Made by a program: the position numbers and the translations under genes
In this document: piece by piece, positions 1-32,000 of the stretch
How the letters are laid out: every line of letters starts with the position of its first letter
Position numbering within the stretch: the stretch's first letter is position 1
DNA from: Geotalea uraniireducens Rf4
Lineage (GTDB): Bacteria; Desulfobacterota; Desulfuromonadia; Geobacterales; Geobacteraceae
Direction of reading: 5' to 3'
Assembly (NCBI RefSeq): GCF_000016745.1
Contig: NC_009483.1
Location: 3,510,001 to 3,542,000 of the forward strand
DNA: 32,000 nt
The notes under the pieces: model-generated
The model's database searches: none
The model's input: the letters and a program-made list of their open reading frames with translations, nothing else
What the model was told of the DNA's origin: nothing

Positions 1-3000
1 GAAGGAGATGAAGGCAAAGGAGCCGATCTGGACGATGCCGGTGAATGGGGGGCTGGCGGTGGTGATACGGTTGTTGATTACCTTGGTGCTGTCGATGATT
101 TCGTAGACCTTTTCTATGGTGCCGTCGGCGTTATAGATCTCGCTCGGGCGGTTGACAAAGACAGGGGTTGTGGGATCGAAGCCGTCCGGCAGCGGCATGG
201 AGAGATGGACCTCCTTCTGGAAGTCGATCCCGCCGGTGTCGATATTGAATGCGGAGAGATACGTGCCCGGTGCCGGTACCGGACTTGCCAGGCTGGCTTC
301 CGGCACAAAGGTCAGTTTGACAATCGTCGGCCCCGACAAAGCGCCTTCGGGGATATCGAGGATGCTCCCCCCCTCTCCTTCGACCTTGCCACCCTTGGCG
401 GTGACCAGGTAGTTGCCGTCATCGCTTTTGAAGGTGAGGTACGAGACGAGCGTTTGATTCCCAGAGTTATCCATGATGACGATCTTTATCTCGTCGCCCA
501 GTTGGCCTCTGACCTTGCCGGTAAAGGAGCCGTTGCCGGCCGGAACCACGGAAACTATCTCGCCGCTGGTGTCGTTGATGATGAGCACCGTACAGTCGGC
601 AGGGGAGCTCCCTTGGGTGGCGGTGATGCTGATGAACCCATCAGCATCGGGAAAGCTCGCGGTGATGCTCCCTGCCGGCGGCATGGGAGGCGGAGTGGTG
701 TTGCGGATGGTAAAGCCGGAGGTGACATCCTGGCCAAGGGGATATCCCTGGAGATCCTTGATCGTCCCGGCTATGGTGATGGTGTAACTCTGCTGCGACT
801 TGAGCAGATCTGCCGGGGTGAAGGTGACGACCTTGCCGTCAACGCTGAAGGTGAATACACCGGGGACAGCCGTTCCGGCTGAGTCGAGGAGTTTGAGAGT
901 TTGGGAGTTTATGGAGCTTTGATCCATGCTTTTGGAGAAGGTAATCACCACCGGCACGTTTGGCTGAATATTGATGCCCGTCGGCGACACTGAAACAACC
1001 GTCGGCAAGATCATCAGGATTTTGAGGTCAATGATTATTGCCTGGTTGGCCGCTATTGCGCCGGTAGCGCTCCCTTCGTCGTTCTTGTATAGATCCGTTG
1101 CAGTCGCGGTGACTGCGGCAACAGGCGCTGCCACAAGATATTTCCCGGTGGCTGCGGAAAGATCGATGAGCGAACCGTTGTCCGTCTTCACCAAAGCACC
1201 GTTGAAGGGGGCGTTGCTGGAATCGGTGACCGTGCCGGTGGCAAAGCCGATCTGCCCCTTGGCCTGGAGGAAGTAATAAACTCCGGAGGAGTTTATTGAG
1301 TTTGATGAGTTCAATGAGTTCTGGAGTTGGGAAGTTAACGGCTCTGTGGTGATGAAGGAGCCGTTCTGTCTGGCCAGGGCCACGAGCTTCAGCTTCTGAA
1401 CCCCCTTGACATCGATCTGCTTCGCCACGAGCAGCGGTAGAGACGGATTGAATCCGTCTGGCGCCGGGATGGAAATGGTCGCCGATTGCGCCAGGGTCTG
1501 CCGCGTCAGGTTCACCTCCACCACCTTGAGCAGAGTGAAATCGTTCCCCACGGCTCCGGTTGCGGCTGCCCCGTTTTTCGTCGCCACCGGTGTTGTCCGG
1601 GCGAGCGCCCCCTGCGGGATAACGAGAATGTTGCCGTCGGCATCCACCAGCCGGCCGCCATCGGCGCCCACCATGATGCCGCTGTCGGTTGCATCGGGTT
1701 TTACTATCTCTATGCCCACTTTTCCCAGTAAAAGATCGACCAGTGTGAAATCCCTGGACGGCGAAACGGGGAAGGTGGTGCGGAGTTCGACTCCGCTCAC
1801 TCCCCCACCGACTCCGCTCACTGCAGGCTGGGTTAATGCGCCGGCGGCAATGTTGGTTATGCATGGCTGGCGATAGAGAACGATATCCTGGGTGTAGGCG
1901 GAAGGCTCCACCTTGTCTCCAGATTTGAGATCGAATTTTTCCGTTACCCTGTTGTTGATAATGAAACCGGAAATGAATTGCGGCGCTGGGGTAACCCCGT
2001 CTTTAGCCGTCAGCAGCACCTCACCGGCTGCCTTGAGCCCTGTGGACGGTGGCGATGCCTGGGGAACGACCTTTCCGGCGGTGTTGATTGCGGCATAATC
2101 GAGAGATGCCGTGGATGCCGGGGCAAGGGGGTTGCCTGCTTCCGCCGCGGCAGGGGCGTTGGGAGCCGGGTCGGCAATGAGGAGCGCATACTGCCCGGCG
2201 GCGGTTATGTCTGCGCTTGCGCTCAGGCCGTCGGCGGCAATGGTTGCATTTCCTTTTGATCGCCACTGGTGGCTGGTGCTGTCGTAGGCGGCCAGCGTCA
2301 ACACGGTACCCGAGGCCTGGGCGAGAGGAACCTGCACCGGGATCTTCAGCGCAGCAGCGGAGGAAAAGCCCGTATAGAGAGCCGTCCCCGCCGTTGGATC
2401 AAGGAGACGGACATCGACGGCGGCCAGGGGGGACCAGCCGGGGGGCAACATGCCCGCCAGGCCCTGGTTGCTGACCGGTGTCAGACGGATGTCCGCCTGA
2501 TTGGAGAGAGCGCCGTTCGGTATTGTTAATTCAATTGCAGGGCGGGGTAACCCCGCCCCTACATCTACCCGTATGGTTCCGCCAATGGCATCAATAACAT
2601 TCTTTGTCCCATTGATTTTCGTCAGCCTGGCGTCGAGGGCGGTGGCCTTCTTTTCCGGCATGACCGGGACGATTCGTTCAACACTGGTGAAACCGGGCTT
2701 AATGACGCCGACGACTGCGTTTCCCGATTGGTTTTCGGTGAAGTAACCGCCATCGGCTGCCGTTGTCAGGGTCTTCACCTCACCATTCTCATCGGTTACC
2801 GTCACCTGGGCGTCGGCAAGGAGGAGCCCTCTTTCATCCTCAAGTACTTTTCCCTGCACATATCCCGGCCCCATGGCCGCCTGGCTTATTTTGACGCGTG
2901 TGGTTGCGCTCCCTTCGTTGCCGGCGACATCGATGCCTCTGGCCTGGAATACCACCTCGCTTCCAGTGTTCAAAGATGGTGAAAGCTTGTAGGAAACGGA

Positions 3001-6000
3001 TTCGACGATGGAAGGAATATTCCCTCCCGACCAGATGGGTACGCCGTCGGCCTTCAACTCCACAAGGGTGAGCTGTCTGTTGTCTGAAACATTCACCACT
3101 ATGGCCACATTGGCACCGGCCGCAGCCTCGGCAGGGCTCTGCAGAGACAGGACGGGCGACTGGCTGTCCAGCGAGACGCCGACACTGGCGCTCCCCTTGT
3201 TGCCGGCCCGGTCAGTAGCCTCTATGTTGAGGATGTTGTCGCCCTCGGCAAGTGTATAGACAACACTGAAGGTCTGATTGGTGACGGTGATGGCAGTGCC
3301 GTTGATAGTGGCGGTAGTATGGGGCTTGCTGATGATGCCGGAAACGGTTACCTGCGCTGTTTTGGTAATGGTGCCGGAAAGGGGCGCAGTGATGGTAACC
3401 ACGGGGGGTGTATTGTCGAGGGTGACGAGAACGGTTTTCGTGGCCTGATTTCCTGCAAGGTCCGTGGCAACAAGGGTGATGGTATTGAGCCCCGGTGTCA
3501 GGGTCAACGGCTGATCGAAATCGAGACTGCTCAAGGTTGCAGCCTGACCGTTGATGGTAAGGCCGGCAACCGGTTCGTCGATGTTACCTTTGACCGTAAC
3601 CTGCGGCGCACTGAAGAAGGCGTTTTCTGCCGGAACGGTGACGGTTATGACCGGCGCCCTGGTATCGAGAACGATGCCGAGGGGAACTGAGGGAATACTC
3701 TCGTTGCCTGCTGCGTCGGTGGCGATGGCAGTGTAGGAGTTTGTCCCCTCCGCCAGGGTAACGCCTGCCAGGGTGAAGCTACCCTGGGCGTCTGCGGTGA
3801 CGGTGCCGATGAGCAAACCTGCGGCAGATATTTTCACGCTTGATCCTGCTTCGGCAGTGCCGCCAAGGGTGACCCCGGCCACATTGGTCGGACTGGTGAG
3901 CGAATTGAGTACCGGAGCTTGCGGCGGCGTGGAGTCTAGCGTGACATTGACCGTTGCCGAACCGCTGTTGCCGGCCCGGTCGGTTGCTTTTACAGTAATG
4001 AAATTTGCTTCCTCGCTTAATGTATATGCGGCTGACCAGGTTTTGCCCGAGACGGTGGCAGTAATGGTGTTAACGGTAACCGTGGTGAATTCTTCACTGA
4101 CTGTTCCGGAAACGATTACCTGCTTATCCCTGGTGAGAAGTCCGGCTGCCGGTGTGACGATGGTCACCTGCGGGGGGGTGGTGTCCAGGTAAACGGGAAC
4201 AGAGGTGGTTCCCTCATTTCCGGCCAGATCCTTTGCCTTGACGACAAGCGTGTTCGCTCCCTCTGCAAGAGTTATTGTGAGACTGAACGAAAGCCCATCG
4301 ACAACGGCTGACGTATTATTCACCGTAACCGAAGTGACCGGTTCGTTGACCATACCGGTGACGGTGATCTGCGGCGTGTTGAGGAATGCATTTGCTGTCG
4401 GCGCGGTTATTATTATGACCGGCGGCGTAATGTCGAGAACAGCGCTGACCGGTGACGATGCGGAACTTTCGTTACCTGCCGCGTCGATGGCTGCAGCAGT
4501 GTATGTGTTAATCCCTTCAACAAGTGTTGCGCCCCCCAGACTGAACTTCCCTTCAGCATCGGCAGGCACTGTGCCGAAAATCACCCCGCCAGCGACCACC
4601 TTTACACTGGCATCCGCTTCGGCAGTGCCGCTGATCGTAACCGCAGCCAGGTTGGTTGGTGTGGTGAGTGGGTTGAGCAGCGGCGCGGCCGGTGGTGTGG
4701 AATCGAGGGTAACATTGACAGTGGCGCTGCCCGGGTTTCCGGTCCGGTCGGTCGCCTGAACGGTGATGCTGTTTGCACCTTCGCTCAGGGTGTAATCAAC
4801 CAGGGTCCAATCTTTTCCATTGACCTGGGCGGGAATATTGTTGACGGTAACCGCCGTTACATCTTCACTGACCGTTCCGGTCACGGTCACCTTGCTGTTT
4901 CGGGTCAGGAGTCCCGATGCCGGTGCGCTGATTGTGACAACCGGGGGCACGGTATCGGTAACGAAGCTCCAGATACGGCTGGCGACGTTGGCGGCGCGGT
5001 CGGCTACGCTGAGGCTGACAGCATGGCTGCCATCGGGCAACTTTGAGCCGGGGGCATAGGAGATGGCGGCGGCAGTTATGGACGCAGCAGCGGAGACATC
5101 GTTTCCATCCACCAAAAGCCGCACACTGGCCGTGTTGATGCCGGAGCCGTTGGTCTCGTCCGAATAGGAGGCGGAAATGACCGGCAGCGGGTTGTTGAGG
5201 AGAGCCCCGTCTGCCGGAGAAATGGCGGAGATGACCGGCGGTGTGCTGTCGCACCCCTTGCCGATGATCTCTATGATGAGAAAGGAGGGTCCCCTTTTCC
5301 GGATCTCGTCGATTTTCCGCGCCAGATCGTCCAGATGCCTGACGTTTTCATCGATGGCATGATTTATCCCTTCAAGCTCCTTAAGCAGTTCCGAGAGTTT
5401 TTCCCTCTTCTTTTCGTGATCTTTTTCTCTCTTGCTCGCTGACCGATCAAATGTGTCGAGGGCGGCCTTACAGGATCGGATGGCATCCTCTGTATCCCTT
5501 TTCGATTTTTCTATGCCCGTCCGGTCATGTTCGACCCAATCCTTTCCGATTTCGTGCCCGTTTTTCTCCCTATCCCAACCATCTTCTTTGTCATCTGCAT
5601 CGTCGTCTTCATCATCAAGGCTCTTACGTACCCCGGCCAGGTGCTCATCCCGATCGCCGTAACCTTTTTTAATGCGCTGGAATTCCAGGAGGATTCTTTC
5701 AAGCGTTTTGATGTCGTAGGGTGGTTTCAGGCCGGCAATTTCATTTTCCAGCAATTGCAGTTTGGCCAGATCCTTTTCCAGATCCGACTGCCTGGCCTGA
5801 TACTTTGCCAGCTGATCAAAATAGCCGTGGTGACCGCTTTTGAGTATCACCTTCAGCTCATTTAGCTGCTGTACGGCTACGAGTTTTTCAAAGGTCGCAA
5901 TCTTGTGTTTGAACTCGCTTTCTCCGGCAATCTTGCTGCCGTTTATGTAAATCCTTGCCGATTTGATCCGGGTATTTTTACTATCGCCGTTTTGCACCCG

Positions 6001-6225
6001 GACGAGCGCAAGGTCGGAGGGATTGCAGCGCTCGAAAGTGTCCGTATAAACGGTGGGCTTCCCCTTGAGCCGGTCATAGCGCTTCGGACCGAAGACCGTC
6101 ATGTCCGCTCCGGCAAAAGAGTAGGAAACGGATACGAGCAGCATCAGCAGAGCCACACCGAAAGCAGCCGCTGGCCGCGCATTGCGCAATGAATTCTTCA
6201 GAACTTGAAAGGGACTACCAGCCAT
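1..6225 (-). CDS. Giant secreted/cell-surface protein with tandem bacterial Ig-like domains (first 2075 codons; 3' end lies beyond the left window edge)
   Basis: Not in the ORF track because it has no stop in the window. The minus frame whose codons end at nt 1 is open throughout: every listed minus ORF in 1-6225 is in one of the other two frames. I hand-translated segments at 6225-6100, 4980-4921, 2880-2821 and 1020-961 without meeting a stop. ATG at 6225-6223 with GGAGAG 8 nt upstream. N-terminus MAGSPFQVLKNSLRNARPAAAFGVALLMLLVSVSYSFAGA is a signal/anchor. It is followed by a charged coiled-coil-like stretch (..SLDDEDDDADDKEDGWDREKNG..KREKDHEKKREKLSELLKELE..). Then come many ~85-95 aa modules of the form D(T/S)TPP..(V/I)TI..P......T..V.V.G.V.....V.VN.......L.EG.N.I.V.A.D.AGN....A.V.V.LD. 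A CarboxypepD_reg-like segment (GYVQGKVLEDERGLLLADAQVTVTDENGEVKTLTTAADGGYF) and an SbsA/Big_5-like segment (PTVVSVSPTGINIQPNVPVVITFSKSMDQSSINSQTLKLL) also occur. The plus-strand ORFs listed here are mirror-frame artefacts. Confidence 0.85.
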   Translation of the reverse strand, partial: MAGSPFQVLKNSLRNARPAAAFGVALLMLLVSVSYSFAGADMTVFGPKRYDRLKGKPTVYTDTFERCNPSDLALVRVQNGDSKNTRIKSARIYINGSKIAGESEFKHKIATFEKLVAVQQLNELKVILKSGHHGYFDQLAKYQARQSDLEKDLAKLQLLENEIAGLKPPYDIKTLERILLEFQRIKKGYGDRDEHLAGVRKSLDDEDDDADDKEDGWDREKNGHEIGKDWVEHDRTGIEKSKRDTEDAIRSCKAALDTFDRSASKREKDHEKKREKLSELLKELEGINHAIDENVRHLDDLARKIDEIRKRGPSFLIIEIIGKGCDSTPPVISAISPADGALLNNPLPVISASYSDETNGSGINTASVRLLVDGNDVSAAASITAAAISYAPGSKLPDGSHAVSLSVADRAANVASRIWSFVTDTVPPVVTISAPASGLLTRNSKVTVTGTVSEDVTAVTVNNIPAQVNGKDWTLVDYTLSEGANSITVQATDRTGNPGSATVNVTLDSTPPAAPLLNPLTTPTNLAAVTISGTAEADASVKVVAGGVIFGTVPADAEGKFSLGGATLVEGINTYTAAAIDAAGNESSASSPVSAVLDITPPVIIITAPTANAFLNTPQITVTGMVNEPVTSVTVNNTSAVVDGLSFSLTITLAEGANTLVVKAKDLAGNEGTTSVPVYLDTTPPQVTIVTPAAGLLTRDKQVIVSGTVSEEFTTVTVNTITATVSGKTWSAAYTLSEEANFITVKATDRAGNSGSATVNVTLDSTPPQAPVLNSLTSPTNVAGVTLGGTAEAGSSVKISAAGLLIGTVTADAQGSFTLAGVTLAEGTNSYTAIATDAAGNESIPSVPLGIVLDTRAPVITVTVPAENAFFSAPQVTVKGNIDEPVAGLTINGQAATLSSLDFDQPLTLTPGLNTITLVATDLAGNQATKTVLVTLDNTPPVVTITAPLSGTITKTAQVTVSGIISKPHTTATINGTAITVTNQTFSVVYTLAEGDNILNIEATDRAGNKGSASVGVSLDSQSPVLSLQSPAEAAAGANVAIVVNVSDNRQLTLVELKADGVPIWSGGNIPSIVESVSYKLSPSLNTGSEVVFQARGIDVAGNEGSATTRVKISQAAMGPGYVQGKVLEDERGLLLADAQVTVTDENGEVKTLTTAADGGYFTENQSGNAVVGVIKPGFTSVERIVPVMPEKKATALDARLTKINGTKNVIDAIGGTIRVDVGAGLPRPAIELTIPNGALSNQADIRLTPVSNQGLAGMLPPGWSPLAAVDVRLLDPTAGTALYTGFSSAAALKIPVQVPLAQASGTVLTLAAYDSTSHQWRSKGNATIAADGLSASADITAAGQYALLIADPAPNAPAAAEAGNPLAPASTASLDYAAINTAGKVVPQASPPSTGLKAAGEVLLTAKDGVTPAPQFISGFIINNRVTEKFDLKSGDKVEPSAYTQDIVLYRQPCITNIAAGALTQPAVSGVGGGVSGVELRTTFPVSPSRDFTLVDLLLGKVGIEIVKPDATDSGIMVGADGGRLVDADGNILVIPQGALARTTPVATKNGAAATGAVGNDFTLLKVVEVNLTRQTLAQSATISIPAPDGFNPSLPLLVAKQIDVKGVQKLKLVALARQNGSFITTEPLTSQLQNSLNSSNSINSSGVYYFLQAKGQIGFATGTVTDSSNAPFNGALVKTDNGSLIDLSAATGKYLVAAPVAAVTATATDLYKNDEGSATGAIAANQAIIIDLKILMILPTVVSVSPTGINIQPNVPVVITFSKSMDQSSINSQTLKLLDSAGTAVPGVFTFSVDGKVVTFTPADLLKSQQSYTITIAGTIKDLQGYPLGQDVTSGFTIRNTTPPPMPPAGSITASFPDADGFISITATQGSSPADCTVLIINDTSGEIVSVVPAGNGSFTGKVRGQLGDEIKIVIMDNSGNQTLVSYLTFKSDDGNYLVTAKGGKVEGEGGSILDIPEGALSGPTIVKLTFVPEASLASPVPAPGTYLSAFNIDTGGIDFQKEVHLSMPLPDGFDPTTPVFVNRPSEIYNADGTIEKVYEIIDSTKVINNRITTASPPFTGIVQIGSFAFISF
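3130..4956 (-). repeat. Intragenic tandem duplication of a ~256-aa three-Ig-domain supermodule (two full copies plus the first domain of a third)
   Basis: Module starts: DTVPPVVTISAP (D codon 4956-4954), DTTPPQVTIVTP (4185-4183) and DNTPPVVTITAP (3417-3415), giving periods of 771 and 768 nt. Corresponding domains align along their length, e.g. ATDRTGNPGSATVNVTLDSTPPAAPLLNPLTTPTN versus ATDRAGNSGSATVNVTLDSTPPQAPVLNSLTSPTN. Confidence 0.8.
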
Positions 6226-6275
6226 AATATTTCTCTCCCCTGGGATACTTGTAAGACGATCTCCTGCACAGGCCC

Positions 6276-6576
6276 GCAGGAGCCATCCTATAACCACAAA
6301 GCATGCCAAAACGAAAGGCAGATGGAAACCATACAATAAACAGTTAATAACCAGCTGAATATAAACAATAATTTTTAAATTTAGTTTTCTGGAATTTCAG
6401 AGGTGAGAGAATGAATGGGAGGCGATTTTTTGTGGAGATATTGTAAAATTTTTTTACACATCGCCGTAGAAGCCCATGGGACAAGGCTTTACATTCTTGT
6501 AAAAATTTTTTACACATGTCCGTAAACCCTTGCCTGGCAAGGGTTTAGACTTATTGTAAAAAAATTTTACACTTGG
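6276..6576 (-). promoter_or_regulatory. Copy 1 of a 301-bp AT-rich upstream module with three TGT-(A/T)11-ACA palindromes and one GC palindrome
   Basis: Ungapped alignment with 17688-17988 (offset 11412). 17-bp sites at 6442-6458, 6498-6514 and 6555-6571. Palindrome AAACCCTTGCC-T-GGCAAGGGTTT at 6524-6546. Lies 50 nt 5' of the giant-protein ATG (6225). Confidence 0.6.
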
Positions 6577-6641
6577 CCGTTCGGCACTGGCCCATCCGGC
6601 CAAGAAGGTCTGCTCACCTTGTGGGGTGCCCTCTTTTCAGC

Positions 6642-7964
6642 TCACTGCACGATCTTCAGCGGTGGTTTCGGCCCGATAAGTTGGACGTCCCCCTGGTCCG
6701 TCGCAACCGCCTTGGGGAGGGAAACGGTCCCCGCTGCCGGACAGGCAGTGTTGTTCATATAGTAGATAGCCGCGCTCAGTCGGGCTTCCCGGATGTCACC
6801 CAGCGGGTATTTGAGATCGTCGGCCACCTGGCAGGTGGGCAGAAAGCCGGTCTTGTAGTCGTCCAGGCCGTTGGCGTTCACCCCCTCTACCTGGAGGGCA
6901 AAATACGCCTGCCCCTCATAATCGGTTTGGACGGAGCCGTATGGTTTGCCGCAGGTGGTAGTGCCGATGCGGATAACGGGTAAATAAGGGAGAAGGCCGT
7001 TGATGATCGACTCGCTGGCCGAGCAGGTGTTGGAGCCGGTGATGACGAAAACTCTCCGTAGGCCGAGTTGGGGGAGCGTCGCGCCATTTTGGTCCAAGGG
7101 GGAGAAGAGGACGGTATTTTGCGGATCGTTGGTCCGTTCGGGATGCCTGTCGTTGAACAGCAGCCGCTCGAAGACCTGCCCTTGCAGCGCCGCGCCACCC
7201 AGCATCGAGGCCACCTCCTCGGCGATATAGAGGAAGCCGCCGCTGTTGTAACGCAGATCCAGCACGACCTCGCTTACCCCCTGCTGTTTGAAATAGGTCA
7301 TGGCATTCACCAGCCCCTGCTCCGCGGTCAGGATATGGTCGTTGAACAGCAGATAACCGGCCTTCTTACCCTGAGCCAGACCGATGAGCAGCGGCTGCGC
7401 GACCGGCGTGGTCGAGAAGTTCGCCGAGACAAGCGTCGCAGGCCGGTTCACACTGGTGCCGGGGCTACGGATCACCATGCTGGTGGATGCACCCGCCTTG
7501 CCCGGAAACAGGGCGGCATTCAGGCTTGAGGATGCCAGTTGGGCGACCGGCCAGCCGTTGATCGAGATGACTTCCGTCCCGCGGCTGATCATCCCGGCCG
7601 CCGGTGAGTAAGGGTCGACATAATAGGCGAACAGGCGTCCCGAGGCCCCCCAGCCCCATTTCACGCCGAAGCCGGTCTGCTGCCCGTCCCGCAGCTCACT
7701 GTCGGCGACAGCCTTCGGCATGCTGAAGCTGAAGCGGTCTTTGGCCGTTACCAGCAAGGCGTCGAAGTAGTCGGGGGCAGATGCGTAATTGGCAGAGGGA
7801 ACATCGACAATTTCACCTCGCCAGAGATATACATCATCCAGATGTGCCCTGACCCAGGCTCGCTGGGCCTCCAGGCCGGCGCCGGCCGGTGCCGATGAGT
7901 CGCCGCAGCCGGCCAGCGACAGCAACAGTAAAAGCGTTAAAATAAGGGGGTAAGTGCGGTTCAT
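6642..7964 (-). CDS. S41-family (C-terminal processing/tail-specific type) serine peptidase lipoprotein
   Basis: 440-aa ORF with ATG at 7964 and AAGGAA upstream. Lipobox LLLLLSLAGC. PDZ-like segment GMISRGTEVISINGWPVAQL. S41-type core VVLDLRYNSGGFLYIAEE and ITGSNTCSASESIINGL. Confidence 0.8.
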   Translation of the reverse strand: MNRTYPLILTLLLLLSLAGCGDSSAPAGAGLEAQRAWVRAHLDDVYLWRGEIVDVPSANYASAPDYFDALLVTAKDRFSFSMPKAVADSELRDGQQTGFGVKWGWGASGRLFAYYVDPYSPAAGMISRGTEVISINGWPVAQLASSSLNAALFPGKAGASTSMVIRSPGTSVNRPATLVSANFSTTPVAQPLLIGLAQGKKAGYLLFNDHILTAEQGLVNAMTYFKQQGVSEVVLDLRYNSGGFLYIAEEVASMLGGAALQGQVFERLLFNDRHPERTNDPQNTVLFSPLDQNGATLPQLGLRRVFVITGSNTCSASESIINGLLPYLPVIRIGTTTCGKPYGSVQTDYEGQAYFALQVEGVNANGLDDYKTGFLPTCQVADDLKYPLGDIREARLSAAIYYMNNTACPAAGTVSLPKAVATDQGDVQLIGPKPPLKIVQ

Positions 7965-8030
7965 GTTGTTTCCTTTTATGTCGTGACCTGACAGCTGCTC
8001 TTCGGCGCGTCGATGCGCCGACCAGGAGGT

Positions 8031-9749
8031 TCACTCCTTATCCGGCAAGGGAAAGGTGAAAAAGAACGTGGCGCCCAGACCGACCGCCCCGTCTGCCCAG
8101 ACTCGGCCGGCATGTCGGTCGATGATCCTTTGGACGGTGGCGAGACCGATTCCGGTGCCGGGAAAATCACCGGAACGGTGCAAACGCTGGAACGGTTTGA
8201 AGATCCTTTGGGCATCCCGCATATCGAAACCGACCCCATTGTCGCGCACGAAGAACTGGACGGCCCCGTCGCTCGATTTCTGTCCGAACTCTATCCTGGG
8301 GTGATCATGTCTGGCAGTATACTTCCAGGCATTGCCGATCAGGTTTTCCAGAAGGATGCGGGCCAGGTGGGGATCGCACCATGCCACAATTCCCTCGACA
8401 AAGCGCCATTCCACCGCACGTTCAGGATTACGCAGACGGAGTTCGGCCATGATCGCATTGGCCAGGGCGCTCAAATCCACCTCCGCATAGCTCAGTTCGG
8501 TCCTGGACACCTTGAACAGCACCAGCATCGCCTCGATCAACTCTTCCATATTTTCGCAGCCTTGGCGGATGGCGTTGAGGAGGGTCAGGCCGGTATCGTC
8601 CATCTTGTCGCTGCAGATCTCGGCAAGGGCCTGGGCCGCCCCATACAGACCGGTAAGGGGGGCGCGCAGGTCGTGGGAGAGGGAATAGCTGAACGCCTCG
8701 AGTTCCCGGTTCGTGGCCTGCAGGTCGAGAGCCTGCTGGCACAGGCTGTCGTTCAGCTTGCGGATCTCCCCTTCGGACTTCTGCCGTTCCGATATGTCGC
8801 GCACCACGCAGACAATGCCGCCATCCTCCAGAACGGTGAGGGATATCTCCTGGGGAAACAGGGTGCCGTCCTTCTTCTGGCCGGTTGCCTCGCCGCGCCA
8901 CCCGCGCTGCTTGTCGCCCCCCTCGTAGATGAGAGACTCCAGCCGTTGCAGCTCGTCGGCAGGATAGAGGACATGCCAGCTCTTTCCCATCAGTTCAACC
9001 TGGGAAGGATAGCCATATATGGAGGCATGGGCCTTATTGAGGTAGAGGTATTCGCCGCCGGGATTCAGAATGGCGATGCCGTCCATCGAAGCCTCGATGG
9101 CCGCCAGCTGCTGCCTGAGGCGGTTTTCTGCGATCTTGCGGTCGGTGATGTCGCGCACCGATTCTATACCGGCGATGATCCGTCCCGCTGCATCCCGGAG
9201 CGGAGCCGATATTATCTCCACATGGCGGGGGCCCCGTTCATTGGGAGAGCTCGTTTCCCGCCGATGGAGAAGTCCGTCGGCAAAAGACTCGACGAGATTG
9301 CAGTCCGGGCAGACCGACGGCAGCTGATGATAAGCGGCATAGCAGTATTCCCCCACATGGTCTCCCATCACCTTCCTGGTGCCAGGGCTCTGGTAGAGGA
9401 TTTTCATGTCGGTGTCCTGGACGCTCACGGCATCGGGCATGGCGGCAAGGATTGCCTCGGAGCGGGCCTTTTCGGCGGCCAGGTTGGTCAGCGCTTCTTC
9501 CAGGGAAGAGGAGATGCGTTCCTGTGTCAGGGATTTCCGCCAGGCATAAATTATAAAGACAAGGAGAAAGAGCATCGACTGTATCCGGTATGCCAGTTCC
9601 TGCCCGTCAGGATGCAGGATTTGCTGAACAAAGCTACCTTCGTCGAAGAAAACCCCGTCCAGATAACAATCCGCCACCCAGAAAAACAGCATCAGGCCGA
9701 TTCCCGTCCCGACCAAGCTCCAGCGATTGTTCCGGCGTCGTGCCGCCAT
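8031..9749 (-). CDS. Membrane-anchored PAS-domain sensor histidine kinase
   Basis: The ORF track starts at a TTG (9752); the ATG at 9749 follows GGGAGG and is preferred. Two N-terminal TM segments, then two PAS-like regions (..DAVSVQDTDMKILYQSPG.., ..MDGIAILNPGGEYLYLNKAH..). H-box SHDLRAPL, N-box LIGNAWKYT, G1 DNGVGF, G2 GTGIGLATV. No response-regulator gene in the window. Confidence 0.9.
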   Translation of the reverse strand: MAARRRNNRWSLVGTGIGLMLFFWVADCYLDGVFFDEGSFVQQILHPDGQELAYRIQSMLFLLVFIIYAWRKSLTQERISSSLEEALTNLAAEKARSEAILAAMPDAVSVQDTDMKILYQSPGTRKVMGDHVGEYCYAAYHQLPSVCPDCNLVESFADGLLHRRETSSPNERGPRHVEIISAPLRDAAGRIIAGIESVRDITDRKIAENRLRQQLAAIEASMDGIAILNPGGEYLYLNKAHASIYGYPSQVELMGKSWHVLYPADELQRLESLIYEGGDKQRGWRGEATGQKKDGTLFPQEISLTVLEDGGIVCVVRDISERQKSEGEIRKLNDSLCQQALDLQATNRELEAFSYSLSHDLRAPLTGLYGAAQALAEICSDKMDDTGLTLLNAIRQGCENMEELIEAMLVLFKVSRTELSYAEVDLSALANAIMAELRLRNPERAVEWRFVEGIVAWCDPHLARILLENLIGNAWKYTARHDHPRIEFGQKSSDGAVQFFVRDNGVGFDMRDAQRIFKPFQRLHRSGDFPGTGIGLATVQRIIDRHAGRVWADGAVGLGATFFFTFPLPDKE

Positions 9750-9894
9750 CAACCCTCCCGCGCCAAAATAAACATTATAAAATTAAAAGTCGATAAATTT
9801 CTGACAGATGACACCAATCCAGGGTTAACGGGAGTATTAAACCTAGAAAAGCATTTGGTCCACTAAATACACGAAAATCACTAACAAAATCGTT

Positions 9895-10449
9895 CTACGG
9901 AATCCAGTTGAGCGTCTGCTTCTGAAAGTCGATGGTGTACTTGAGGCCGCCGAGGAAAGTCATGCCGAGCAGCCCGTCCCCCATAATGCCGGCACGCTGC
10001 CTGATAATGACAACCTCCTGCCTGGCGCGCCGGATCGGTCCCACCCGCATCTGAGTAAGGACCCCTTTTCGGGCCTTGAGCACCTTGCCCCCCACCACGC
10101 CGACCCGCACATTGTCCGTCTCGCCGATGTTGAGACGGGCCGCCACTTCAGGGGTGATCACAGACGTGGTGGCCCCGGTATCAAGCAGGAGCATGGCCTC
10201 GGTTTCCGCTTCGCCGTTCGTCAGGGTCACCGGCACAAACACCTGGAGGCCTGAGATGACTACCGGCGTCGAGAGGAGAGCCCGCTGCCGCTCCCTGGCC
10301 GCCTTGGCCTCGGCAGCCTTGCGCGCCTGGAGGGACTGGGCCTGCTCGGCCTCCTCCTGTTGCTTCGCCGCGGCCCGCTCGTTTCGTTCCTTCTCCAGCA
10401 TCACAGCCCGCTCGTCCTCCGGCAGGTCGTCGTACTTGTCCTTACGCAC
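9895..10449 (-). CDS. Retropepsin-like (clan AA) aspartic protease, probably 5'-truncated by the adjacent IS
   Basis: DTG active-site context LLLDTGATTSVITPEVAARLNI, preceded by a charged coiled-coil-like region. The listed start is a GTG with no SD at a usable distance. The frame stays open for 26 more codons (GGDRNGTLHFVEDPSHIPKEYRNKKQ) right up to the IS boundary at 10529/10530. Confidence 0.65.
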   Translation of the reverse strand: MRKDKYDDLPEDERAVMLEKERNERAAAKQQEEAEQAQSLQARKAAEAKAARERQRALLSTPVVISGLQVFVPVTLTNGEAETEAMLLLDTGATTSVITPEVAARLNIGETDNVRVGVVGGKVLKARKGVLTQMRVGPIRRARQEVVIIRQRAGIMGDGLLGMTFLGGLKYTIDFQKQTLNWIP

Positions 10450-10688
10450 CTGCTTCTTGTTCCGGTACTCCTTGGGGATATGGGACGGATCTTCTACAAA
10501 GTGGAGCGTGCCGTTTCGATCCCCCCCTGTGTCAGAATAGTTGTCGCCTCAGATGGGTTGTTTAGCCACGGTCTTCCGAGCTGAATTGCAACGAGCGTAG
10601 CGAGCTTGCGATTCAGCTCGAAAGACCGGGACCGGCAAAAGCCGGCGACCCGTATTTTTTCAACATCTGGGGGCAGCAAGGATCTATA

Positions 10689-11222
10689 ATGACATACACA
10701 CAAGGATTCAAATCCAGCCTGGTTCGCAAGATGGCCTGCCCTAATGGCGTCTCGGCCTCAGCTCTATCCCGAGAAGTGGGAATTCCCCAACAATCACTCT
10801 CTCGCTGGCTTCGAGACGCAAATGTCGTGAATGAATCTGGTAACTCCCCAATTTCTGAAGCACCATGGAGAACAATGTCCCCAAAGCGCCCACAAGACAA
10901 GTCTGCCGAAGAAAAGCTCAAAATCGTCATCGAAGCCGAGACGGTTGCCGAAGATCAACTTGGCGCCTTCCTGCGTCGCAATGGAATTCATGAAGCACAG
11001 TTACGCGAGTGGCGCGCCATGATGCTTTCGGGGCTGCAAAAACCGTCTCGGCCTTCCTCAAAAACATCAGAGGAAACTCGCAAAATTCATGCACTGGAAA
11101 AAGAATTACTGCGCAAAGATAAAGCATTGGCCGAGGCCGCCGCGATTTTGATCCTCAAAAAAAAAGTCCAATCGATCTGGGGGGGCGAGGACGAGCCCAC
11201 GGACAAGAGGAACGGCAGATGA
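10689..11222 (+). CDS. IS3-family transposase OrfA (HTH plus leucine-zipper-like region)
   Basis: 177 aa. HTH-like GVSASALSREVGIPQQSLSRWLRD. Coiled region IHALEKELLRKDKALAEAAAILILKKK ends at the slippery A-run. Confidence 0.85.
   Translation: MTYTQGFKSSLVRKMACPNGVSASALSREVGIPQQSLSRWLRDANVVNESGNSPISEAPWRTMSPKRPQDKSAEEKLKIVIEAETVAEDQLGAFLRRNGIHEAQLREWRAMMLSGLQKPSRPSSKTSEETRKIHALEKELLRKDKALAEAAAILILKKKVQSIWGGEDEPTDKRNGR
11157..11166 (+). other. Programmed -1 ribosomal frameshift site (A9G run) of the IS3-family element
   Basis: CTC AAA AAA AAA G in the orfA frame. The -1 frame (orfB frame; 11219 is 2 mod 3 versus 0 for orfA) is open across the site (..FDPQKKSPIDLGGRGRAHGQEERQM..), which would give an OrfAB fusion. 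Confidence 0.6.
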
Positions 11223-12244
11223 TCGGGCAACTTATTGAAGAGGCAACCCATTCCGGAGCGAGACTTGAATCGGCCGTTGTCGCCATCGGGCTGAGCATTC
11301 GCACGTTCCAGCGTTGGAATCTCCAGGATGACGGAGCAGATCGGCGACATGGGCCAGTCGCAGAACCGGCGAACAAGCTGGCTCCGTCGGAGCGGCAGAA
11401 CATCATCGATATTGCAAACTCCCCGGCGTTTCGGGATATTTCGCCGAAACAGATCGTGCCGCAATTGGCCGATCAGGGAATATACGTGGCGTCGGAATCG
11501 AGTTTCTACCGGGTGCTCAAAGACGATGGGCTGATGACTCACCGGGAACCCTCCCGGCCCGCCACCAGCCGCAAGCCAAAAGAACATGTGGCTACCGGTC
11601 CTTGCCAGGTCTGGTCATGGGACATCACCTACTTGAAGAGCCCGATTCTTGGGCAGTTCTTTTATCTCTACATGATCATGGATGTCTGGAGCCGCAAGAT
11701 CGTAGCGTCCACGGTGTTTTTAAAAGAATCCAATGACTATAGCGCCAGGCTGTTTCTGAAAGCCTGTATCAGGCTCGGCATCAATCCGGAAGGCCTGATT
11801 CTTCACTCCGACAACGGCGGCCCGATGAAAGGGGCGACCATGCTGGCTACTCTCCAGCGCCTGGGCGTAATTCCTTCCTTCAGCAGGCCACAGGTCAGTG
11901 ACGACAACCCTTTCTCAGAAGCGCTGTTCCGAACCATGAAATATAGACCTGGTTATCCGAGTCGGCCTTTTTCAAGTCTGGCAGCGGCCCAGACTTGGGT
12001 TGATGGTTTCGTCGCTTGGTATAACACGGAGCATCTGCACAGCGGCATTCGCTTCGTCACCCCGGACGATCGCCACTTCGGCCGGGAGAAAGCCATCCTG
12101 TTAAACCGCCGGGAGATATACGAGAAGGCCCGGCAACAAAACCCAAACCGCTGGTCAAAAAACATCCGAAACTGGGAGCCAGTGGAAACAGTTTATCTTA
12201 ACCCTGAACCAACGGCGGAAGTCGAACTTCTTGACGCCGCATAA
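11219..12244 (+). CDS. IS3-family transposase OrfB (DDE/rve integrase core)
   Basis: 341 aa. VWSWDITYL (first D), LHSDNGGPMKG (second D), VSDDNPFSEALFRTMKYRP (E region), WYNTEHLHSGIRFVTPDDRHFG tail. ATGA overlap with the orfA stop. Confidence 0.88.
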   Translation: MIGQLIEEATHSGARLESAVVAIGLSIRTFQRWNLQDDGADRRHGPVAEPANKLAPSERQNIIDIANSPAFRDISPKQIVPQLADQGIYVASESSFYRVLKDDGLMTHREPSRPATSRKPKEHVATGPCQVWSWDITYLKSPILGQFFYLYMIMDVWSRKIVASTVFLKESNDYSARLFLKACIRLGINPEGLILHSDNGGPMKGATMLATLQRLGVIPSFSRPQVSDDNPFSEALFRTMKYRPGYPSRPFSSLAAAQTWVDGFVAWYNTEHLHSGIRFVTPDDRHFGREKAILLNRREIYEKARQQNPNRWSKNIRNWEPVETVYLNPEPTAEVELLDAA

Positions 12245-12275
12245 AAATTCAACAGAGGCGACAACTACCTTGACA

Positions 12276-12892
12276 CCCGCCGCCAATGCCCGACCGCGCC
12301 CGTCCATGCTGATGGCGATGTTGTGCAAGGTGAGGACGCTGGTAAATGCATCGCTTGTGAACTGGCAGCCCTGGTCGGTGTTAAATATCTCAGGGCAACC
12401 AAACGTTCGAAGCGATTGCTCCAGGCAATCAACGCAGAACCCGCTGTCGAGTGAGTTCGATAATCGCCAGGCCAGTACCTTGCGCGAATACCAGTCGATC
12501 ACTGCAGCAAGGTACGCAAACCCGCGTGCCAGGCGGATGTAAGTGATGTCAGTACTCCAGACCTGATTTGGCCGGGACACGTTTAACCCTCTGAGCAGGT
12601 ACGGATAAACCTTGTGCTGAGGATGAGGACGGCTGGTATTTGGCCCTGGCGCCATGCCAGCCAACCCCAAGACCCCCATCAATCGCTGAACTCGCTTACG
12701 GTTGACGGGATGGCCTTTGGTGGCCAGATGCACCACCATTTTACGGCTACCGTAGAACGGGTGACAGGTATATTCAGCATCAATCAAAGCCAGCAACAGC
12801 AATTCCAATTCATCCGGTACGGCGACAAAATGGGGGGCATAAACAGTAGAACGGGCTACGCCCGCTAACTCGCATTGCCGGGTGAGCGCCAT
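12276..12892 (-). pseudogene. Truncated IS3-family transposase OrfB (lacks the segment that should carry the catalytic E)
   Basis: QVWSTDITYIRL (D), EIFNTDQGCQFTS (D), ISMDGRGRAL. After that the listed ORF 12155..12892 reads on into the terminal IR of the other IS (..AAGVKVVVASVEFL..), which is non-transposase sequence. Confidence 0.75.
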
Positions 12893-12927
12893 GGAACCTT
12901 GCAGATCTACCCAGCGCCTGCGGTCTG

Positions 12928-13221
12928 CTACTGGCCAATCCCGGACTTTTTTTTAAGCCAGTCAAGTTCCATCTTCAACCGCCCGATTTCCGAGTAGAGC
13001 CGCTCAGGGCTGGCGGAAGGATCATCGGGCTTGGGGCCGCGCTTGGAATCGAAAATTCCAGGTGCCTGTGCGATCAGGGCTTTCTTCCATTCCCCAACCT
13101 GGGTCGGATGGATAGCAAATTCCTGGGCGATTTCATTCAAGGTCTTCGTCCCTCGGATCGCTTCGAGTGCGACTTTTGCCTTGTGCTGACTGGTGAAACT
13201 TTTACGGCTCTTTTCGCTCAT
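12928..13221 (-). CDS. IS3-family transposase OrfA (HTH_Tnp_1-like)
   Basis: MSEKSRKSFTSQHKAKVALEAIRGTKTLNEIAQEFAIHPTQVGEWKK.. The internal ATG at 13221 has AAGGAG 7 nt upstream and is preferred over the ATG at 13251. It ends in LKKKSGIGQ across the slippery run. Confidence 0.8.
   Translation of the reverse strand: MSEKSRKSFTSQHKAKVALEAIRGTKTLNEIAQEFAIHPTQVGEWKKALIAQAPGIFDSKRGPKPDDPSASPERLYSEIGRLKMELDWLKKKSGIGQ
12946..12954 (-). other. Canonical IS3 A-AAA-AAG -1 frameshift motif
   Basis: Minus strand reads CTT AAA AAA AAG TCC. The orfB frame (12892) is -1 relative to orfA (13221-12892=329, which is 2 mod 3). Confidence 0.6.
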
Positions 13222-13286
13222 TGCCTGCTCCTTTTTATCGCAGGCTACCATCTTAAACTATTGTCCGAAAATTGGGGTCCACTATA

Positions 13287-14223
13287 GTTCAATAGAAGCT
13301 TTAAGCCGAAACCTTGTCCGCAGAAAGAACGGAAACTGGGGATAAAGGCGGATAAACCCTTTCATCTTTGCTTTTGCCTGATCCGCTTTGATCATCTTTT
13401 TCCGCCTGTACTGCGTTCAAATCCCAGGTTCTGTTTTATCCGCCTCTAGATGCTTTCCGCCTGATCAACTTCAGGGCGTTCAATAGAAGCTTTAAGCCGA
13501 AACCTTGTCCGCAGAAAAAACGGAAACTGGGGATAAAGGCGGATAAACCCTTTCATCTTTGCTTTTGCCTGATCCGCTTTGATCATCTTTTTCCGCCTGT
13601 ACTGCGTTCAAATCCCAGGTTCTGTTTTATCCGCCTCTAGATGCTTTCCGCCTGATCAACTTCAGGGCGTTCAATAGAAGCTTTAAGCCGAAACCTTGTC
13701 CGCAGAAAAAACGGAAACTGGGGATAAAGGCGGATAAACCCTTTCATCTTTGCTTTTGCCTGATCCGCTTTGATCATCTTTTTCCGCCTGTACTGCGTTC
13801 AAATCCCAGGTTCTGTTTTATCCGCCTCTAGATGCTTTCCGCCTGATCAACTTCAGGGCGTTCAATAGAAGCTTTAAGCCGAAACCTTGTCCGCAGAAAA
13901 AACGGAAACTGGGGATAAAGGCGGATAAACCCTTTCATCTTTGCTTTTGCCTGATCCGCTTTGATCATCTTTTTCCGCCTGTACTGCGTTCAAATCCCAG
14001 GTTCTGTTTTATCCGCCTCTAGATGCTTTCCGCCTGATCAACTTCAGGGCGTTCAATAGAAGCTTTAAGCCGAAACCTTGTCCGCAGAAAAAACGGAAAC
14101 TGGGGATAAAGGCGGATAAACCCTTTCATCTTTGCTTTTGCCTGATCCGCTTTGATCATCTTTTTCCGCCTGTACTGCGTTCAAATCCCAGGTTCTGTTT
14201 TATCCGCCTCTAGATGCTTTCCG
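13287..14223. repeat. Tandem array of a 191-bp unit, 4.9 copies, near-identical
   Basis: Unit starts (GTTCAATAGAAGC) at 13287, 13478, 13669, 13860 and 14051, exactly 191 apart. The last copy stops at 14223. The only difference I can see is G at 13327 in copy 1 versus A in the others. No ORF of 60 aa or more in any frame; 191 is not a multiple of 3. Confidence 0.95.
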
Positions 14224-14622
14224 TCTATTATCAAAGGATCTACGTCTAACCTGCGGCTGCGGACCAAAGTTCAGCAGTAGACCAACCTCAATTTCCGTTG
14301 CTCTGAGATAATTGAACAACTGCGATTCATGCTCCGGGGCAAGTTGTTTTACGGCCTTGACTTCTACAATGACTTTCCCCTCGACGAGAATGTCGGCAAA
14401 ATAGTCACCAACCGGATTTTCTCCGTAATAGACCGTAATCGGCCATTGAGCGGTTGCTGTAATCTGTCTCTTTGCCAGCTCCAACAGGAGTGCATTCTCA
14501 TACACCTTTTCCAGAAAGCCGAATCCAAGCGTGTTGTAGACAGTGTAGAAACAGCAGATAATGGCATCAGTCAATTCCCGATGCTTGTAGATGTCTTCGT
14601 CATTACACCCCCTGTCCGTCAT
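14200..14622 (-). CDS. GxxExxY-family protein (PD-(D/E)XK nuclease-like fold)
   Basis: 140 aa. Family-typical layout: LTDAIICCFYTVYNTLGFGFLEKVYENALLLEL, VGDYFADILVEGKVIVEVKAV, HESQLFNYLRATEIEVGLLLNFG. The last 7 codons plus the stop lie inside the 191-bp repeat. Confidence 0.75.
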   Translation of the reverse strand: MTDRGCNDEDIYKHRELTDAIICCFYTVYNTLGFGFLEKVYENALLLELAKRQITATAQWPITVYYGENPVGDYFADILVEGKVIVEVKAVKQLAPEHESQLFNYLRATEIEVGLLLNFGPQPQVRRRSFDNRRKASRGG

Positions 14623-14636
14623 GGCCCCCCGCCCCC

Positions 14637-14686
14637 CTATTCTGCCCTATTCTGCCCTATTCTGCCCTGTTCTGCCCTATTCTGCC
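14637..14686. repeat. 10-bp tandem repeat CTATTCTGCC x5 (fourth copy CTGTTCTGCC)
   Basis: Read directly. It begins 15 nt upstream of the GxxExxY ATG (14622). On the coding strand it reads GGCAGAATAG x5. Confidence 0.95.
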
Positions 14687-14831
14687 CAATAGCAAAATGC
14701 CTGCGTGTCGGACCCACACATTTCACTTGCCGATTCCCGAGGAGTTCCGGGACGGAGTTCCGGGGACGCCATACTTATTCACCGATAATGATTGGCATGG
14801 CGTCTCCGAAATTCCCCGAATGCTCCGTTCG

Positions 14832-16229
14832 TTACATCAATCCAAGAGACGTCTTGCTGAACACCTTGGCGTAGTAATCGCTATCAGACTTGATAAACAC
14901 AATGATGCTGTTCGGGGTATTGAATACTTGTTTCGGCTCGGCAACGATATCGATGGACATTGTTGTGAAGAGGGTGTCCTGCTTGATGACCAGTAGCTTC
15001 TTGATATTGTCGCTATTCAGCATGTAGAGGTTGCCGAGATCATCGTCGGATACCAAGTCGATGAAAGTATGGCCGAGATTACCGGCATAGGTGATATCGT
15101 CAGCGGCTGCAGGCGATGAGATGAACATGTTGCCGGACCCGGTGGCAATACGAGTGTCGCTATTCATTACCCGAATCGGAGCTCCGAAACCGTAGTCACC
15201 GTGGTAACGGGAATCGCCAATGCTATCGATCGTCCCTGTCGACGCGTTGATTGCCAGATGATGCATGTCCGCCGGCGACAGCCCGCTGTCAAGGGCATAG
15301 GCCATGCCGGTGGCCTGATTGAAGGTGAAATTGCTGAGCGGATACCAATAGCTCTTGCTGGTGACGATTTGTCCGTTTTCCAGGTTGATGGTCTCATAGG
15401 TATTCGATGGCCCCCAGCCGGTTCCATTGCCGACCAGCACAAACTTGGAAGAAACGGGTACCAGTGCATTGATGGAGATCAGAGAATCAGCCAGCAACGT
15501 GAGGCTTTCGTCGGCTATGTTCAGCCGATAGATCTTGCCGGTGGAATACCCCAGCAAAAGGGAGCCGCCGGCCGTCTCGACTGCCAACGCCTGCGGCGAA
15601 GCCTGCAGCGGGATGTCCTTTTCGCGCACCAGCGTATCGGCGTAAACAGCCAGCACTCCGGCGCTGCTGTCGAAAATGTAAAACTTCTTATTCACCTTGT
15701 CCTGCAGGATCGTGCTGACAAACTGACGGATCTTGGAATAACCGGGGAGTTTGTTGAAGCCGACGGACAGGCTGACGCTGCCTGTCGTCGCGGGATCGAC
15801 TACGGCACTGGCCGGATCGAAGAGAATTTCCGCGGCGACTTGGGCACCGGCAACGACATTGACGTCGACAGAACCGGTATAGATAAGCGCCTGGCCATTG
15901 TAAGCATTGGCCGTTACGCGCCAGTACCCCTTTGCCAGGCCTGTAACTGTGCCGGATGCCACATTGTTTGCTACACTCAGATCCGTTACAATATCCGTAT
16001 AACCGTCTCGAGACAGAGTGGCGCTCACTGCAGTAATCGTATTGGTGCTAGTCGTCATGGTACTAAATGCGATTTTGGCTGCAGAGCTGGCGTTATGTTG
16101 CAGCGTTGCAAGGTCGATTTGCAGACTTACGGTTCCGGTTGCATTGTTAGCTGTTGACGCCCCTGTCCCACAACCAGCCATGATTCCCAAGGCAAACATA
16201 AGCAGCAGATAGACTGAAATCTTTTTCAT
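14832..16229 (-). CDS. Lipoprotein of unknown function (N-terminal Ig-like region, C-terminal beta-propeller-like region)
   Basis: The listed ORF starts at 16385, but the internal ATG at 16229 has GAGGAGGAGGG upstream and gives MKKISVYLLLMFALGIMAGC (signal peptide plus lipobox). The 52 upstream codons run through a palindromic repeat. No family recognised. Confidence 0.7.
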   Translation of the reverse strand: MKKISVYLLLMFALGIMAGCGTGASTANNATGTVSLQIDLATLQHNASSAAKIAFSTMTTSTNTITAVSATLSRDGYTDIVTDLSVANNVASGTVTGLAKGYWRVTANAYNGQALIYTGSVDVNVVAGAQVAAEILFDPASAVVDPATTGSVSLSVGFNKLPGYSKIRQFVSTILQDKVNKKFYIFDSSAGVLAVYADTLVREKDIPLQASPQALAVETAGGSLLLGYSTGKIYRLNIADESLTLLADSLISINALVPVSSKFVLVGNGTGWGPSNTYETINLENGQIVTSKSYWYPLSNFTFNQATGMAYALDSGLSPADMHHLAINASTGTIDSIGDSRYHGDYGFGAPIRVMNSDTRIATGSGNMFISSPAAADDITYAGNLGHTFIDLVSDDDLGNLYMLNSDNIKKLLVIKQDTLFTTMSIDIVAEPKQVFNTPNSIIVFIKSDSDYYAKVFSKTSLGLM

Positions 16230-16296
16230 ACGCCCTCCTCCTCTTCCTATTATTTGATTAAAACGGCCTGTCCAGCAACTTTCCCGCTGCTGCCTG

Positions 16297-16466
16297 CCTA
16301 GGAGCCTGTCGGACTTAGGAATGAATCTACTGCGAGAACGGAAAATCGGTCCATATTCCCGTAAATTTTCGACAAATAGGTCCACTATTCGCTCTCAAAT
16401 TTCCGAAAATCTGTCCTCGATTTGCCATTCTCTCGTTACGATTCCCTAAGTCCGACTGGCTCCTAG
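16297..16466. repeat. ~170-bp long imperfect palindrome (MITE-like element) between the OMP and lipoprotein genes
   Basis: Terminal arms CCTAGGAGCCTGTCGGACTTAGGAAT (16297-16322) and ATTCCCTAAGTCCGACTGGCTCCTAG (16441-16466). Inner arms also pair (GAGAACGGAAAATCG versus CGATTTGCCATTCTC). The centre is AATAGGTCCACTATT near 16381. Confidence 0.8.
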
Positions 16467-16480
16467 AGACTGCCGATATT

Positions 16481-17155
16481 TCAGAACCGGAACGAGACCC
16501 CAAAAAGCACATTGTGCATCGAAAGCGACGCGGTTACCTTCTTGGCAATGTTGTCACTATTTCCAATTGCAGCATTAAAAAGGTATGTCGTTGTATCCTG
16601 AAGGACGTTGACCCTGTAATATGCATAGCGGTATTCACTAAATAAGGCGATATGCTTTGAGAGTTGCAAAGCAATCCCGGCCGGAACTTGAAAACCAGCG
16701 TTAATTCCCCAGCTGTTGATTTTATCAGTTGGCGGGCCATTGTCGGCAGAGGCATAGGTGTACAAAGATATACTGGGGCCGATACCGATGTAGGGTTGCA
16801 ACATCCCTTGGGGAATGTTTTCGTCACTTAGAAGTGGAAGCCGAAACATAACCATGGGGGTCAGCGGCGCGAGATCGAATCTGGCGGTAGCTCCCTTTGC
16901 GTGCATGGAAGAAAAGTCGCCTCCCACACCAAGCCAGCGTTGTTTTGTGAACCAGTAGCCTCCTCTTACACCGTATGTGACGTCTCTTTCAAAACCAACT
17001 TTTTTGCTGGTAGAGGCAACATTGCTGTTTATCGTCACGGTCGCATTATCAGTAAAAGATGGCCCGGCGTATAAATCAATAAAGCCTTCGGCAAAAGACG
17101 GTATCGCAGACATTACGAGCAGTGATAAAACGACGCCAATGATTCCAATTTTCAT
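16481..17155 (-). CDS. Outer-membrane beta-barrel protein (OmpA-beta-barrel/OmpW-like porin family)
   Basis: Signal peptide MKIGIIGVVLSLLVMSAIPSFA. Alternating hydrophobic beta-strand pattern, aromatic girdle residues, and a C-terminal ..LFGVSFRF ending in Phe. Confidence 0.8.
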   Translation of the reverse strand: MKIGIIGVVLSLLVMSAIPSFAEGFIDLYAGPSFTDNATVTINSNVASTSKKVGFERDVTYGVRGGYWFTKQRWLGVGGDFSSMHAKGATARFDLAPLTPMVMFRLPLLSDENIPQGMLQPYIGIGPSISLYTYASADNGPPTDKINSWGINAGFQVPAGIALQLSKHIALFSEYRYAYYRVNVLQDTTTYLFNAAIGNSDNIAKKVTASLSMHNVLFGVSFRF

Positions 17156-17268
17156 AATTTCCCACCTATAGCAATGACATCAATATTATTTAGACCAACG
17201 AATAAGCCCAGCCGCGCGGCGCCGGCGGGAGCACCTTGTTGGGAAATCTGCGCGCCCTCTCGCACGGA

Positions 17269-17676
17269 CTAGGTAGAACCCCTGAGTGCCGCTGCCAGAG
17301 TCGCTGGTTCCGCCACACTCACCATGAGTTGTCGCAAGCGGACGGGAAATCCCATGACGTACCCGCGCTGGGTCGGCGTCAGGTCGATGGTCAGGATTCC
17401 CTGTCCCGATCCGTTCACCAGCCATCGACCTGCGAATCCATGCACCCCACGACTCAGCGGGCGCCCATGCGTTTCTGCGGCTAAGGCGACAGCTGCTCTC
17501 GGAAAGCAAGCTCGAAATGCCCAGCCCATTCGCACTCGGATCTCCTCGCTGTTCACCTCCACATAGGAGCTCGAAGGGCGCAGAAACAAGGCACTCGACA
17601 GAATTCCGTACCATGGGTCAAACTGAATGGGAAATCGCTGTGGGCTCAATGGTCTCCTCCCGATAAATGACCGCAT
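17269..17676 (-). CDS. Hypothetical protein (about 135 aa)
   Basis: The listed ORF 17269..17748 extends into the conserved 301-bp module, so the ATG at 17676 (MRSFIGRRPLSPQRF..) is more likely, although its SD is weak. The sequence is protein-like (..VEVNSEEIRVRMGWAFRACFPR..RWLVNGSGQGILTIDL..). The overlapping ORF 17186..17614 is Arg/Ser/Gly-rich junk. Confidence 0.45.
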   Translation of the reverse strand: MRSFIGRRPLSPQRFPIQFDPWYGILSSALFLRPSSSYVEVNSEEIRVRMGWAFRACFPRAAVALAAETHGRPLSRGVHGFAGRWLVNGSGQGILTIDLTPTQRGYVMGFPVRLRQLMVSVAEPATLAAALRGST

Positions 17677-17687
17677 GTTTGGCGGCA

Positions 17688-17988
17688 GCAGGAGCCATTC
17701 TATAACCACATTGCATGCCAAAGCGGAAGGCAGATTGAAATTATTCAATAAACTATCAATAACCAGCTGAATATAAACAATACTTTTAAATTTGGCGTTC
17801 CGGAGGTTCGGGGGTGAGGGTTTTGGGTAGGGGAGATTCCTTGCCGCACTTATTGTAAAAAATTTTTACACATCGGCGTAGAAGCCCATGGGACAAGGGT
17901 TTACATTCTTGTAAAAAATTTTTACACATACCTGTAAACCCTTGTCTGGCGAGGGTTTAGACTTATTGTAAAAAAATTTTACACTTGG
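17688..17988 (-). promoter_or_regulatory. Copy 2 of the 301-bp AT-rich upstream module
   Basis: Ungapped alignment with 6276-6576. TGT-(A/T)11-ACA sites at 17854-17870, 17910-17926 and 17967-17983. GC palindrome at 17936-17958. Lies 11 nt 5' of the 17676 ATG. Confidence 0.6.
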
Positions 17989-17999
17989 AAGCAGTAATG

Positions 18000-18061
18000 T
18001 CACCCTCCCCCAACCCCTCCCATCAAGGGAGGGGAGCGGAGCTTTAAAGTCCCCTCGCCCC
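18000..18061. repeat. REP-like element, type A (C-tract/G-tract hairpin, CCCTCCC-N5/6-GGGAGGG)
   Basis: TCACCCTCCCCCAACCCCTCCCATCAAGGGAGGGGAG.. is almost identical to the left arm of 29031-29114. Confidence 0.85.
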
Positions 18062-18113
18062 ATGCGGACCCAAATTGCGGGCCTAAAGGACTTGGTAATT
18101 ATCAATATACCAC

Positions 18114-18207
18114 GTAGGGGCGACAGCACGGCTTCATCGTGCTTCGCCCTTGTTCGCAACGCCAACAAAGACGGGCGAAGCAGATAAGGCGTTTGCTTCG
18201 CCCCTAC
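18114..18207. repeat. REP-like element, type B (GTAGGGGCG...CGCCCCTAC long hairpin)
   Basis: Ends GTAGGGGCGA / TCGCCCCTAC are inverted. Internal GCTTCGCCC / GGGCGAAGC pairing. Confidence 0.85.
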
Positions 18208-18254
18208 GATCAAAAACGGTATATCATGAAATTCTATGTCCCTAAAGGAGAGGG

Positions 18255-19082
18255 CTAGGTTGATGGGGGTTTTACCCTGGGAATGAAGATCTGCTCCGGA
18301 TCGAGCACCTCGTGGATGAAATGGAGCTCTTCCCGGGTCGGAGGCAGGGTTTCGCCGCTTACACGCGCGATGTCGAGATCGAACCGGCACATCTCCCGGA
18401 TCTCCTGCGGCGTCTTCCCCGGATGACAGGTATCCAGGTAGATACGGCCGCTCTCGTCGTCAAAGCGGAACACCCCTGCAGTGCTGATGACCGCCGACGG
18501 CCCGCCCCGGTAGGCTGCGCCGTACAGCTCCCGCCGGTGGACGAACTCGCCACCCGGCCATTTTTTCACCCGCCAGCCGGGGCTGGTGATGTAACTGACC
18601 CTTTCGGTGAAGCGCCGCTTCTCGTGGACCATGATGAAAACGGTCCGTCCGGCGAAGGAGTTGATGTCCGGGTTGCCGCCGCTGCCGGTCAGGCGCAGCT
18701 CCGGTTCCAGATAGTCGCCGATGACCGTGGTGTTCACGTTGCCATACTCGTCCACCTCCGCCCCGCCGAGGAAACCCAGGTCCACGTAGCCCCGCTGGGC
18801 AATGCTGAAGGCGTCGTAAAGACCGGAGGCGCGGGAAGCCCCCATTTCGCAACGGGCGTCACCCACTGAGGTGGGGATCTCCGGCGGACGGCCGTCCAGG
18901 GTGCCGGCCTCGAAAATCAGCTTCAGGTTCGGCGCATGGGTCTTCTGAGCCAGCATGATCGCCACCATGGGGAGACCGGTGCCGGCGAAGACAATCTCGT
19001 TGTCCTGCACTTCGCGGGAGGCCGCGCAGCAGAGCAGGTCGGCCAGCCCGTATTCTTCGGGATTCGCATAATCCTTGTTCAT
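18255..19082 (-). CDS. CoA-transferase family I, beta subunit (glutaconate/3-oxoacid CoA-transferase B-like)
   Basis: 275 aa. ..LLCCAASREVQDNEIVFAGTGLPMVAIMLAQKTHAPNLKLIFEAGTL.., LTGSGGNPDINS. The start is 1 nt after the subunit A stop (TGA-C-ATG). Confidence 0.85.
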   Translation of the reverse strand: MNKDYANPEEYGLADLLCCAASREVQDNEIVFAGTGLPMVAIMLAQKTHAPNLKLIFEAGTLDGRPPEIPTSVGDARCEMGASRASGLYDAFSIAQRGYVDLGFLGGAEVDEYGNVNTTVIGDYLEPELRLTGSGGNPDINSFAGRTVFIMVHEKRRFTERVSYITSPGWRVKKWPGGEFVHRRELYGAAYRGGPSAVISTAGVFRFDDESGRIYLDTCHPGKTPQEIREMCRFDLDIARVSGETLPPTREELHFIHEVLDPEQIFIPRVKPPST

Positions 19083-19083
19083 G

Positions 19084-20049
19084 TCATTGCCCCCTTTTCA
19101 CGCCGGTACTGTAGTTGAGCGCGGTGTTGGCCTTGAGTGAAAGCATCCGCGGCCACCCCAGCTTCTCCAGATAGCCCATATGGTCGAGGCCGAAGATCCA
19201 CTCCCTGGCAAAGTCGTCAAAGCCTTCCTGGGTGCGGGTCCGTCCGTAGAAATCCTTGAGAAAACCGCCATCCACGTCGTAGCGTCCGAACATCCCCGTC
19301 GGGTGGGCGCCGAATGGACACTCCAGGATGTAATCCACTTCGAAGCCGGGGATGGTATTCCGGTCGCTTTCCCGGCGCAGGTACTCTTCAGGCACGATCT
19401 CCTCGGCCATGACGATGGTGATATCGGCCGCCCGGGCCGCCTCGGGATCGGAGTAGTACTGGCCCGAGACCCGCACCGTCCCCTCCTCCCCCACCTGCTG
19501 GACGCACATGACCGCCACATCAACCTTGGCCGCCGGGATCAGCACCTGTGCGCCGGCGTCGAAGAACGGGTCTTCGGTGAACTGATACTTGTGCCTGGCT
19601 ATCCGCTTGCCGTCCCTTAAGCCTGCCCGGCCTAGCATGTCGTACTCCGGGTTGTGGATGTCAGTGCCGAGCGAGGTCTGGGTTACGGCAAAAGGCGCCC
19701 CGGAGGCAGCAGCGGCAAAGCGGAACAGCATCTCCGCATGGCTATAGTCCTCGACTATGATCTCCCTGTTCCCCACCTTGCGCGACAGGTTGGCGCCGTA
19801 CTTGCCGTACAGCTCGTGCCCCACCCAGCATGATTCCCAGATATCCACGCAACCGGCCCCCACCAGGAACTCGGTCTGCGGACCGCCGTTCACCTCGATG
19901 AGGTGGAGCCCCTTTCGCCCCTGCCGGATCAGTTCAAAGACAACGGCAAACGGCCGCCGCCAGATGGTGAAGCCGGAAAAGGTGAGACTGGAGCCGTCCC
20001 TGATGATCTCGGCGGCTTGCTGCAGGGTAATGCGCTTGTTGTTGCCCAT
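19084..20049 (-). CDS. CoA-transferase family I, alpha subunit (glutaconate/3-oxoacid CoA-transferase A-like)
   Basis: The internal ATG at 20049 has GAAGGAGGAA upstream and gives MGNNKRITLQQAAEIIRDGSSLTFSGF.., a typical subunit A N-terminus. The listed 21-codon extension runs into a repeat element. Confidence 0.85.
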   Translation of the reverse strand: MGNNKRITLQQAAEIIRDGSSLTFSGFTIWRRPFAVVFELIRQGRKGLHLIEVNGGPQTEFLVGAGCVDIWESCWVGHELYGKYGANLSRKVGNREIIVEDYSHAEMLFRFAAAASGAPFAVTQTSLGTDIHNPEYDMLGRAGLRDGKRIARHKYQFTEDPFFDAGAQVLIPAAKVDVAVMCVQQVGEEGTVRVSGQYYSDPEAARAADITIVMAEEIVPEEYLRRESDRNTIPGFEVDYILECPFGAHPTGMFGRYDVDGGFLKDFYGRTRTQEGFDDFAREWIFGLDHMGYLEKLGWPRMLSLKANTALNYSTGVKRGQ

Positions 20050-20118
20050 GCGTTCCTCCTTCTTGGTTGATAAAGCCTTTGCCAGACACAGGGACACAGC
20101 TAGAAACAACAACCTTGA

Positions 20119-20259
20119 ACCGCAAAGGACCCAAAGGACCCAAAGGGCCTAAAGGACCTAAAACGCGAAGAGCGCGAAGAAAACAAATCATATAGATTTT
20201 TGGCTCTTAAACCCAAAAAAGGTTTCGGATATTCTTCGCCTCCTTTGCGCCTTTGCGGT
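20119..20259. repeat. Composite hairpin element whose arms are short tandem units (type C)
   Basis: The left arm is ACCGCAAAGG followed by 9-bp units CAAAGGACC x4 (20123-20158) and GCGAAGA x2. The right arm ATTCTTCGCCTCCTTTGCGCCTTTGCGGT (20231-20259) is its imperfect reverse complement. Confidence 0.85.
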
Positions 20260-20319
20260 AAAAAAGATTATCCGTTTTTGCCTTTCTCCACGCCTGCGCC
20301 TCTGTGTTGGATTTTGTCT

Positions 20320-21477
<1,158 letters not shown>

Positions 21478-21525
21478 GCCCCCTCCTTATTCAGAATTGC
21501 ATTCAAAATGACAGTTATTGATTTC

Positions 21526-21605
21526 GTAGGGGCGTACCCTTGTGGTCGCCCGTCTTTGACTTTGGGCGGCGTTTCCAACAGGGCGGGCACAAGACCCGCC
21601 CCTAC
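21526..21605. repeat. REP-like element, type B
   Basis: Ends GTAGGGGCG ... CGCCCCTAC. Internal CTTGTG/CACAAG pairing. Confidence 0.85.
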
Positions 21606-21713
21606 CTATTAATGACATCTTGATTGCAAATTGGAATTACCTCTCGATCCCGAACCGCGCCTGCACGCCGTTCTGGAAATAATGTTTCACCTGAACCTGT
21701 CCATGAAGCGGCG

Positions 21714-22631
21714 TCATCTGGCGCACTTCGCCGTCAGGGCCGGCACGAACTGCATCACATCCGCCACCACCAGCACGTCCGCCACTTCACCGATGGGGGC
21801 ATCCTTGTCCTTGTTGATGGCGACGACAAAGTCCGATTTCTTCATCCCTGCCAGGTGCTGGATGGCACCGGAGATGCCGCATGCCACGTACAGTTTCGGG
21901 CTGACGCTCTGGCCGGTGGTCCCAACCTGGTGGCTGTGCTCCACCCAGCCCGCATCCACCACCGGGCGGCTCGCCCCCAGTTCCCCCCCGAGCGCCTTGG
22001 CCAGGGCGGCAATAACCGCCACGTTGTCTTTCTTCCCCACCCCGCGGCCGGCGCTGACGATCACCTCGGCCTTGGCCAGGTCCACGTCCTTCTTTTCCGC
22101 CGCCTCGTAACCGACGAACTCCACACCGGATGCAGCTTCTGCAAGGCTCAGCTGCTCCAGTTGCGGCGTCCCGTGGGGCTCACCGGCAAAGCTGAAGGCG
22201 CCGGCCTGGATCGTGAGGACCGCCCGGGCCGTTTTCGGCACTACCGACCTTCGCATCTTGGCGTTGCAGCAGGTGACCTCGAACTTGCCGTCGACAATGC
22301 CGACAATTTCCGAGACCTGGCCTGCCCTGAGAGCCGCGGCCACCCGCGGCGCCAGATCCCAGCCGTAAGAGGAATGGACGAAGACGATGTAATCGGGGTT
22401 CTCCCTGGCCACCGCCTCCAGCACGATCTGCTTGTGCAGATCAGGGTTATATTCGCCATATTTGCCGGCATCGGCCAGGTATACCTTGCCGTCGAACCGG
22501 GGGGCTGCCGCCTCGCTGCCGATCAGCACCATGGCCTTGTCCGCGCCGAGCCGGTCGGCAAATGCCAAAAGTTCGTAGGTGGAGTCGAGCAGTTTTCCTT
22601 CCCGGTATTCACAGATGAGCAACGCTTTCAT
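21714..22631 (-). CDS. etfA: Electron transfer flavoprotein, alpha subunit
   Basis: 305 aa. AAGGAGG SD. C-terminal FAD-binding signature ..ASRPVVDAGWVEHSHQVGTTGQSVSPKLYVACGISGAIQHLAGM.. Confidence 0.92.
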   Translation of the reverse strand: MKALLICEYREGKLLDSTYELLAFADRLGADKAMVLIGSEAAAPRFDGKVYLADAGKYGEYNPDLHKQIVLEAVARENPDYIVFVHSSYGWDLAPRVAAALRAGQVSEIVGIVDGKFEVTCCNAKMRRSVVPKTARAVLTIQAGAFSFAGEPHGTPQLEQLSLAEAASGVEFVGYEAAEKKDVDLAKAEVIVSAGRGVGKKDNVAVIAALAKALGGELGASRPVVDAGWVEHSHQVGTTGQSVSPKLYVACGISGAIQHLAGMKKSDFVVAINKDKDAPIGEVADVLVVADVMQFVPALTAKCAR

Positions 22632-22739
22632 ATATACCTCCTTACTCCGGACCAGCCGGAAGTACTGTTTAAAATCAATGAACCGCTAAGTCGCAAAGAA
22701 TTCAAAGGATAGATCAATAAACCCAAAAACGGCAGTTAG

Positions 22740-22867
22740 CCACGAATGACACGAATAAACACGAATGTTTTTAACCCCATGTTAAGTCTTGAGTAGTCAA
22801 CAATCTTGTGAGATTCTTCTTCATCACAAGAGCTTGTATATTCGTGCAAATTCGTGCAAATTCGTGG
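22740..22867. repeat. Composite hairpin element built from CACGAAT-containing ~10-bp units (type C)
   Basis: Left arm CCACGAATGACACGAATAAACACGAAT (22740-22766). Right arm ATTCGTGCAAATTCGTGCAAATTCGTGG (22840-22867). Inner 8-bp hairpin TCTTGTGA-N12-TCACAAGA at 22803-22830. Confidence 0.85.
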
Positions 22868-22911
22868 TTAAAATGCTTTTTATAGGATAAAGGCTGTCTC
22901 TTCTGTTTTTA

Positions 22912-23688
22912 TCAGCGCAATACGGCGGTCTTTTCTTTCAATATCCCGATCAGCCGGTCGGCCAGGTCGCCGACATCCCCTTCCAGGACGATGCCTCCTC
23001 CCTTCTTTGCCGGCGGGTACATCCGTTCGGTGGTGACAAGCCCCTCTTCCTTGAGCAGATCCGCAACCGGCAGGGCGAGGATCTCCTTCTTCTTCGCTTT
23101 CATGATGTTGGGGAGGGTCGGATAACGGGGGATATTCAGGCCCAGCTGACAGGTAACGAGCGCCGGCAGCCTGAGCTTCACCACACCCTTGGTCCCACCC
23201 TCCAGCTCCCTCTTCGCCGTGACCACGCCGTTATCGAAGGCAAAGCCGACCAGGGTGGTGGCGCAGGCATAGCCGAGCAGTTCGGCCACGGTCACCCCCA
23301 CCTGGGCCGAGCCACGGTCCTGGGACTGCATGCCGGTGAAGATCAGGTCGAAACCCTGGTCTTTGGCATATGCGGCGATGATGGACGCCATCTGCCAGGG
23401 ATCTTTCCGGTAGTGGTGGTTGTCCCGGACATGAACACCCCGGTCGCACCCCATGGCCAGCGCCTTCTTGAGCGCTTCAACAACCCGGTCGGGGCCGATG
23501 GAGAGGACGGTAATCACGGGCTCGCCCCCCAGCTGCTCCTTGAGCCGCACCGCCTGCTCCACCGCATATTCGTCGTATTCGTTCATGCGATAGGCAAGAT
23601 CGGCCTCGTCGTACCAGACCCCTTCAGAATTGATCTTGAACCGTGATTCCATATCCGGAACCTGTTTTATGCAGACTAGTATGTTCAT
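22912..23688 (-). CDS. etfB: Electron transfer flavoprotein, beta subunit
   Basis: The true start is the ATG at 23688 (GGAGGT SD), giving MNILVCIKQVPDMESRF.. The listed 43-codon N-terminal extension (GSGRGVGGEWAG repeats) is a translation of the 11-bp microsatellite. Confidence 0.92.
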   Translation of the reverse strand: MNILVCIKQVPDMESRFKINSEGVWYDEADLAYRMNEYDEYAVEQAVRLKEQLGGEPVITVLSIGPDRVVEALKKALAMGCDRGVHVRDNHHYRKDPWQMASIIAAYAKDQGFDLIFTGMQSQDRGSAQVGVTVAELLGYACATTLVGFAFDNGVVTAKRELEGGTKGVVKLRLPALVTCQLGLNIPRYPTLPNIMKAKKKEILALPVADLLKEEGLVTTERMYPPAKKGGGIVLEGDVGDLADRLIGILKEKTAVLR

Positions 23689-23703
23689 ATGAACCTCCGA
23701 TTC

Positions 23704-23829
23704 GTAGGGGCGGGGTCTCCCCGCCCACTCCCCGCCCACTCCCCGCCCACTCCCCGCCCACTCCCCGCCCACTCCCCGCCCACTCCCCGCCCAGCAACCC
23801 CGCCCGGGGCACGGCAACCGTGCCCCTAC
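23704..23829. repeat. REP-like element, type B, expanded by an internal microsatellite
   Basis: Ends GTAGGGGC ... GCCCCTAC. It overlaps the stop codon (23826-23828) of the Fe-S oxidoreductase gene. Confidence 0.85.
23719..23794. repeat. 11-bp microsatellite CCCCGCCCACT x6 plus a partial seventh unit
   Basis: Units start at 23719, 23730, 23741, 23752, 23763 and 23774. The partial unit CCCCGCCCAG starts at 23785. Confidence 0.95.
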
Positions 23830-25811
23830 AGTATGATTCTTTCGGCAACGACCTCCGCCAGATCCCGCACCTTAAGCTCCCCTTCGCAGTCGCCGGTCTT
23901 GATGCCATCCTCGAACATGGTCAGACAGAAGGGGCAGTTGGAGATCAGAAGCGGTGCCCCGGTCTCTTGAGCCATCCGCACACGCGTGACGTTGATCCGG
24001 CTCCCCAGCTTCTCCTCGGCCAGGATCCGGCCACCGCCGGCGCCGCAGCAAAAGCTCTCGTAGCCGGACTTCTTCATCTCGGTGATCCTTCCGCCGGCAG
24101 CGTGGAGGACGTTGCGCGGCTCCCGGGTGATGTCCTTGTATCTCCCCAGGTAGCAGGAGTCGTGGTAGGTATAGTCGAACTGATGCGGCTCCATGGGCAG
24201 TGCCCCCTTGTTGATGAGGCTCTCGATGAAGACGGTGTAGTGTTCGACCGCCACGTCCAGCCCCAGGTCCCTGTAATCCCGCCCCAGGGTATTGAGACAG
24301 TGGGGGCAGGTGGTAACGATCTTCTTTACCTCGTAGGCCTTGATCAGCTCGATGTTCTCGCCGGCGGTCATCTGGTAGAGATATTCGTTACCGAGCTTTC
24401 TCAGCGGCTCGCCGCAGCATTTCTCCTCTTTGCCGAGGATTCCCACCCTGACACCGGCGGCGTTGCAAATCTTGATGAAGCTCCTCGCCACCTCCTGGTT
24501 GCGCTTGTCGAAGGAGGCGTAGCAGCCGACGAAGTAAAGGATGTCCACGTCGGCGCCGTCGGCCATCACCTGCACATCGAGGCCAGCGGTCCAGTCGCCG
24601 CGGCCGGCATAGGCCATGCCGAAGGGGTTGCCGTTCACCTCGATGTTGTTGACGGCCACCATCACCTCTTCGCCGGGAAATTCCCCCTGCATCAGCACCA
24701 GGTTCCGCCTCATATCCAGGATCTTGTTCACGTGCTCCACATTGGCCGGGCAGATTTCCTGGCAGGATCGGCAGGTGGTGCATGACCAGAGGGCATCCTG
24801 GCTGACGGTCTCGATCAGGTTGGCCCCGGAGTTGCCAAAGGCTACTTCCCCGATCTGCTGCACCACCTTCATCGGCGACAACGGCTTGTCGGTGGTCCAG
24901 GCCGGGCAGCGGTCCTGGCACCGTTTGCAGCTGGTGCAGGCATCGGCGTCGAAAATATCCTTCCAGGAGAGGTCGGCGACCTTGTCCACCCCGAAATGCT
25001 CGGCCCCTTCTTCCTCCAGGTTGATGGTGGCGATGACCCCTTTTTCCCGCAGGTCGGTGAGGAGATAGTTGGCCGGGGTGGTGAAGAGGTGCCGGAATTT
25101 GCTGAACGGGATGGTGACGATGAACCCCATTACAAGGAAGAAATGGACCCACCACCACAACTTGTGCAGCTGCTTTAGTGACTGATCGTCGAGGCCGGCA
25201 AACTGGTTGGCAACGAAGAGGCCGATGGGTGAGAAGCGGGCGAGTTCAGGGTTGTTCTTCAGCTCTGTGGCGGCGATCCGCACCCCTTCGGCAAAGAAGC
25301 CGGTGAGGAGGATGGCGGTCAGAAGGATATGCATCAGGTAGTCGTCTCTGGTGGTCTTGAGCCCTTCCGGCCTGACCAGGAAGCGGCGCAGGGAAAGGCC
25401 GAAGAGCATGAGCAGGGCGACGAAACCGGCCAGGTCGAGGAGCAGCGAGTAGAGCTTGTAGAAGCTCCCCTTGAGGATCACCACATTGAAGAGCGGCTGG
25501 GAGAAATCGGCCTGGGCCATGACCAGGAGCGTACCGATGAAGAGAATGACAAAGCCCCAGAAAAAGAGCGCGTGGGGGACCCCGGGCCCCGACACGCGCA
25601 GAACCCTGATCTGGCCGAAGAGATTCTTCACCAGCAGCACGATGCGCTCGGAAAGGTTATCGAGACGATTGAGCTCTTTACCCTGCCGATAGACCTCCAC
25701 CCGTTTATAGAACCCATAGGCGCAGGCAGCAACGGCAATGGCGGTGAACAGATACATGGGGAGGATCACCCCGTACCCCACATTCCAATAGATTTCCCTG
25801 GTTGCTTCCAT
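23826..25811 (-). CDS. Membrane-bound Fe-S oxidoreductase (NarI/DsrM-like TM domain + 2x[4Fe-4S] + two CCG domains; HdrD/DsrK/GlpC-like), candidate ETF:menaquinone oxidoreductase
   Basis: 661 aa. About 5-6 N-terminal TM helices. CTSCKRCQDRCP and CTTCRSCQEICP ferredoxin motifs. CCG-domain cysteines (VGCYASF..KCCGEP; YHDSCYLGR..FCCGAGGG). Sits directly upstream of etfBA in the operon. Confidence 0.85.
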   Translation of the reverse strand: MEATREIYWNVGYGVILPMYLFTAIAVAACAYGFYKRVEVYRQGKELNRLDNLSERIVLLVKNLFGQIRVLRVSGPGVPHALFFWGFVILFIGTLLVMAQADFSQPLFNVVILKGSFYKLYSLLLDLAGFVALLMLFGLSLRRFLVRPEGLKTTRDDYLMHILLTAILLTGFFAEGVRIAATELKNNPELARFSPIGLFVANQFAGLDDQSLKQLHKLWWWVHFFLVMGFIVTIPFSKFRHLFTTPANYLLTDLREKGVIATINLEEEGAEHFGVDKVADLSWKDIFDADACTSCKRCQDRCPAWTTDKPLSPMKVVQQIGEVAFGNSGANLIETVSQDALWSCTTCRSCQEICPANVEHVNKILDMRRNLVLMQGEFPGEEVMVAVNNIEVNGNPFGMAYAGRGDWTAGLDVQVMADGADVDILYFVGCYASFDKRNQEVARSFIKICNAAGVRVGILGKEEKCCGEPLRKLGNEYLYQMTAGENIELIKAYEVKKIVTTCPHCLNTLGRDYRDLGLDVAVEHYTVFIESLINKGALPMEPHQFDYTYHDSCYLGRYKDITREPRNVLHAAGGRITEMKKSGYESFCCGAGGGRILAEEKLGSRINVTRVRMAQETGAPLLISNCPFCLTMFEDGIKTGDCEGELKVRDLAEVVAERIIL

Positions 25812-25832
25812 AACTGCCTCTCGATTTTACTT

Positions 25833-25911
25833 CCCCCTTTGCAAAAGGGGGATTGAGGGGGATTTTCATCAGTTGCCAAATCCCCCCCGGCCCCCCTTTC
25901 TCAAAGGGGGG
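25833..25911. repeat. REP-like element, type A variant (CCCCCTTT-N-AAAGGGGG hairpins)
   Basis: CCCCCTTTGCAAAAGGGGG and CCCCCCTTTCTCAAAGGGGGG hairpins flank GATTGAGGGGGATTTTCATCAGTTGCCAAATCCCCC. Confidence 0.85.
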
Positions 25912-25923
25912 AGAAATTCATCG

Positions 25924-27063
25924 TTACGCCAGCAGCATTTTCGAGATGACTACTCTCTGCACCTCATTAGTCCCCTCGTAGATCTCGGTAATCTTGGCGT
26001 CGCGGTACATCCGCTCCACCTCGTAATCAACGATGAAACCGTAGCCGCCGTGGATCTGGATCGCTTCCTTGGTGACATAGGTGGCTGCCTCCGAGGCAAG
26101 CATCTTGCACATGGCCGACTCCATGGTGTAGCTTTTCTTGGCATCCTTGAGGCAGGCGGCCTTGTAGGTCATCAGCTTGCTCGTCTCGATCCGGGCCCAC
26201 ATGTCGGCCAGCTTGAACTGGATCGCCTGCAGATCGCAGATGGGAGCGCCGAACTGCTTCCGCTCCTTGGAGTAGGCCAGGGCCCGCTCGAAGGCCCCTT
26301 CGGCAATGCCGAGCGCCTGGGAGGCAATGCCGATCCGGCCACCGTTCAGGGTGTCCATGGCGATCTTGAACCCCTGCCCTTCCTGCCCCAAAAGGTTCTC
26401 CGCCGGAATCCGCACGTTATCCAGGGCAAAGGCGGTGGTGTAACTGCCGCGGATGCCCAGCTTCTTCTCGTTCTTGAGAATTTCGACCCCCGGCGACTGA
26501 AGGTCGATGATGAAGGCCGAGACCCCCTTATGCTTGAGACTCTTGTCATGGGTAGCGAAGAGGACGCCGGTGCCTTTGTACCCCCCATTGGTGATGAATA
26601 TCTTGGAGCCGTTGATGACGAAATCGTTCCCATCCCGCTTGTAGGTGGTGGATATGGCGCCGGCGTCGCTCCCCGCGTCCGGCTCGGTCAGGAGGAAACA
26701 GCCGATGATCTCCCCCGTATTCAGCGCCGGGAGCCACTTCTGCTTCTGCTCTTCGGTGCCGAAGGTGTAGATCGGGCCGCAGGCCAGGGAGGTGTGGGCC
26801 GAAATCAGGACGCCGCTGGAACCGCAGGCCTTGGAGACCTCCTCGACGACGATGGCGTAGGAAAGCATGTCCAGCCCGGCCCCGCCGTACTCATCGGGGA
26901 GATAACTGCCGAGGAACCCCATCTCCCCCATCTTCTTCACCAGCTCGTCGGGGATCATGTGTTCCTCGTCGATCTGCATGGCAATCGGCTTGATCTCCTT
27001 CTCAACGAAATCGCGAACAGCGTCCTGCAGCACTTTGTGGTCCTGGCTCAACTCGAAATCCAT
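25924..27063 (-). CDS. Acyl-CoA dehydrogenase (butyryl-CoA dehydrogenase-like)
   Basis: The ATG at 27063 gives MDFELSQDHKVLQDAVRDFVEKEIKPIA.. Also LLTEPDAGSD and ..IYEGTNEVQRVVISKMLL. The listed 23-codon extension runs into a type B repeat. Confidence 0.9.
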   Translation of the reverse strand: MDFELSQDHKVLQDAVRDFVEKEIKPIAMQIDEEHMIPDELVKKMGEMGFLGSYLPDEYGGAGLDMLSYAIVVEEVSKACGSSGVLISAHTSLACGPIYTFGTEEQKQKWLPALNTGEIIGCFLLTEPDAGSDAGAISTTYKRDGNDFVINGSKIFITNGGYKGTGVLFATHDKSLKHKGVSAFIIDLQSPGVEILKNEKKLGIRGSYTTAFALDNVRIPAENLLGQEGQGFKIAMDTLNGGRIGIASQALGIAEGAFERALAYSKERKQFGAPICDLQAIQFKLADMWARIETSKLMTYKAACLKDAKKSYTMESAMCKMLASEAATYVTKEAIQIHGGYGFIVDYEVERMYRDAKITEIYEGTNEVQRVVISKMLLA

Positions 27064-27082
27064 GGTACACCCCCGTATTTTT

Positions 27083-27147
27083 GTAGGGGCGGACGGCGTC
27101 CGCCCATTGCGCATGCCCTTCATTGGGCGCATGCCATGCGCCCCTAC
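27083..27147. repeat. REP-like element, type B
   Basis: Ends GTAGGGGCG ... CGCCCCTAC. Internal GGCGGACGGCGTCCGCC hairpin. Confidence 0.85.
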
Positions 27148-27159
27148 GTTCCGTTGTCG

Positions 27160-27942
27160 TTATTTCCCCTTGAACACCGCTTTCCGCTTCTCCACGAACG
27201 CCCCCATCCCCTCTTTCTGGTCCTCGGTGGCAAACAGCACGCCGAACAGGGAACTCTCGTAGCGGAAGCCGTCCTCTTTGACCATGTTCAGGCCGTTGAC
27301 GATGGCATTCTTGGCGTAACCGACCCCGAGAAGGCCATTTTTGGCGATCTCCCGGGCCAGGTCCATCACCTTGCCGGCAAGTTCCGCCCGGGGGAAGACC
27401 TCGTTGACGATCCCCCACGCCAGGGCCTTCTGGGCCGGGATCATCCGGCCGCTGAAGACCAGCTCTCTGGCCTTGTTGGGGCCGATGAGCCGGGAGAGGT
27501 TCTGGGTGCCGCCGAAGCCGGGAATGATGCCGAGGGTGACCTCGGGGAAGCCGACCCGGGCATTCTCCGAAGCGTAGATGATGTCGCAGGCCAGGGCCAG
27601 CTCCAGCCCGCCGCCAAGGGCATAGCCGTTCACCGCGGCGATGACCGGTTTGGTCATCTTTTCGATGAAGAGCATCACCCGCTGCCCCTGAAGGGCGAAC
27701 CGGTGCCCCTCGTAAGCCGTCATTGCCGCCATCTCCTTGATGTCGGCTCCGGCAACGAAGGCCTTCTCCCCGGCGCCGGTGATGATCACCACCTGAGCCT
27801 CGGAATCGTGCTCAATCTCGTAGAGAGTGCACTCCAGCTCTCCGAGCACTTGGCTGTTAAGGGCATTGAGGCTCTCCGGCCGGTTGACCGTGACCAGGGC
27901 GATGCCGTCGGTTATTTCGAAGAGGATATTTTTTGTTTCCAT
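27160..27942 (-). CDS. Enoyl-CoA hydratase (crotonase family)
   Basis: The ATG at 27942 (AGGAGA SD) gives METKNILFEITDGIALVTVNRPESLNALN.. Also ITGAGEKAFVAGADIKEM and AAVNGYALGGGLELALACD. Confidence 0.9.
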   Translation of the reverse strand: METKNILFEITDGIALVTVNRPESLNALNSQVLGELECTLYEIEHDSEAQVVIITGAGEKAFVAGADIKEMAAMTAYEGHRFALQGQRVMLFIEKMTKPVIAAVNGYALGGGLELALACDIIYASENARVGFPEVTLGIIPGFGGTQNLSRLIGPNKARELVFSGRMIPAQKALAWGIVNEVFPRAELAGKVMDLAREIAKNGLLGVGYAKNAIVNGLNMVKEDGFRYESSLFGVLFATEDQKEGMGAFVEKRKAVFKGK

Positions 27943-28009
27943 TGTCGATCTCCTGAAATCGTTTTTGCCGGTTAATTTATGCAAAAAACATCGGATGGCC
28001 CTAAATGAT

Positions 28010-28119
28010 CCCCCCTCCCTTCGATGGGAGGGGGCTAGGGGGAGGGTGAAAATAAATATCGAAGAATCACTGTTTTGCACCCCCACCCCATCCCTCCCCC
28101 ATCGAAGGGGGAGGGGGAA
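28010..28119. repeat. REP-like element, type A (two CCCTCCC-N6-GGGAGGG hairpins)
   Basis: CCCCTCCCTTCGATGGGAGGGG and CCCTCCCCCATCGAAGGGGGAGGG, with GGGGGAGGGTG / CACCCCCACCCC arms. Confidence 0.85.
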
Positions 28120-28142
28120 TTTGCAACTGCGAAAGTTGATAT

Positions 28143-28988
28143 TTAATAGCTATAAAACCCTCTACCCGATTTTTTCCCCAGATAGCCGGCATTGACCATC
28201 TTCACCAACAACGGGCAGGGGCGATATTTGGGGTCCTTGAAACCGTCATGGAGCACATTGCAGATGGCAAGCACCGTGTCCAGGCCGATGAAGTCCGCCA
28301 GGGTGAGCGGTCCCATCGGCTGGTTGGTGCCGAGTTTCATCCCCTTGTCGATGTCCTCGGCCGACGCGATCCCCTCGTAGAGGGCGAAGACCGCCTCGTT
28401 GATCATCGGAATCAGTATCCGGTTGACGATGAAGCCGGGATAATCCTGGGAAACAGCCATCTCTTTCCCCAGCTTGTCGACCAGGGAACTGATGGCCTGG
28501 AAGGTCTCTTCGCTGGTGGCGAGCCCCCGAATCACCTCGACCAGTTGCATGACCGGCACCGGATTCATGAAGTGCATGCCGACCACCTTGTCGGGCCGCC
28601 TGGTAACGGAGGCGATCCTGGTAATGGATATGGAAGAAGTATTGGAAGCCAGGATGGCATCCTTGCCCACGATCTCGTCCAGCTTGCGGAACAGGTCGAA
28701 CTTGAGCGCCTCATTCTCGCTCACCGCCTCCACCACCAGGTCGCAGACTGAAAAGTCGTTCAAATCATTGGTCACGGCGATCCGTCCCATGATCCCCTGG
28801 ATGCTGGTCTCGAAGATAACCCCCTTCTTCGCCTGCCGCTCCAGGTTCTGTGCGATGGATTTCAGCGCCTTTTCCAACTGCGCCCCGGAAATGTCGTAAA
28901 TCAGAACCTGGTAGGCATGCTGGGCAAAGACATGCGCTATCCCGCTCCCCATCTGGCCTGCGCCTATAACACCGACTACCTTGAACAT
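28143..28988 (-). CDS. hbd: 3-hydroxybutyryl-CoA (3-hydroxyacyl-CoA) dehydrogenase, NAD-binding
   Basis: 281 aa. AAGGAGGG SD. MFKVVGVIGAGQMGSGIAHVFAQ (Rossmann GxGxxG), ..ILASNTSSISIT.., GMHFMNPVPVMQLVE, GFIVNRIL. Confidence 0.9.
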   Translation of the reverse strand: MFKVVGVIGAGQMGSGIAHVFAQHAYQVLIYDISGAQLEKALKSIAQNLERQAKKGVIFETSIQGIMGRIAVTNDLNDFSVCDLVVEAVSENEALKFDLFRKLDEIVGKDAILASNTSSISITRIASVTRRPDKVVGMHFMNPVPVMQLVEVIRGLATSEETFQAISSLVDKLGKEMAVSQDYPGFIVNRILIPMINEAVFALYEGIASAEDIDKGMKLGTNQPMGPLTLADFIGLDTVLAICNVLHDGFKDPKYRPCPLLVKMVNAGYLGKKSGRGFYSY

Positions 28989-29030
28989 ATTTTACCCTCC
29001 TTACCTCTGAACAGTATTCATCTCGTTAGT

Positions 29031-29114
29031 TCACCCTCCCCCACCCCCTCCCATCAAGGGAGGGGAGCTTTTAAATCCCCTCGCCCCTTGTGGGAGAGGG
29101 CTAGGGTGAGGGGG
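29031..29114. repeat. REP-like element, type A (full palindromic copy)
   Basis: TCACCCTCCCCCACCCCCTCCCATCAAGGGAGGGGAG ... CCCCTCGCCCCTTGTGGGAGAGGGCTAGGGTGAGGGGG. It ends 3 nt from the thiolase stop. Confidence 0.85.
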
Positions 29115-29117
29115 AAG

Positions 29118-30293
29118 TTAAACCCTTTCGAATATGACCGCCACCGCCTCTCCGCCGCCGATGCAGAGGGTGGCCAGACCGTAGCGTGACTGCCGCCTGT
29201 GCAGTTCGCGAATGACCGTGGCCGCAAGCCTGGCGCCGCTGGCGCCGATGGGGTGGCCGATGGCGCAGGCGCCGCCGTTGACGTTGACTTTCGCCGGGTC
29301 GAGACCCAGTTGCTTTATGGCAATCATGGTCACCGCGGCAAACGCCTCGTTGATCTCGAACAGGTCGATGTCGGCAACCTTGAGCCCGGCCCTGGCGCAG
29401 GCCGCCTGGATCGCCCCCACCGGGGCGTCGGTGTACAGTTCGGGATGCATGCTGTAGGTGGCATAGGCGACCAGCCGCGCCCGCGGCTTCAGGTTGTGTT
29501 TTTTCAGGGCGCCTTCGTCGGCCAGAAGCGTCACGGCCGCGCCGTCGCTGATGCTGGAAGCGTTGCCGGCGGTGATGGCGCCGTCTTTTTTGAATGCCGG
29601 CCGCAGCTGGGTGAGCTTGGCGAAGTCCACCTTGAACGGGTCCTCGTCGTCCGCCACAACCTCATCCCCCTTCTTGCCGTTTTTCACCACCGGGACGATC
29701 TCGTCCTTGAACACACCGCCCTTCACCGCCTCCTGGGCCAGTCGGTACGAACGGACCGCGAACTCATCCTGCTCCTCCCGGGAAAAACCATGCTTCGCCA
29801 CGGCCGCCTCGGCGATATCGCCCATATGCTTCCCCGAGTACGGGTCCTGCAAGCCGTCATAAATCATCAGGTCCAGAAGCTCGCCGTGCCCCATCCGGTA
29901 GCCGTAGCGGGCCTTCTTCAGGATGAAGGGGGTGAGCGACATATTTTCCATGCCGCCAGCCACAACCAGGTTCGAATCGCCGAGCATGATGGAACCGGCG
30001 CCGAGCATGATCGACTTGAGGCCGCTGCCGCAGACCTTGTTGATGGTCATGGCGTGAACGCCGTCAGGGATTCCCGCCAGCCGCATTGCCTGGCGTGCCG
30101 GCGCTTGGCCCGCCCCGCCGGATAATACCTGACCAAGGATTACTTCGCTGACTGCCGCCGGGTCAAGACCGGTCCGTTCCAGCGCGGCACCGATGACCGT
30201 TGCCGCCAGCTTCGGCGCTTCCACGTCCGACAGCACGCCGCCAAAAGAACCGAATGGAGTTCTCAGGGATTCAACCACAAACACGTCTTTCAT
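29118..30293 (-). CDS. Acetyl-CoA C-acetyltransferase (thiolase II)
   Basis: The ATG at 30293 (GGAGGT SD) gives MKDVFVVESLRTPFGSFGG.. Also INKVCGSGLKSI (active-site Cys), NVNGGACAIGHPIGASGAR and GLATLCIGGGEAVA. Confidence 0.92.
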   Translation of the reverse strand: MKDVFVVESLRTPFGSFGGVLSDVEAPKLAATVIGAALERTGLDPAAVSEVILGQVLSGGAGQAPARQAMRLAGIPDGVHAMTINKVCGSGLKSIMLGAGSIMLGDSNLVVAGGMENMSLTPFILKKARYGYRMGHGELLDLMIYDGLQDPYSGKHMGDIAEAAVAKHGFSREEQDEFAVRSYRLAQEAVKGGVFKDEIVPVVKNGKKGDEVVADDEDPFKVDFAKLTQLRPAFKKDGAITAGNASSISDGAAVTLLADEGALKKHNLKPRARLVAYATYSMHPELYTDAPVGAIQAACARAGLKVADIDLFEINEAFAAVTMIAIKQLGLDPAKVNVNGGACAIGHPIGASGARLAATVIRELHRRQSRYGLATLCIGGGEAVAVIFERV

Positions 30294-30312
30294 CGCCAAC
30301 CTCCACAAGCCG

Positions 30313-30361
30313 AAATTTGATTCAAGTATAAGAGCAGTTTACGTGCATGTCAATCAAATTT
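30313..30361. promoter_or_regulatory. 12-bp inverted repeat bracketing the promoter (candidate repressor operator)
   Basis: AAATTTGATTCA (30313-30324) and TCAATCAAATTT (30350-30361), 11/12 complementary. One arm overlaps the -35 and the other covers the TSS region. Confidence 0.5.
30325..30353 (-). promoter_or_regulatory. Sigma70-type promoter of the beta-oxidation operon
   Basis: Minus strand reads TTGACA (30353-30348), a 17-nt spacer, then TATACT (30330-30325). The predicted TSS near 30318 leaves a ~25-nt leader containing the GGAGG SD. Confidence 0.6.
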
Positions 30362-30549
30362 AAAACATGTTTCTACAATATGATAAATTTTTCTTTGCTA
30401 CGCGCACAACCCCCTTGCCTACAGGCGCTTTACTGAAAGTAAAAATGTTTGTATTGTATTTGCTTTCCAAACCCACGCACGTCTCGCGATAATTTGACGT
30501 AAAGGGAATGCACGTACAAACGACTTCCATCACCAGTGCAATACTACCA

Positions 30550-30633
30550 GAAAATACGAAAGGGGCATGTTGCCCGTCACACCTGACCGGACAACATGCC
30601 CCTTCGAAAACTCCCTTTTACTTTTTTTCAATC
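30550..30633. repeat. Copy A of an 84-bp (or longer) direct repeat with a 13-bp-stem hairpin
   Basis: GAAAATACGAAAGGGGCATGTTGCCCGTCACACCTGACCGGACAACATGCCCCTTCGAAAACTCCCTTTTACTTTTTTTCAATC. Stem AAGGGGCATGTTG / CAACATGCCCCTT with a 19-nt loop. Confidence 0.9.
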
Positions 30634-30752
30634 GTGCGCTGCCTGCCAGGTTTTAGGAAAAAAATGGGGAAATTTTTTAATGCTGTGGAGGCAGGAGTCT
30701 TGGATCATGTTTAGACGTTAAAAGAATTTGCAAGTTATTTACGAACTTTAGG

Positions 30753-30782
30753 TTGACAAATAATCACAATATGGTTTACAAA
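30753..30782 (+). promoter_or_regulatory. Candidate sigma70 promoter for the islet gene
   Basis: TTGACA (30753-30758), an 18-nt spacer, then TACAAA (30777-30782). A second possibility is TTTACA-N18-TACAAT just downstream. Very AT-rich context, so specificity is low. Confidence 0.35.
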
Positions 30783-30823
30783 TAATATATAAAATGTTTA
30801 CAATAATTTAAACGAGGTCGATC

Positions 30824-31864
30824 ATGGATATAAAAGATTTCATTTTGGAAGCCATTTACCAAAATAAAACAGGGCACCTTTCGCAGACAATAGCCGAAAA
30901 ATTCAATATCACCCGGCAAGCAGCACAAAAACATATCAAACAACTTGTCGATGCTGGCATTCTTATTATGACTGGTTCTACAAAATCAGCAAAATATGAG
31001 TTTGTCAAAATTGTAAGTGAGCAGAAACGTTTTGATTTATCTCCAGGAATAACTGAAGATTTTCCATGGCGTACATTTGTCAGGCCGCTGCTGGACAATT
31101 TGCCGGGAAATATTATATCAATTTGTCAGTATGGTTTTACCGAGATGTTTAATAATGCCATTGACCATTCCGGAGGTAGTAGCGTTCTGGTGTCTGTTGA
31201 GAGAACAGCATACAATATAGAGTTAGTGGTAAGTGATGACGGTATTGGCATTTTCCGTAAAATAACTAATGATTTCAAGCTTGATGATGAATTACATGCA
31301 ATACTCGAACTTTCGAAAGGGAAATTAACCTCAGACCCTTCTCGTCACAGTGGAGAAGGTATCTTTTTTACCAGCAGGATGTTTGACCGCTATAACATAA
31401 TATCTGGGAAACTACATTTTTCGCATACATTAACAAATACAGATTGGTTGCATGAAGGGAACAACCCGCACACAGGGACAGGCGTTATTATGGATATAAG
31501 AATTTCTAGTGAACGAACAACACGGGCGATTTTCAACGAATTTGCAACTGTTGACCATCCCGGTTTTTATAAAACCATTGTTCCGGTATACCTAGCCCAG
31601 TACGGGGATGAGAATATGATTTCCCGTTCTCAGGCAAAACGAGTTCTGGCGCGTGTGGAGAAGTTTAGAGAGGTTGTCCTTGATTTTGAAAGGGTAAAAG
31701 AAATCGGGCAAGCTTTTGCCGATGAAATTTTCAGAGTTTTTAGACTGGCAAATCCTCACGTACATCTTATTCCAGTTAATGCAAATGAGTCCGTTCAATG
31801 GATGATTGACCGCGCCATCGCTTCCAGTGATGCGGAAGTTAATCAACTTAGTGTTAAAGATTGA
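30824..31864 (+). CDS. wHTH / GHKL (SpoIIAB-like) ATPase / STAS-like (DUF4325-type) fusion protein
   Basis: 346 aa. GAGG 7 nt upstream of the ATG. N-terminal HTH LSQTIAEKFNITRQAAQKHIKQLVDAGIL. GHKL N-box FTEMFNNAIDHS, G1 VSDDGIGIF, G2 HSGEGIFFTS. C-terminal ISRSQAKRVLARVEKFREVVLDFERVKEIGQAFADEIFRVF, typical of STAS-like DUF4325. GC content is clearly lower than in the rest of the window. Confidence 0.8.
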   Translation: MDIKDFILEAIYQNKTGHLSQTIAEKFNITRQAAQKHIKQLVDAGILIMTGSTKSAKYEFVKIVSEQKRFDLSPGITEDFPWRTFVRPLLDNLPGNIISICQYGFTEMFNNAIDHSGGSSVLVSVERTAYNIELVVSDDGIGIFRKITNDFKLDDELHAILELSKGKLTSDPSRHSGEGIFFTSRMFDRYNIISGKLHFSHTLTNTDWLHEGNNPHTGTGVIMDIRISSERTTRAIFNEFATVDHPGFYKTIVPVYLAQYGDENMISRSQAKRVLARVEKFREVVLDFERVKEIGQAFADEIFRVFRLANPHVHLIPVNANESVQWMIDRAIASSDAEVNQLSVKD

Positions 31865-31916
31865 TTCAACGCATTCCAAACCGAGACACTTCCTATTTTT
31901 TAAAGGAGGTGAGTTG

Positions 31917-32000
31917 GAAAATACGAAAGGGGCATGCTGCCCGTCACACTTGACCGGACAACATGCCCCTTCGAAAACTGCCTTTTGCTTTTTTTCAATC
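31917..32000. repeat. Copy B of the 84-bp direct repeat (cut by the window end)
   Basis: Same sequence as 30550-30633 with 4 substitutions, period 1367 bp. The window ends at the last aligned base, so the true repeat length is unknown. Confidence 0.9.

Follow-up and report, generated by a model that had tools for sequence, protein, structure and literature searches.

The transcription mechanism proposed below is in itself textbook sigma-54 biology, in which the UAS of NifA, TGT-N10-ACA, acts at a distance on a sigma-54 promoter by IHF-assisted looping, and in which three TGTCN10GACA palindromes of the activator GlrR (QseF) lie, together with IHF, upstream of the sigma-54 promoter of glmY in Enterobacteriaceae. 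The closest described sites belong to two related systems. As described by Haft et al. (2006; PMC1569441), a 17-nt motif 1 that ends in TTTACA and is sometimes repeated lies upstream of a sigma-54 motif at PEP-CTERM genes, was assigned to the regulator PrsR, is separated from the sigma-54 motif by 32-92 nt (mean 63), and has been found in Proteobacteria, G. sulfurreducens and G. metallireducens among them. In Desulfovibrionales, the paralogous EBPs DVUA0057 (the PrsR orthologue) and DVU0110 were reported to have one common motif, with 17-mers of the form TGT-N11-ACA such as TGTAAAAAAAGCTGACA (Kazakov et al., 2015; PMC4641369). RpoN itself is documented in Geobacter (PMC2725144).

The window, which is the whole stretch of 32,000 nucleotides of Geotalea uraniireducens Rf4 DNA analysed here, carries a 301-bp block in two copies. 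Re-alignment of positions 6276-6576 with 17688-17988 returned the gap-free match at a constant offset of 11412 nt that an earlier note on this DNA had claimed, and its description of two nearly identical segments around a diverged middle of unchanged length was borne out as well. In ungapped comparison at this offset, the two copies are identical at 91 of 106 positions (86%) in 6276-6381, at 20 of 57 (35%) in 6382-6438, where random offsets give 24% with a standard deviation of 6%, and at 128 of 138 (93%) in 6439-6576. The sequences flanking the block on either side are 25% and 20% identical between the copies, and the boundaries are sharp. Only the sites, the block next to the promoter and the spacer length are conserved. 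Since the genes on both sides of each copy are encoded on the minus strand, the module is read in the minus direction, and on the gene strand it consists of three palindromes, a 57-bp spacer, an AT-rich IHF-like block, a -24/-12 element and a 5' UTR of about 45-60 nt that closes the module (Table 1). Each 301-bp copy is thereby, to judge from the sequence, a complete sigma-54 promoter region with putative activator sites, a bend-site-like stretch and a -24/-12 element.

Table 1. Positions in the window of the predicted regulatory features of both module copies and of the genes that follow them
Feature	Position	Strand	Remark
Copy 1, distal candidate activator site	6555..6571	-	TGTAAAATTTTTTTACA on gene strand
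Copy 1, middle candidate activator site	6498..6514	-	57 bp from distal site
Copy 1, proximal candidate activator site	6442..6458	-	centre 143 bp upstream of -24 GG
Copy 2, distal candidate activator site	17967..17983	-	pattern match
Copy 2, middle candidate activator site	17910..17926	-	pattern match
Copy 2, proximal candidate activator site	17854..17870	-	143 bp from -24 GG
Perfect palindrome, 11-bp arms	6524..6546		no strand; between copy 1 distal and middle sites
Spacer, array to proximal block	6382..6438	-	length conserved, sequence not (35% identity between copies)
Copy 1, IHF-like core ATTCAGCTGGTTA	6348..6360	-	in conserved AT-rich block; one mismatch to WATCARNNNNTTR
Copy 2, IHF-like core ATTCAGCTGGTTA	17760..17772	-	same core as copy 1
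Copy 1, predicted sigma-54 -24/-12 element TTTGGCATGCTTTGTGGTT	6292..6310	-	14.7 bits, rank 1 in window
Copy 2, predicted sigma-54 -24/-12 element TTTGGCATGCAATGTGGTT	17704..17722	-	11.8 bits, rank 3 in window
Target gene 1, signal peptide and Ig-like repeats	1..6225	-	>2075 aa; runs off window
First gene past copy 2, conserved 127-aa protein	17269..17649	-	1194 homologues; function not assigned
Outer-membrane beta-barrel gene (OMP_b-brl)	16481..17155	-	PF13505
Lipoprotein gene, MKKISVYLLLMFALGIMAGC...	14832..16229	-	after beta-barrel gene

The six TGT-(A/T)11-ACA sites, three per copy and 56/57 bp apart, are exactly where they had been placed before, and the A-runs and T-runs also read as given (A4T7, A5T6 and A7T4 in copy 1; A6T5, A6T5 and A7T4 in copy 2). 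With up to one mismatch, TGTAAAWWWWWTTTACA matches the window at these six places only, against 0.00 matches expected from 100 shuffles. The view that TGT/ACA, the spacer length and the AT-richness are what is kept proved right as far as it went, but conservation is wider and takes in the full half-sites, each copy having three TGTAAA-W5-TTTACA sites. Among 37 tabulated sites, which come from 12 of the 13 arrays described below (all except that of G. daltonii), the half-sites TGTAAA/TTTACA are invariant in 36 and degenerate in one, the central five bases are A or T with C or G rare, and the flanking bases are asymmetric and take their orientation from the gene. Within a copy, the three sites make up units of a tandem repeat of 56 bp, for which Tandem Repeats Finder gave 2.5 copies at 6439-6580, and the palindromes are 215-345 bp from the start codons.

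At 143 bp downstream of the proximal site in both copies, and on the strand of the downstream gene, lies an element of the form TTGGCATGC(TT/AA)TGTGGT (minus strand), with GG and a TG core at the canonical spacing, which was scored with a sigma-54 PWM built from 87 D. vulgaris promoters (PMC4641369) and applied to both strands of the window (about 64,000 positions). The training promoters score 7.9-21.1 bits, with the 10th percentile at 11.3 and the median at 16.6, and the module elements, at 11-14.7 bits, are in the lower part of this range. The frequency of matches scoring 11 bits or more is 8.9e-5 per position, so that the chance of finding one in the expected 21-nt interval is about 0.002 per array. 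In addition, TGGCAYN5GTGRT is found in the window at the two modules only, with 0.14 expected, and the element agrees with 13 of the 17 positions of the G. sulfurreducens RpoN consensus TTGGCACGGTTTTTGCT (PMC2725144). The canonical C at -12, within the GC dinucleotide, is absent, all arrays having GTGG, GTGA or GTTC instead of TTGC; this C is missing from 9 of the 87 training promoters as well and is thus usual, not obligatory. We read the -24/-12 elements as real yet intrinsically weak sigma-54 promoters.

Between the sites and this element, the AT-rich block contains the core ATTCAGCTGGTTA, close to the IHF core consensus WATCARNNNNTTR (PMC7962754). This IHF-like core is kept in all five full modules described below, and the one-mismatch pattern is no more frequent in the window than expected by chance. 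The GC-richer palindrome AAACCCTTGCC-T-GGCAAGGGTTT that had been noticed between the distal and middle sites is present in copy 1. Its arm adjoining the middle site (GGGTTTAC on the gene strand) recurs in other arrays; the hairpin is not conserved, as DNA folding of 25 inter-site spacers gave strong hairpins only in copy 1 (z -5.4) and in the metagenomic locus L010 (z -4.5). Since most arrays are without it, the perfect palindrome is no general feature, and the hairpin was rejected as a functional unit. What recurs across arrays is CAAGGGTTTACNGG, 7-8 nt ahead of the next site.

The genes that follow the two copies differ. Copy 1 precedes a giant gene with Glucodextran_B, Big_13 and other domains, the orthologue of which in the metagenomic locus L012 encodes more than 2863 aa. 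Past copy 2, the 127-aa ORF begins with a TTG start 4 nt past GGGAGGAG and has a third-codon-position excess (24/15/50), and the beta-barrel and lipoprotein genes are probably in one operon with it. The statement that both copies stand 5' of genes for exported proteins accordingly holds for copy 1, with its exported Ig-repeat protein, and apparently not for copy 2, where the first gene encodes a protein with no obvious signal peptide by eye and the genes for the outer-membrane protein and the lipoprotein come after it. Insertion sequences lie between the two copies. The window contains no EBP, rpoN or geopeptide gene.

Species-representative genomes and metagenomes were scanned once each with site-pair and site-plus-flank patterns, and later look-ups added loci. 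This yielded thirteen TGTAAA-type arrays in Geotalea/Geobacter genomes and metagenomes, with 3-4 sites each at a spacing of 56-57 bp: the two window copies (win1, win2), L012, L010, L007, L004 (= L017, L018), L013, L006, L015, L019, two in L023, and L027. The twelve arrays that precede a target gene are all oriented toward it and have the -24/-12 element at 139-152 bp from the centre of the proximal site, within the roughly 80-250 bp expected for the palindromic sites of a sigma-54 activator; in every array, 129-142 nt separate the proximal site from the -24 element. By PWM score, the module element ranks first in L004, L006, L010, L012 and L013 and second in L007 and L015; the home promoter of L023, at the geopeptide locus described below, reaches 8.9 bits only. 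The whole module, including the proximal block, is present in five arrays (win1, L012, win2, L010 and L007), and the remaining arrays have only the array and the promoter type in common with them. In one metagenome, L012 and L010 occupy the positions orthologous to win1 and win2, respectively; the L010 module is directly 5' of a lipoprotein gene, and L007 is a module 5' of a gene for an exported Kelch-repeat protein. One of the arrays is carried by a cultured strain, G. daltonii FRC-32 (CP001390.1). Short-read assemblies break inside the module. Five further hits, L005 (Clostridia), L008 (Treponema), L009 (uncultured bacterium), L011 and L014, were discarded, being either sigma-70 operators or AT-rich matches without relation to the module.

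The arrays without the proximal block all stand just past an ABC_sub_bind gene, and their surroundings point to a candidate activator. The locus concerned, the geopeptide locus, comprises a TIGR04229 peptide of 33-35 aa (40.5 and 43.1 bits in L017 and L019; cutoff 30), a TIGR04280 radical-SAM maturase (710 bits in L017/L019; cutoff 400), a HAMP histidine kinase, a response regulator in convergent orientation that has the domains Sigma54_activat and HTH_8, and a divergent TonB-dependent receptor gene and a periplasmic binding-protein gene, after which comes the array. This gene set occurs together with the array in G. toluenoxydans, in G. daltonii FRC-32 and in the metagenome or MAG loci L006, L015, L019 and L023; the short partial contig L013 has only the binding-protein gene beside the array. 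In nine loci, counting L013, Geomonas sp. RF6 and Oryzomonas japonica, an array is located within the geopeptide locus or next to it, immediately downstream of either the TonB-receptor/binding-protein genes or the maturase gene, and a sigma-54 EBP adjoins the array in L017, L019, L021, L022, L023 and L027. The regulator of the geopeptide locus falls under the NCBIfam cutoffs for NtrC, AtoC and PrsR. The G. uraniireducens regulator P0251 (65% identical) was set aside as a paralogue from another two-component locus that has no sites, and L024 and L025 were dropped as disrupted or non-geopeptide loci without sites.

In two genomes, sites also accompany the regulator gene itself. In L023, a second array of three sites is 5' of the regulator gene, and in Geomonas sp. 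RF6 two sites 56 bp apart are upstream of the regulator's own sigma-54 promoter, with further sites upstream of a 15.3-bit promoter past the maturase gene; Oryzomonas japonica has three sites past the maturase gene, upstream of an alpha-amylase gene. At the regulator's own promoter, no recognisable sites were found in G. toluenoxydans, G. daltonii and L019. Geomonas RF6 and Oryzomonas japonica have a rearranged locus with the half-site TGTTAA-W5-TTAACA, and the predicted recognition helix of the regulator, LLGI(S/T)RPTL in the TGTAAA loci, reads LLGVCRQTV in these TGTTAA loci, a covariation between half-site and helix that spans two clades only. The full modules can be tied to the same locus by co-occurrence: the binned MAG DAIEGL01 has the home array L006 together with the full module L007 before the Kelch-repeat gene, and the metagenome Ga0074193 has the home array L015 together with L010 and L012. 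On this ground, which is indirect for the window's own genome, the window copies are assigned to the geopeptide regulon, and the contigs of one metagenome and a MAG suggest that the source genome has a geopeptide locus of its own.

Based on these findings, we propose that the module is a sigma-54 enhancer-promoter, that the regulator of the geopeptide locus is its activator and that the window genes belong to its regulon, a proposal that we consider probable as a whole. It builds on what was computed here, namely the anatomy of the module, its recurrence, the PWM ranks, the co-localisation with geopeptide genes and the half-site/helix covariation. The most likely activator is the sigma-54 response regulator of the geopeptide locus, and the block would accordingly point to a small signalling regulon. 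Each site would bind one dimer of this NtrC-family response regulator via its Fis-type helix-turn-helix. The centre of A-run and T-run is probably recognised through its shape, a minor groove that is narrow and bent, which would account for a constant length and AT content together with a drifting A/T switch point. Such shape readout is consistent with the established behaviour of Fis/NtrC DNA-binding domains. The phosphorylated regulator would then occupy the three palindromes, three dimers making one hexamer, and a stretch of about 130 bp, consisting of the spacer of fixed length and free sequence and the IHF-like block, would loop the hexamer onto the sigma-54 RNA polymerase held at TTGGCATGC..TGTGGT, where ATP hydrolysis would open the promoter. 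Because the spacing of 56/57 bp corresponds to 5.3-5.4 helical turns, the three sites are not on one face of the DNA, so that some wrapping would be needed and the assembly of a hexamer is speculative. The inferred part of the model comprises binding and looping, the nature of the signal, and transcription as such.

The predicted geopeptide regulon would take in the giant Ig-repeat gene and the operon for the 127-aa protein, the outer-membrane protein and the lipoprotein. The suggestion of an enhancer-type UAS array common to a small regulon is thus strengthened by the -24/-12 element at 143 bp and by the thirteen recurrent arrays, which are consistent with such a function. That this is a surface-protein regulon, as the earlier note also held, applies to part of it, since the targets at the home locus include a patatin operon as well as a phosphatase plus receiver and also an alpha-amylase.

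The main rival to the geopeptide-locus regulator is PrsR, or cross-talk with PrsR. The same sigma-54 enhancer would then be served by PrsR (TIGR02915, the PEP-CTERM-box response regulator) or another paralogous EBP, and the proximity of geopeptide genes would be incidental or a matter of cross-regulation. A 17-nt TTTACA motif upstream of a sigma-54 motif has been published from Geobacter (PMC1569441), and TGTAAAAAAAGCTGACA-like sites serve as one motif for the two regulators DVUA0057 and DVU0110 (PMC4641369), and because the PrsR site likewise terminates in TTTACA, the regulators cannot be told apart by the motif. TIGR02915 is moreover the third-best NCBIfam match of the geopeptide-locus regulator, at 317 bits; however, this score and the 311 bits of another array-adjacent regulator are well under the cutoff of 502.6. 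Against PrsR also speak the gap of 129-142 nt between the proximal site and the -24 element, where the published range is 32-92 nt (PMC1569441), and the absence of the PEP-CTERM domain TIGR02595 from all target proteins that could be tested (0 of 9; the giant protein was excluded, its C-terminus being outside both the window and L012). Neither the arrays beside the geopeptide locus in nine loci nor the half-site change paired with the helix of the local regulator would be explained by PrsR, and we regard this alternative as unlikely.

It is very improbable that the palindromes are operators of a dimeric regulator of the sigma-70 type (CRP/FNR-, XRE- or Fur-like) with a sigma-70 promoter inside the module. 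Repeats of that kind do exist: in a Clostridia MAG, triple TGTAAA-N5-TTTACA repeats at 24-bp spacing immediately precede a sigma-70 promoter of good quality and an XRE gene, and a Treponema MAG has a similar triple repeat (the L005/L008 loci). One weak sigma-70-like match overlaps the distal site of copy 2. Sigma-70 matches in the two copies are, however, at chance level (1 found, 0.8 expected) and not common to both, the palindromes are far from the start codons, and what is conserved at a constant distance from the arrays is an element of the -24/-12 type. That the module is a non-autonomous mobile or repetitive element (MITE/REP-like) without a regulatory role, or a structured RNA or terminator, is scarcely credible: its repetition, the assembly breaks within it, the strong hairpin and the insertion sequences between the copies would fit such an element, but its boundaries (GCAGGAGCC... 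and ...TTTACACTTGG) have neither terminal inverted repeats nor target-site duplications, BLAST returned no plasmid or phage match, all arrays keep a constant orientation to the downstream gene, so that the plain MITE that would have overturned the original suggestion is not what was found, the hairpin is absent from most arrays, a terminator scan of both copies stayed at chance level, and Rfam gave no match for the whole window at gathering thresholds or for 16900-18300 at E<=1, for which reason a riboswitch or sRNA reading was dropped.

Returning to the geopeptide-locus regulator as activator, the analysis would give an unstudied and computationally named system its first predicted output, comprising a DNA site, a promoter class and target genes, the latter being the giant Ig-repeat protein, the outer-membrane/lipoprotein operon and the phosphatase or patatin operon beside the geopeptide locus; the literature searched held no relevant paper on geopeptide, TIGR04229 or TIGR04280. 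It also implies that a whole enhancer-promoter cassette was copied between genes. More tentatively, the geopeptide locus could be a peptide-based circuit of the Geobacteraceae for cell-cell or environmental signalling, in which a radical-SAM-modified peptide is sensed via the TonB-dependent receptor, the binding protein and the kinase, and in which a hexamer of the regulator, on three sites about one third of a helical turn out of phase and hence with DNA wrapping, switches on a mobile promoter cassette copied before genes for giant adhesin/toxin-like and outer-membrane proteins. Such a circuit is directly testable, as the array is present in the cultured G. daltonii FRC-32.

Compared with the known systems, the likeness to a NifA-type UAS that had been suggested holds for the TGT...ACA palindrome accompanied by a sigma-54 promoter but not for the spacer, which is 11 nt and not 10 in all sites; furthermore, the predicted activator is a two-component response regulator, unlike the GAF-domain protein NifA, and no nif genes are involved. 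The GlrR system differs in half-site, spacing and signalling input, and its target glmY is an sRNA. The PrsR region resembles the present one in its 17-nt motif upstream of a -24/-12 element, all 37 tabulated sites here ending in TTTACA, in the predicted binder, since PrsK/PrsR likewise has an NtrC-family response regulator, and in its occurrence in Geobacter (PMC1569441). It is unlike the present region in that the arrays here are fixed at 3-4 units with 56/57-bp spacing, stand farther from the -24 element (129-142 nt against 32-92 nt), have GTGR in place of GC at -12, and track the geopeptide locus and its regulator, which is below the PrsR model cutoff. The DVUA0057/DVU0110 sites likewise are TGT-N11-ACA with an A/T-rich centre and lie 140-550 bp upstream of genes with sigma-54 promoters; their half-sites are TGTCGG/TGACA as against TGTAAA/TTTACA here, the regulon and taxon differ, and regular tandem spacing was not reported for them (PMC4641369).

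The sites had not been recognised as a described motif, but the site class was already known from PrsR motif 1 (PMC1569441) and from the DVUA0057/DVU0110 sites (PMC4641369). Since both the site class and the mechanism were described, what is new is a predicted regulon of a known kind and not a mechanism. What sets it apart from the known systems, in so far as sequence comparison can tell, is an array that is triple and fixed, a promoter that lies farther away, a non-canonical -12, targets that lack PEP-CTERM and the association with the geopeptide locus.

The gene that lies immediately 3′ of the copy-2 promoter encodes 127 residues; 1194 proteins of 126-134 aa are homologous to its product, with identities of 70-93%, on contigs whose labels range from Burkholderiales to Desulfoferrobacter. 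Comparison with L026 gave differences of 24/15/50 by codon position, a coding signature; the public annotation of an identical contig calls another frame, of 142 aa. The protein matched no family in Pfam or NCBIfam, and the gene is absent from L010 at the position orthologous to copy 2.

Compared with the window, L012, which holds the orthologue of the copy-1 module (the 301-bp predicted sigma-54 promoter region), has an insertion of ~110 bp within the 5′ UTR (L012 ~8725-8835), and a tRNA gene lies upstream where the window has an S41 peptidase gene. Public short-read assemblies of the same sequence (L001, L002 and L003) break off within the module, near window positions 6548 and 17981, which fits repetition of the module in that genome.

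Two transposase gene sets, with ORFs overlapping at 12155-12244, are located between the module copies. The 191-bp tandem repeat is flanked by an insertion sequence on one side and a PDDEXK_3 gene on the other, and ~100 nt of its unit shows 71% similarity to L019 13543-13641, an intergenic segment upstream of the regulator gene of a geopeptide locus. Elsewhere in the window, a 346-aa gene (HTH, HATPase_c, DUF4325/STAS-like) lies between two 84-nt repeats, each of which has an internal hairpin, and GC-rich palindromic REP-like elements occupy intergenic positions within the CoA-transferase/beta-oxidation cluster; elements resembling the latter adjoin the arrays of TGTAAA-type sites in L010 and L006.

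Coordinates of genes, promoters and repeats (window positions unless a locus is named)
Feature	Position	Strand	Remarks
HTH_Tnp_1 + rve transposase set	within 10689-13251	+	
HTH_28 + rve transposase set	within 10689-13251	-	
127-aa ORF	17269-17649	-	GC ~60-64%
Regulator-gene promoter, canonical sigma-54	L017 13042-13060		
Regulator-gene promoter, canonical sigma-54	L019 13383-13401		
Regulator-gene promoter, canonical sigma-54	L027 9933-9951		
191-bp repeat	13287-14226		4.9 copies, identity 99-100%
84-nt direct repeats	30550-30633; 31917-32000		95% identical
22-bp repeat	30751-30807		2.6 copies, GGTTTACAAATAATCACAAAAT; just upstream of 346-aa gene
REP-like elements	18000-18067; 28077-28114; 29031-29093		TCACCCTCCCCCA..CCCTCCCATCAAGGGAGGGGAGC
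11-bp perfect tandem repeat	23717-23793		x7, CTCCCCGCCCA; gene boundary
10-bp perfect tandem repeat	14635-14687		x5.3, CCCTATTCTG; gene boundary

The regulator genes of the geopeptide loci have strong sigma-54 promoters of their own, scoring 16.0-17.3 bits in L017, L019 and L027, and TGTAAA sites were absent upstream of these genes in the three genomes.

Sites of the TGTAAA type also occur in unrelated genomes. Triple TGTAAA-N5-TTTACA repeats spaced by 24 bp were found in a Clostridia MAG (L005 2073-2137), where they lie on a sigma-70-like promoter, that of an XRE-type gene, and in a Treponema MAG (L008 7468-7532); both look like a convergent operator design with no relation to sigma-54. In an unrelated MAG contig (L016, JAEEGG010000437.1, 4557-4680), TTTGGCACAACGATTGTTA, which scores 13.3 bits, lies ~50 nt downstream of two TGTAAA-type 17-mers 24 bp apart and precedes an exported-protein gene; this spacing resembles the published PrsR-type arrangement.

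What the first reader, a model, noticed from the sequence alone, without database searches (positions are those of the whole stretch)
13287..14223. Near-perfect 191-bp tandem array (4.9 copies) rich in GGCGGA(A/T)AA motifs, wedged between an IS end and a GxxExxY gene
Seen: five phased units exactly 191 bp apart with a single visible substitution (13327). There are no spacers, so it is not CRISPR. It has no coding potential (no ORF of 60 aa or more; the period is not divisible by 3). Each unit holds GGCGGA(T/A)AA-type motifs: GGCGGATAAA once on the plus strand, and GGCGGAAAA, GGCGGATAAAA and GGCGGAAAG plus a GCGGATCAGG variant on the minus strand. That gives 20-plus motif copies in the array. 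GGCGGATAAA and TTTATCCGCC form a 10-bp inverted pair about 80 nt apart in every unit. The array starts 6 nt from the terminus of the truncated IS3 element (13281). Such identity over about 940 bp implies very recent amplification or active homogenisation. Possible roles (inference): an iteron-like protein-binding array, a tandemly amplified small-RNA/terminator region, or a hypervariable megasatellite.
Basis: partly seen in the sequence, partly recalled or inferred. Interest (0 to 1): 0.7.

Follow-up and report, generated by a model that had tools for sequence, protein, structure and literature searches.

The report
Hairpin-repeat cluster beside a GxxExxY nuclease gene
The 191-bp array is real: it is a strain-variable tandem cluster of a conserved ~100-nt hairpin element that accompanies a small nuclease-fold gene of unknown function (GxxExxY), which resembles the hairpin clusters found next to REP-associated transposase genes and gives a testable lead on that gene family.

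Summary
There are 4.9 copies of a 191-bp unit at 13287-14223, with one substitution.

The array is not a free-standing satellite. It starts inside the last 24 nt of the GxxExxY (PDDEXK_3) gene. Each unit is a copy of the gene tail, a leader, a ~100-nt imperfect hairpin and a ~29-nt spacer.

Three metagenome contigs of a related strain carry only 1.8 copies at the same locus. The 10-bp repeat upstream of the gene also varies, from 5 to 13 copies.

The hairpin core recurs, usually as two or more tandem copies, next to related GxxExxY genes in unrelated contexts. It is 85-89% conserved where four-fold codon sites are about 60% identical. One Geobacteraceae locus has a 122-bp x5.3 array of the same element.

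In several phyla GxxExxY ORFs are bracketed by repeats built of 9-10-nt sub-repeats, and they sit as insertions inside operons. A Sphingomonas relative shows the empty fabD|fabG site. In Gemmatirosa the ORF-less hairpin lies at 17 places against 2 genes.

Best reading: a REPIN-cluster-like array of an ORF-less hairpin derivative, expanded by unequal recombination. Binding by the nuclease is inferred, not shown. CRISPR, iteron and attC readings fail, and nothing matches in Rfam.

The parts
13287..14223 (-). Tandem array, 4.9 copies of 191 bp. Read on the gene (minus) strand, each unit is: 15 nt, then a 27-nt copy of the gene tail (AGGCGGAAAGCATCTAGAGGCGGATAA), a 19-nt leader, a 101-nt hairpin core and a 29-nt spacer (AAGGTTTCGGCTTAAAGCTTCTATTGAAC).
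   Evidence: TRF; copy comparison; alignment with L059 and L061; core extraction.
14080..14180 (-). Hairpin core 1, proximal to the gene.
   Evidence: nhmmer hit, E 2e-31. 40-nt arms, 70% complementary, 27-nt loop. Fold -31.5 kcal/mol, z -3.0.
13889..13989 (-). Hairpin core 2.
   Evidence: nhmmer.
13698..13798 (-). Hairpin core 3.
   Evidence: nhmmer.
13507..13607 (-). Hairpin core 4.
   Evidence: nhmmer.
13316..13416 (-). Hairpin core 5, distal. It carries the 13327 variant (ccgttctttctgcgg), which is also the variant of the distal copy in L059, L060 and L065.
14200..14622 (-). GxxExxY / PDDEXK_3 gene, 140 aa. The last seven codons and the stop lie inside the first repeat unit.
   Evidence: Pfam PF13366, 2.5e-40. 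TIGR04256, 1.4e-39. AlphaFold2 model pLDDT 89, with lambda-exonuclease/Cas4-like folds as the nearest solved structures.
14635..14687 (-). 10-bp microsatellite, (GGGCAGAATA) x5.3, ending 12 nt upstream of the GxxExxY ATG. It has 10.3, at least 12.7 and 13 copies in related contigs, and a single copy in L061. It resembles the sub-repeat of the left hairpin arm in L077.
12155..13286 (-). Truncated IS3-family element (orfA 12928-13251, partial orfB 12155-12892). Its end abuts the spacer of the distal repeat unit and cuts off the original distal end of the array.
   Evidence: Pfam HTH_28 and rve; breakpoints against L059.
10523..12300 (+). Second IS3-family element (ORFs 10689-11222 and 11219-12244), inserted into the first. 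The right-hand limit (12300) is approximate. Together the two elements replace about 530 bp that is present in L059, including the first ~98 nt of the Asp_protease_2 gene.

Best explanation
The array is a tandem cluster of an ORF-less hairpin element that belongs with the adjacent GxxExxY (PD-(D/E)XK-fold) gene.

GxxExxY ORFs travel as compact modules. There is no conserved promoter; homology starts about 25-30 nt before the ATG. The ORF is bracketed or followed by lineage-specific repeats whose arms consist of two to four 9-10-nt sub-repeats of the type C[A/G]C[A/G]GA. Here these are CGCAGTACA, GGCGGAAAA and GCGGATCAG, plus their complements on the other arm.

Where the two arms are joined by a short loop instead of the ORF, they form a ~75-100-nt hairpin. 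This is a miniature, non-autonomous version of the element. Such hairpins, each with a short conserved spacer, sit in tandem next to the gene.

In the window lineage a 190/191-bp block (gene tail, leader, hairpin, spacer) that existed as 1.8 copies was expanded to at least 4.9 copies. The mechanism is most likely unequal recombination or replication slippage between the existing copies. An IS3-family insertion with an associated deletion then removed the distal end.

Shown: the anatomy, the conservation, the linkage to the gene, insertion polymorphism of IR-bracketed ORFs, dispersal of solo hairpins in one genome, and copy-number variation.

Inferred: that the sub-repeats are binding sites of the GxxExxY protein, that this protein cuts or mobilises the hairpin (or acts on it in some other way), and that the expansion itself is selectively neutral.
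For: 1. Array and anatomy.

2. Copy-number variation at the same locus. The window has 4.9 copies. L059, L060 and L065 have 1.8 copies, with flanks 92-97% identical. The upstream 10-mer runs to 5.3, 10.3, at least 12.7 and 13 copies.

3. The core recurs 3' of related GxxExxY genes whose neighbours are unrelated: L061 (2 copies, period 153), L062 (2 copies, period 129), L068 (one copy plus a 12-nt stub), L069/L070 (2 copies, period 147), L063 (one near-perfect hairpin, z -7.2). L066 and L067 break inside the 3' arm.

4. Purifying selection. The core is 85-89% identical between loci whose coding sequences are only 60-61% identical at four-fold sites. The arms are invariant and the loop is variable.

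5. L077 has a 122-bp x5.3 array (91% identity) of the same element upstream of its GxxExxY gene, plus 2-3 copies downstream. The downstream region occurs as three structural alleles (279, 393 and 670 nt), one with a 277-bp duplication that carries ~95 nt of gene tail.

6. ORFs bracketed by repeats:
- L087/L092: 30 nt, 90% complementary, between cbiQ and cbiO.
- L094 Bacteroides: z 10.2.
- L096 Sphingomonas: between fabD and fabG, z 11.5.
- L071: z 8.4.
- Direct-repeat brackets in L089 and L097.

7. Empty site. fabD|fabG are adjacent with a 30-nt spacer in S. paeninsulae. A gap of the same size separates the fabD and fabG matches in a Methylobacterium and a Rhizobium record.

8. Solo hairpins outnumber genes in Gemmatirosa: 7+10 places against 2+0 genes. 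One solo copy lies between convergent genes with no GxxExxY gene within 1.5 kb.

9. Published analogue. [quoted passage not shown]
Against: - No binding, cleavage or transposition data exist. The role of the protein is pure inference.
- Within the close set of 8 cores, none of the 21 predicted pairs shows compensatory change and 6 cells break pairs. The hairpin is supported only by its persistence with different sequence in distant variants.
- In the Geobacteraceae data held here every copy of the element lies within about 700 nt of a GxxExxY gene. The invariant 20-mer hit only one locus in the metagenome collection. Dispersal is therefore shown only in Gemmatirosa, where adjacency to the gene could be coincidence.
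- In the window-type loci no significant inverted repeat brackets the ORF itself.
- Short-read assemblies may collapse copy number, so '1.8' is a lower bound.
Confidence: 0.7

Rival explanations
1. RNA-level element. The hairpins act in the transcript. In bracketed loci the two arms pair around the ORF and hide its ribosome-binding site and ATG (fold-back control as in hok mRNA), or they create an RNase III site that cuts the selfish ORF out of the host operon transcript, as in rRNA intervening sequences. The ORF-less hairpins downstream would then be 3'-end stabilisers, processing sites or insulators, and extra copies would simply add more of them.
For: - In L087 the ATG lies inside the left arm, and all three mismatches of the 30-nt stem are G.U on the sense strand.
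- The L063 hairpin is far more stable on the sense strand: -34.4 against -21.2 kcal/mol.
- The modules have no conserved promoter and sit co-directionally inside operons.
- The core folds better than shuffled sequence, z -3.0.
Against: - There is no consistent sense/antisense asymmetry across 13 elements.
- No covariation is seen.
- In L091 and L071 the mismatches fall in the linkers while the 6-nt cores are kept on both arms. That pattern fits repeated binding sites better than base pairing.
- No terminator-like site was found and nothing matched in Rfam.
- Direct-repeat brackets (L089, L097) cannot pair.
Confidence: 0.2
2. Type III toxin-antitoxin-like pair. The tandem repeats encode a repetitive RNA that is processed by the nuclease-fold protein and neutralises it.
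For: - Direct tandem repeats (2-5 copies) lie next to a small nuclease-fold gene.
- In L077 the array lies upstream of the gene, as toxI does for toxN.
- The neighbourhoods look like defence islands: PemK, Abi_alpha, GmrSD, a Shedu-like domain.
- Described type III systems have antitoxins made of tandem RNA repeats (PMC3401426).
Against: - The units are 122-191 nt, against about 36 nt for ToxI (repeat length from my own knowledge).
- The protein is PD-(D/E)XK, not ToxN/AbiQ-like, and has no significant PADLOC hit.
- No promoter or terminator frames the array.
- Many family members (L087, L094, L096) have no array at all, only bracketing arms.
Confidence: 0.06
3. Neutral megasatellite or assembly artefact. 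This would be a chance tandem duplication of a 3' flank with no function, or a copy number inflated by the assembler.
For: - The internal copies are 100% identical.
- Short-read contigs break at the array.
- The genome has many other short intergenic tandem repeats, as reported for Geobacter bemidjiensis (PMC2996986).
Against: - The tandem state is seen in four independent assemblies.
- The core is conserved far above the neutral level.
- Multi-copy arrays recur at unrelated GxxExxY loci, one of them old at 91% identity.
- The expansion from 1.8 to 4.9 copies may well be neutral, but the element is not.
Confidence: 0.08
4. Iteron, centromere or origin-type protein-binding array, or an integron attC cassette array.
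For: - The array is motif-dense and phased, and the upstream 10-bp repeat has one-helical-turn spacing.
- The module has cassette-like architecture: a promoterless ORF followed by an imperfect palindrome.
Against: - The context is chromosomal beta-oxidation and ETF genes. The Pfam and NCBIfam scans covered most but not all large ORFs and found no rep, par or integrase gene.
- The unit is far longer than iterons (17-22 bp, from my own knowledge).
- The attC end consensus RYYYAAC/GTTRRRY is absent at the core ends, by inspection.
- L087-type loci have half-hairpins on each side of the ORF, which attC recombination does not produce.
- There is no match in the plasmid or phage collections.
Confidence: 0.03

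Closest known systems
REPIN clusters adjacent to RAYT genes (REP/REPIN-RAYT systems; Bertels & Rainey 2011, PMC3116915)
   Same: - Hairpin elements of ~70-110 nt made of two inverted arms.
- Ordered clusters that are tandem repeats of nearly identical units including their flanking sequences, up to ~700 bp.
- Clusters located beside the single associated nuclease or transposase gene.
- Lineage-specific 'flavours' of repeat matched to the gene.
- Solo copies dispersed in intergenic space, shown here only for Gemmatirosa.
   Different: - The partner gene is a ~125-aa PD-(D/E)XK fold protein (GxxExxY), not an HUH/Y1 tyrosine transposase.
- The arms are built of 9-10-nt sub-repeats, not a REP with a conserved 5' tetranucleotide.
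- The ORF itself can sit inside the hairpin loop.
- GxxExxY genes are not known to be limited to one copy per genome: Gemmatirosa plasmid 1 carries two, and my recollection is that the family is often multi-copy.
- Genome-wide dispersal in Geobacteraceae has not been shown.
IS/MITE pairs (autonomous element with terminal inverted repeats plus ORF-less miniature derivatives)
   Same: - IR-bracketed ORF with defined ends.
- Insertion polymorphism between species (fabD|fabG filled against empty).
- ORF-less derivatives consisting of the two ends.
   Different: - The whole element is only ~440-500 bp.
- The encoded protein is a minimal nuclease domain with no known transposase chemistry.
- No target-site duplication could be defined.
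- Some lineages have direct, not inverted, brackets.
Free-standing homing endonuclease genes, and ORFs inside rRNA intervening sequences
   Same: - A small selfish nuclease ORF inserted co-directionally into very short intergenic spacers of conserved operons, relying on host transcription.
- In intervening sequences the ORF lies in the loop of a long stem formed by the flanks (from my own knowledge).
   Different: - No cognate target cleavage or homing is shown.
- Homing genes need no flanking repeats.
- The loci here are not in rRNA.
Type III toxin-antitoxin loci (toxIN, cptIN, tenpIN; PMC3401426)
   Same: Tandem direct non-coding repeats next to a small nuclease gene.
   Different: Unit length is 3-5 times longer, the protein fold is different, the repeats are mostly downstream, and there is no promoter/terminator frame.

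Membership tests
CRISPR array | Short direct repeats separated by unique spacers of similar length | tested here: not met
   The whole 191-bp unit repeats, and so does the 29-nt 'spacer' between cores. That spacer is also conserved in other loci.
Iterons / plasmid origin | Repeats of ~17-22 bp next to a rep gene on a replicon | tested here: not met
   The unit is 191 bp. The neighbours are chromosomal metabolic genes and IS elements. No rep or par domain was found, and there is no plasmid match.
Integron attC / gene cassette array | Imperfect palindrome ending in RYYYAAC ... GTTRRRY, with an intI gene nearby | tested here: not met
   The core ends are (A/G)ACGCAG...CTGCG(G/T)AC. No GTTRRRY is present, and the closest 5' match, ATTGAAC, fits 6 of 7 positions in the spacer only (by inspection). 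No integrase domain was found in the ORFs scanned. No attC covariance model was available.
REPIN/RAYT system | Hairpin made of two inverted repeats with a short loop | tested here: met
   40-nt arms, 70% complementary, 27-nt loop; fold z -3.0. Variants in L063, L077 and L091 reach 80-91% complementarity.
REPIN/RAYT system | Associated gene is a Y1 (HUH, IS200/IS605-like) transposase | tested here: not met
   The adjacent gene is PF13366/TIGR04256, with a PD-(D/E)XK fold.
REPIN/RAYT system | Tens to hundreds of copies dispersed in extragenic space of the same genome | tested here: inconclusive
   No copy lies outside the locus in the 32-kb window, in 20 kb of L059, or (by exact 20-mer) in the 80-kb contig of L065. 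In Gemmatirosa a related hairpin occurs at 17 places on 2.1 Mb. The source genome could not be scanned.
REPIN/RAYT system | Ordered tandem clusters (flank-hairpin-flank units) beside the associated gene | tested here: met
   Window 4.9 x 191 bp; L077 5.3 x 122 bp; L061, L062 and L069 two copies each. Description of REPIN clusters from PMC3116915.
Intrinsic terminator / 3' stabiliser hairpin | GC-rich stem with a 3-8-nt loop, directly followed by a U tract | tested here: not met
   The scan found 0 terminator-like sites in 13000-15000. The T run lies inside the 3' arm of a long imperfect stem.
Known structured RNA (Rfam 15) | Match to a curated covariance model | tested here: not met
   No hit at gathering score in the window. 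Only chance-level hits at E up to 10 in the locus and in six related loci.
Type III toxin-antitoxin | Tandem RNA repeats, then a terminator, then a ToxN/AbiQ-type endoribonuclease | tested here: not met
   The protein family is different. No terminator was found. The repeats are downstream in the window.
Variable-number tandem repeat (VNTR / megasatellite) | Same locus, different copy number among strains | tested here: met
   4.9 against 1.8 copies, and 5.3 to 13 copies for the upstream 10-mer. Caveat: short-read assemblies can collapse copies.

The most novel reading that the evidence does not exclude
GxxExxY proteins form a family of more than 14,000 clusters at 50% identity with no assigned function. 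In this reading they are the nucleases of an unrecognised class of miniature selfish elements. An ORF of ~125 codons is bracketed by arms built from the protein's own 9-10-nt binding sub-repeats. ORF-less hairpin derivatives spread and form tandem clusters, in parallel to REPIN/RAYT but with PD-(D/E)XK chemistry. The window's 191-bp array and its 10-bp upstream microsatellite would then be two expansions of the same binding-site repertoire around one master gene.
Probability: 0.3. Interest if true: 0.8.

Novelty: new variant of a known kind. Interest (0 to 1): 0.55.

Why it matters
GxxExxY/PDDEXK_3 is a very large family. It has 14,630 representative clusters at E up to 1e-3, it occurs across many phyla, and no function for it appears in the searchable literature.

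This locus led to a simple rule that can be tested. These ORFs come with lineage-specific flanking repeats made of short sub-repeats. They insert into operon spacers. They leave ORF-less hairpins that can cluster in tandem and vary in copy number.

If the protein recognises those sub-repeats, three things follow. The family gains a function. There would be a second, independent example of the persistent 'nuclease plus hairpin population' life style known from REPIN/RAYT. It would also explain the odd peptide tails that gene callers attach to these proteins, such as ...PQIKAEEAD and MNAEKADF....

In practice the array and the 10-bp repeat are strain markers for this uncultured Geobacteraceae lineage, and they are a predictable break point for short-read assemblies.

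Tried and rejected
- Genome-collection scan with GGCGGAAAG-N(4-14)-GGCGGATAAAA gave 57 single hits with no similarity beyond the pattern and no GxxExxY gene nearby, so all are chance.
- BLASTN of the unit, and of the L077 unit, against plasmids and phages found nothing.
- Viral-contig scans with core 20-mers or 17-mers and with the protein gave only chance matches plus one distant gene.
- Rfam at gathering and relaxed thresholds found nothing. No tRNA or tmRNA was found. The T-arm-like GCGTTCAAATCCCAG is not part of a tRNA and is not conserved in other loci.
- The promoter/terminator scan found nothing in the array.
- The coding reading was rejected. The 46-aa ORF is not conserved and the periods differ between loci (129, 147, 153 and 191 nt).
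- The covariation test on 8 cores gave no compensatory pairs. The strand-asymmetry test was inconsistent.
- Supplements of two Geobacter genome papers that list multicopy sequences contained no matching strings.
- The attempt to find an empty cbiQ|cbiO site failed. The 87%-identical relative also carries the insertion. A fabD|fabG empty site was found instead.
- PADLOC and PDB sequence searches of the protein were uninformative.
Full report
**1. The observation**

TRF finds one large array in the window: 13287-14223, period 191, 4.9 copies, 99% matches, no indels.
- Copies 2-4 are identical. Copy 1 differs only at 13327. Copy 5 is exact for 173 nt and ends at 14223.
- No other copy of the unit exists in the 32-kb window.
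- 15 of the 16 GGCGGA[AT]AA sites in the window lie in the array.
- No ORF of 60 aa or more crosses it.

The description is therefore correct, with one amendment. The proximal 24 nt of the array (14200-14223) are the last seven codons and the stop of the GxxExxY gene at 14200-14622 on the minus strand.

**2. Context**

The window is chromosomal DNA of an uncultured Geobacteraceae. A 661-aa Fe-S oxidoreductase is 79-81% identical to proteins from Oryzomonas, Geobacter and Geoanaerobacter. The region also holds ETF, acyl-CoA dehydrogenase, thiolase and related genes.

On the distal side of the array lies a truncated IS3-family element, itself interrupted by a second IS3-family element.

Three JGI metagenome contigs (L059, L060, L065) carry the syntenic locus of a strain whose flanks are 92-97% identical, without the IS elements.
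- There the array has 1.8 copies of a 190-bp unit and is followed by ~530 nt of unique DNA and an intact Asp_protease_2 gene.
- In the window the IS pair replaces that DNA and the first ~98 nt of the protease gene.
- The window's distal copy runs on into spacer sequence before it meets the IS, so the array was once longer.
- The distal copy shares its diagnostic variant (ccgttctttctgcgg) with the distal copy of the other strain, which places the expansion in the interior copies.

A Logan unitig with the identical gene stops 31 nt into the array, as expected for a repeat longer than k.

The 10-bp repeat just upstream of the gene's ATG (14635-14687) has 5.3 copies here. It has 10.3, at least 12.7 and 13 copies in the other contigs.

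**3. Anatomy of the unit**

Read on the gene strand, a unit consists of:
- 15 nt;
- a 27-nt copy of the gene tail (AGGCGGAAAGCATCTAGAGGCGGATAA);
- a 19-nt leader;
- a 101-nt core (ACGCAGTACAGGCGGAAAAAGATGATCAAAGCGGATCAGG ... TTTATCCGCCTTTATCCCCAGTTTCCGTTTTTTCTGCGGAC);
- a 29-nt spacer (AAGGTTTCGGCTTAAAGCTTCTATTGAAC).

The core is an imperfect hairpin with 40-nt arms, 70% complementary, and a 27-nt loop. It folds at -31.5 kcal/mol, z -3.0 against shuffles.

**4. Relatives of the unit**

The closest GxxExxY proteins were traced to their contigs.

The same core, not the gene-tail or leader part, follows the gene in loci whose neighbours are unrelated to those of the window:
- L061: 85% aa identity; PemK and Abi_alpha neighbours; two cores 153 nt apart.
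- L062: 88% aa identity; two cores 129 nt apart.
- L068: one core plus a 12-nt stub of a second.
- L069/L070: a shorter variant, two copies 147 nt apart, the first overlapping the gene tail.
- L063: one near-perfect hairpin, z -7.2.
- L066/L067: the contigs break inside the 3' arm.

Between the window and L061 or L062, four-fold degenerate sites of the gene are 60-61% identical while the cores are 85-89% identical. The arms are almost invariant and the loop is variable. The core is therefore under constraint.

The two copies in L062 are as different from each other (86%) as from copies in other loci, so the tandem state is old.

Homology to the left of the gene ends about 25-30 nt before the ATG. 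At that point L061 has a single GGGCAGAACAGGGG where the window species has its 10-bp microsatellite.

A profile of the core found more copies. In L077-L086, the locus of protein P0020 from a Geobacteraceae MAG, a 122-bp x5.3 array at 91% identity lies upstream of the gene, and 2-3 more copies lie downstream. Its unit is a hairpin plus a conserved spacer.

The downstream region of that locus exists as three structural alleles in different metagenomes, with 279, 393 and 670 nt between the genes. The longest carries a 277-bp duplication that includes ~95 nt of gene tail. This is the same kind of event as in the window. Multi-copy arrays and copy-number changes are thus a recurring trait of this element.

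**5. What the hairpin is related to**

In L087 and L092 a GxxExxY ORF sits between cbiQ and cbiO.
- It is bracketed by a 30-nt inverted repeat, 90% complementary (GGACGCAGATGAACGCAGAAAAGGCGGATT / AATCCGTTTTTTCTGCGTTTATCTGCGTCC). The ATG lies inside the left arm and the stop lies at the right arm.
- The arms are kept between the two loci while the adjacent gene tail diverges.
- These arms are homologous to the arms of the ORF-less hairpins.

Other brackets:
- Bacteroides finegoldii: 30 nt, z 10.2, between radA and the next gene.
- Sphingomonas parapaucimobilis: z 11.5, between fabD and fabG.
- A viral contig: z 8.4.
- Direct-repeat brackets in a Fusobacteria plasmid (52 nt) and in Prevotella (z 13.9).

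In every case the arms are made of two to four 9-10-nt sub-repeats whose sequence differs by lineage: CGCAGA/GCGGAT, CACAGAGGA, CGCGAAG, CACGGAT, CGCGGAT.

S. paeninsulae has fabD and fabG adjacent with a 30-nt spacer. A gap of the same size separates the fabD and fabG matches in a Methylobacterium and a Rhizobium record. The ~440-nt bracketed ORF is therefore an insertion.

In Gemmatirosa an ORF-less hairpin (32-nt arms, 91% complementary, 9-nt loop) follows a GxxExxY gene. Related hairpins occur at 7 and 10 places on two megaplasmids that hold 2 and 0 GxxExxY genes. One solo copy lies between convergent genes with no such gene within 1.5 kb.

**6. Interpretation**

What is shown:
- The array is a tandem cluster of a conserved, gene-linked hairpin element.
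- The cluster varies in copy number.
- Related ORFs are compact inserted modules bounded by the same kind of arms.
- ORF-less hairpins can be dispersed.

The closest described parallel is the REPIN cluster. These are tandem repeats of nearly identical hairpins including flanking sequence, up to ~700 bp, some lying next to RAYT genes (PMC3116915).

What is inferred:
- The sub-repeats are sites for the GxxExxY protein. Its AlphaFold2 model (pLDDT 89) is a minimal PD-(D/E)XK fold, nearest to lambda-exonuclease and Cas4-type structures.
- The expansion from 1.8 to 4.9 copies arose by unequal recombination or slippage and may be neutral.

**7. Rivals**

An RNA-level role (fold-back control or RNase III processing) has some support. 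In L087 all three stem mismatches are G.U on the sense strand. The L063 hairpin shows a 13 kcal/mol strand asymmetry.
- Against it, strand asymmetry is inconsistent across 13 elements.
- There is no covariation in the close set.
- Direct-repeat brackets cannot pair.
- Mismatches in L091 and L071 fall between conserved 6-nt cores.

Type III toxin-antitoxin, iteron, attC, CRISPR, terminator and known-RNA readings each fail a defining feature.

An assembly artefact is unlikely for the tandem state, which four independent assemblies show. It cannot be excluded for the exact number of copies.

**8. Novelty and limits**

The searchable literature gives no function for GxxExxY/PF13366 and does not mention its flanking repeats. 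The family is large, with 14,630 clusters at 50% identity.

I rate the finding a new variant of a known kind: a REPIN-cluster-like array tied to a different nuclease family.

Main limits:
- The sample of loci is small.
- The source genome could not be scanned.
- Dispersal is shown in one distant genome only.
- There is no experimental evidence.

Noticed in passing
window 14635-14687: 10-bp microsatellite (GGGCAGAATA on the gene strand) ending 12 nt upstream of the GxxExxY ATG. It has 5.3 copies here, 10.3, at least 12.7 and 13 copies in related contigs, and a single copy in L061. It may be an expanded sub-repeat of the element's left arm, and it could alter expression of the gene.
   Followed up: partly
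window 23717-23793: A perfect 11-bp x7 tandem repeat (CTCCCCGCCCA) between the Fe-S oxidoreductase gene (23826-25811, minus) and the true start of etfB (about 23688). The listed ORF 22912-23817 over-extends through it.
   Followed up: no
window 20123-20162, 22840-22866, 30751-30807, 6439-6580: Further short intergenic tandem repeats (9 bp x4.4, 10 bp x2.7, 22 bp x2.6, 56 bp x2.5). This fits the report of abundant 6-42-nt intergenic direct repeats in Geobacter bemidjiensis (PMC2996986).
   Followed up: no
window 10523-13286 and 9895-10522: Nested IS3-family elements, one inserted into the orfB of the other. Relative to L059 they replace ~530 bp and the first ~98 nt of an Asp_protease_2 gene, leaving a 5'-truncated gene.
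   Followed up: partly
window 1-6396 (minus strand): One open reading frame of at least 2,132 codons runs off the left end of the window, probably a giant surface protein. The ORF listing does not report it because it is cut by the window edge.
   Followed up: no
L087 2493-2969; L092 1260-1740: A Geobacter GxxExxY ORF inserted between cbiQ and cbiO of the cobalt ECF transporter operon, bracketed by a 30-nt inverted repeat. The ATG lies inside the left arm. The insertion is shared by two relatives whose CbiQ proteins are 87% identical.
   Followed up: yes
L096 (Sphingomonas parapaucimobilis) against L098 (S. paeninsulae): A GxxExxY ORF with inverted-repeat arms fills the fabD-fabG spacer in one species. 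The relative has the empty 30-nt spacer. The ORF's stop overlaps the fabG ribosome-binding site.
   Followed up: yes
L093 1495-1575 (Gemmatirosa plasmid 2): A solo hairpin made of four ACGCGGATC sub-repeats and three inverted ones, lying between convergent genes. It is one of 17 related places on two megaplasmids that carry only two GxxExxY genes.
   Followed up: partly
L059 1888-6779: In the related strain, the region a few kb from the GxxExxY locus encodes an HATPase_c_3/SduA_C (Shedu-like) protein and a DEAD/ResIII helicase. Other GxxExxY loci sit next to PemK, Abi_alpha and GmrSD genes, which looks like defence-island surroundings.
   Followed up: no
protein search: Several family representatives of 250-273 aa contain two GxxExxY domains. 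These are either read-through of tandem genes or true fusions.
   Followed up: no

Follow-up and report, generated by a model that had tools for sequence, protein, structure and literature searches.

Target duplications left by transposons measure 2–15 bp, and CRISPR repeats measure 23–50 bp. Integrative elements that have decayed while retaining attL and attR are covered by the CIME concept (PMC5704250). CapK, with the architecture HTH-STAS-GHKL, and CapS, with STAS-wHTH, are encoded by two adjacent genes upstream of an immune operon (PMC13373217). Here we describe a locus to be set beside these systems, a single-gene islet between two direct repeats at the right-hand end of the window, as we call the whole 32-kb stretch of DNA that was analysed. 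The direct repeats are probably a long target duplication of host sequence, not att or attC sites borne by an element and not a dispersed repeat. Comparison of the sequence with related strains supports horizontal acquisition of the islet, which was inserted with duplication of a long target. The features are collected in Table 1.

Table 1. Features of the islet and its flanks (coordinates in the window).
Feature	Position	Strand	Description
Thiolase gene	29118..30293	-	Pfam Thiolase_N/C; 97–98% identical in relatives, same gene order
Native thiolase promoter/leader	30294..30549	-	Aligns over its full length with empty-site contigs, 87–95% identity
Repeat copy A, thiolase side	30550..30645, probably to 30672 with a 9-nt insertion	-	Displaced duplicate of MCP 3'UTR and terminator
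Hairpin, copy A	30560..30604	-	Stem of about 20 bp, UUUCGUAUUUUC after, A-rich tract before; bidirectional-terminator shape
IS1-family transposase 3'-end relic, 47 nt	30679..30722	+	Last codons, degenerate: AVEAGVLDHV*TLKEF; left module end
Promoter and operator-like array	30751..30807	+	Three GGTTKACAAATAAT repeats, 22–23 nt spacing, over TTTACA-18-TACAAT (TRF, promoter scan)
Islet gene, 346 aa	30824..31864	+	wHTH + GHKL (SpoIIAB/RsbW-like) ATPase/kinase + STAS-like DUF4325; Pfam
Junction filler, 49 nt	31868..31916	.	Between conserved module end and copy B
Repeat copy B, MCP side	31917..32000, on to 32012 (contiguous) or about 32030	-	Crosses the window edge; seen in contig L001
Hairpin, copy B	31927..31971	-	Ancestral G-U wobble on minus-strand RNA

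The GC content is 0.376–0.43 over 30501–32000 compared with mostly 0.55–0.65 elsewhere in the window. The islet gene itself has 39% GC against about 58–60% for the genome, and a GC3 of 0.34 against 0.80 for the neighbouring thiolase gene. A preliminary description of this DNA had pointed to a low-GC islet, and the composition of the gene bears this out, but the part between 30300 and 30549, although AT-rich, is the native and conserved thiolase promoter region, aligned in relatives. This region contains a promoter-like TTGACA-17-TATACT at 30353–30325 that was found by promoter scan, as well as a palindrome, AAACATGTTT, at 30363–30372 in the thiolase leader. Thiolase is the first gene of a fatty-acid beta-oxidation-type operon and a core flank, and the 8.5 kb to the left of the islet form a core operon that is syntenic with relatives. 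On the right we used a Logan contig (L001) that is identical to window positions 30024–32000 and reaches 475 nt further. Across these 475 nt, where further repeat-gene units had been thought possible, a chemoreceptor (MCP) gene on the minus strand has its 3' end and no repeat-like sequence follows; the MCP stop codon lies at about 32051–32053, roughly 20–38 nt past copy B. The thiolase and MCP genes are both core genes on the strand opposite to the islet gene. Elsewhere in the window, dispersed GC-rich palindromic intergenic elements were observed at 18000–18067, 28010–28116 and 29031–29122.

Sequence comparison confirmed a repeat of 84 nt with four substitutions (30550–30633 and 31917–32000; 95% identical), a period of 1,367 nt and a single enclosed gene, all as initially described. 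With the additional contig the repeat extends without interruption to 96 nt (30550–30645 and 31917–32012), and in full it probably measures 123 nt in copy A and 114 nt in copy B, a 9-nt indel making the difference. Copies A and B differ at 5 of the 96 positions and by the indel. Four of the differences lie in the core and are found in copy A alone, copy B having the state of the relatives at all four positions; the fifth lies in the extension and is private to copy B. The 45-nt hairpin core occurs at two places in the 32-kb window, with none expected from shuffles. Its stem, AAGGGGCATGTTG/CAACATGCCCCTT, is found in both copies as described, but the dimensions given for it (84-bp repeat, 13-bp stem, 19-nt loop) were too small for the repeat, which has at least 96 nt, and for the stem, which folding extends to about 20 bp with a 4-nt loop. 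A 22-nt match of 77% further to the left (30462–30483 and 31871–31892) was considered as an extension of the duplication and rejected as chance, given that 121 of 2,000 shuffles did equally well.

The 96-mer of copy A folded with −38.4 kcal/mol on the minus strand versus −32.6 on the plus strand (z about −5), and that of copy B with −39.6 versus −29.2 kcal/mol; fold z-scores of the repeat hairpins were between −5 and −6. A terminator scan of both copies returned consensus matches on the minus strand only. The T-to-C difference in the 5' arm, which had been noted to give a G-U pair in minus-strand RNA only, is real, and since all related strains have the copy-B state, the wobble is ancestral and the perfect pair of copy A derived. 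A GC-rich stem-loop with a U-tract lies directly 3' of the MCP stop in the source strain and in all relatives, as in an intrinsic terminator. From the minus-strand terminator matches, the stabler minus-strand folds and the MCP 3' end just past copy B, we conclude that the repeat is the resident 3'UTR and predicted intrinsic terminator of the MCP gene, duplicated; the similarity between the copies reaches past the hairpin across the whole MCP 3'UTR. Copy B is predicted to be the working terminator of the MCP gene. Searches of Rfam at the gathering threshold and at E ≤ 1 returned no RNA family, and no tRNA or tmRNA was found as an insertion target.

Relatives were reached by homology search with the thiolase protein (97–98% identical). 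Six contigs from four close strains (L009, L010/L011, L012/L013 and L025) have the MCP gene, one repeat copy and the thiolase gene, and no islet; the spacer between MCP and thiolase measures 337–389 nt at these empty sites. Each relative locus has a single copy of the repeat, with none further in the 13-kb flanks. Because the relatives hold empty sites, the locus is an insertion. This was the comparison that had been proposed for horizontal acquisition, and at the empty sites of the relatives the repeat is present exactly once; in the sequences covered, neither a common dispersed repeat nor the gene in the relatives was found. In the adjacent intergenic region the source is 94.6% identical to L012 (5.4% divergence) and 82–87% identical to the others. 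As the source is nearest to L012 within the relatives, parsimony favours a single gain on the source branch. We also considered the polymorphisms as those of hybrid att sites, with copy A relative-like on the left and copy B on the right; with L025 included there was one clear left marker, and the pattern was not decisive.

The foreign segment (about 30679–31867) is a conserved module of about 1.19 kb, which together with the 49 nt of filler makes an insert of about 1.24 kb. Longer relics that can be aligned with the IS1 relic at the left end lie upstream of the homologues in L004, L007 and L014, and the relic peptide of L004 matched annotated IS1 family transposases by tblastn (E=2e-23). On the right, homology to L014 and other homologue loci ends 3–5 nt after the stop codon. 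Both module ends agree within a few nucleotides with those of the L014 copy, which sits at a different locus, despite a dS of 0.28; this hints at a discrete mobile unit, as opposed to random illegitimate joins. The filler showed no significant similarity to the native intergenic region (121/2000 shuffles) and no match among viral contigs. Operator-like GTTTACAA repeats lie in the islet-gene promoter, homologues have an inverted partner, TTGYAAAC, upstream, and the promoter with its operator-like array is kept in 7/7 homologue loci.

The islet protein scored 57.2 bits against DUF4325 (PF14213; cut-off 23) over residues 270–325, and 32 bits against HATPase_c_2 in Pfam. Residues E107/N110/N111/H115 of the N box and D138/G140/G142 of the G1 box (DxGxG) are invariant in 28 homologues. 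The AlphaFold model has a pLDDT of 83.5, and its best Foldseek matches are SpoIIAB and RsbW, with target-normalised TM scores of 0.71–0.75 for SpoIIAB. Sequence and model together place the protein in the GHKL serine-kinase fold (Bergerat fold, SpoIIAB/RsbW type), and we predict it to be a kinase. It had no sequence match among solved structures beyond generic kinase ATP-binding domains and none in plasmid and phage databases; IMG/VR held only relatives at 42–49% identity, PADLOC matched no model other than through the wHTH, and PHROGs returned only wHTH-level or weak matches. Against the L014 copy the islet gene has a dN/dS of 0.11 (dS 0.28), and the family is under purifying selection. Homologues that are 60–94% identical occur in unrelated contexts in high-GC genomes while their own GC is 0.38–0.40, and the gene is solitary in all eight contexts seen. 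With at least 7,993 clusters at E ≤ 0.001, the family is very large, widespread, uncharacterised and AT-rich within GC-rich hosts.

How did the module come to lie between two copies of a host terminator? On balance we favour, as the probable answer, an insertion that duplicated a long stretch of the host target, through what we infer to be recombinase-independent (illegitimate) joining. About 1.24 kb of foreign DNA would have entered a Geobacteraceae chromosome directly after the U-tract of the minus-strand MCP intrinsic terminator, in an event that duplicated 96–123 nt of the MCP 3'UTR and terminator, a stretch that begins about 20–38 nt beyond the MCP stop and closes with the U-tract. Copy B would still end the MCP gene, and the displaced copy A would now separate the islet from the thiolase promoter. 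Candidate processes are the repair of a staggered break and replication template switching at the strong hairpin, and fill-in would give both a duplication and filler DNA at one junction. Against this reading, a target duplication of 96–123 nt is, to our knowledge, far beyond any known transposase, and recombinase-independent insertion with so long a duplication is rarely documented in bacteria. The islet does not qualify as an insertion sequence or transposon: neither terminal nor long inverted repeats were found at the module ends, the 47-nt IS1-family relic is the only such trace, and the duplication is 96–123 nt long.

We prefer illegitimate joining only modestly over a Campbell-type event, which is a possible origin of the islet, if a distinctly less probable one. 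A 1,367-nt circle made up of the module, the filler and one terminator copy would have undergone a single crossover with the chromosomal terminator region, either RecA-dependent over about 100 nt of homology or mediated by a site-specific recombinase in trans; with a recombinase in trans, the islet would be a CIME-like remnant, an integrative element that has decayed but retains attL and attR. A gene between repeats of about 100 nt is the expected attL/attR or single-crossover product, and direct repeats at both ends combined with a one-copy empty site in relatives are features of an integrative element. The divergence of about 5% between the copies, mostly private to copy A, fits an incoming copy that had already diverged. 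The copies differ as much as source and L012 do in their intergenic DNA (5.4%), so either the duplication occurred in situ just after the split or copy A was pre-diverged on arrival, and the latter would favour the Campbell-type event. Against this, the five differences are statistically compatible with independent mutation on a rough estimate, which gives a chance of about 0.3 for a single-switch pattern. The circle must moreover first capture the lineage-specific terminator region, which moves the origin of the duplication merely one step back.

The search for machinery and for other carriers of the site also bears on a Campbell-type event. We found no recombinase or relic of one in the islet, whose sole ORF is the wHTH-GHKL-STAS gene, or in the syntenic flanks, and the islet is in no relative. 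When GTDB species representatives, JGI metagenomes and IMG/VR were scanned for near-exact copies of the hairpin, the only matches were two unrelated terminators that share its 13-nt stem, one in Desulfovibrio sp. MES5 and one on a metagenome contig, neither of them viral; no genome, metagenome or viral contig had a near-exact hairpin that could serve as attP. These scans need a near-exact stem and missed L012, which has a variant stem, and thus exclude close copies only. Flanking repeats were present in 0/7 homologue loci (L004, L006, L007, L008, L014 and L015 among those checked). The repeats are att-like in form only, as against the first suggestion; they are a duplicated resident MCP 3'UTR and terminator with no recombinase or relic and no other carrier of the site found, and other insertions of the same gene family are without flanking repeats. 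A bolder idea, to which we assign a low probability, is that the 1.19-kb unit, made up of the IS1-relic leader, an autoregulated promoter and the wHTH-GHKL-STAS gene up to its stop codon, is a discrete recombinase-less mobile unit. Its movement would depend on functions supplied in trans or on a host pathway directed at strong terminator hairpins, and could leave a target duplication of about 100 nt. As cargo it would carry a self-contained CapK/CapS-like sensor in a single polypeptide, favoured by selection at whatever site it reaches.

The islet might instead be ancestral and lost from the relatives by recombination between the repeats, their 'empty' sites being deletion scars. Direct repeats of about 100 nt do allow precise deletion to one copy, indistinguishable from an empty site, but the source groups with L012 inside the set and at least three independent losses are therefore needed, which makes this reading very improbable; the islet would still be a foreign 39%-GC insertion with a target duplication, only an older one. 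We give slightly less credence again to the 84-mer as a dispersed terminator-like repeat of the REP or MITE type, with the gene merely lying between two members. The genome does have dispersed GC-rich palindromic intergenic elements, but relatives have one copy and the second is found only alongside the foreign gene, the similarity between copies spans the MCP 3'UTR beyond the hairpin, and neither the 32-kb window nor the relatives' 13-kb flanks contain another copy, nor the collections a near-exact one. An integron-type cassette, with the hairpin as attC at the start or junction of an array, had been suggested by an imperfect hairpin repeat beside a single promoter-bearing gene, and a short stretch upstream in L004, which may resemble an integrase N-terminus, was counted in its favour; it is practically ruled out by the sequence right of the window (the core MCP gene, on the opposite strand as is the other core flank, and no further cassette) and by the empty sites, in which the hairpin is native host sequence in islet-free relatives, as well as by a nearly perfect stem with a terminator-type U-tract, the absence from the repeat of attC boxes (RYYYAAC/GTTRRRY; the nearest, GTTGCCC on the plus and GTTGTCC on the minus strand, misfit GTTRRRY) and the absence of an integrase gene (intI) near the islet.

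As it stands, the locus is one idiosyncratic event and a fairly ordinary gene-acquisition scar, with the same scar in 0/7 homologue loci examined. It is also a clean natural single-gene acquisition, in which the insertion point, the pre-insertion site, the foreign extent and the duplicated host sequence are all defined to the nucleotide. Should the long duplication be the mark of a regular mechanism, this would be a route for recombinase-less genes into genomes with a terminator on both sides, and the candidate mechanisms would be mobilisation in trans and, at terminator hairpins, template switching or the repair of breaks. The two bidirectional-terminator-shaped hairpins may now shield the islet and the flanking operons from each other. 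The cargo would be an autoregulated partner-switch in one polypeptide, with the wHTH recognising the GTTTACAA repeats of its own promoter and the SpoIIAB-like kinase domain acting on the STAS-like domain to which it is fused. Candidate acceptors are S267 and S269, which are invariant and lie at the N-terminus of a helix.

Compared with known systems, the islet resembles CIMEs and strain-specific islets in being foreign DNA of deviant composition between direct repeats of about 100 nt, in having one of these repeats rebuild the target's 3' end, and in having a one-copy empty site. Unlike CIMEs, it has no integrase or relic, its cargo is one 1-kb gene, no cognate element was found in the searched data, and the insertion affected a protein gene's 3'UTR and terminator as its target, instead of a tRNA, tmRNA or conserved gene end. 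As in transposon target-site duplications and CRISPR spacer integration, the repeats are host target sequence that directly flanks the insert; in contrast to both, they are 96–123 nt long, terminal inverted repeats and a transposase are lacking, a 47-nt IS1-family relic lies inside, and one junction has 49 nt of filler. With integron cassettes it shares a single gene with an imperfect hairpin repeat, but here the hairpin is a resident terminator that is gene-free in relatives, without attC boxes, an array or intI. Like CapK/CapS and the SpoIIAB–SpoIIAA and RsbW–RsbV pairs, the islet protein has an HTH or wHTH, an anti-sigma-type GHKL serine-kinase fold and a STAS-type domain, and like capS the gene has repeated operator-like sites at its own promoter. 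In contrast to CapK/CapS, these domains are joined in one polypeptide, in the order wHTH-GHKL-STAS-like, and the gene is solitary, with no immune operon downstream. With CapK/CapS, the two-gene analogue, now characterised, the family is a reasonable candidate for functional study.

The islet is enclosed by an 84-nt direct repeat whose two copies differ by 4 substitutions at a spacing of 1367 nt, and the coordinates, length, substitution count and period given in the preliminary description were all recovered. Its low-GC, single-gene character was likewise confirmed: GC content is 0.38-0.43 across 30501-32000 compared with ~0.55-0.65 in the remaining window, one intact plus-strand ORF lies between the copies, and GC3 is 0.34 for this gene versus 0.80 for the adjacent thiolase gene. 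The 45-nt hairpin core does not occur a third time in the 32-kb window (chance expectation, 0). At the right edge, a 2475-nt Logan contig (L001) that encodes the islet protein is identical to window 30024-32000 and runs 475 nt further. There the repeat continues for 12 nt, to 96 contiguous nt with 5 substitutions (22/2000 shuffles score at least as well); with a 9-nt indel allowed, it probably spans 123 nt in the thiolase-side copy A, which would then end at 30672, and 114 nt in copy B. About 20 nt past the repeat end, L001 reaches a stop codon on the minus strand; the GC-rich gene that it closes encodes the C terminus of a methyl-accepting chemotaxis protein (MCP). Because the 3′ end of this gene directly follows copy B, the additional repeat-gene units that had been considered possible to the right are not present in these 475 nt.

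Copy B sits exactly where the terminator of the MCP gene is expected. On the minus strand, either copy reads as a strong stem-loop followed by UUUCGUAUUUUC; a terminator scan reported both copies on this strand only, and the predicted fold is more stable there (-38.4 and -39.6 kcal/mol for copies A and B) than on the plus strand (-32.6 and -29.2 kcal/mol). The stem proposed earlier is present in both copies; folding lengthens it to ~20 bp and leaves a loop of 4 nt. An A-rich tract ahead of the stem becomes a more distal U-rich tract when read on the plus strand, so the hairpin could act as a terminator both ways. The MCP gene would have retained its predicted terminator in copy B, and copy A may shield the thiolase promoter from transcription that leaves the islet. 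Should the hairpins be bidirectional, copy B would also end the islet mRNA and block antisense transcription into the MCP gene.

Homologues of the islet-adjacent thiolase that are 96-98% identical were found on metagenomic contigs; in the named relatives Citrifermentans and Geomonas, identity is 77-82%, which places the source genome in the Geobacteraceae. Six contigs from related strains, representing four distinct sequence types (L009, L010/L011, L012/L013 and L025), carry the order MCP, 337-389-nt spacer, thiolase, 3-hydroxyacyl-CoA dehydrogenase and enoyl-CoA hydratase, and the gene order of the window from thiolase onward is the same. Alignment showed that their spacers hold a single repeat copy and lack the islet. 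Such empty sites, which the preliminary description had named as a check, favour acquisition, and they support the horizontal origin first proposed for the islet gene. Across the intergenic stretch next to the islet, the source genome is nearest to L012 (94.6% identity) and the relatives are 82-87% identical among themselves, relationships under which one gain on the source branch is the simplest history. The thiolase promoter region of the window and of these contigs contains near-invariant blocks (see table), which probably serve the beta-oxidation operon as operator or leader elements.

Copy B matches every relative at the four core positions that vary, and all four changes are private to copy A. 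The T/C difference in the stem, described previously as giving a minus-strand G-U pair, was indeed seen in copy B and the relatives, which keep this wobble; the change in copy A gives an A-U pair. Within the 12-nt extension, a single change is private to copy B (CGAACG, where the relatives read CGCACG). The pattern fits a copy B constrained as the working terminator with copy A drifting, and it fits one copy having already diverged on arrival, two readings that five markers cannot separate. Copies A and B differ by 5.2% and the entire source-L012 intergenic divergence is 5.4%; any in-situ duplication would therefore have to date from close to that split.

The ends of the foreign module were set by comparison with contigs bearing homologues of the islet gene elsewhere (L014, with 94% amino-acid identity, L015, L004, L007, L019 and L020). 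At the right end, similarity stops 3-5 nt past the stop codon in every homologue locus compared; at the left end, similarity to L014 begins at ~30679-30683. The leftmost 45 nt are what is left, in degenerate form, of the last part of a transposase ORF. L004 and L007 have longer versions of this relic ahead of the gene, and the peptide from L004 gave a match to annotated IS1-family transposases (E = 2e-23). Also in L004, a short ORF beginning MENPRLLDLLRTAIRIRHYSYRTRKT (5461-5540), which lies upstream of both the IS1 relic and the islet-protein (P0003) homologue, may resemble the N-terminal SAM-like domain of integron/XerD-type integrases; if this resemblance is real, the L004 homologue adjoins a decayed recombinase. 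The GGTTKACAAATAAT repeats over the promoter-like sequence and an inverted TTGYAAAC partner are conserved across all homologue loci, and the repeats are probably the operator for the islet protein's own wHTH domain. Just six T residues separate the probable end of copy A (30672) from the module, and the 49 nt between the module and copy B have no match in homologue loci, viral contigs or the native spacer.

We are highly confident that the locus is a foreign single-gene insertion at which the resident MCP terminator region was duplicated, with no array. As to mechanism, we tentatively and modestly favour a recombinase-independent insertion that duplicated its target over a Campbell-type crossover. 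Foreign DNA would have been joined without a recombinase during repair of a staggered break, or by template switching at the strong hairpin, and fill-in during joining would have produced the duplicated target. We count for this reading the presence of filler at one of the junctions, the failure to find element machinery, seven other insertions of the family without flanking repeats and a duplicated unit that is simply the resident 3′ UTR. A Campbell-type single crossover, which we consider somewhat less likely, would have brought in a circle already bearing the terminator region, by homology or with a recombinase in trans, and left a remnant comparable to a CIME (PMC5704250). The repeat-insert-repeat arrangement is its classical form, and it suits the extent to which the two copies have diverged, but prior capture of lineage-specific sequence is required, and neither a cognate site nor a recombinase was found. 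The att-like repeats of the preliminary description hold up in form only. The source and L014 modules share both end points at different loci, though dS = 0.28, which fits neither mechanism well. A dispersed repeat is made very unlikely, as far as the data allow, by the lack of extra copies in the window and relatives and of near-exact copies in the collections scanned. A transposon is excluded by the lack of inverted repeats and transposase and by a duplication far too long; and an integron cassette, and with it the cassette-array reading, by the MCP gene past copy B, the lack of attC boxes, array and intI, and a hairpin that is native host sequence.

Further repeats and elements were observed elsewhere in the window. 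The members of the AT-rich pair could be promoters paralogous to each other, or the pair could delimit a larger unit. The thiolase-dehydrogenase spacer ranges from 204 to 411 nt across relatives, and this variation suggests that the REP-like palindromic elements come and go. The IS3-family element and second transposase ORF lie 18 kb from the islet, with no evident link to it.

Features of the islet and of the remaining window
Feature	Position	Strand	Description
Repeat copy A	30550-30633		84-nt core
Repeat copy B	31917-32000		84-nt core
Islet ORF	30824-31864	plus	346 aa, intact, only ORF between copies
Promoter-like sequence	3′ of relic		TTTACA-18-TACAAT; overlapped by three GGTTKACAAATAAT repeats, ~22-nt spacing
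Thiolase promoter region	30294-30549		near-invariant blocks amid 5-18% diverged spacer, e.g. TGGTAGTATTGCACTGGTGATGGAAGTCG just past terminator; perfect palindrome AAACATGTTT at 30363-30372
AT-rich pair	6276-6576, 17688-17988		~300 nt, 86-93% identical, direct, 11,412 nt apart; palindrome TTGTAAAAA(W)TTTTTACA in both; 56-nt internal tandem repeat in first
IS3-family element	within 10529-12892		HTH_Tnp_1 and rve ORFs; 34-nt inverted repeats 10529-10562/12243-12276
Second rve-type transposase ORF	12155-12892	minus	
IS3-type orfA	12928-13251	minus	adjoins 191-nt-unit array
Non-coding tandem array	13287-14223		191-nt unit, 4.9 copies, 99-100% identical, GC ~0.46; rich in GGCGGATAAA/TTATCCGCC motifs
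10-nt tandem repeat	14635-14687		CCCTATTCTG x5.3; directly upstream of minus-strand ORF 14200-14622
Perfect 11-nt tandem repeat	23717-23793		CTCCCCGCCCA x7; between ETF-type gene and CCG/4Fe-4S (HdrD-like) gene
Dispersed GC-rich palindromic elements	18000-18067, 28010-28116, 29031-29122		intergenic, inside beta-oxidation operon; CCCCTCCC-ATCAAG-GGAGGGG plus flanks; copies ≤97% identical

The islet protein combines wHTH (HTH_11), HATPase_c_2 and DUF4325 (STAS-like) Pfam domains. Its AlphaFold model (28 homologues; pLDDT 83.5) best matches, in the PDB, the anti-sigma serine kinases SpoIIAB and RsbW (target-normalised TM 0.71-0.75). The ATP-binding residues E107, N110/N111, H115 and D138-G140-G142 are invariant in 28/28 homologues, as are S267 and S269 at a helix N terminus in the STAS-like domain, which are candidate phospho-acceptors. 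The family is a very large one: among 8,000 candidates scored, at least 7,993 clusters match at E ≤ 0.001, and members are known from Geobacter, Desulfuromonadales, Sulfurimonas and Anaerolineales. In the homologue loci examined the gene is always solitary, its neighbours differ, and its GC content is 0.38-0.40 in hosts of 0.55-0.62. Comparison with L014 (dN/dS 0.11, dS = 0.28) indicates purifying selection. The protein had no match in plasmid and phage collections and is not covered by any PADLOC model.

The islet is a well-resolved case of an already known feature, the repeat-flanked genomic islet. Of moderate interest are its terminator-sized target duplication, unusually long and without any recombinase, and its cargo, a wHTH-kinase-STAS gene that has travelled widely and is uncharacterised. 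Among characterised systems, the closest analogue is CapK/CapS, in which a DNA damage-activated GHKL kinase phosphorylates a STAS-wHTH repressor (PMC13373217); this is an analogy rather than family membership, and the islet system differs from CapK/CapS in the order of its domains, in the number of genes and in where it lies in the genome.
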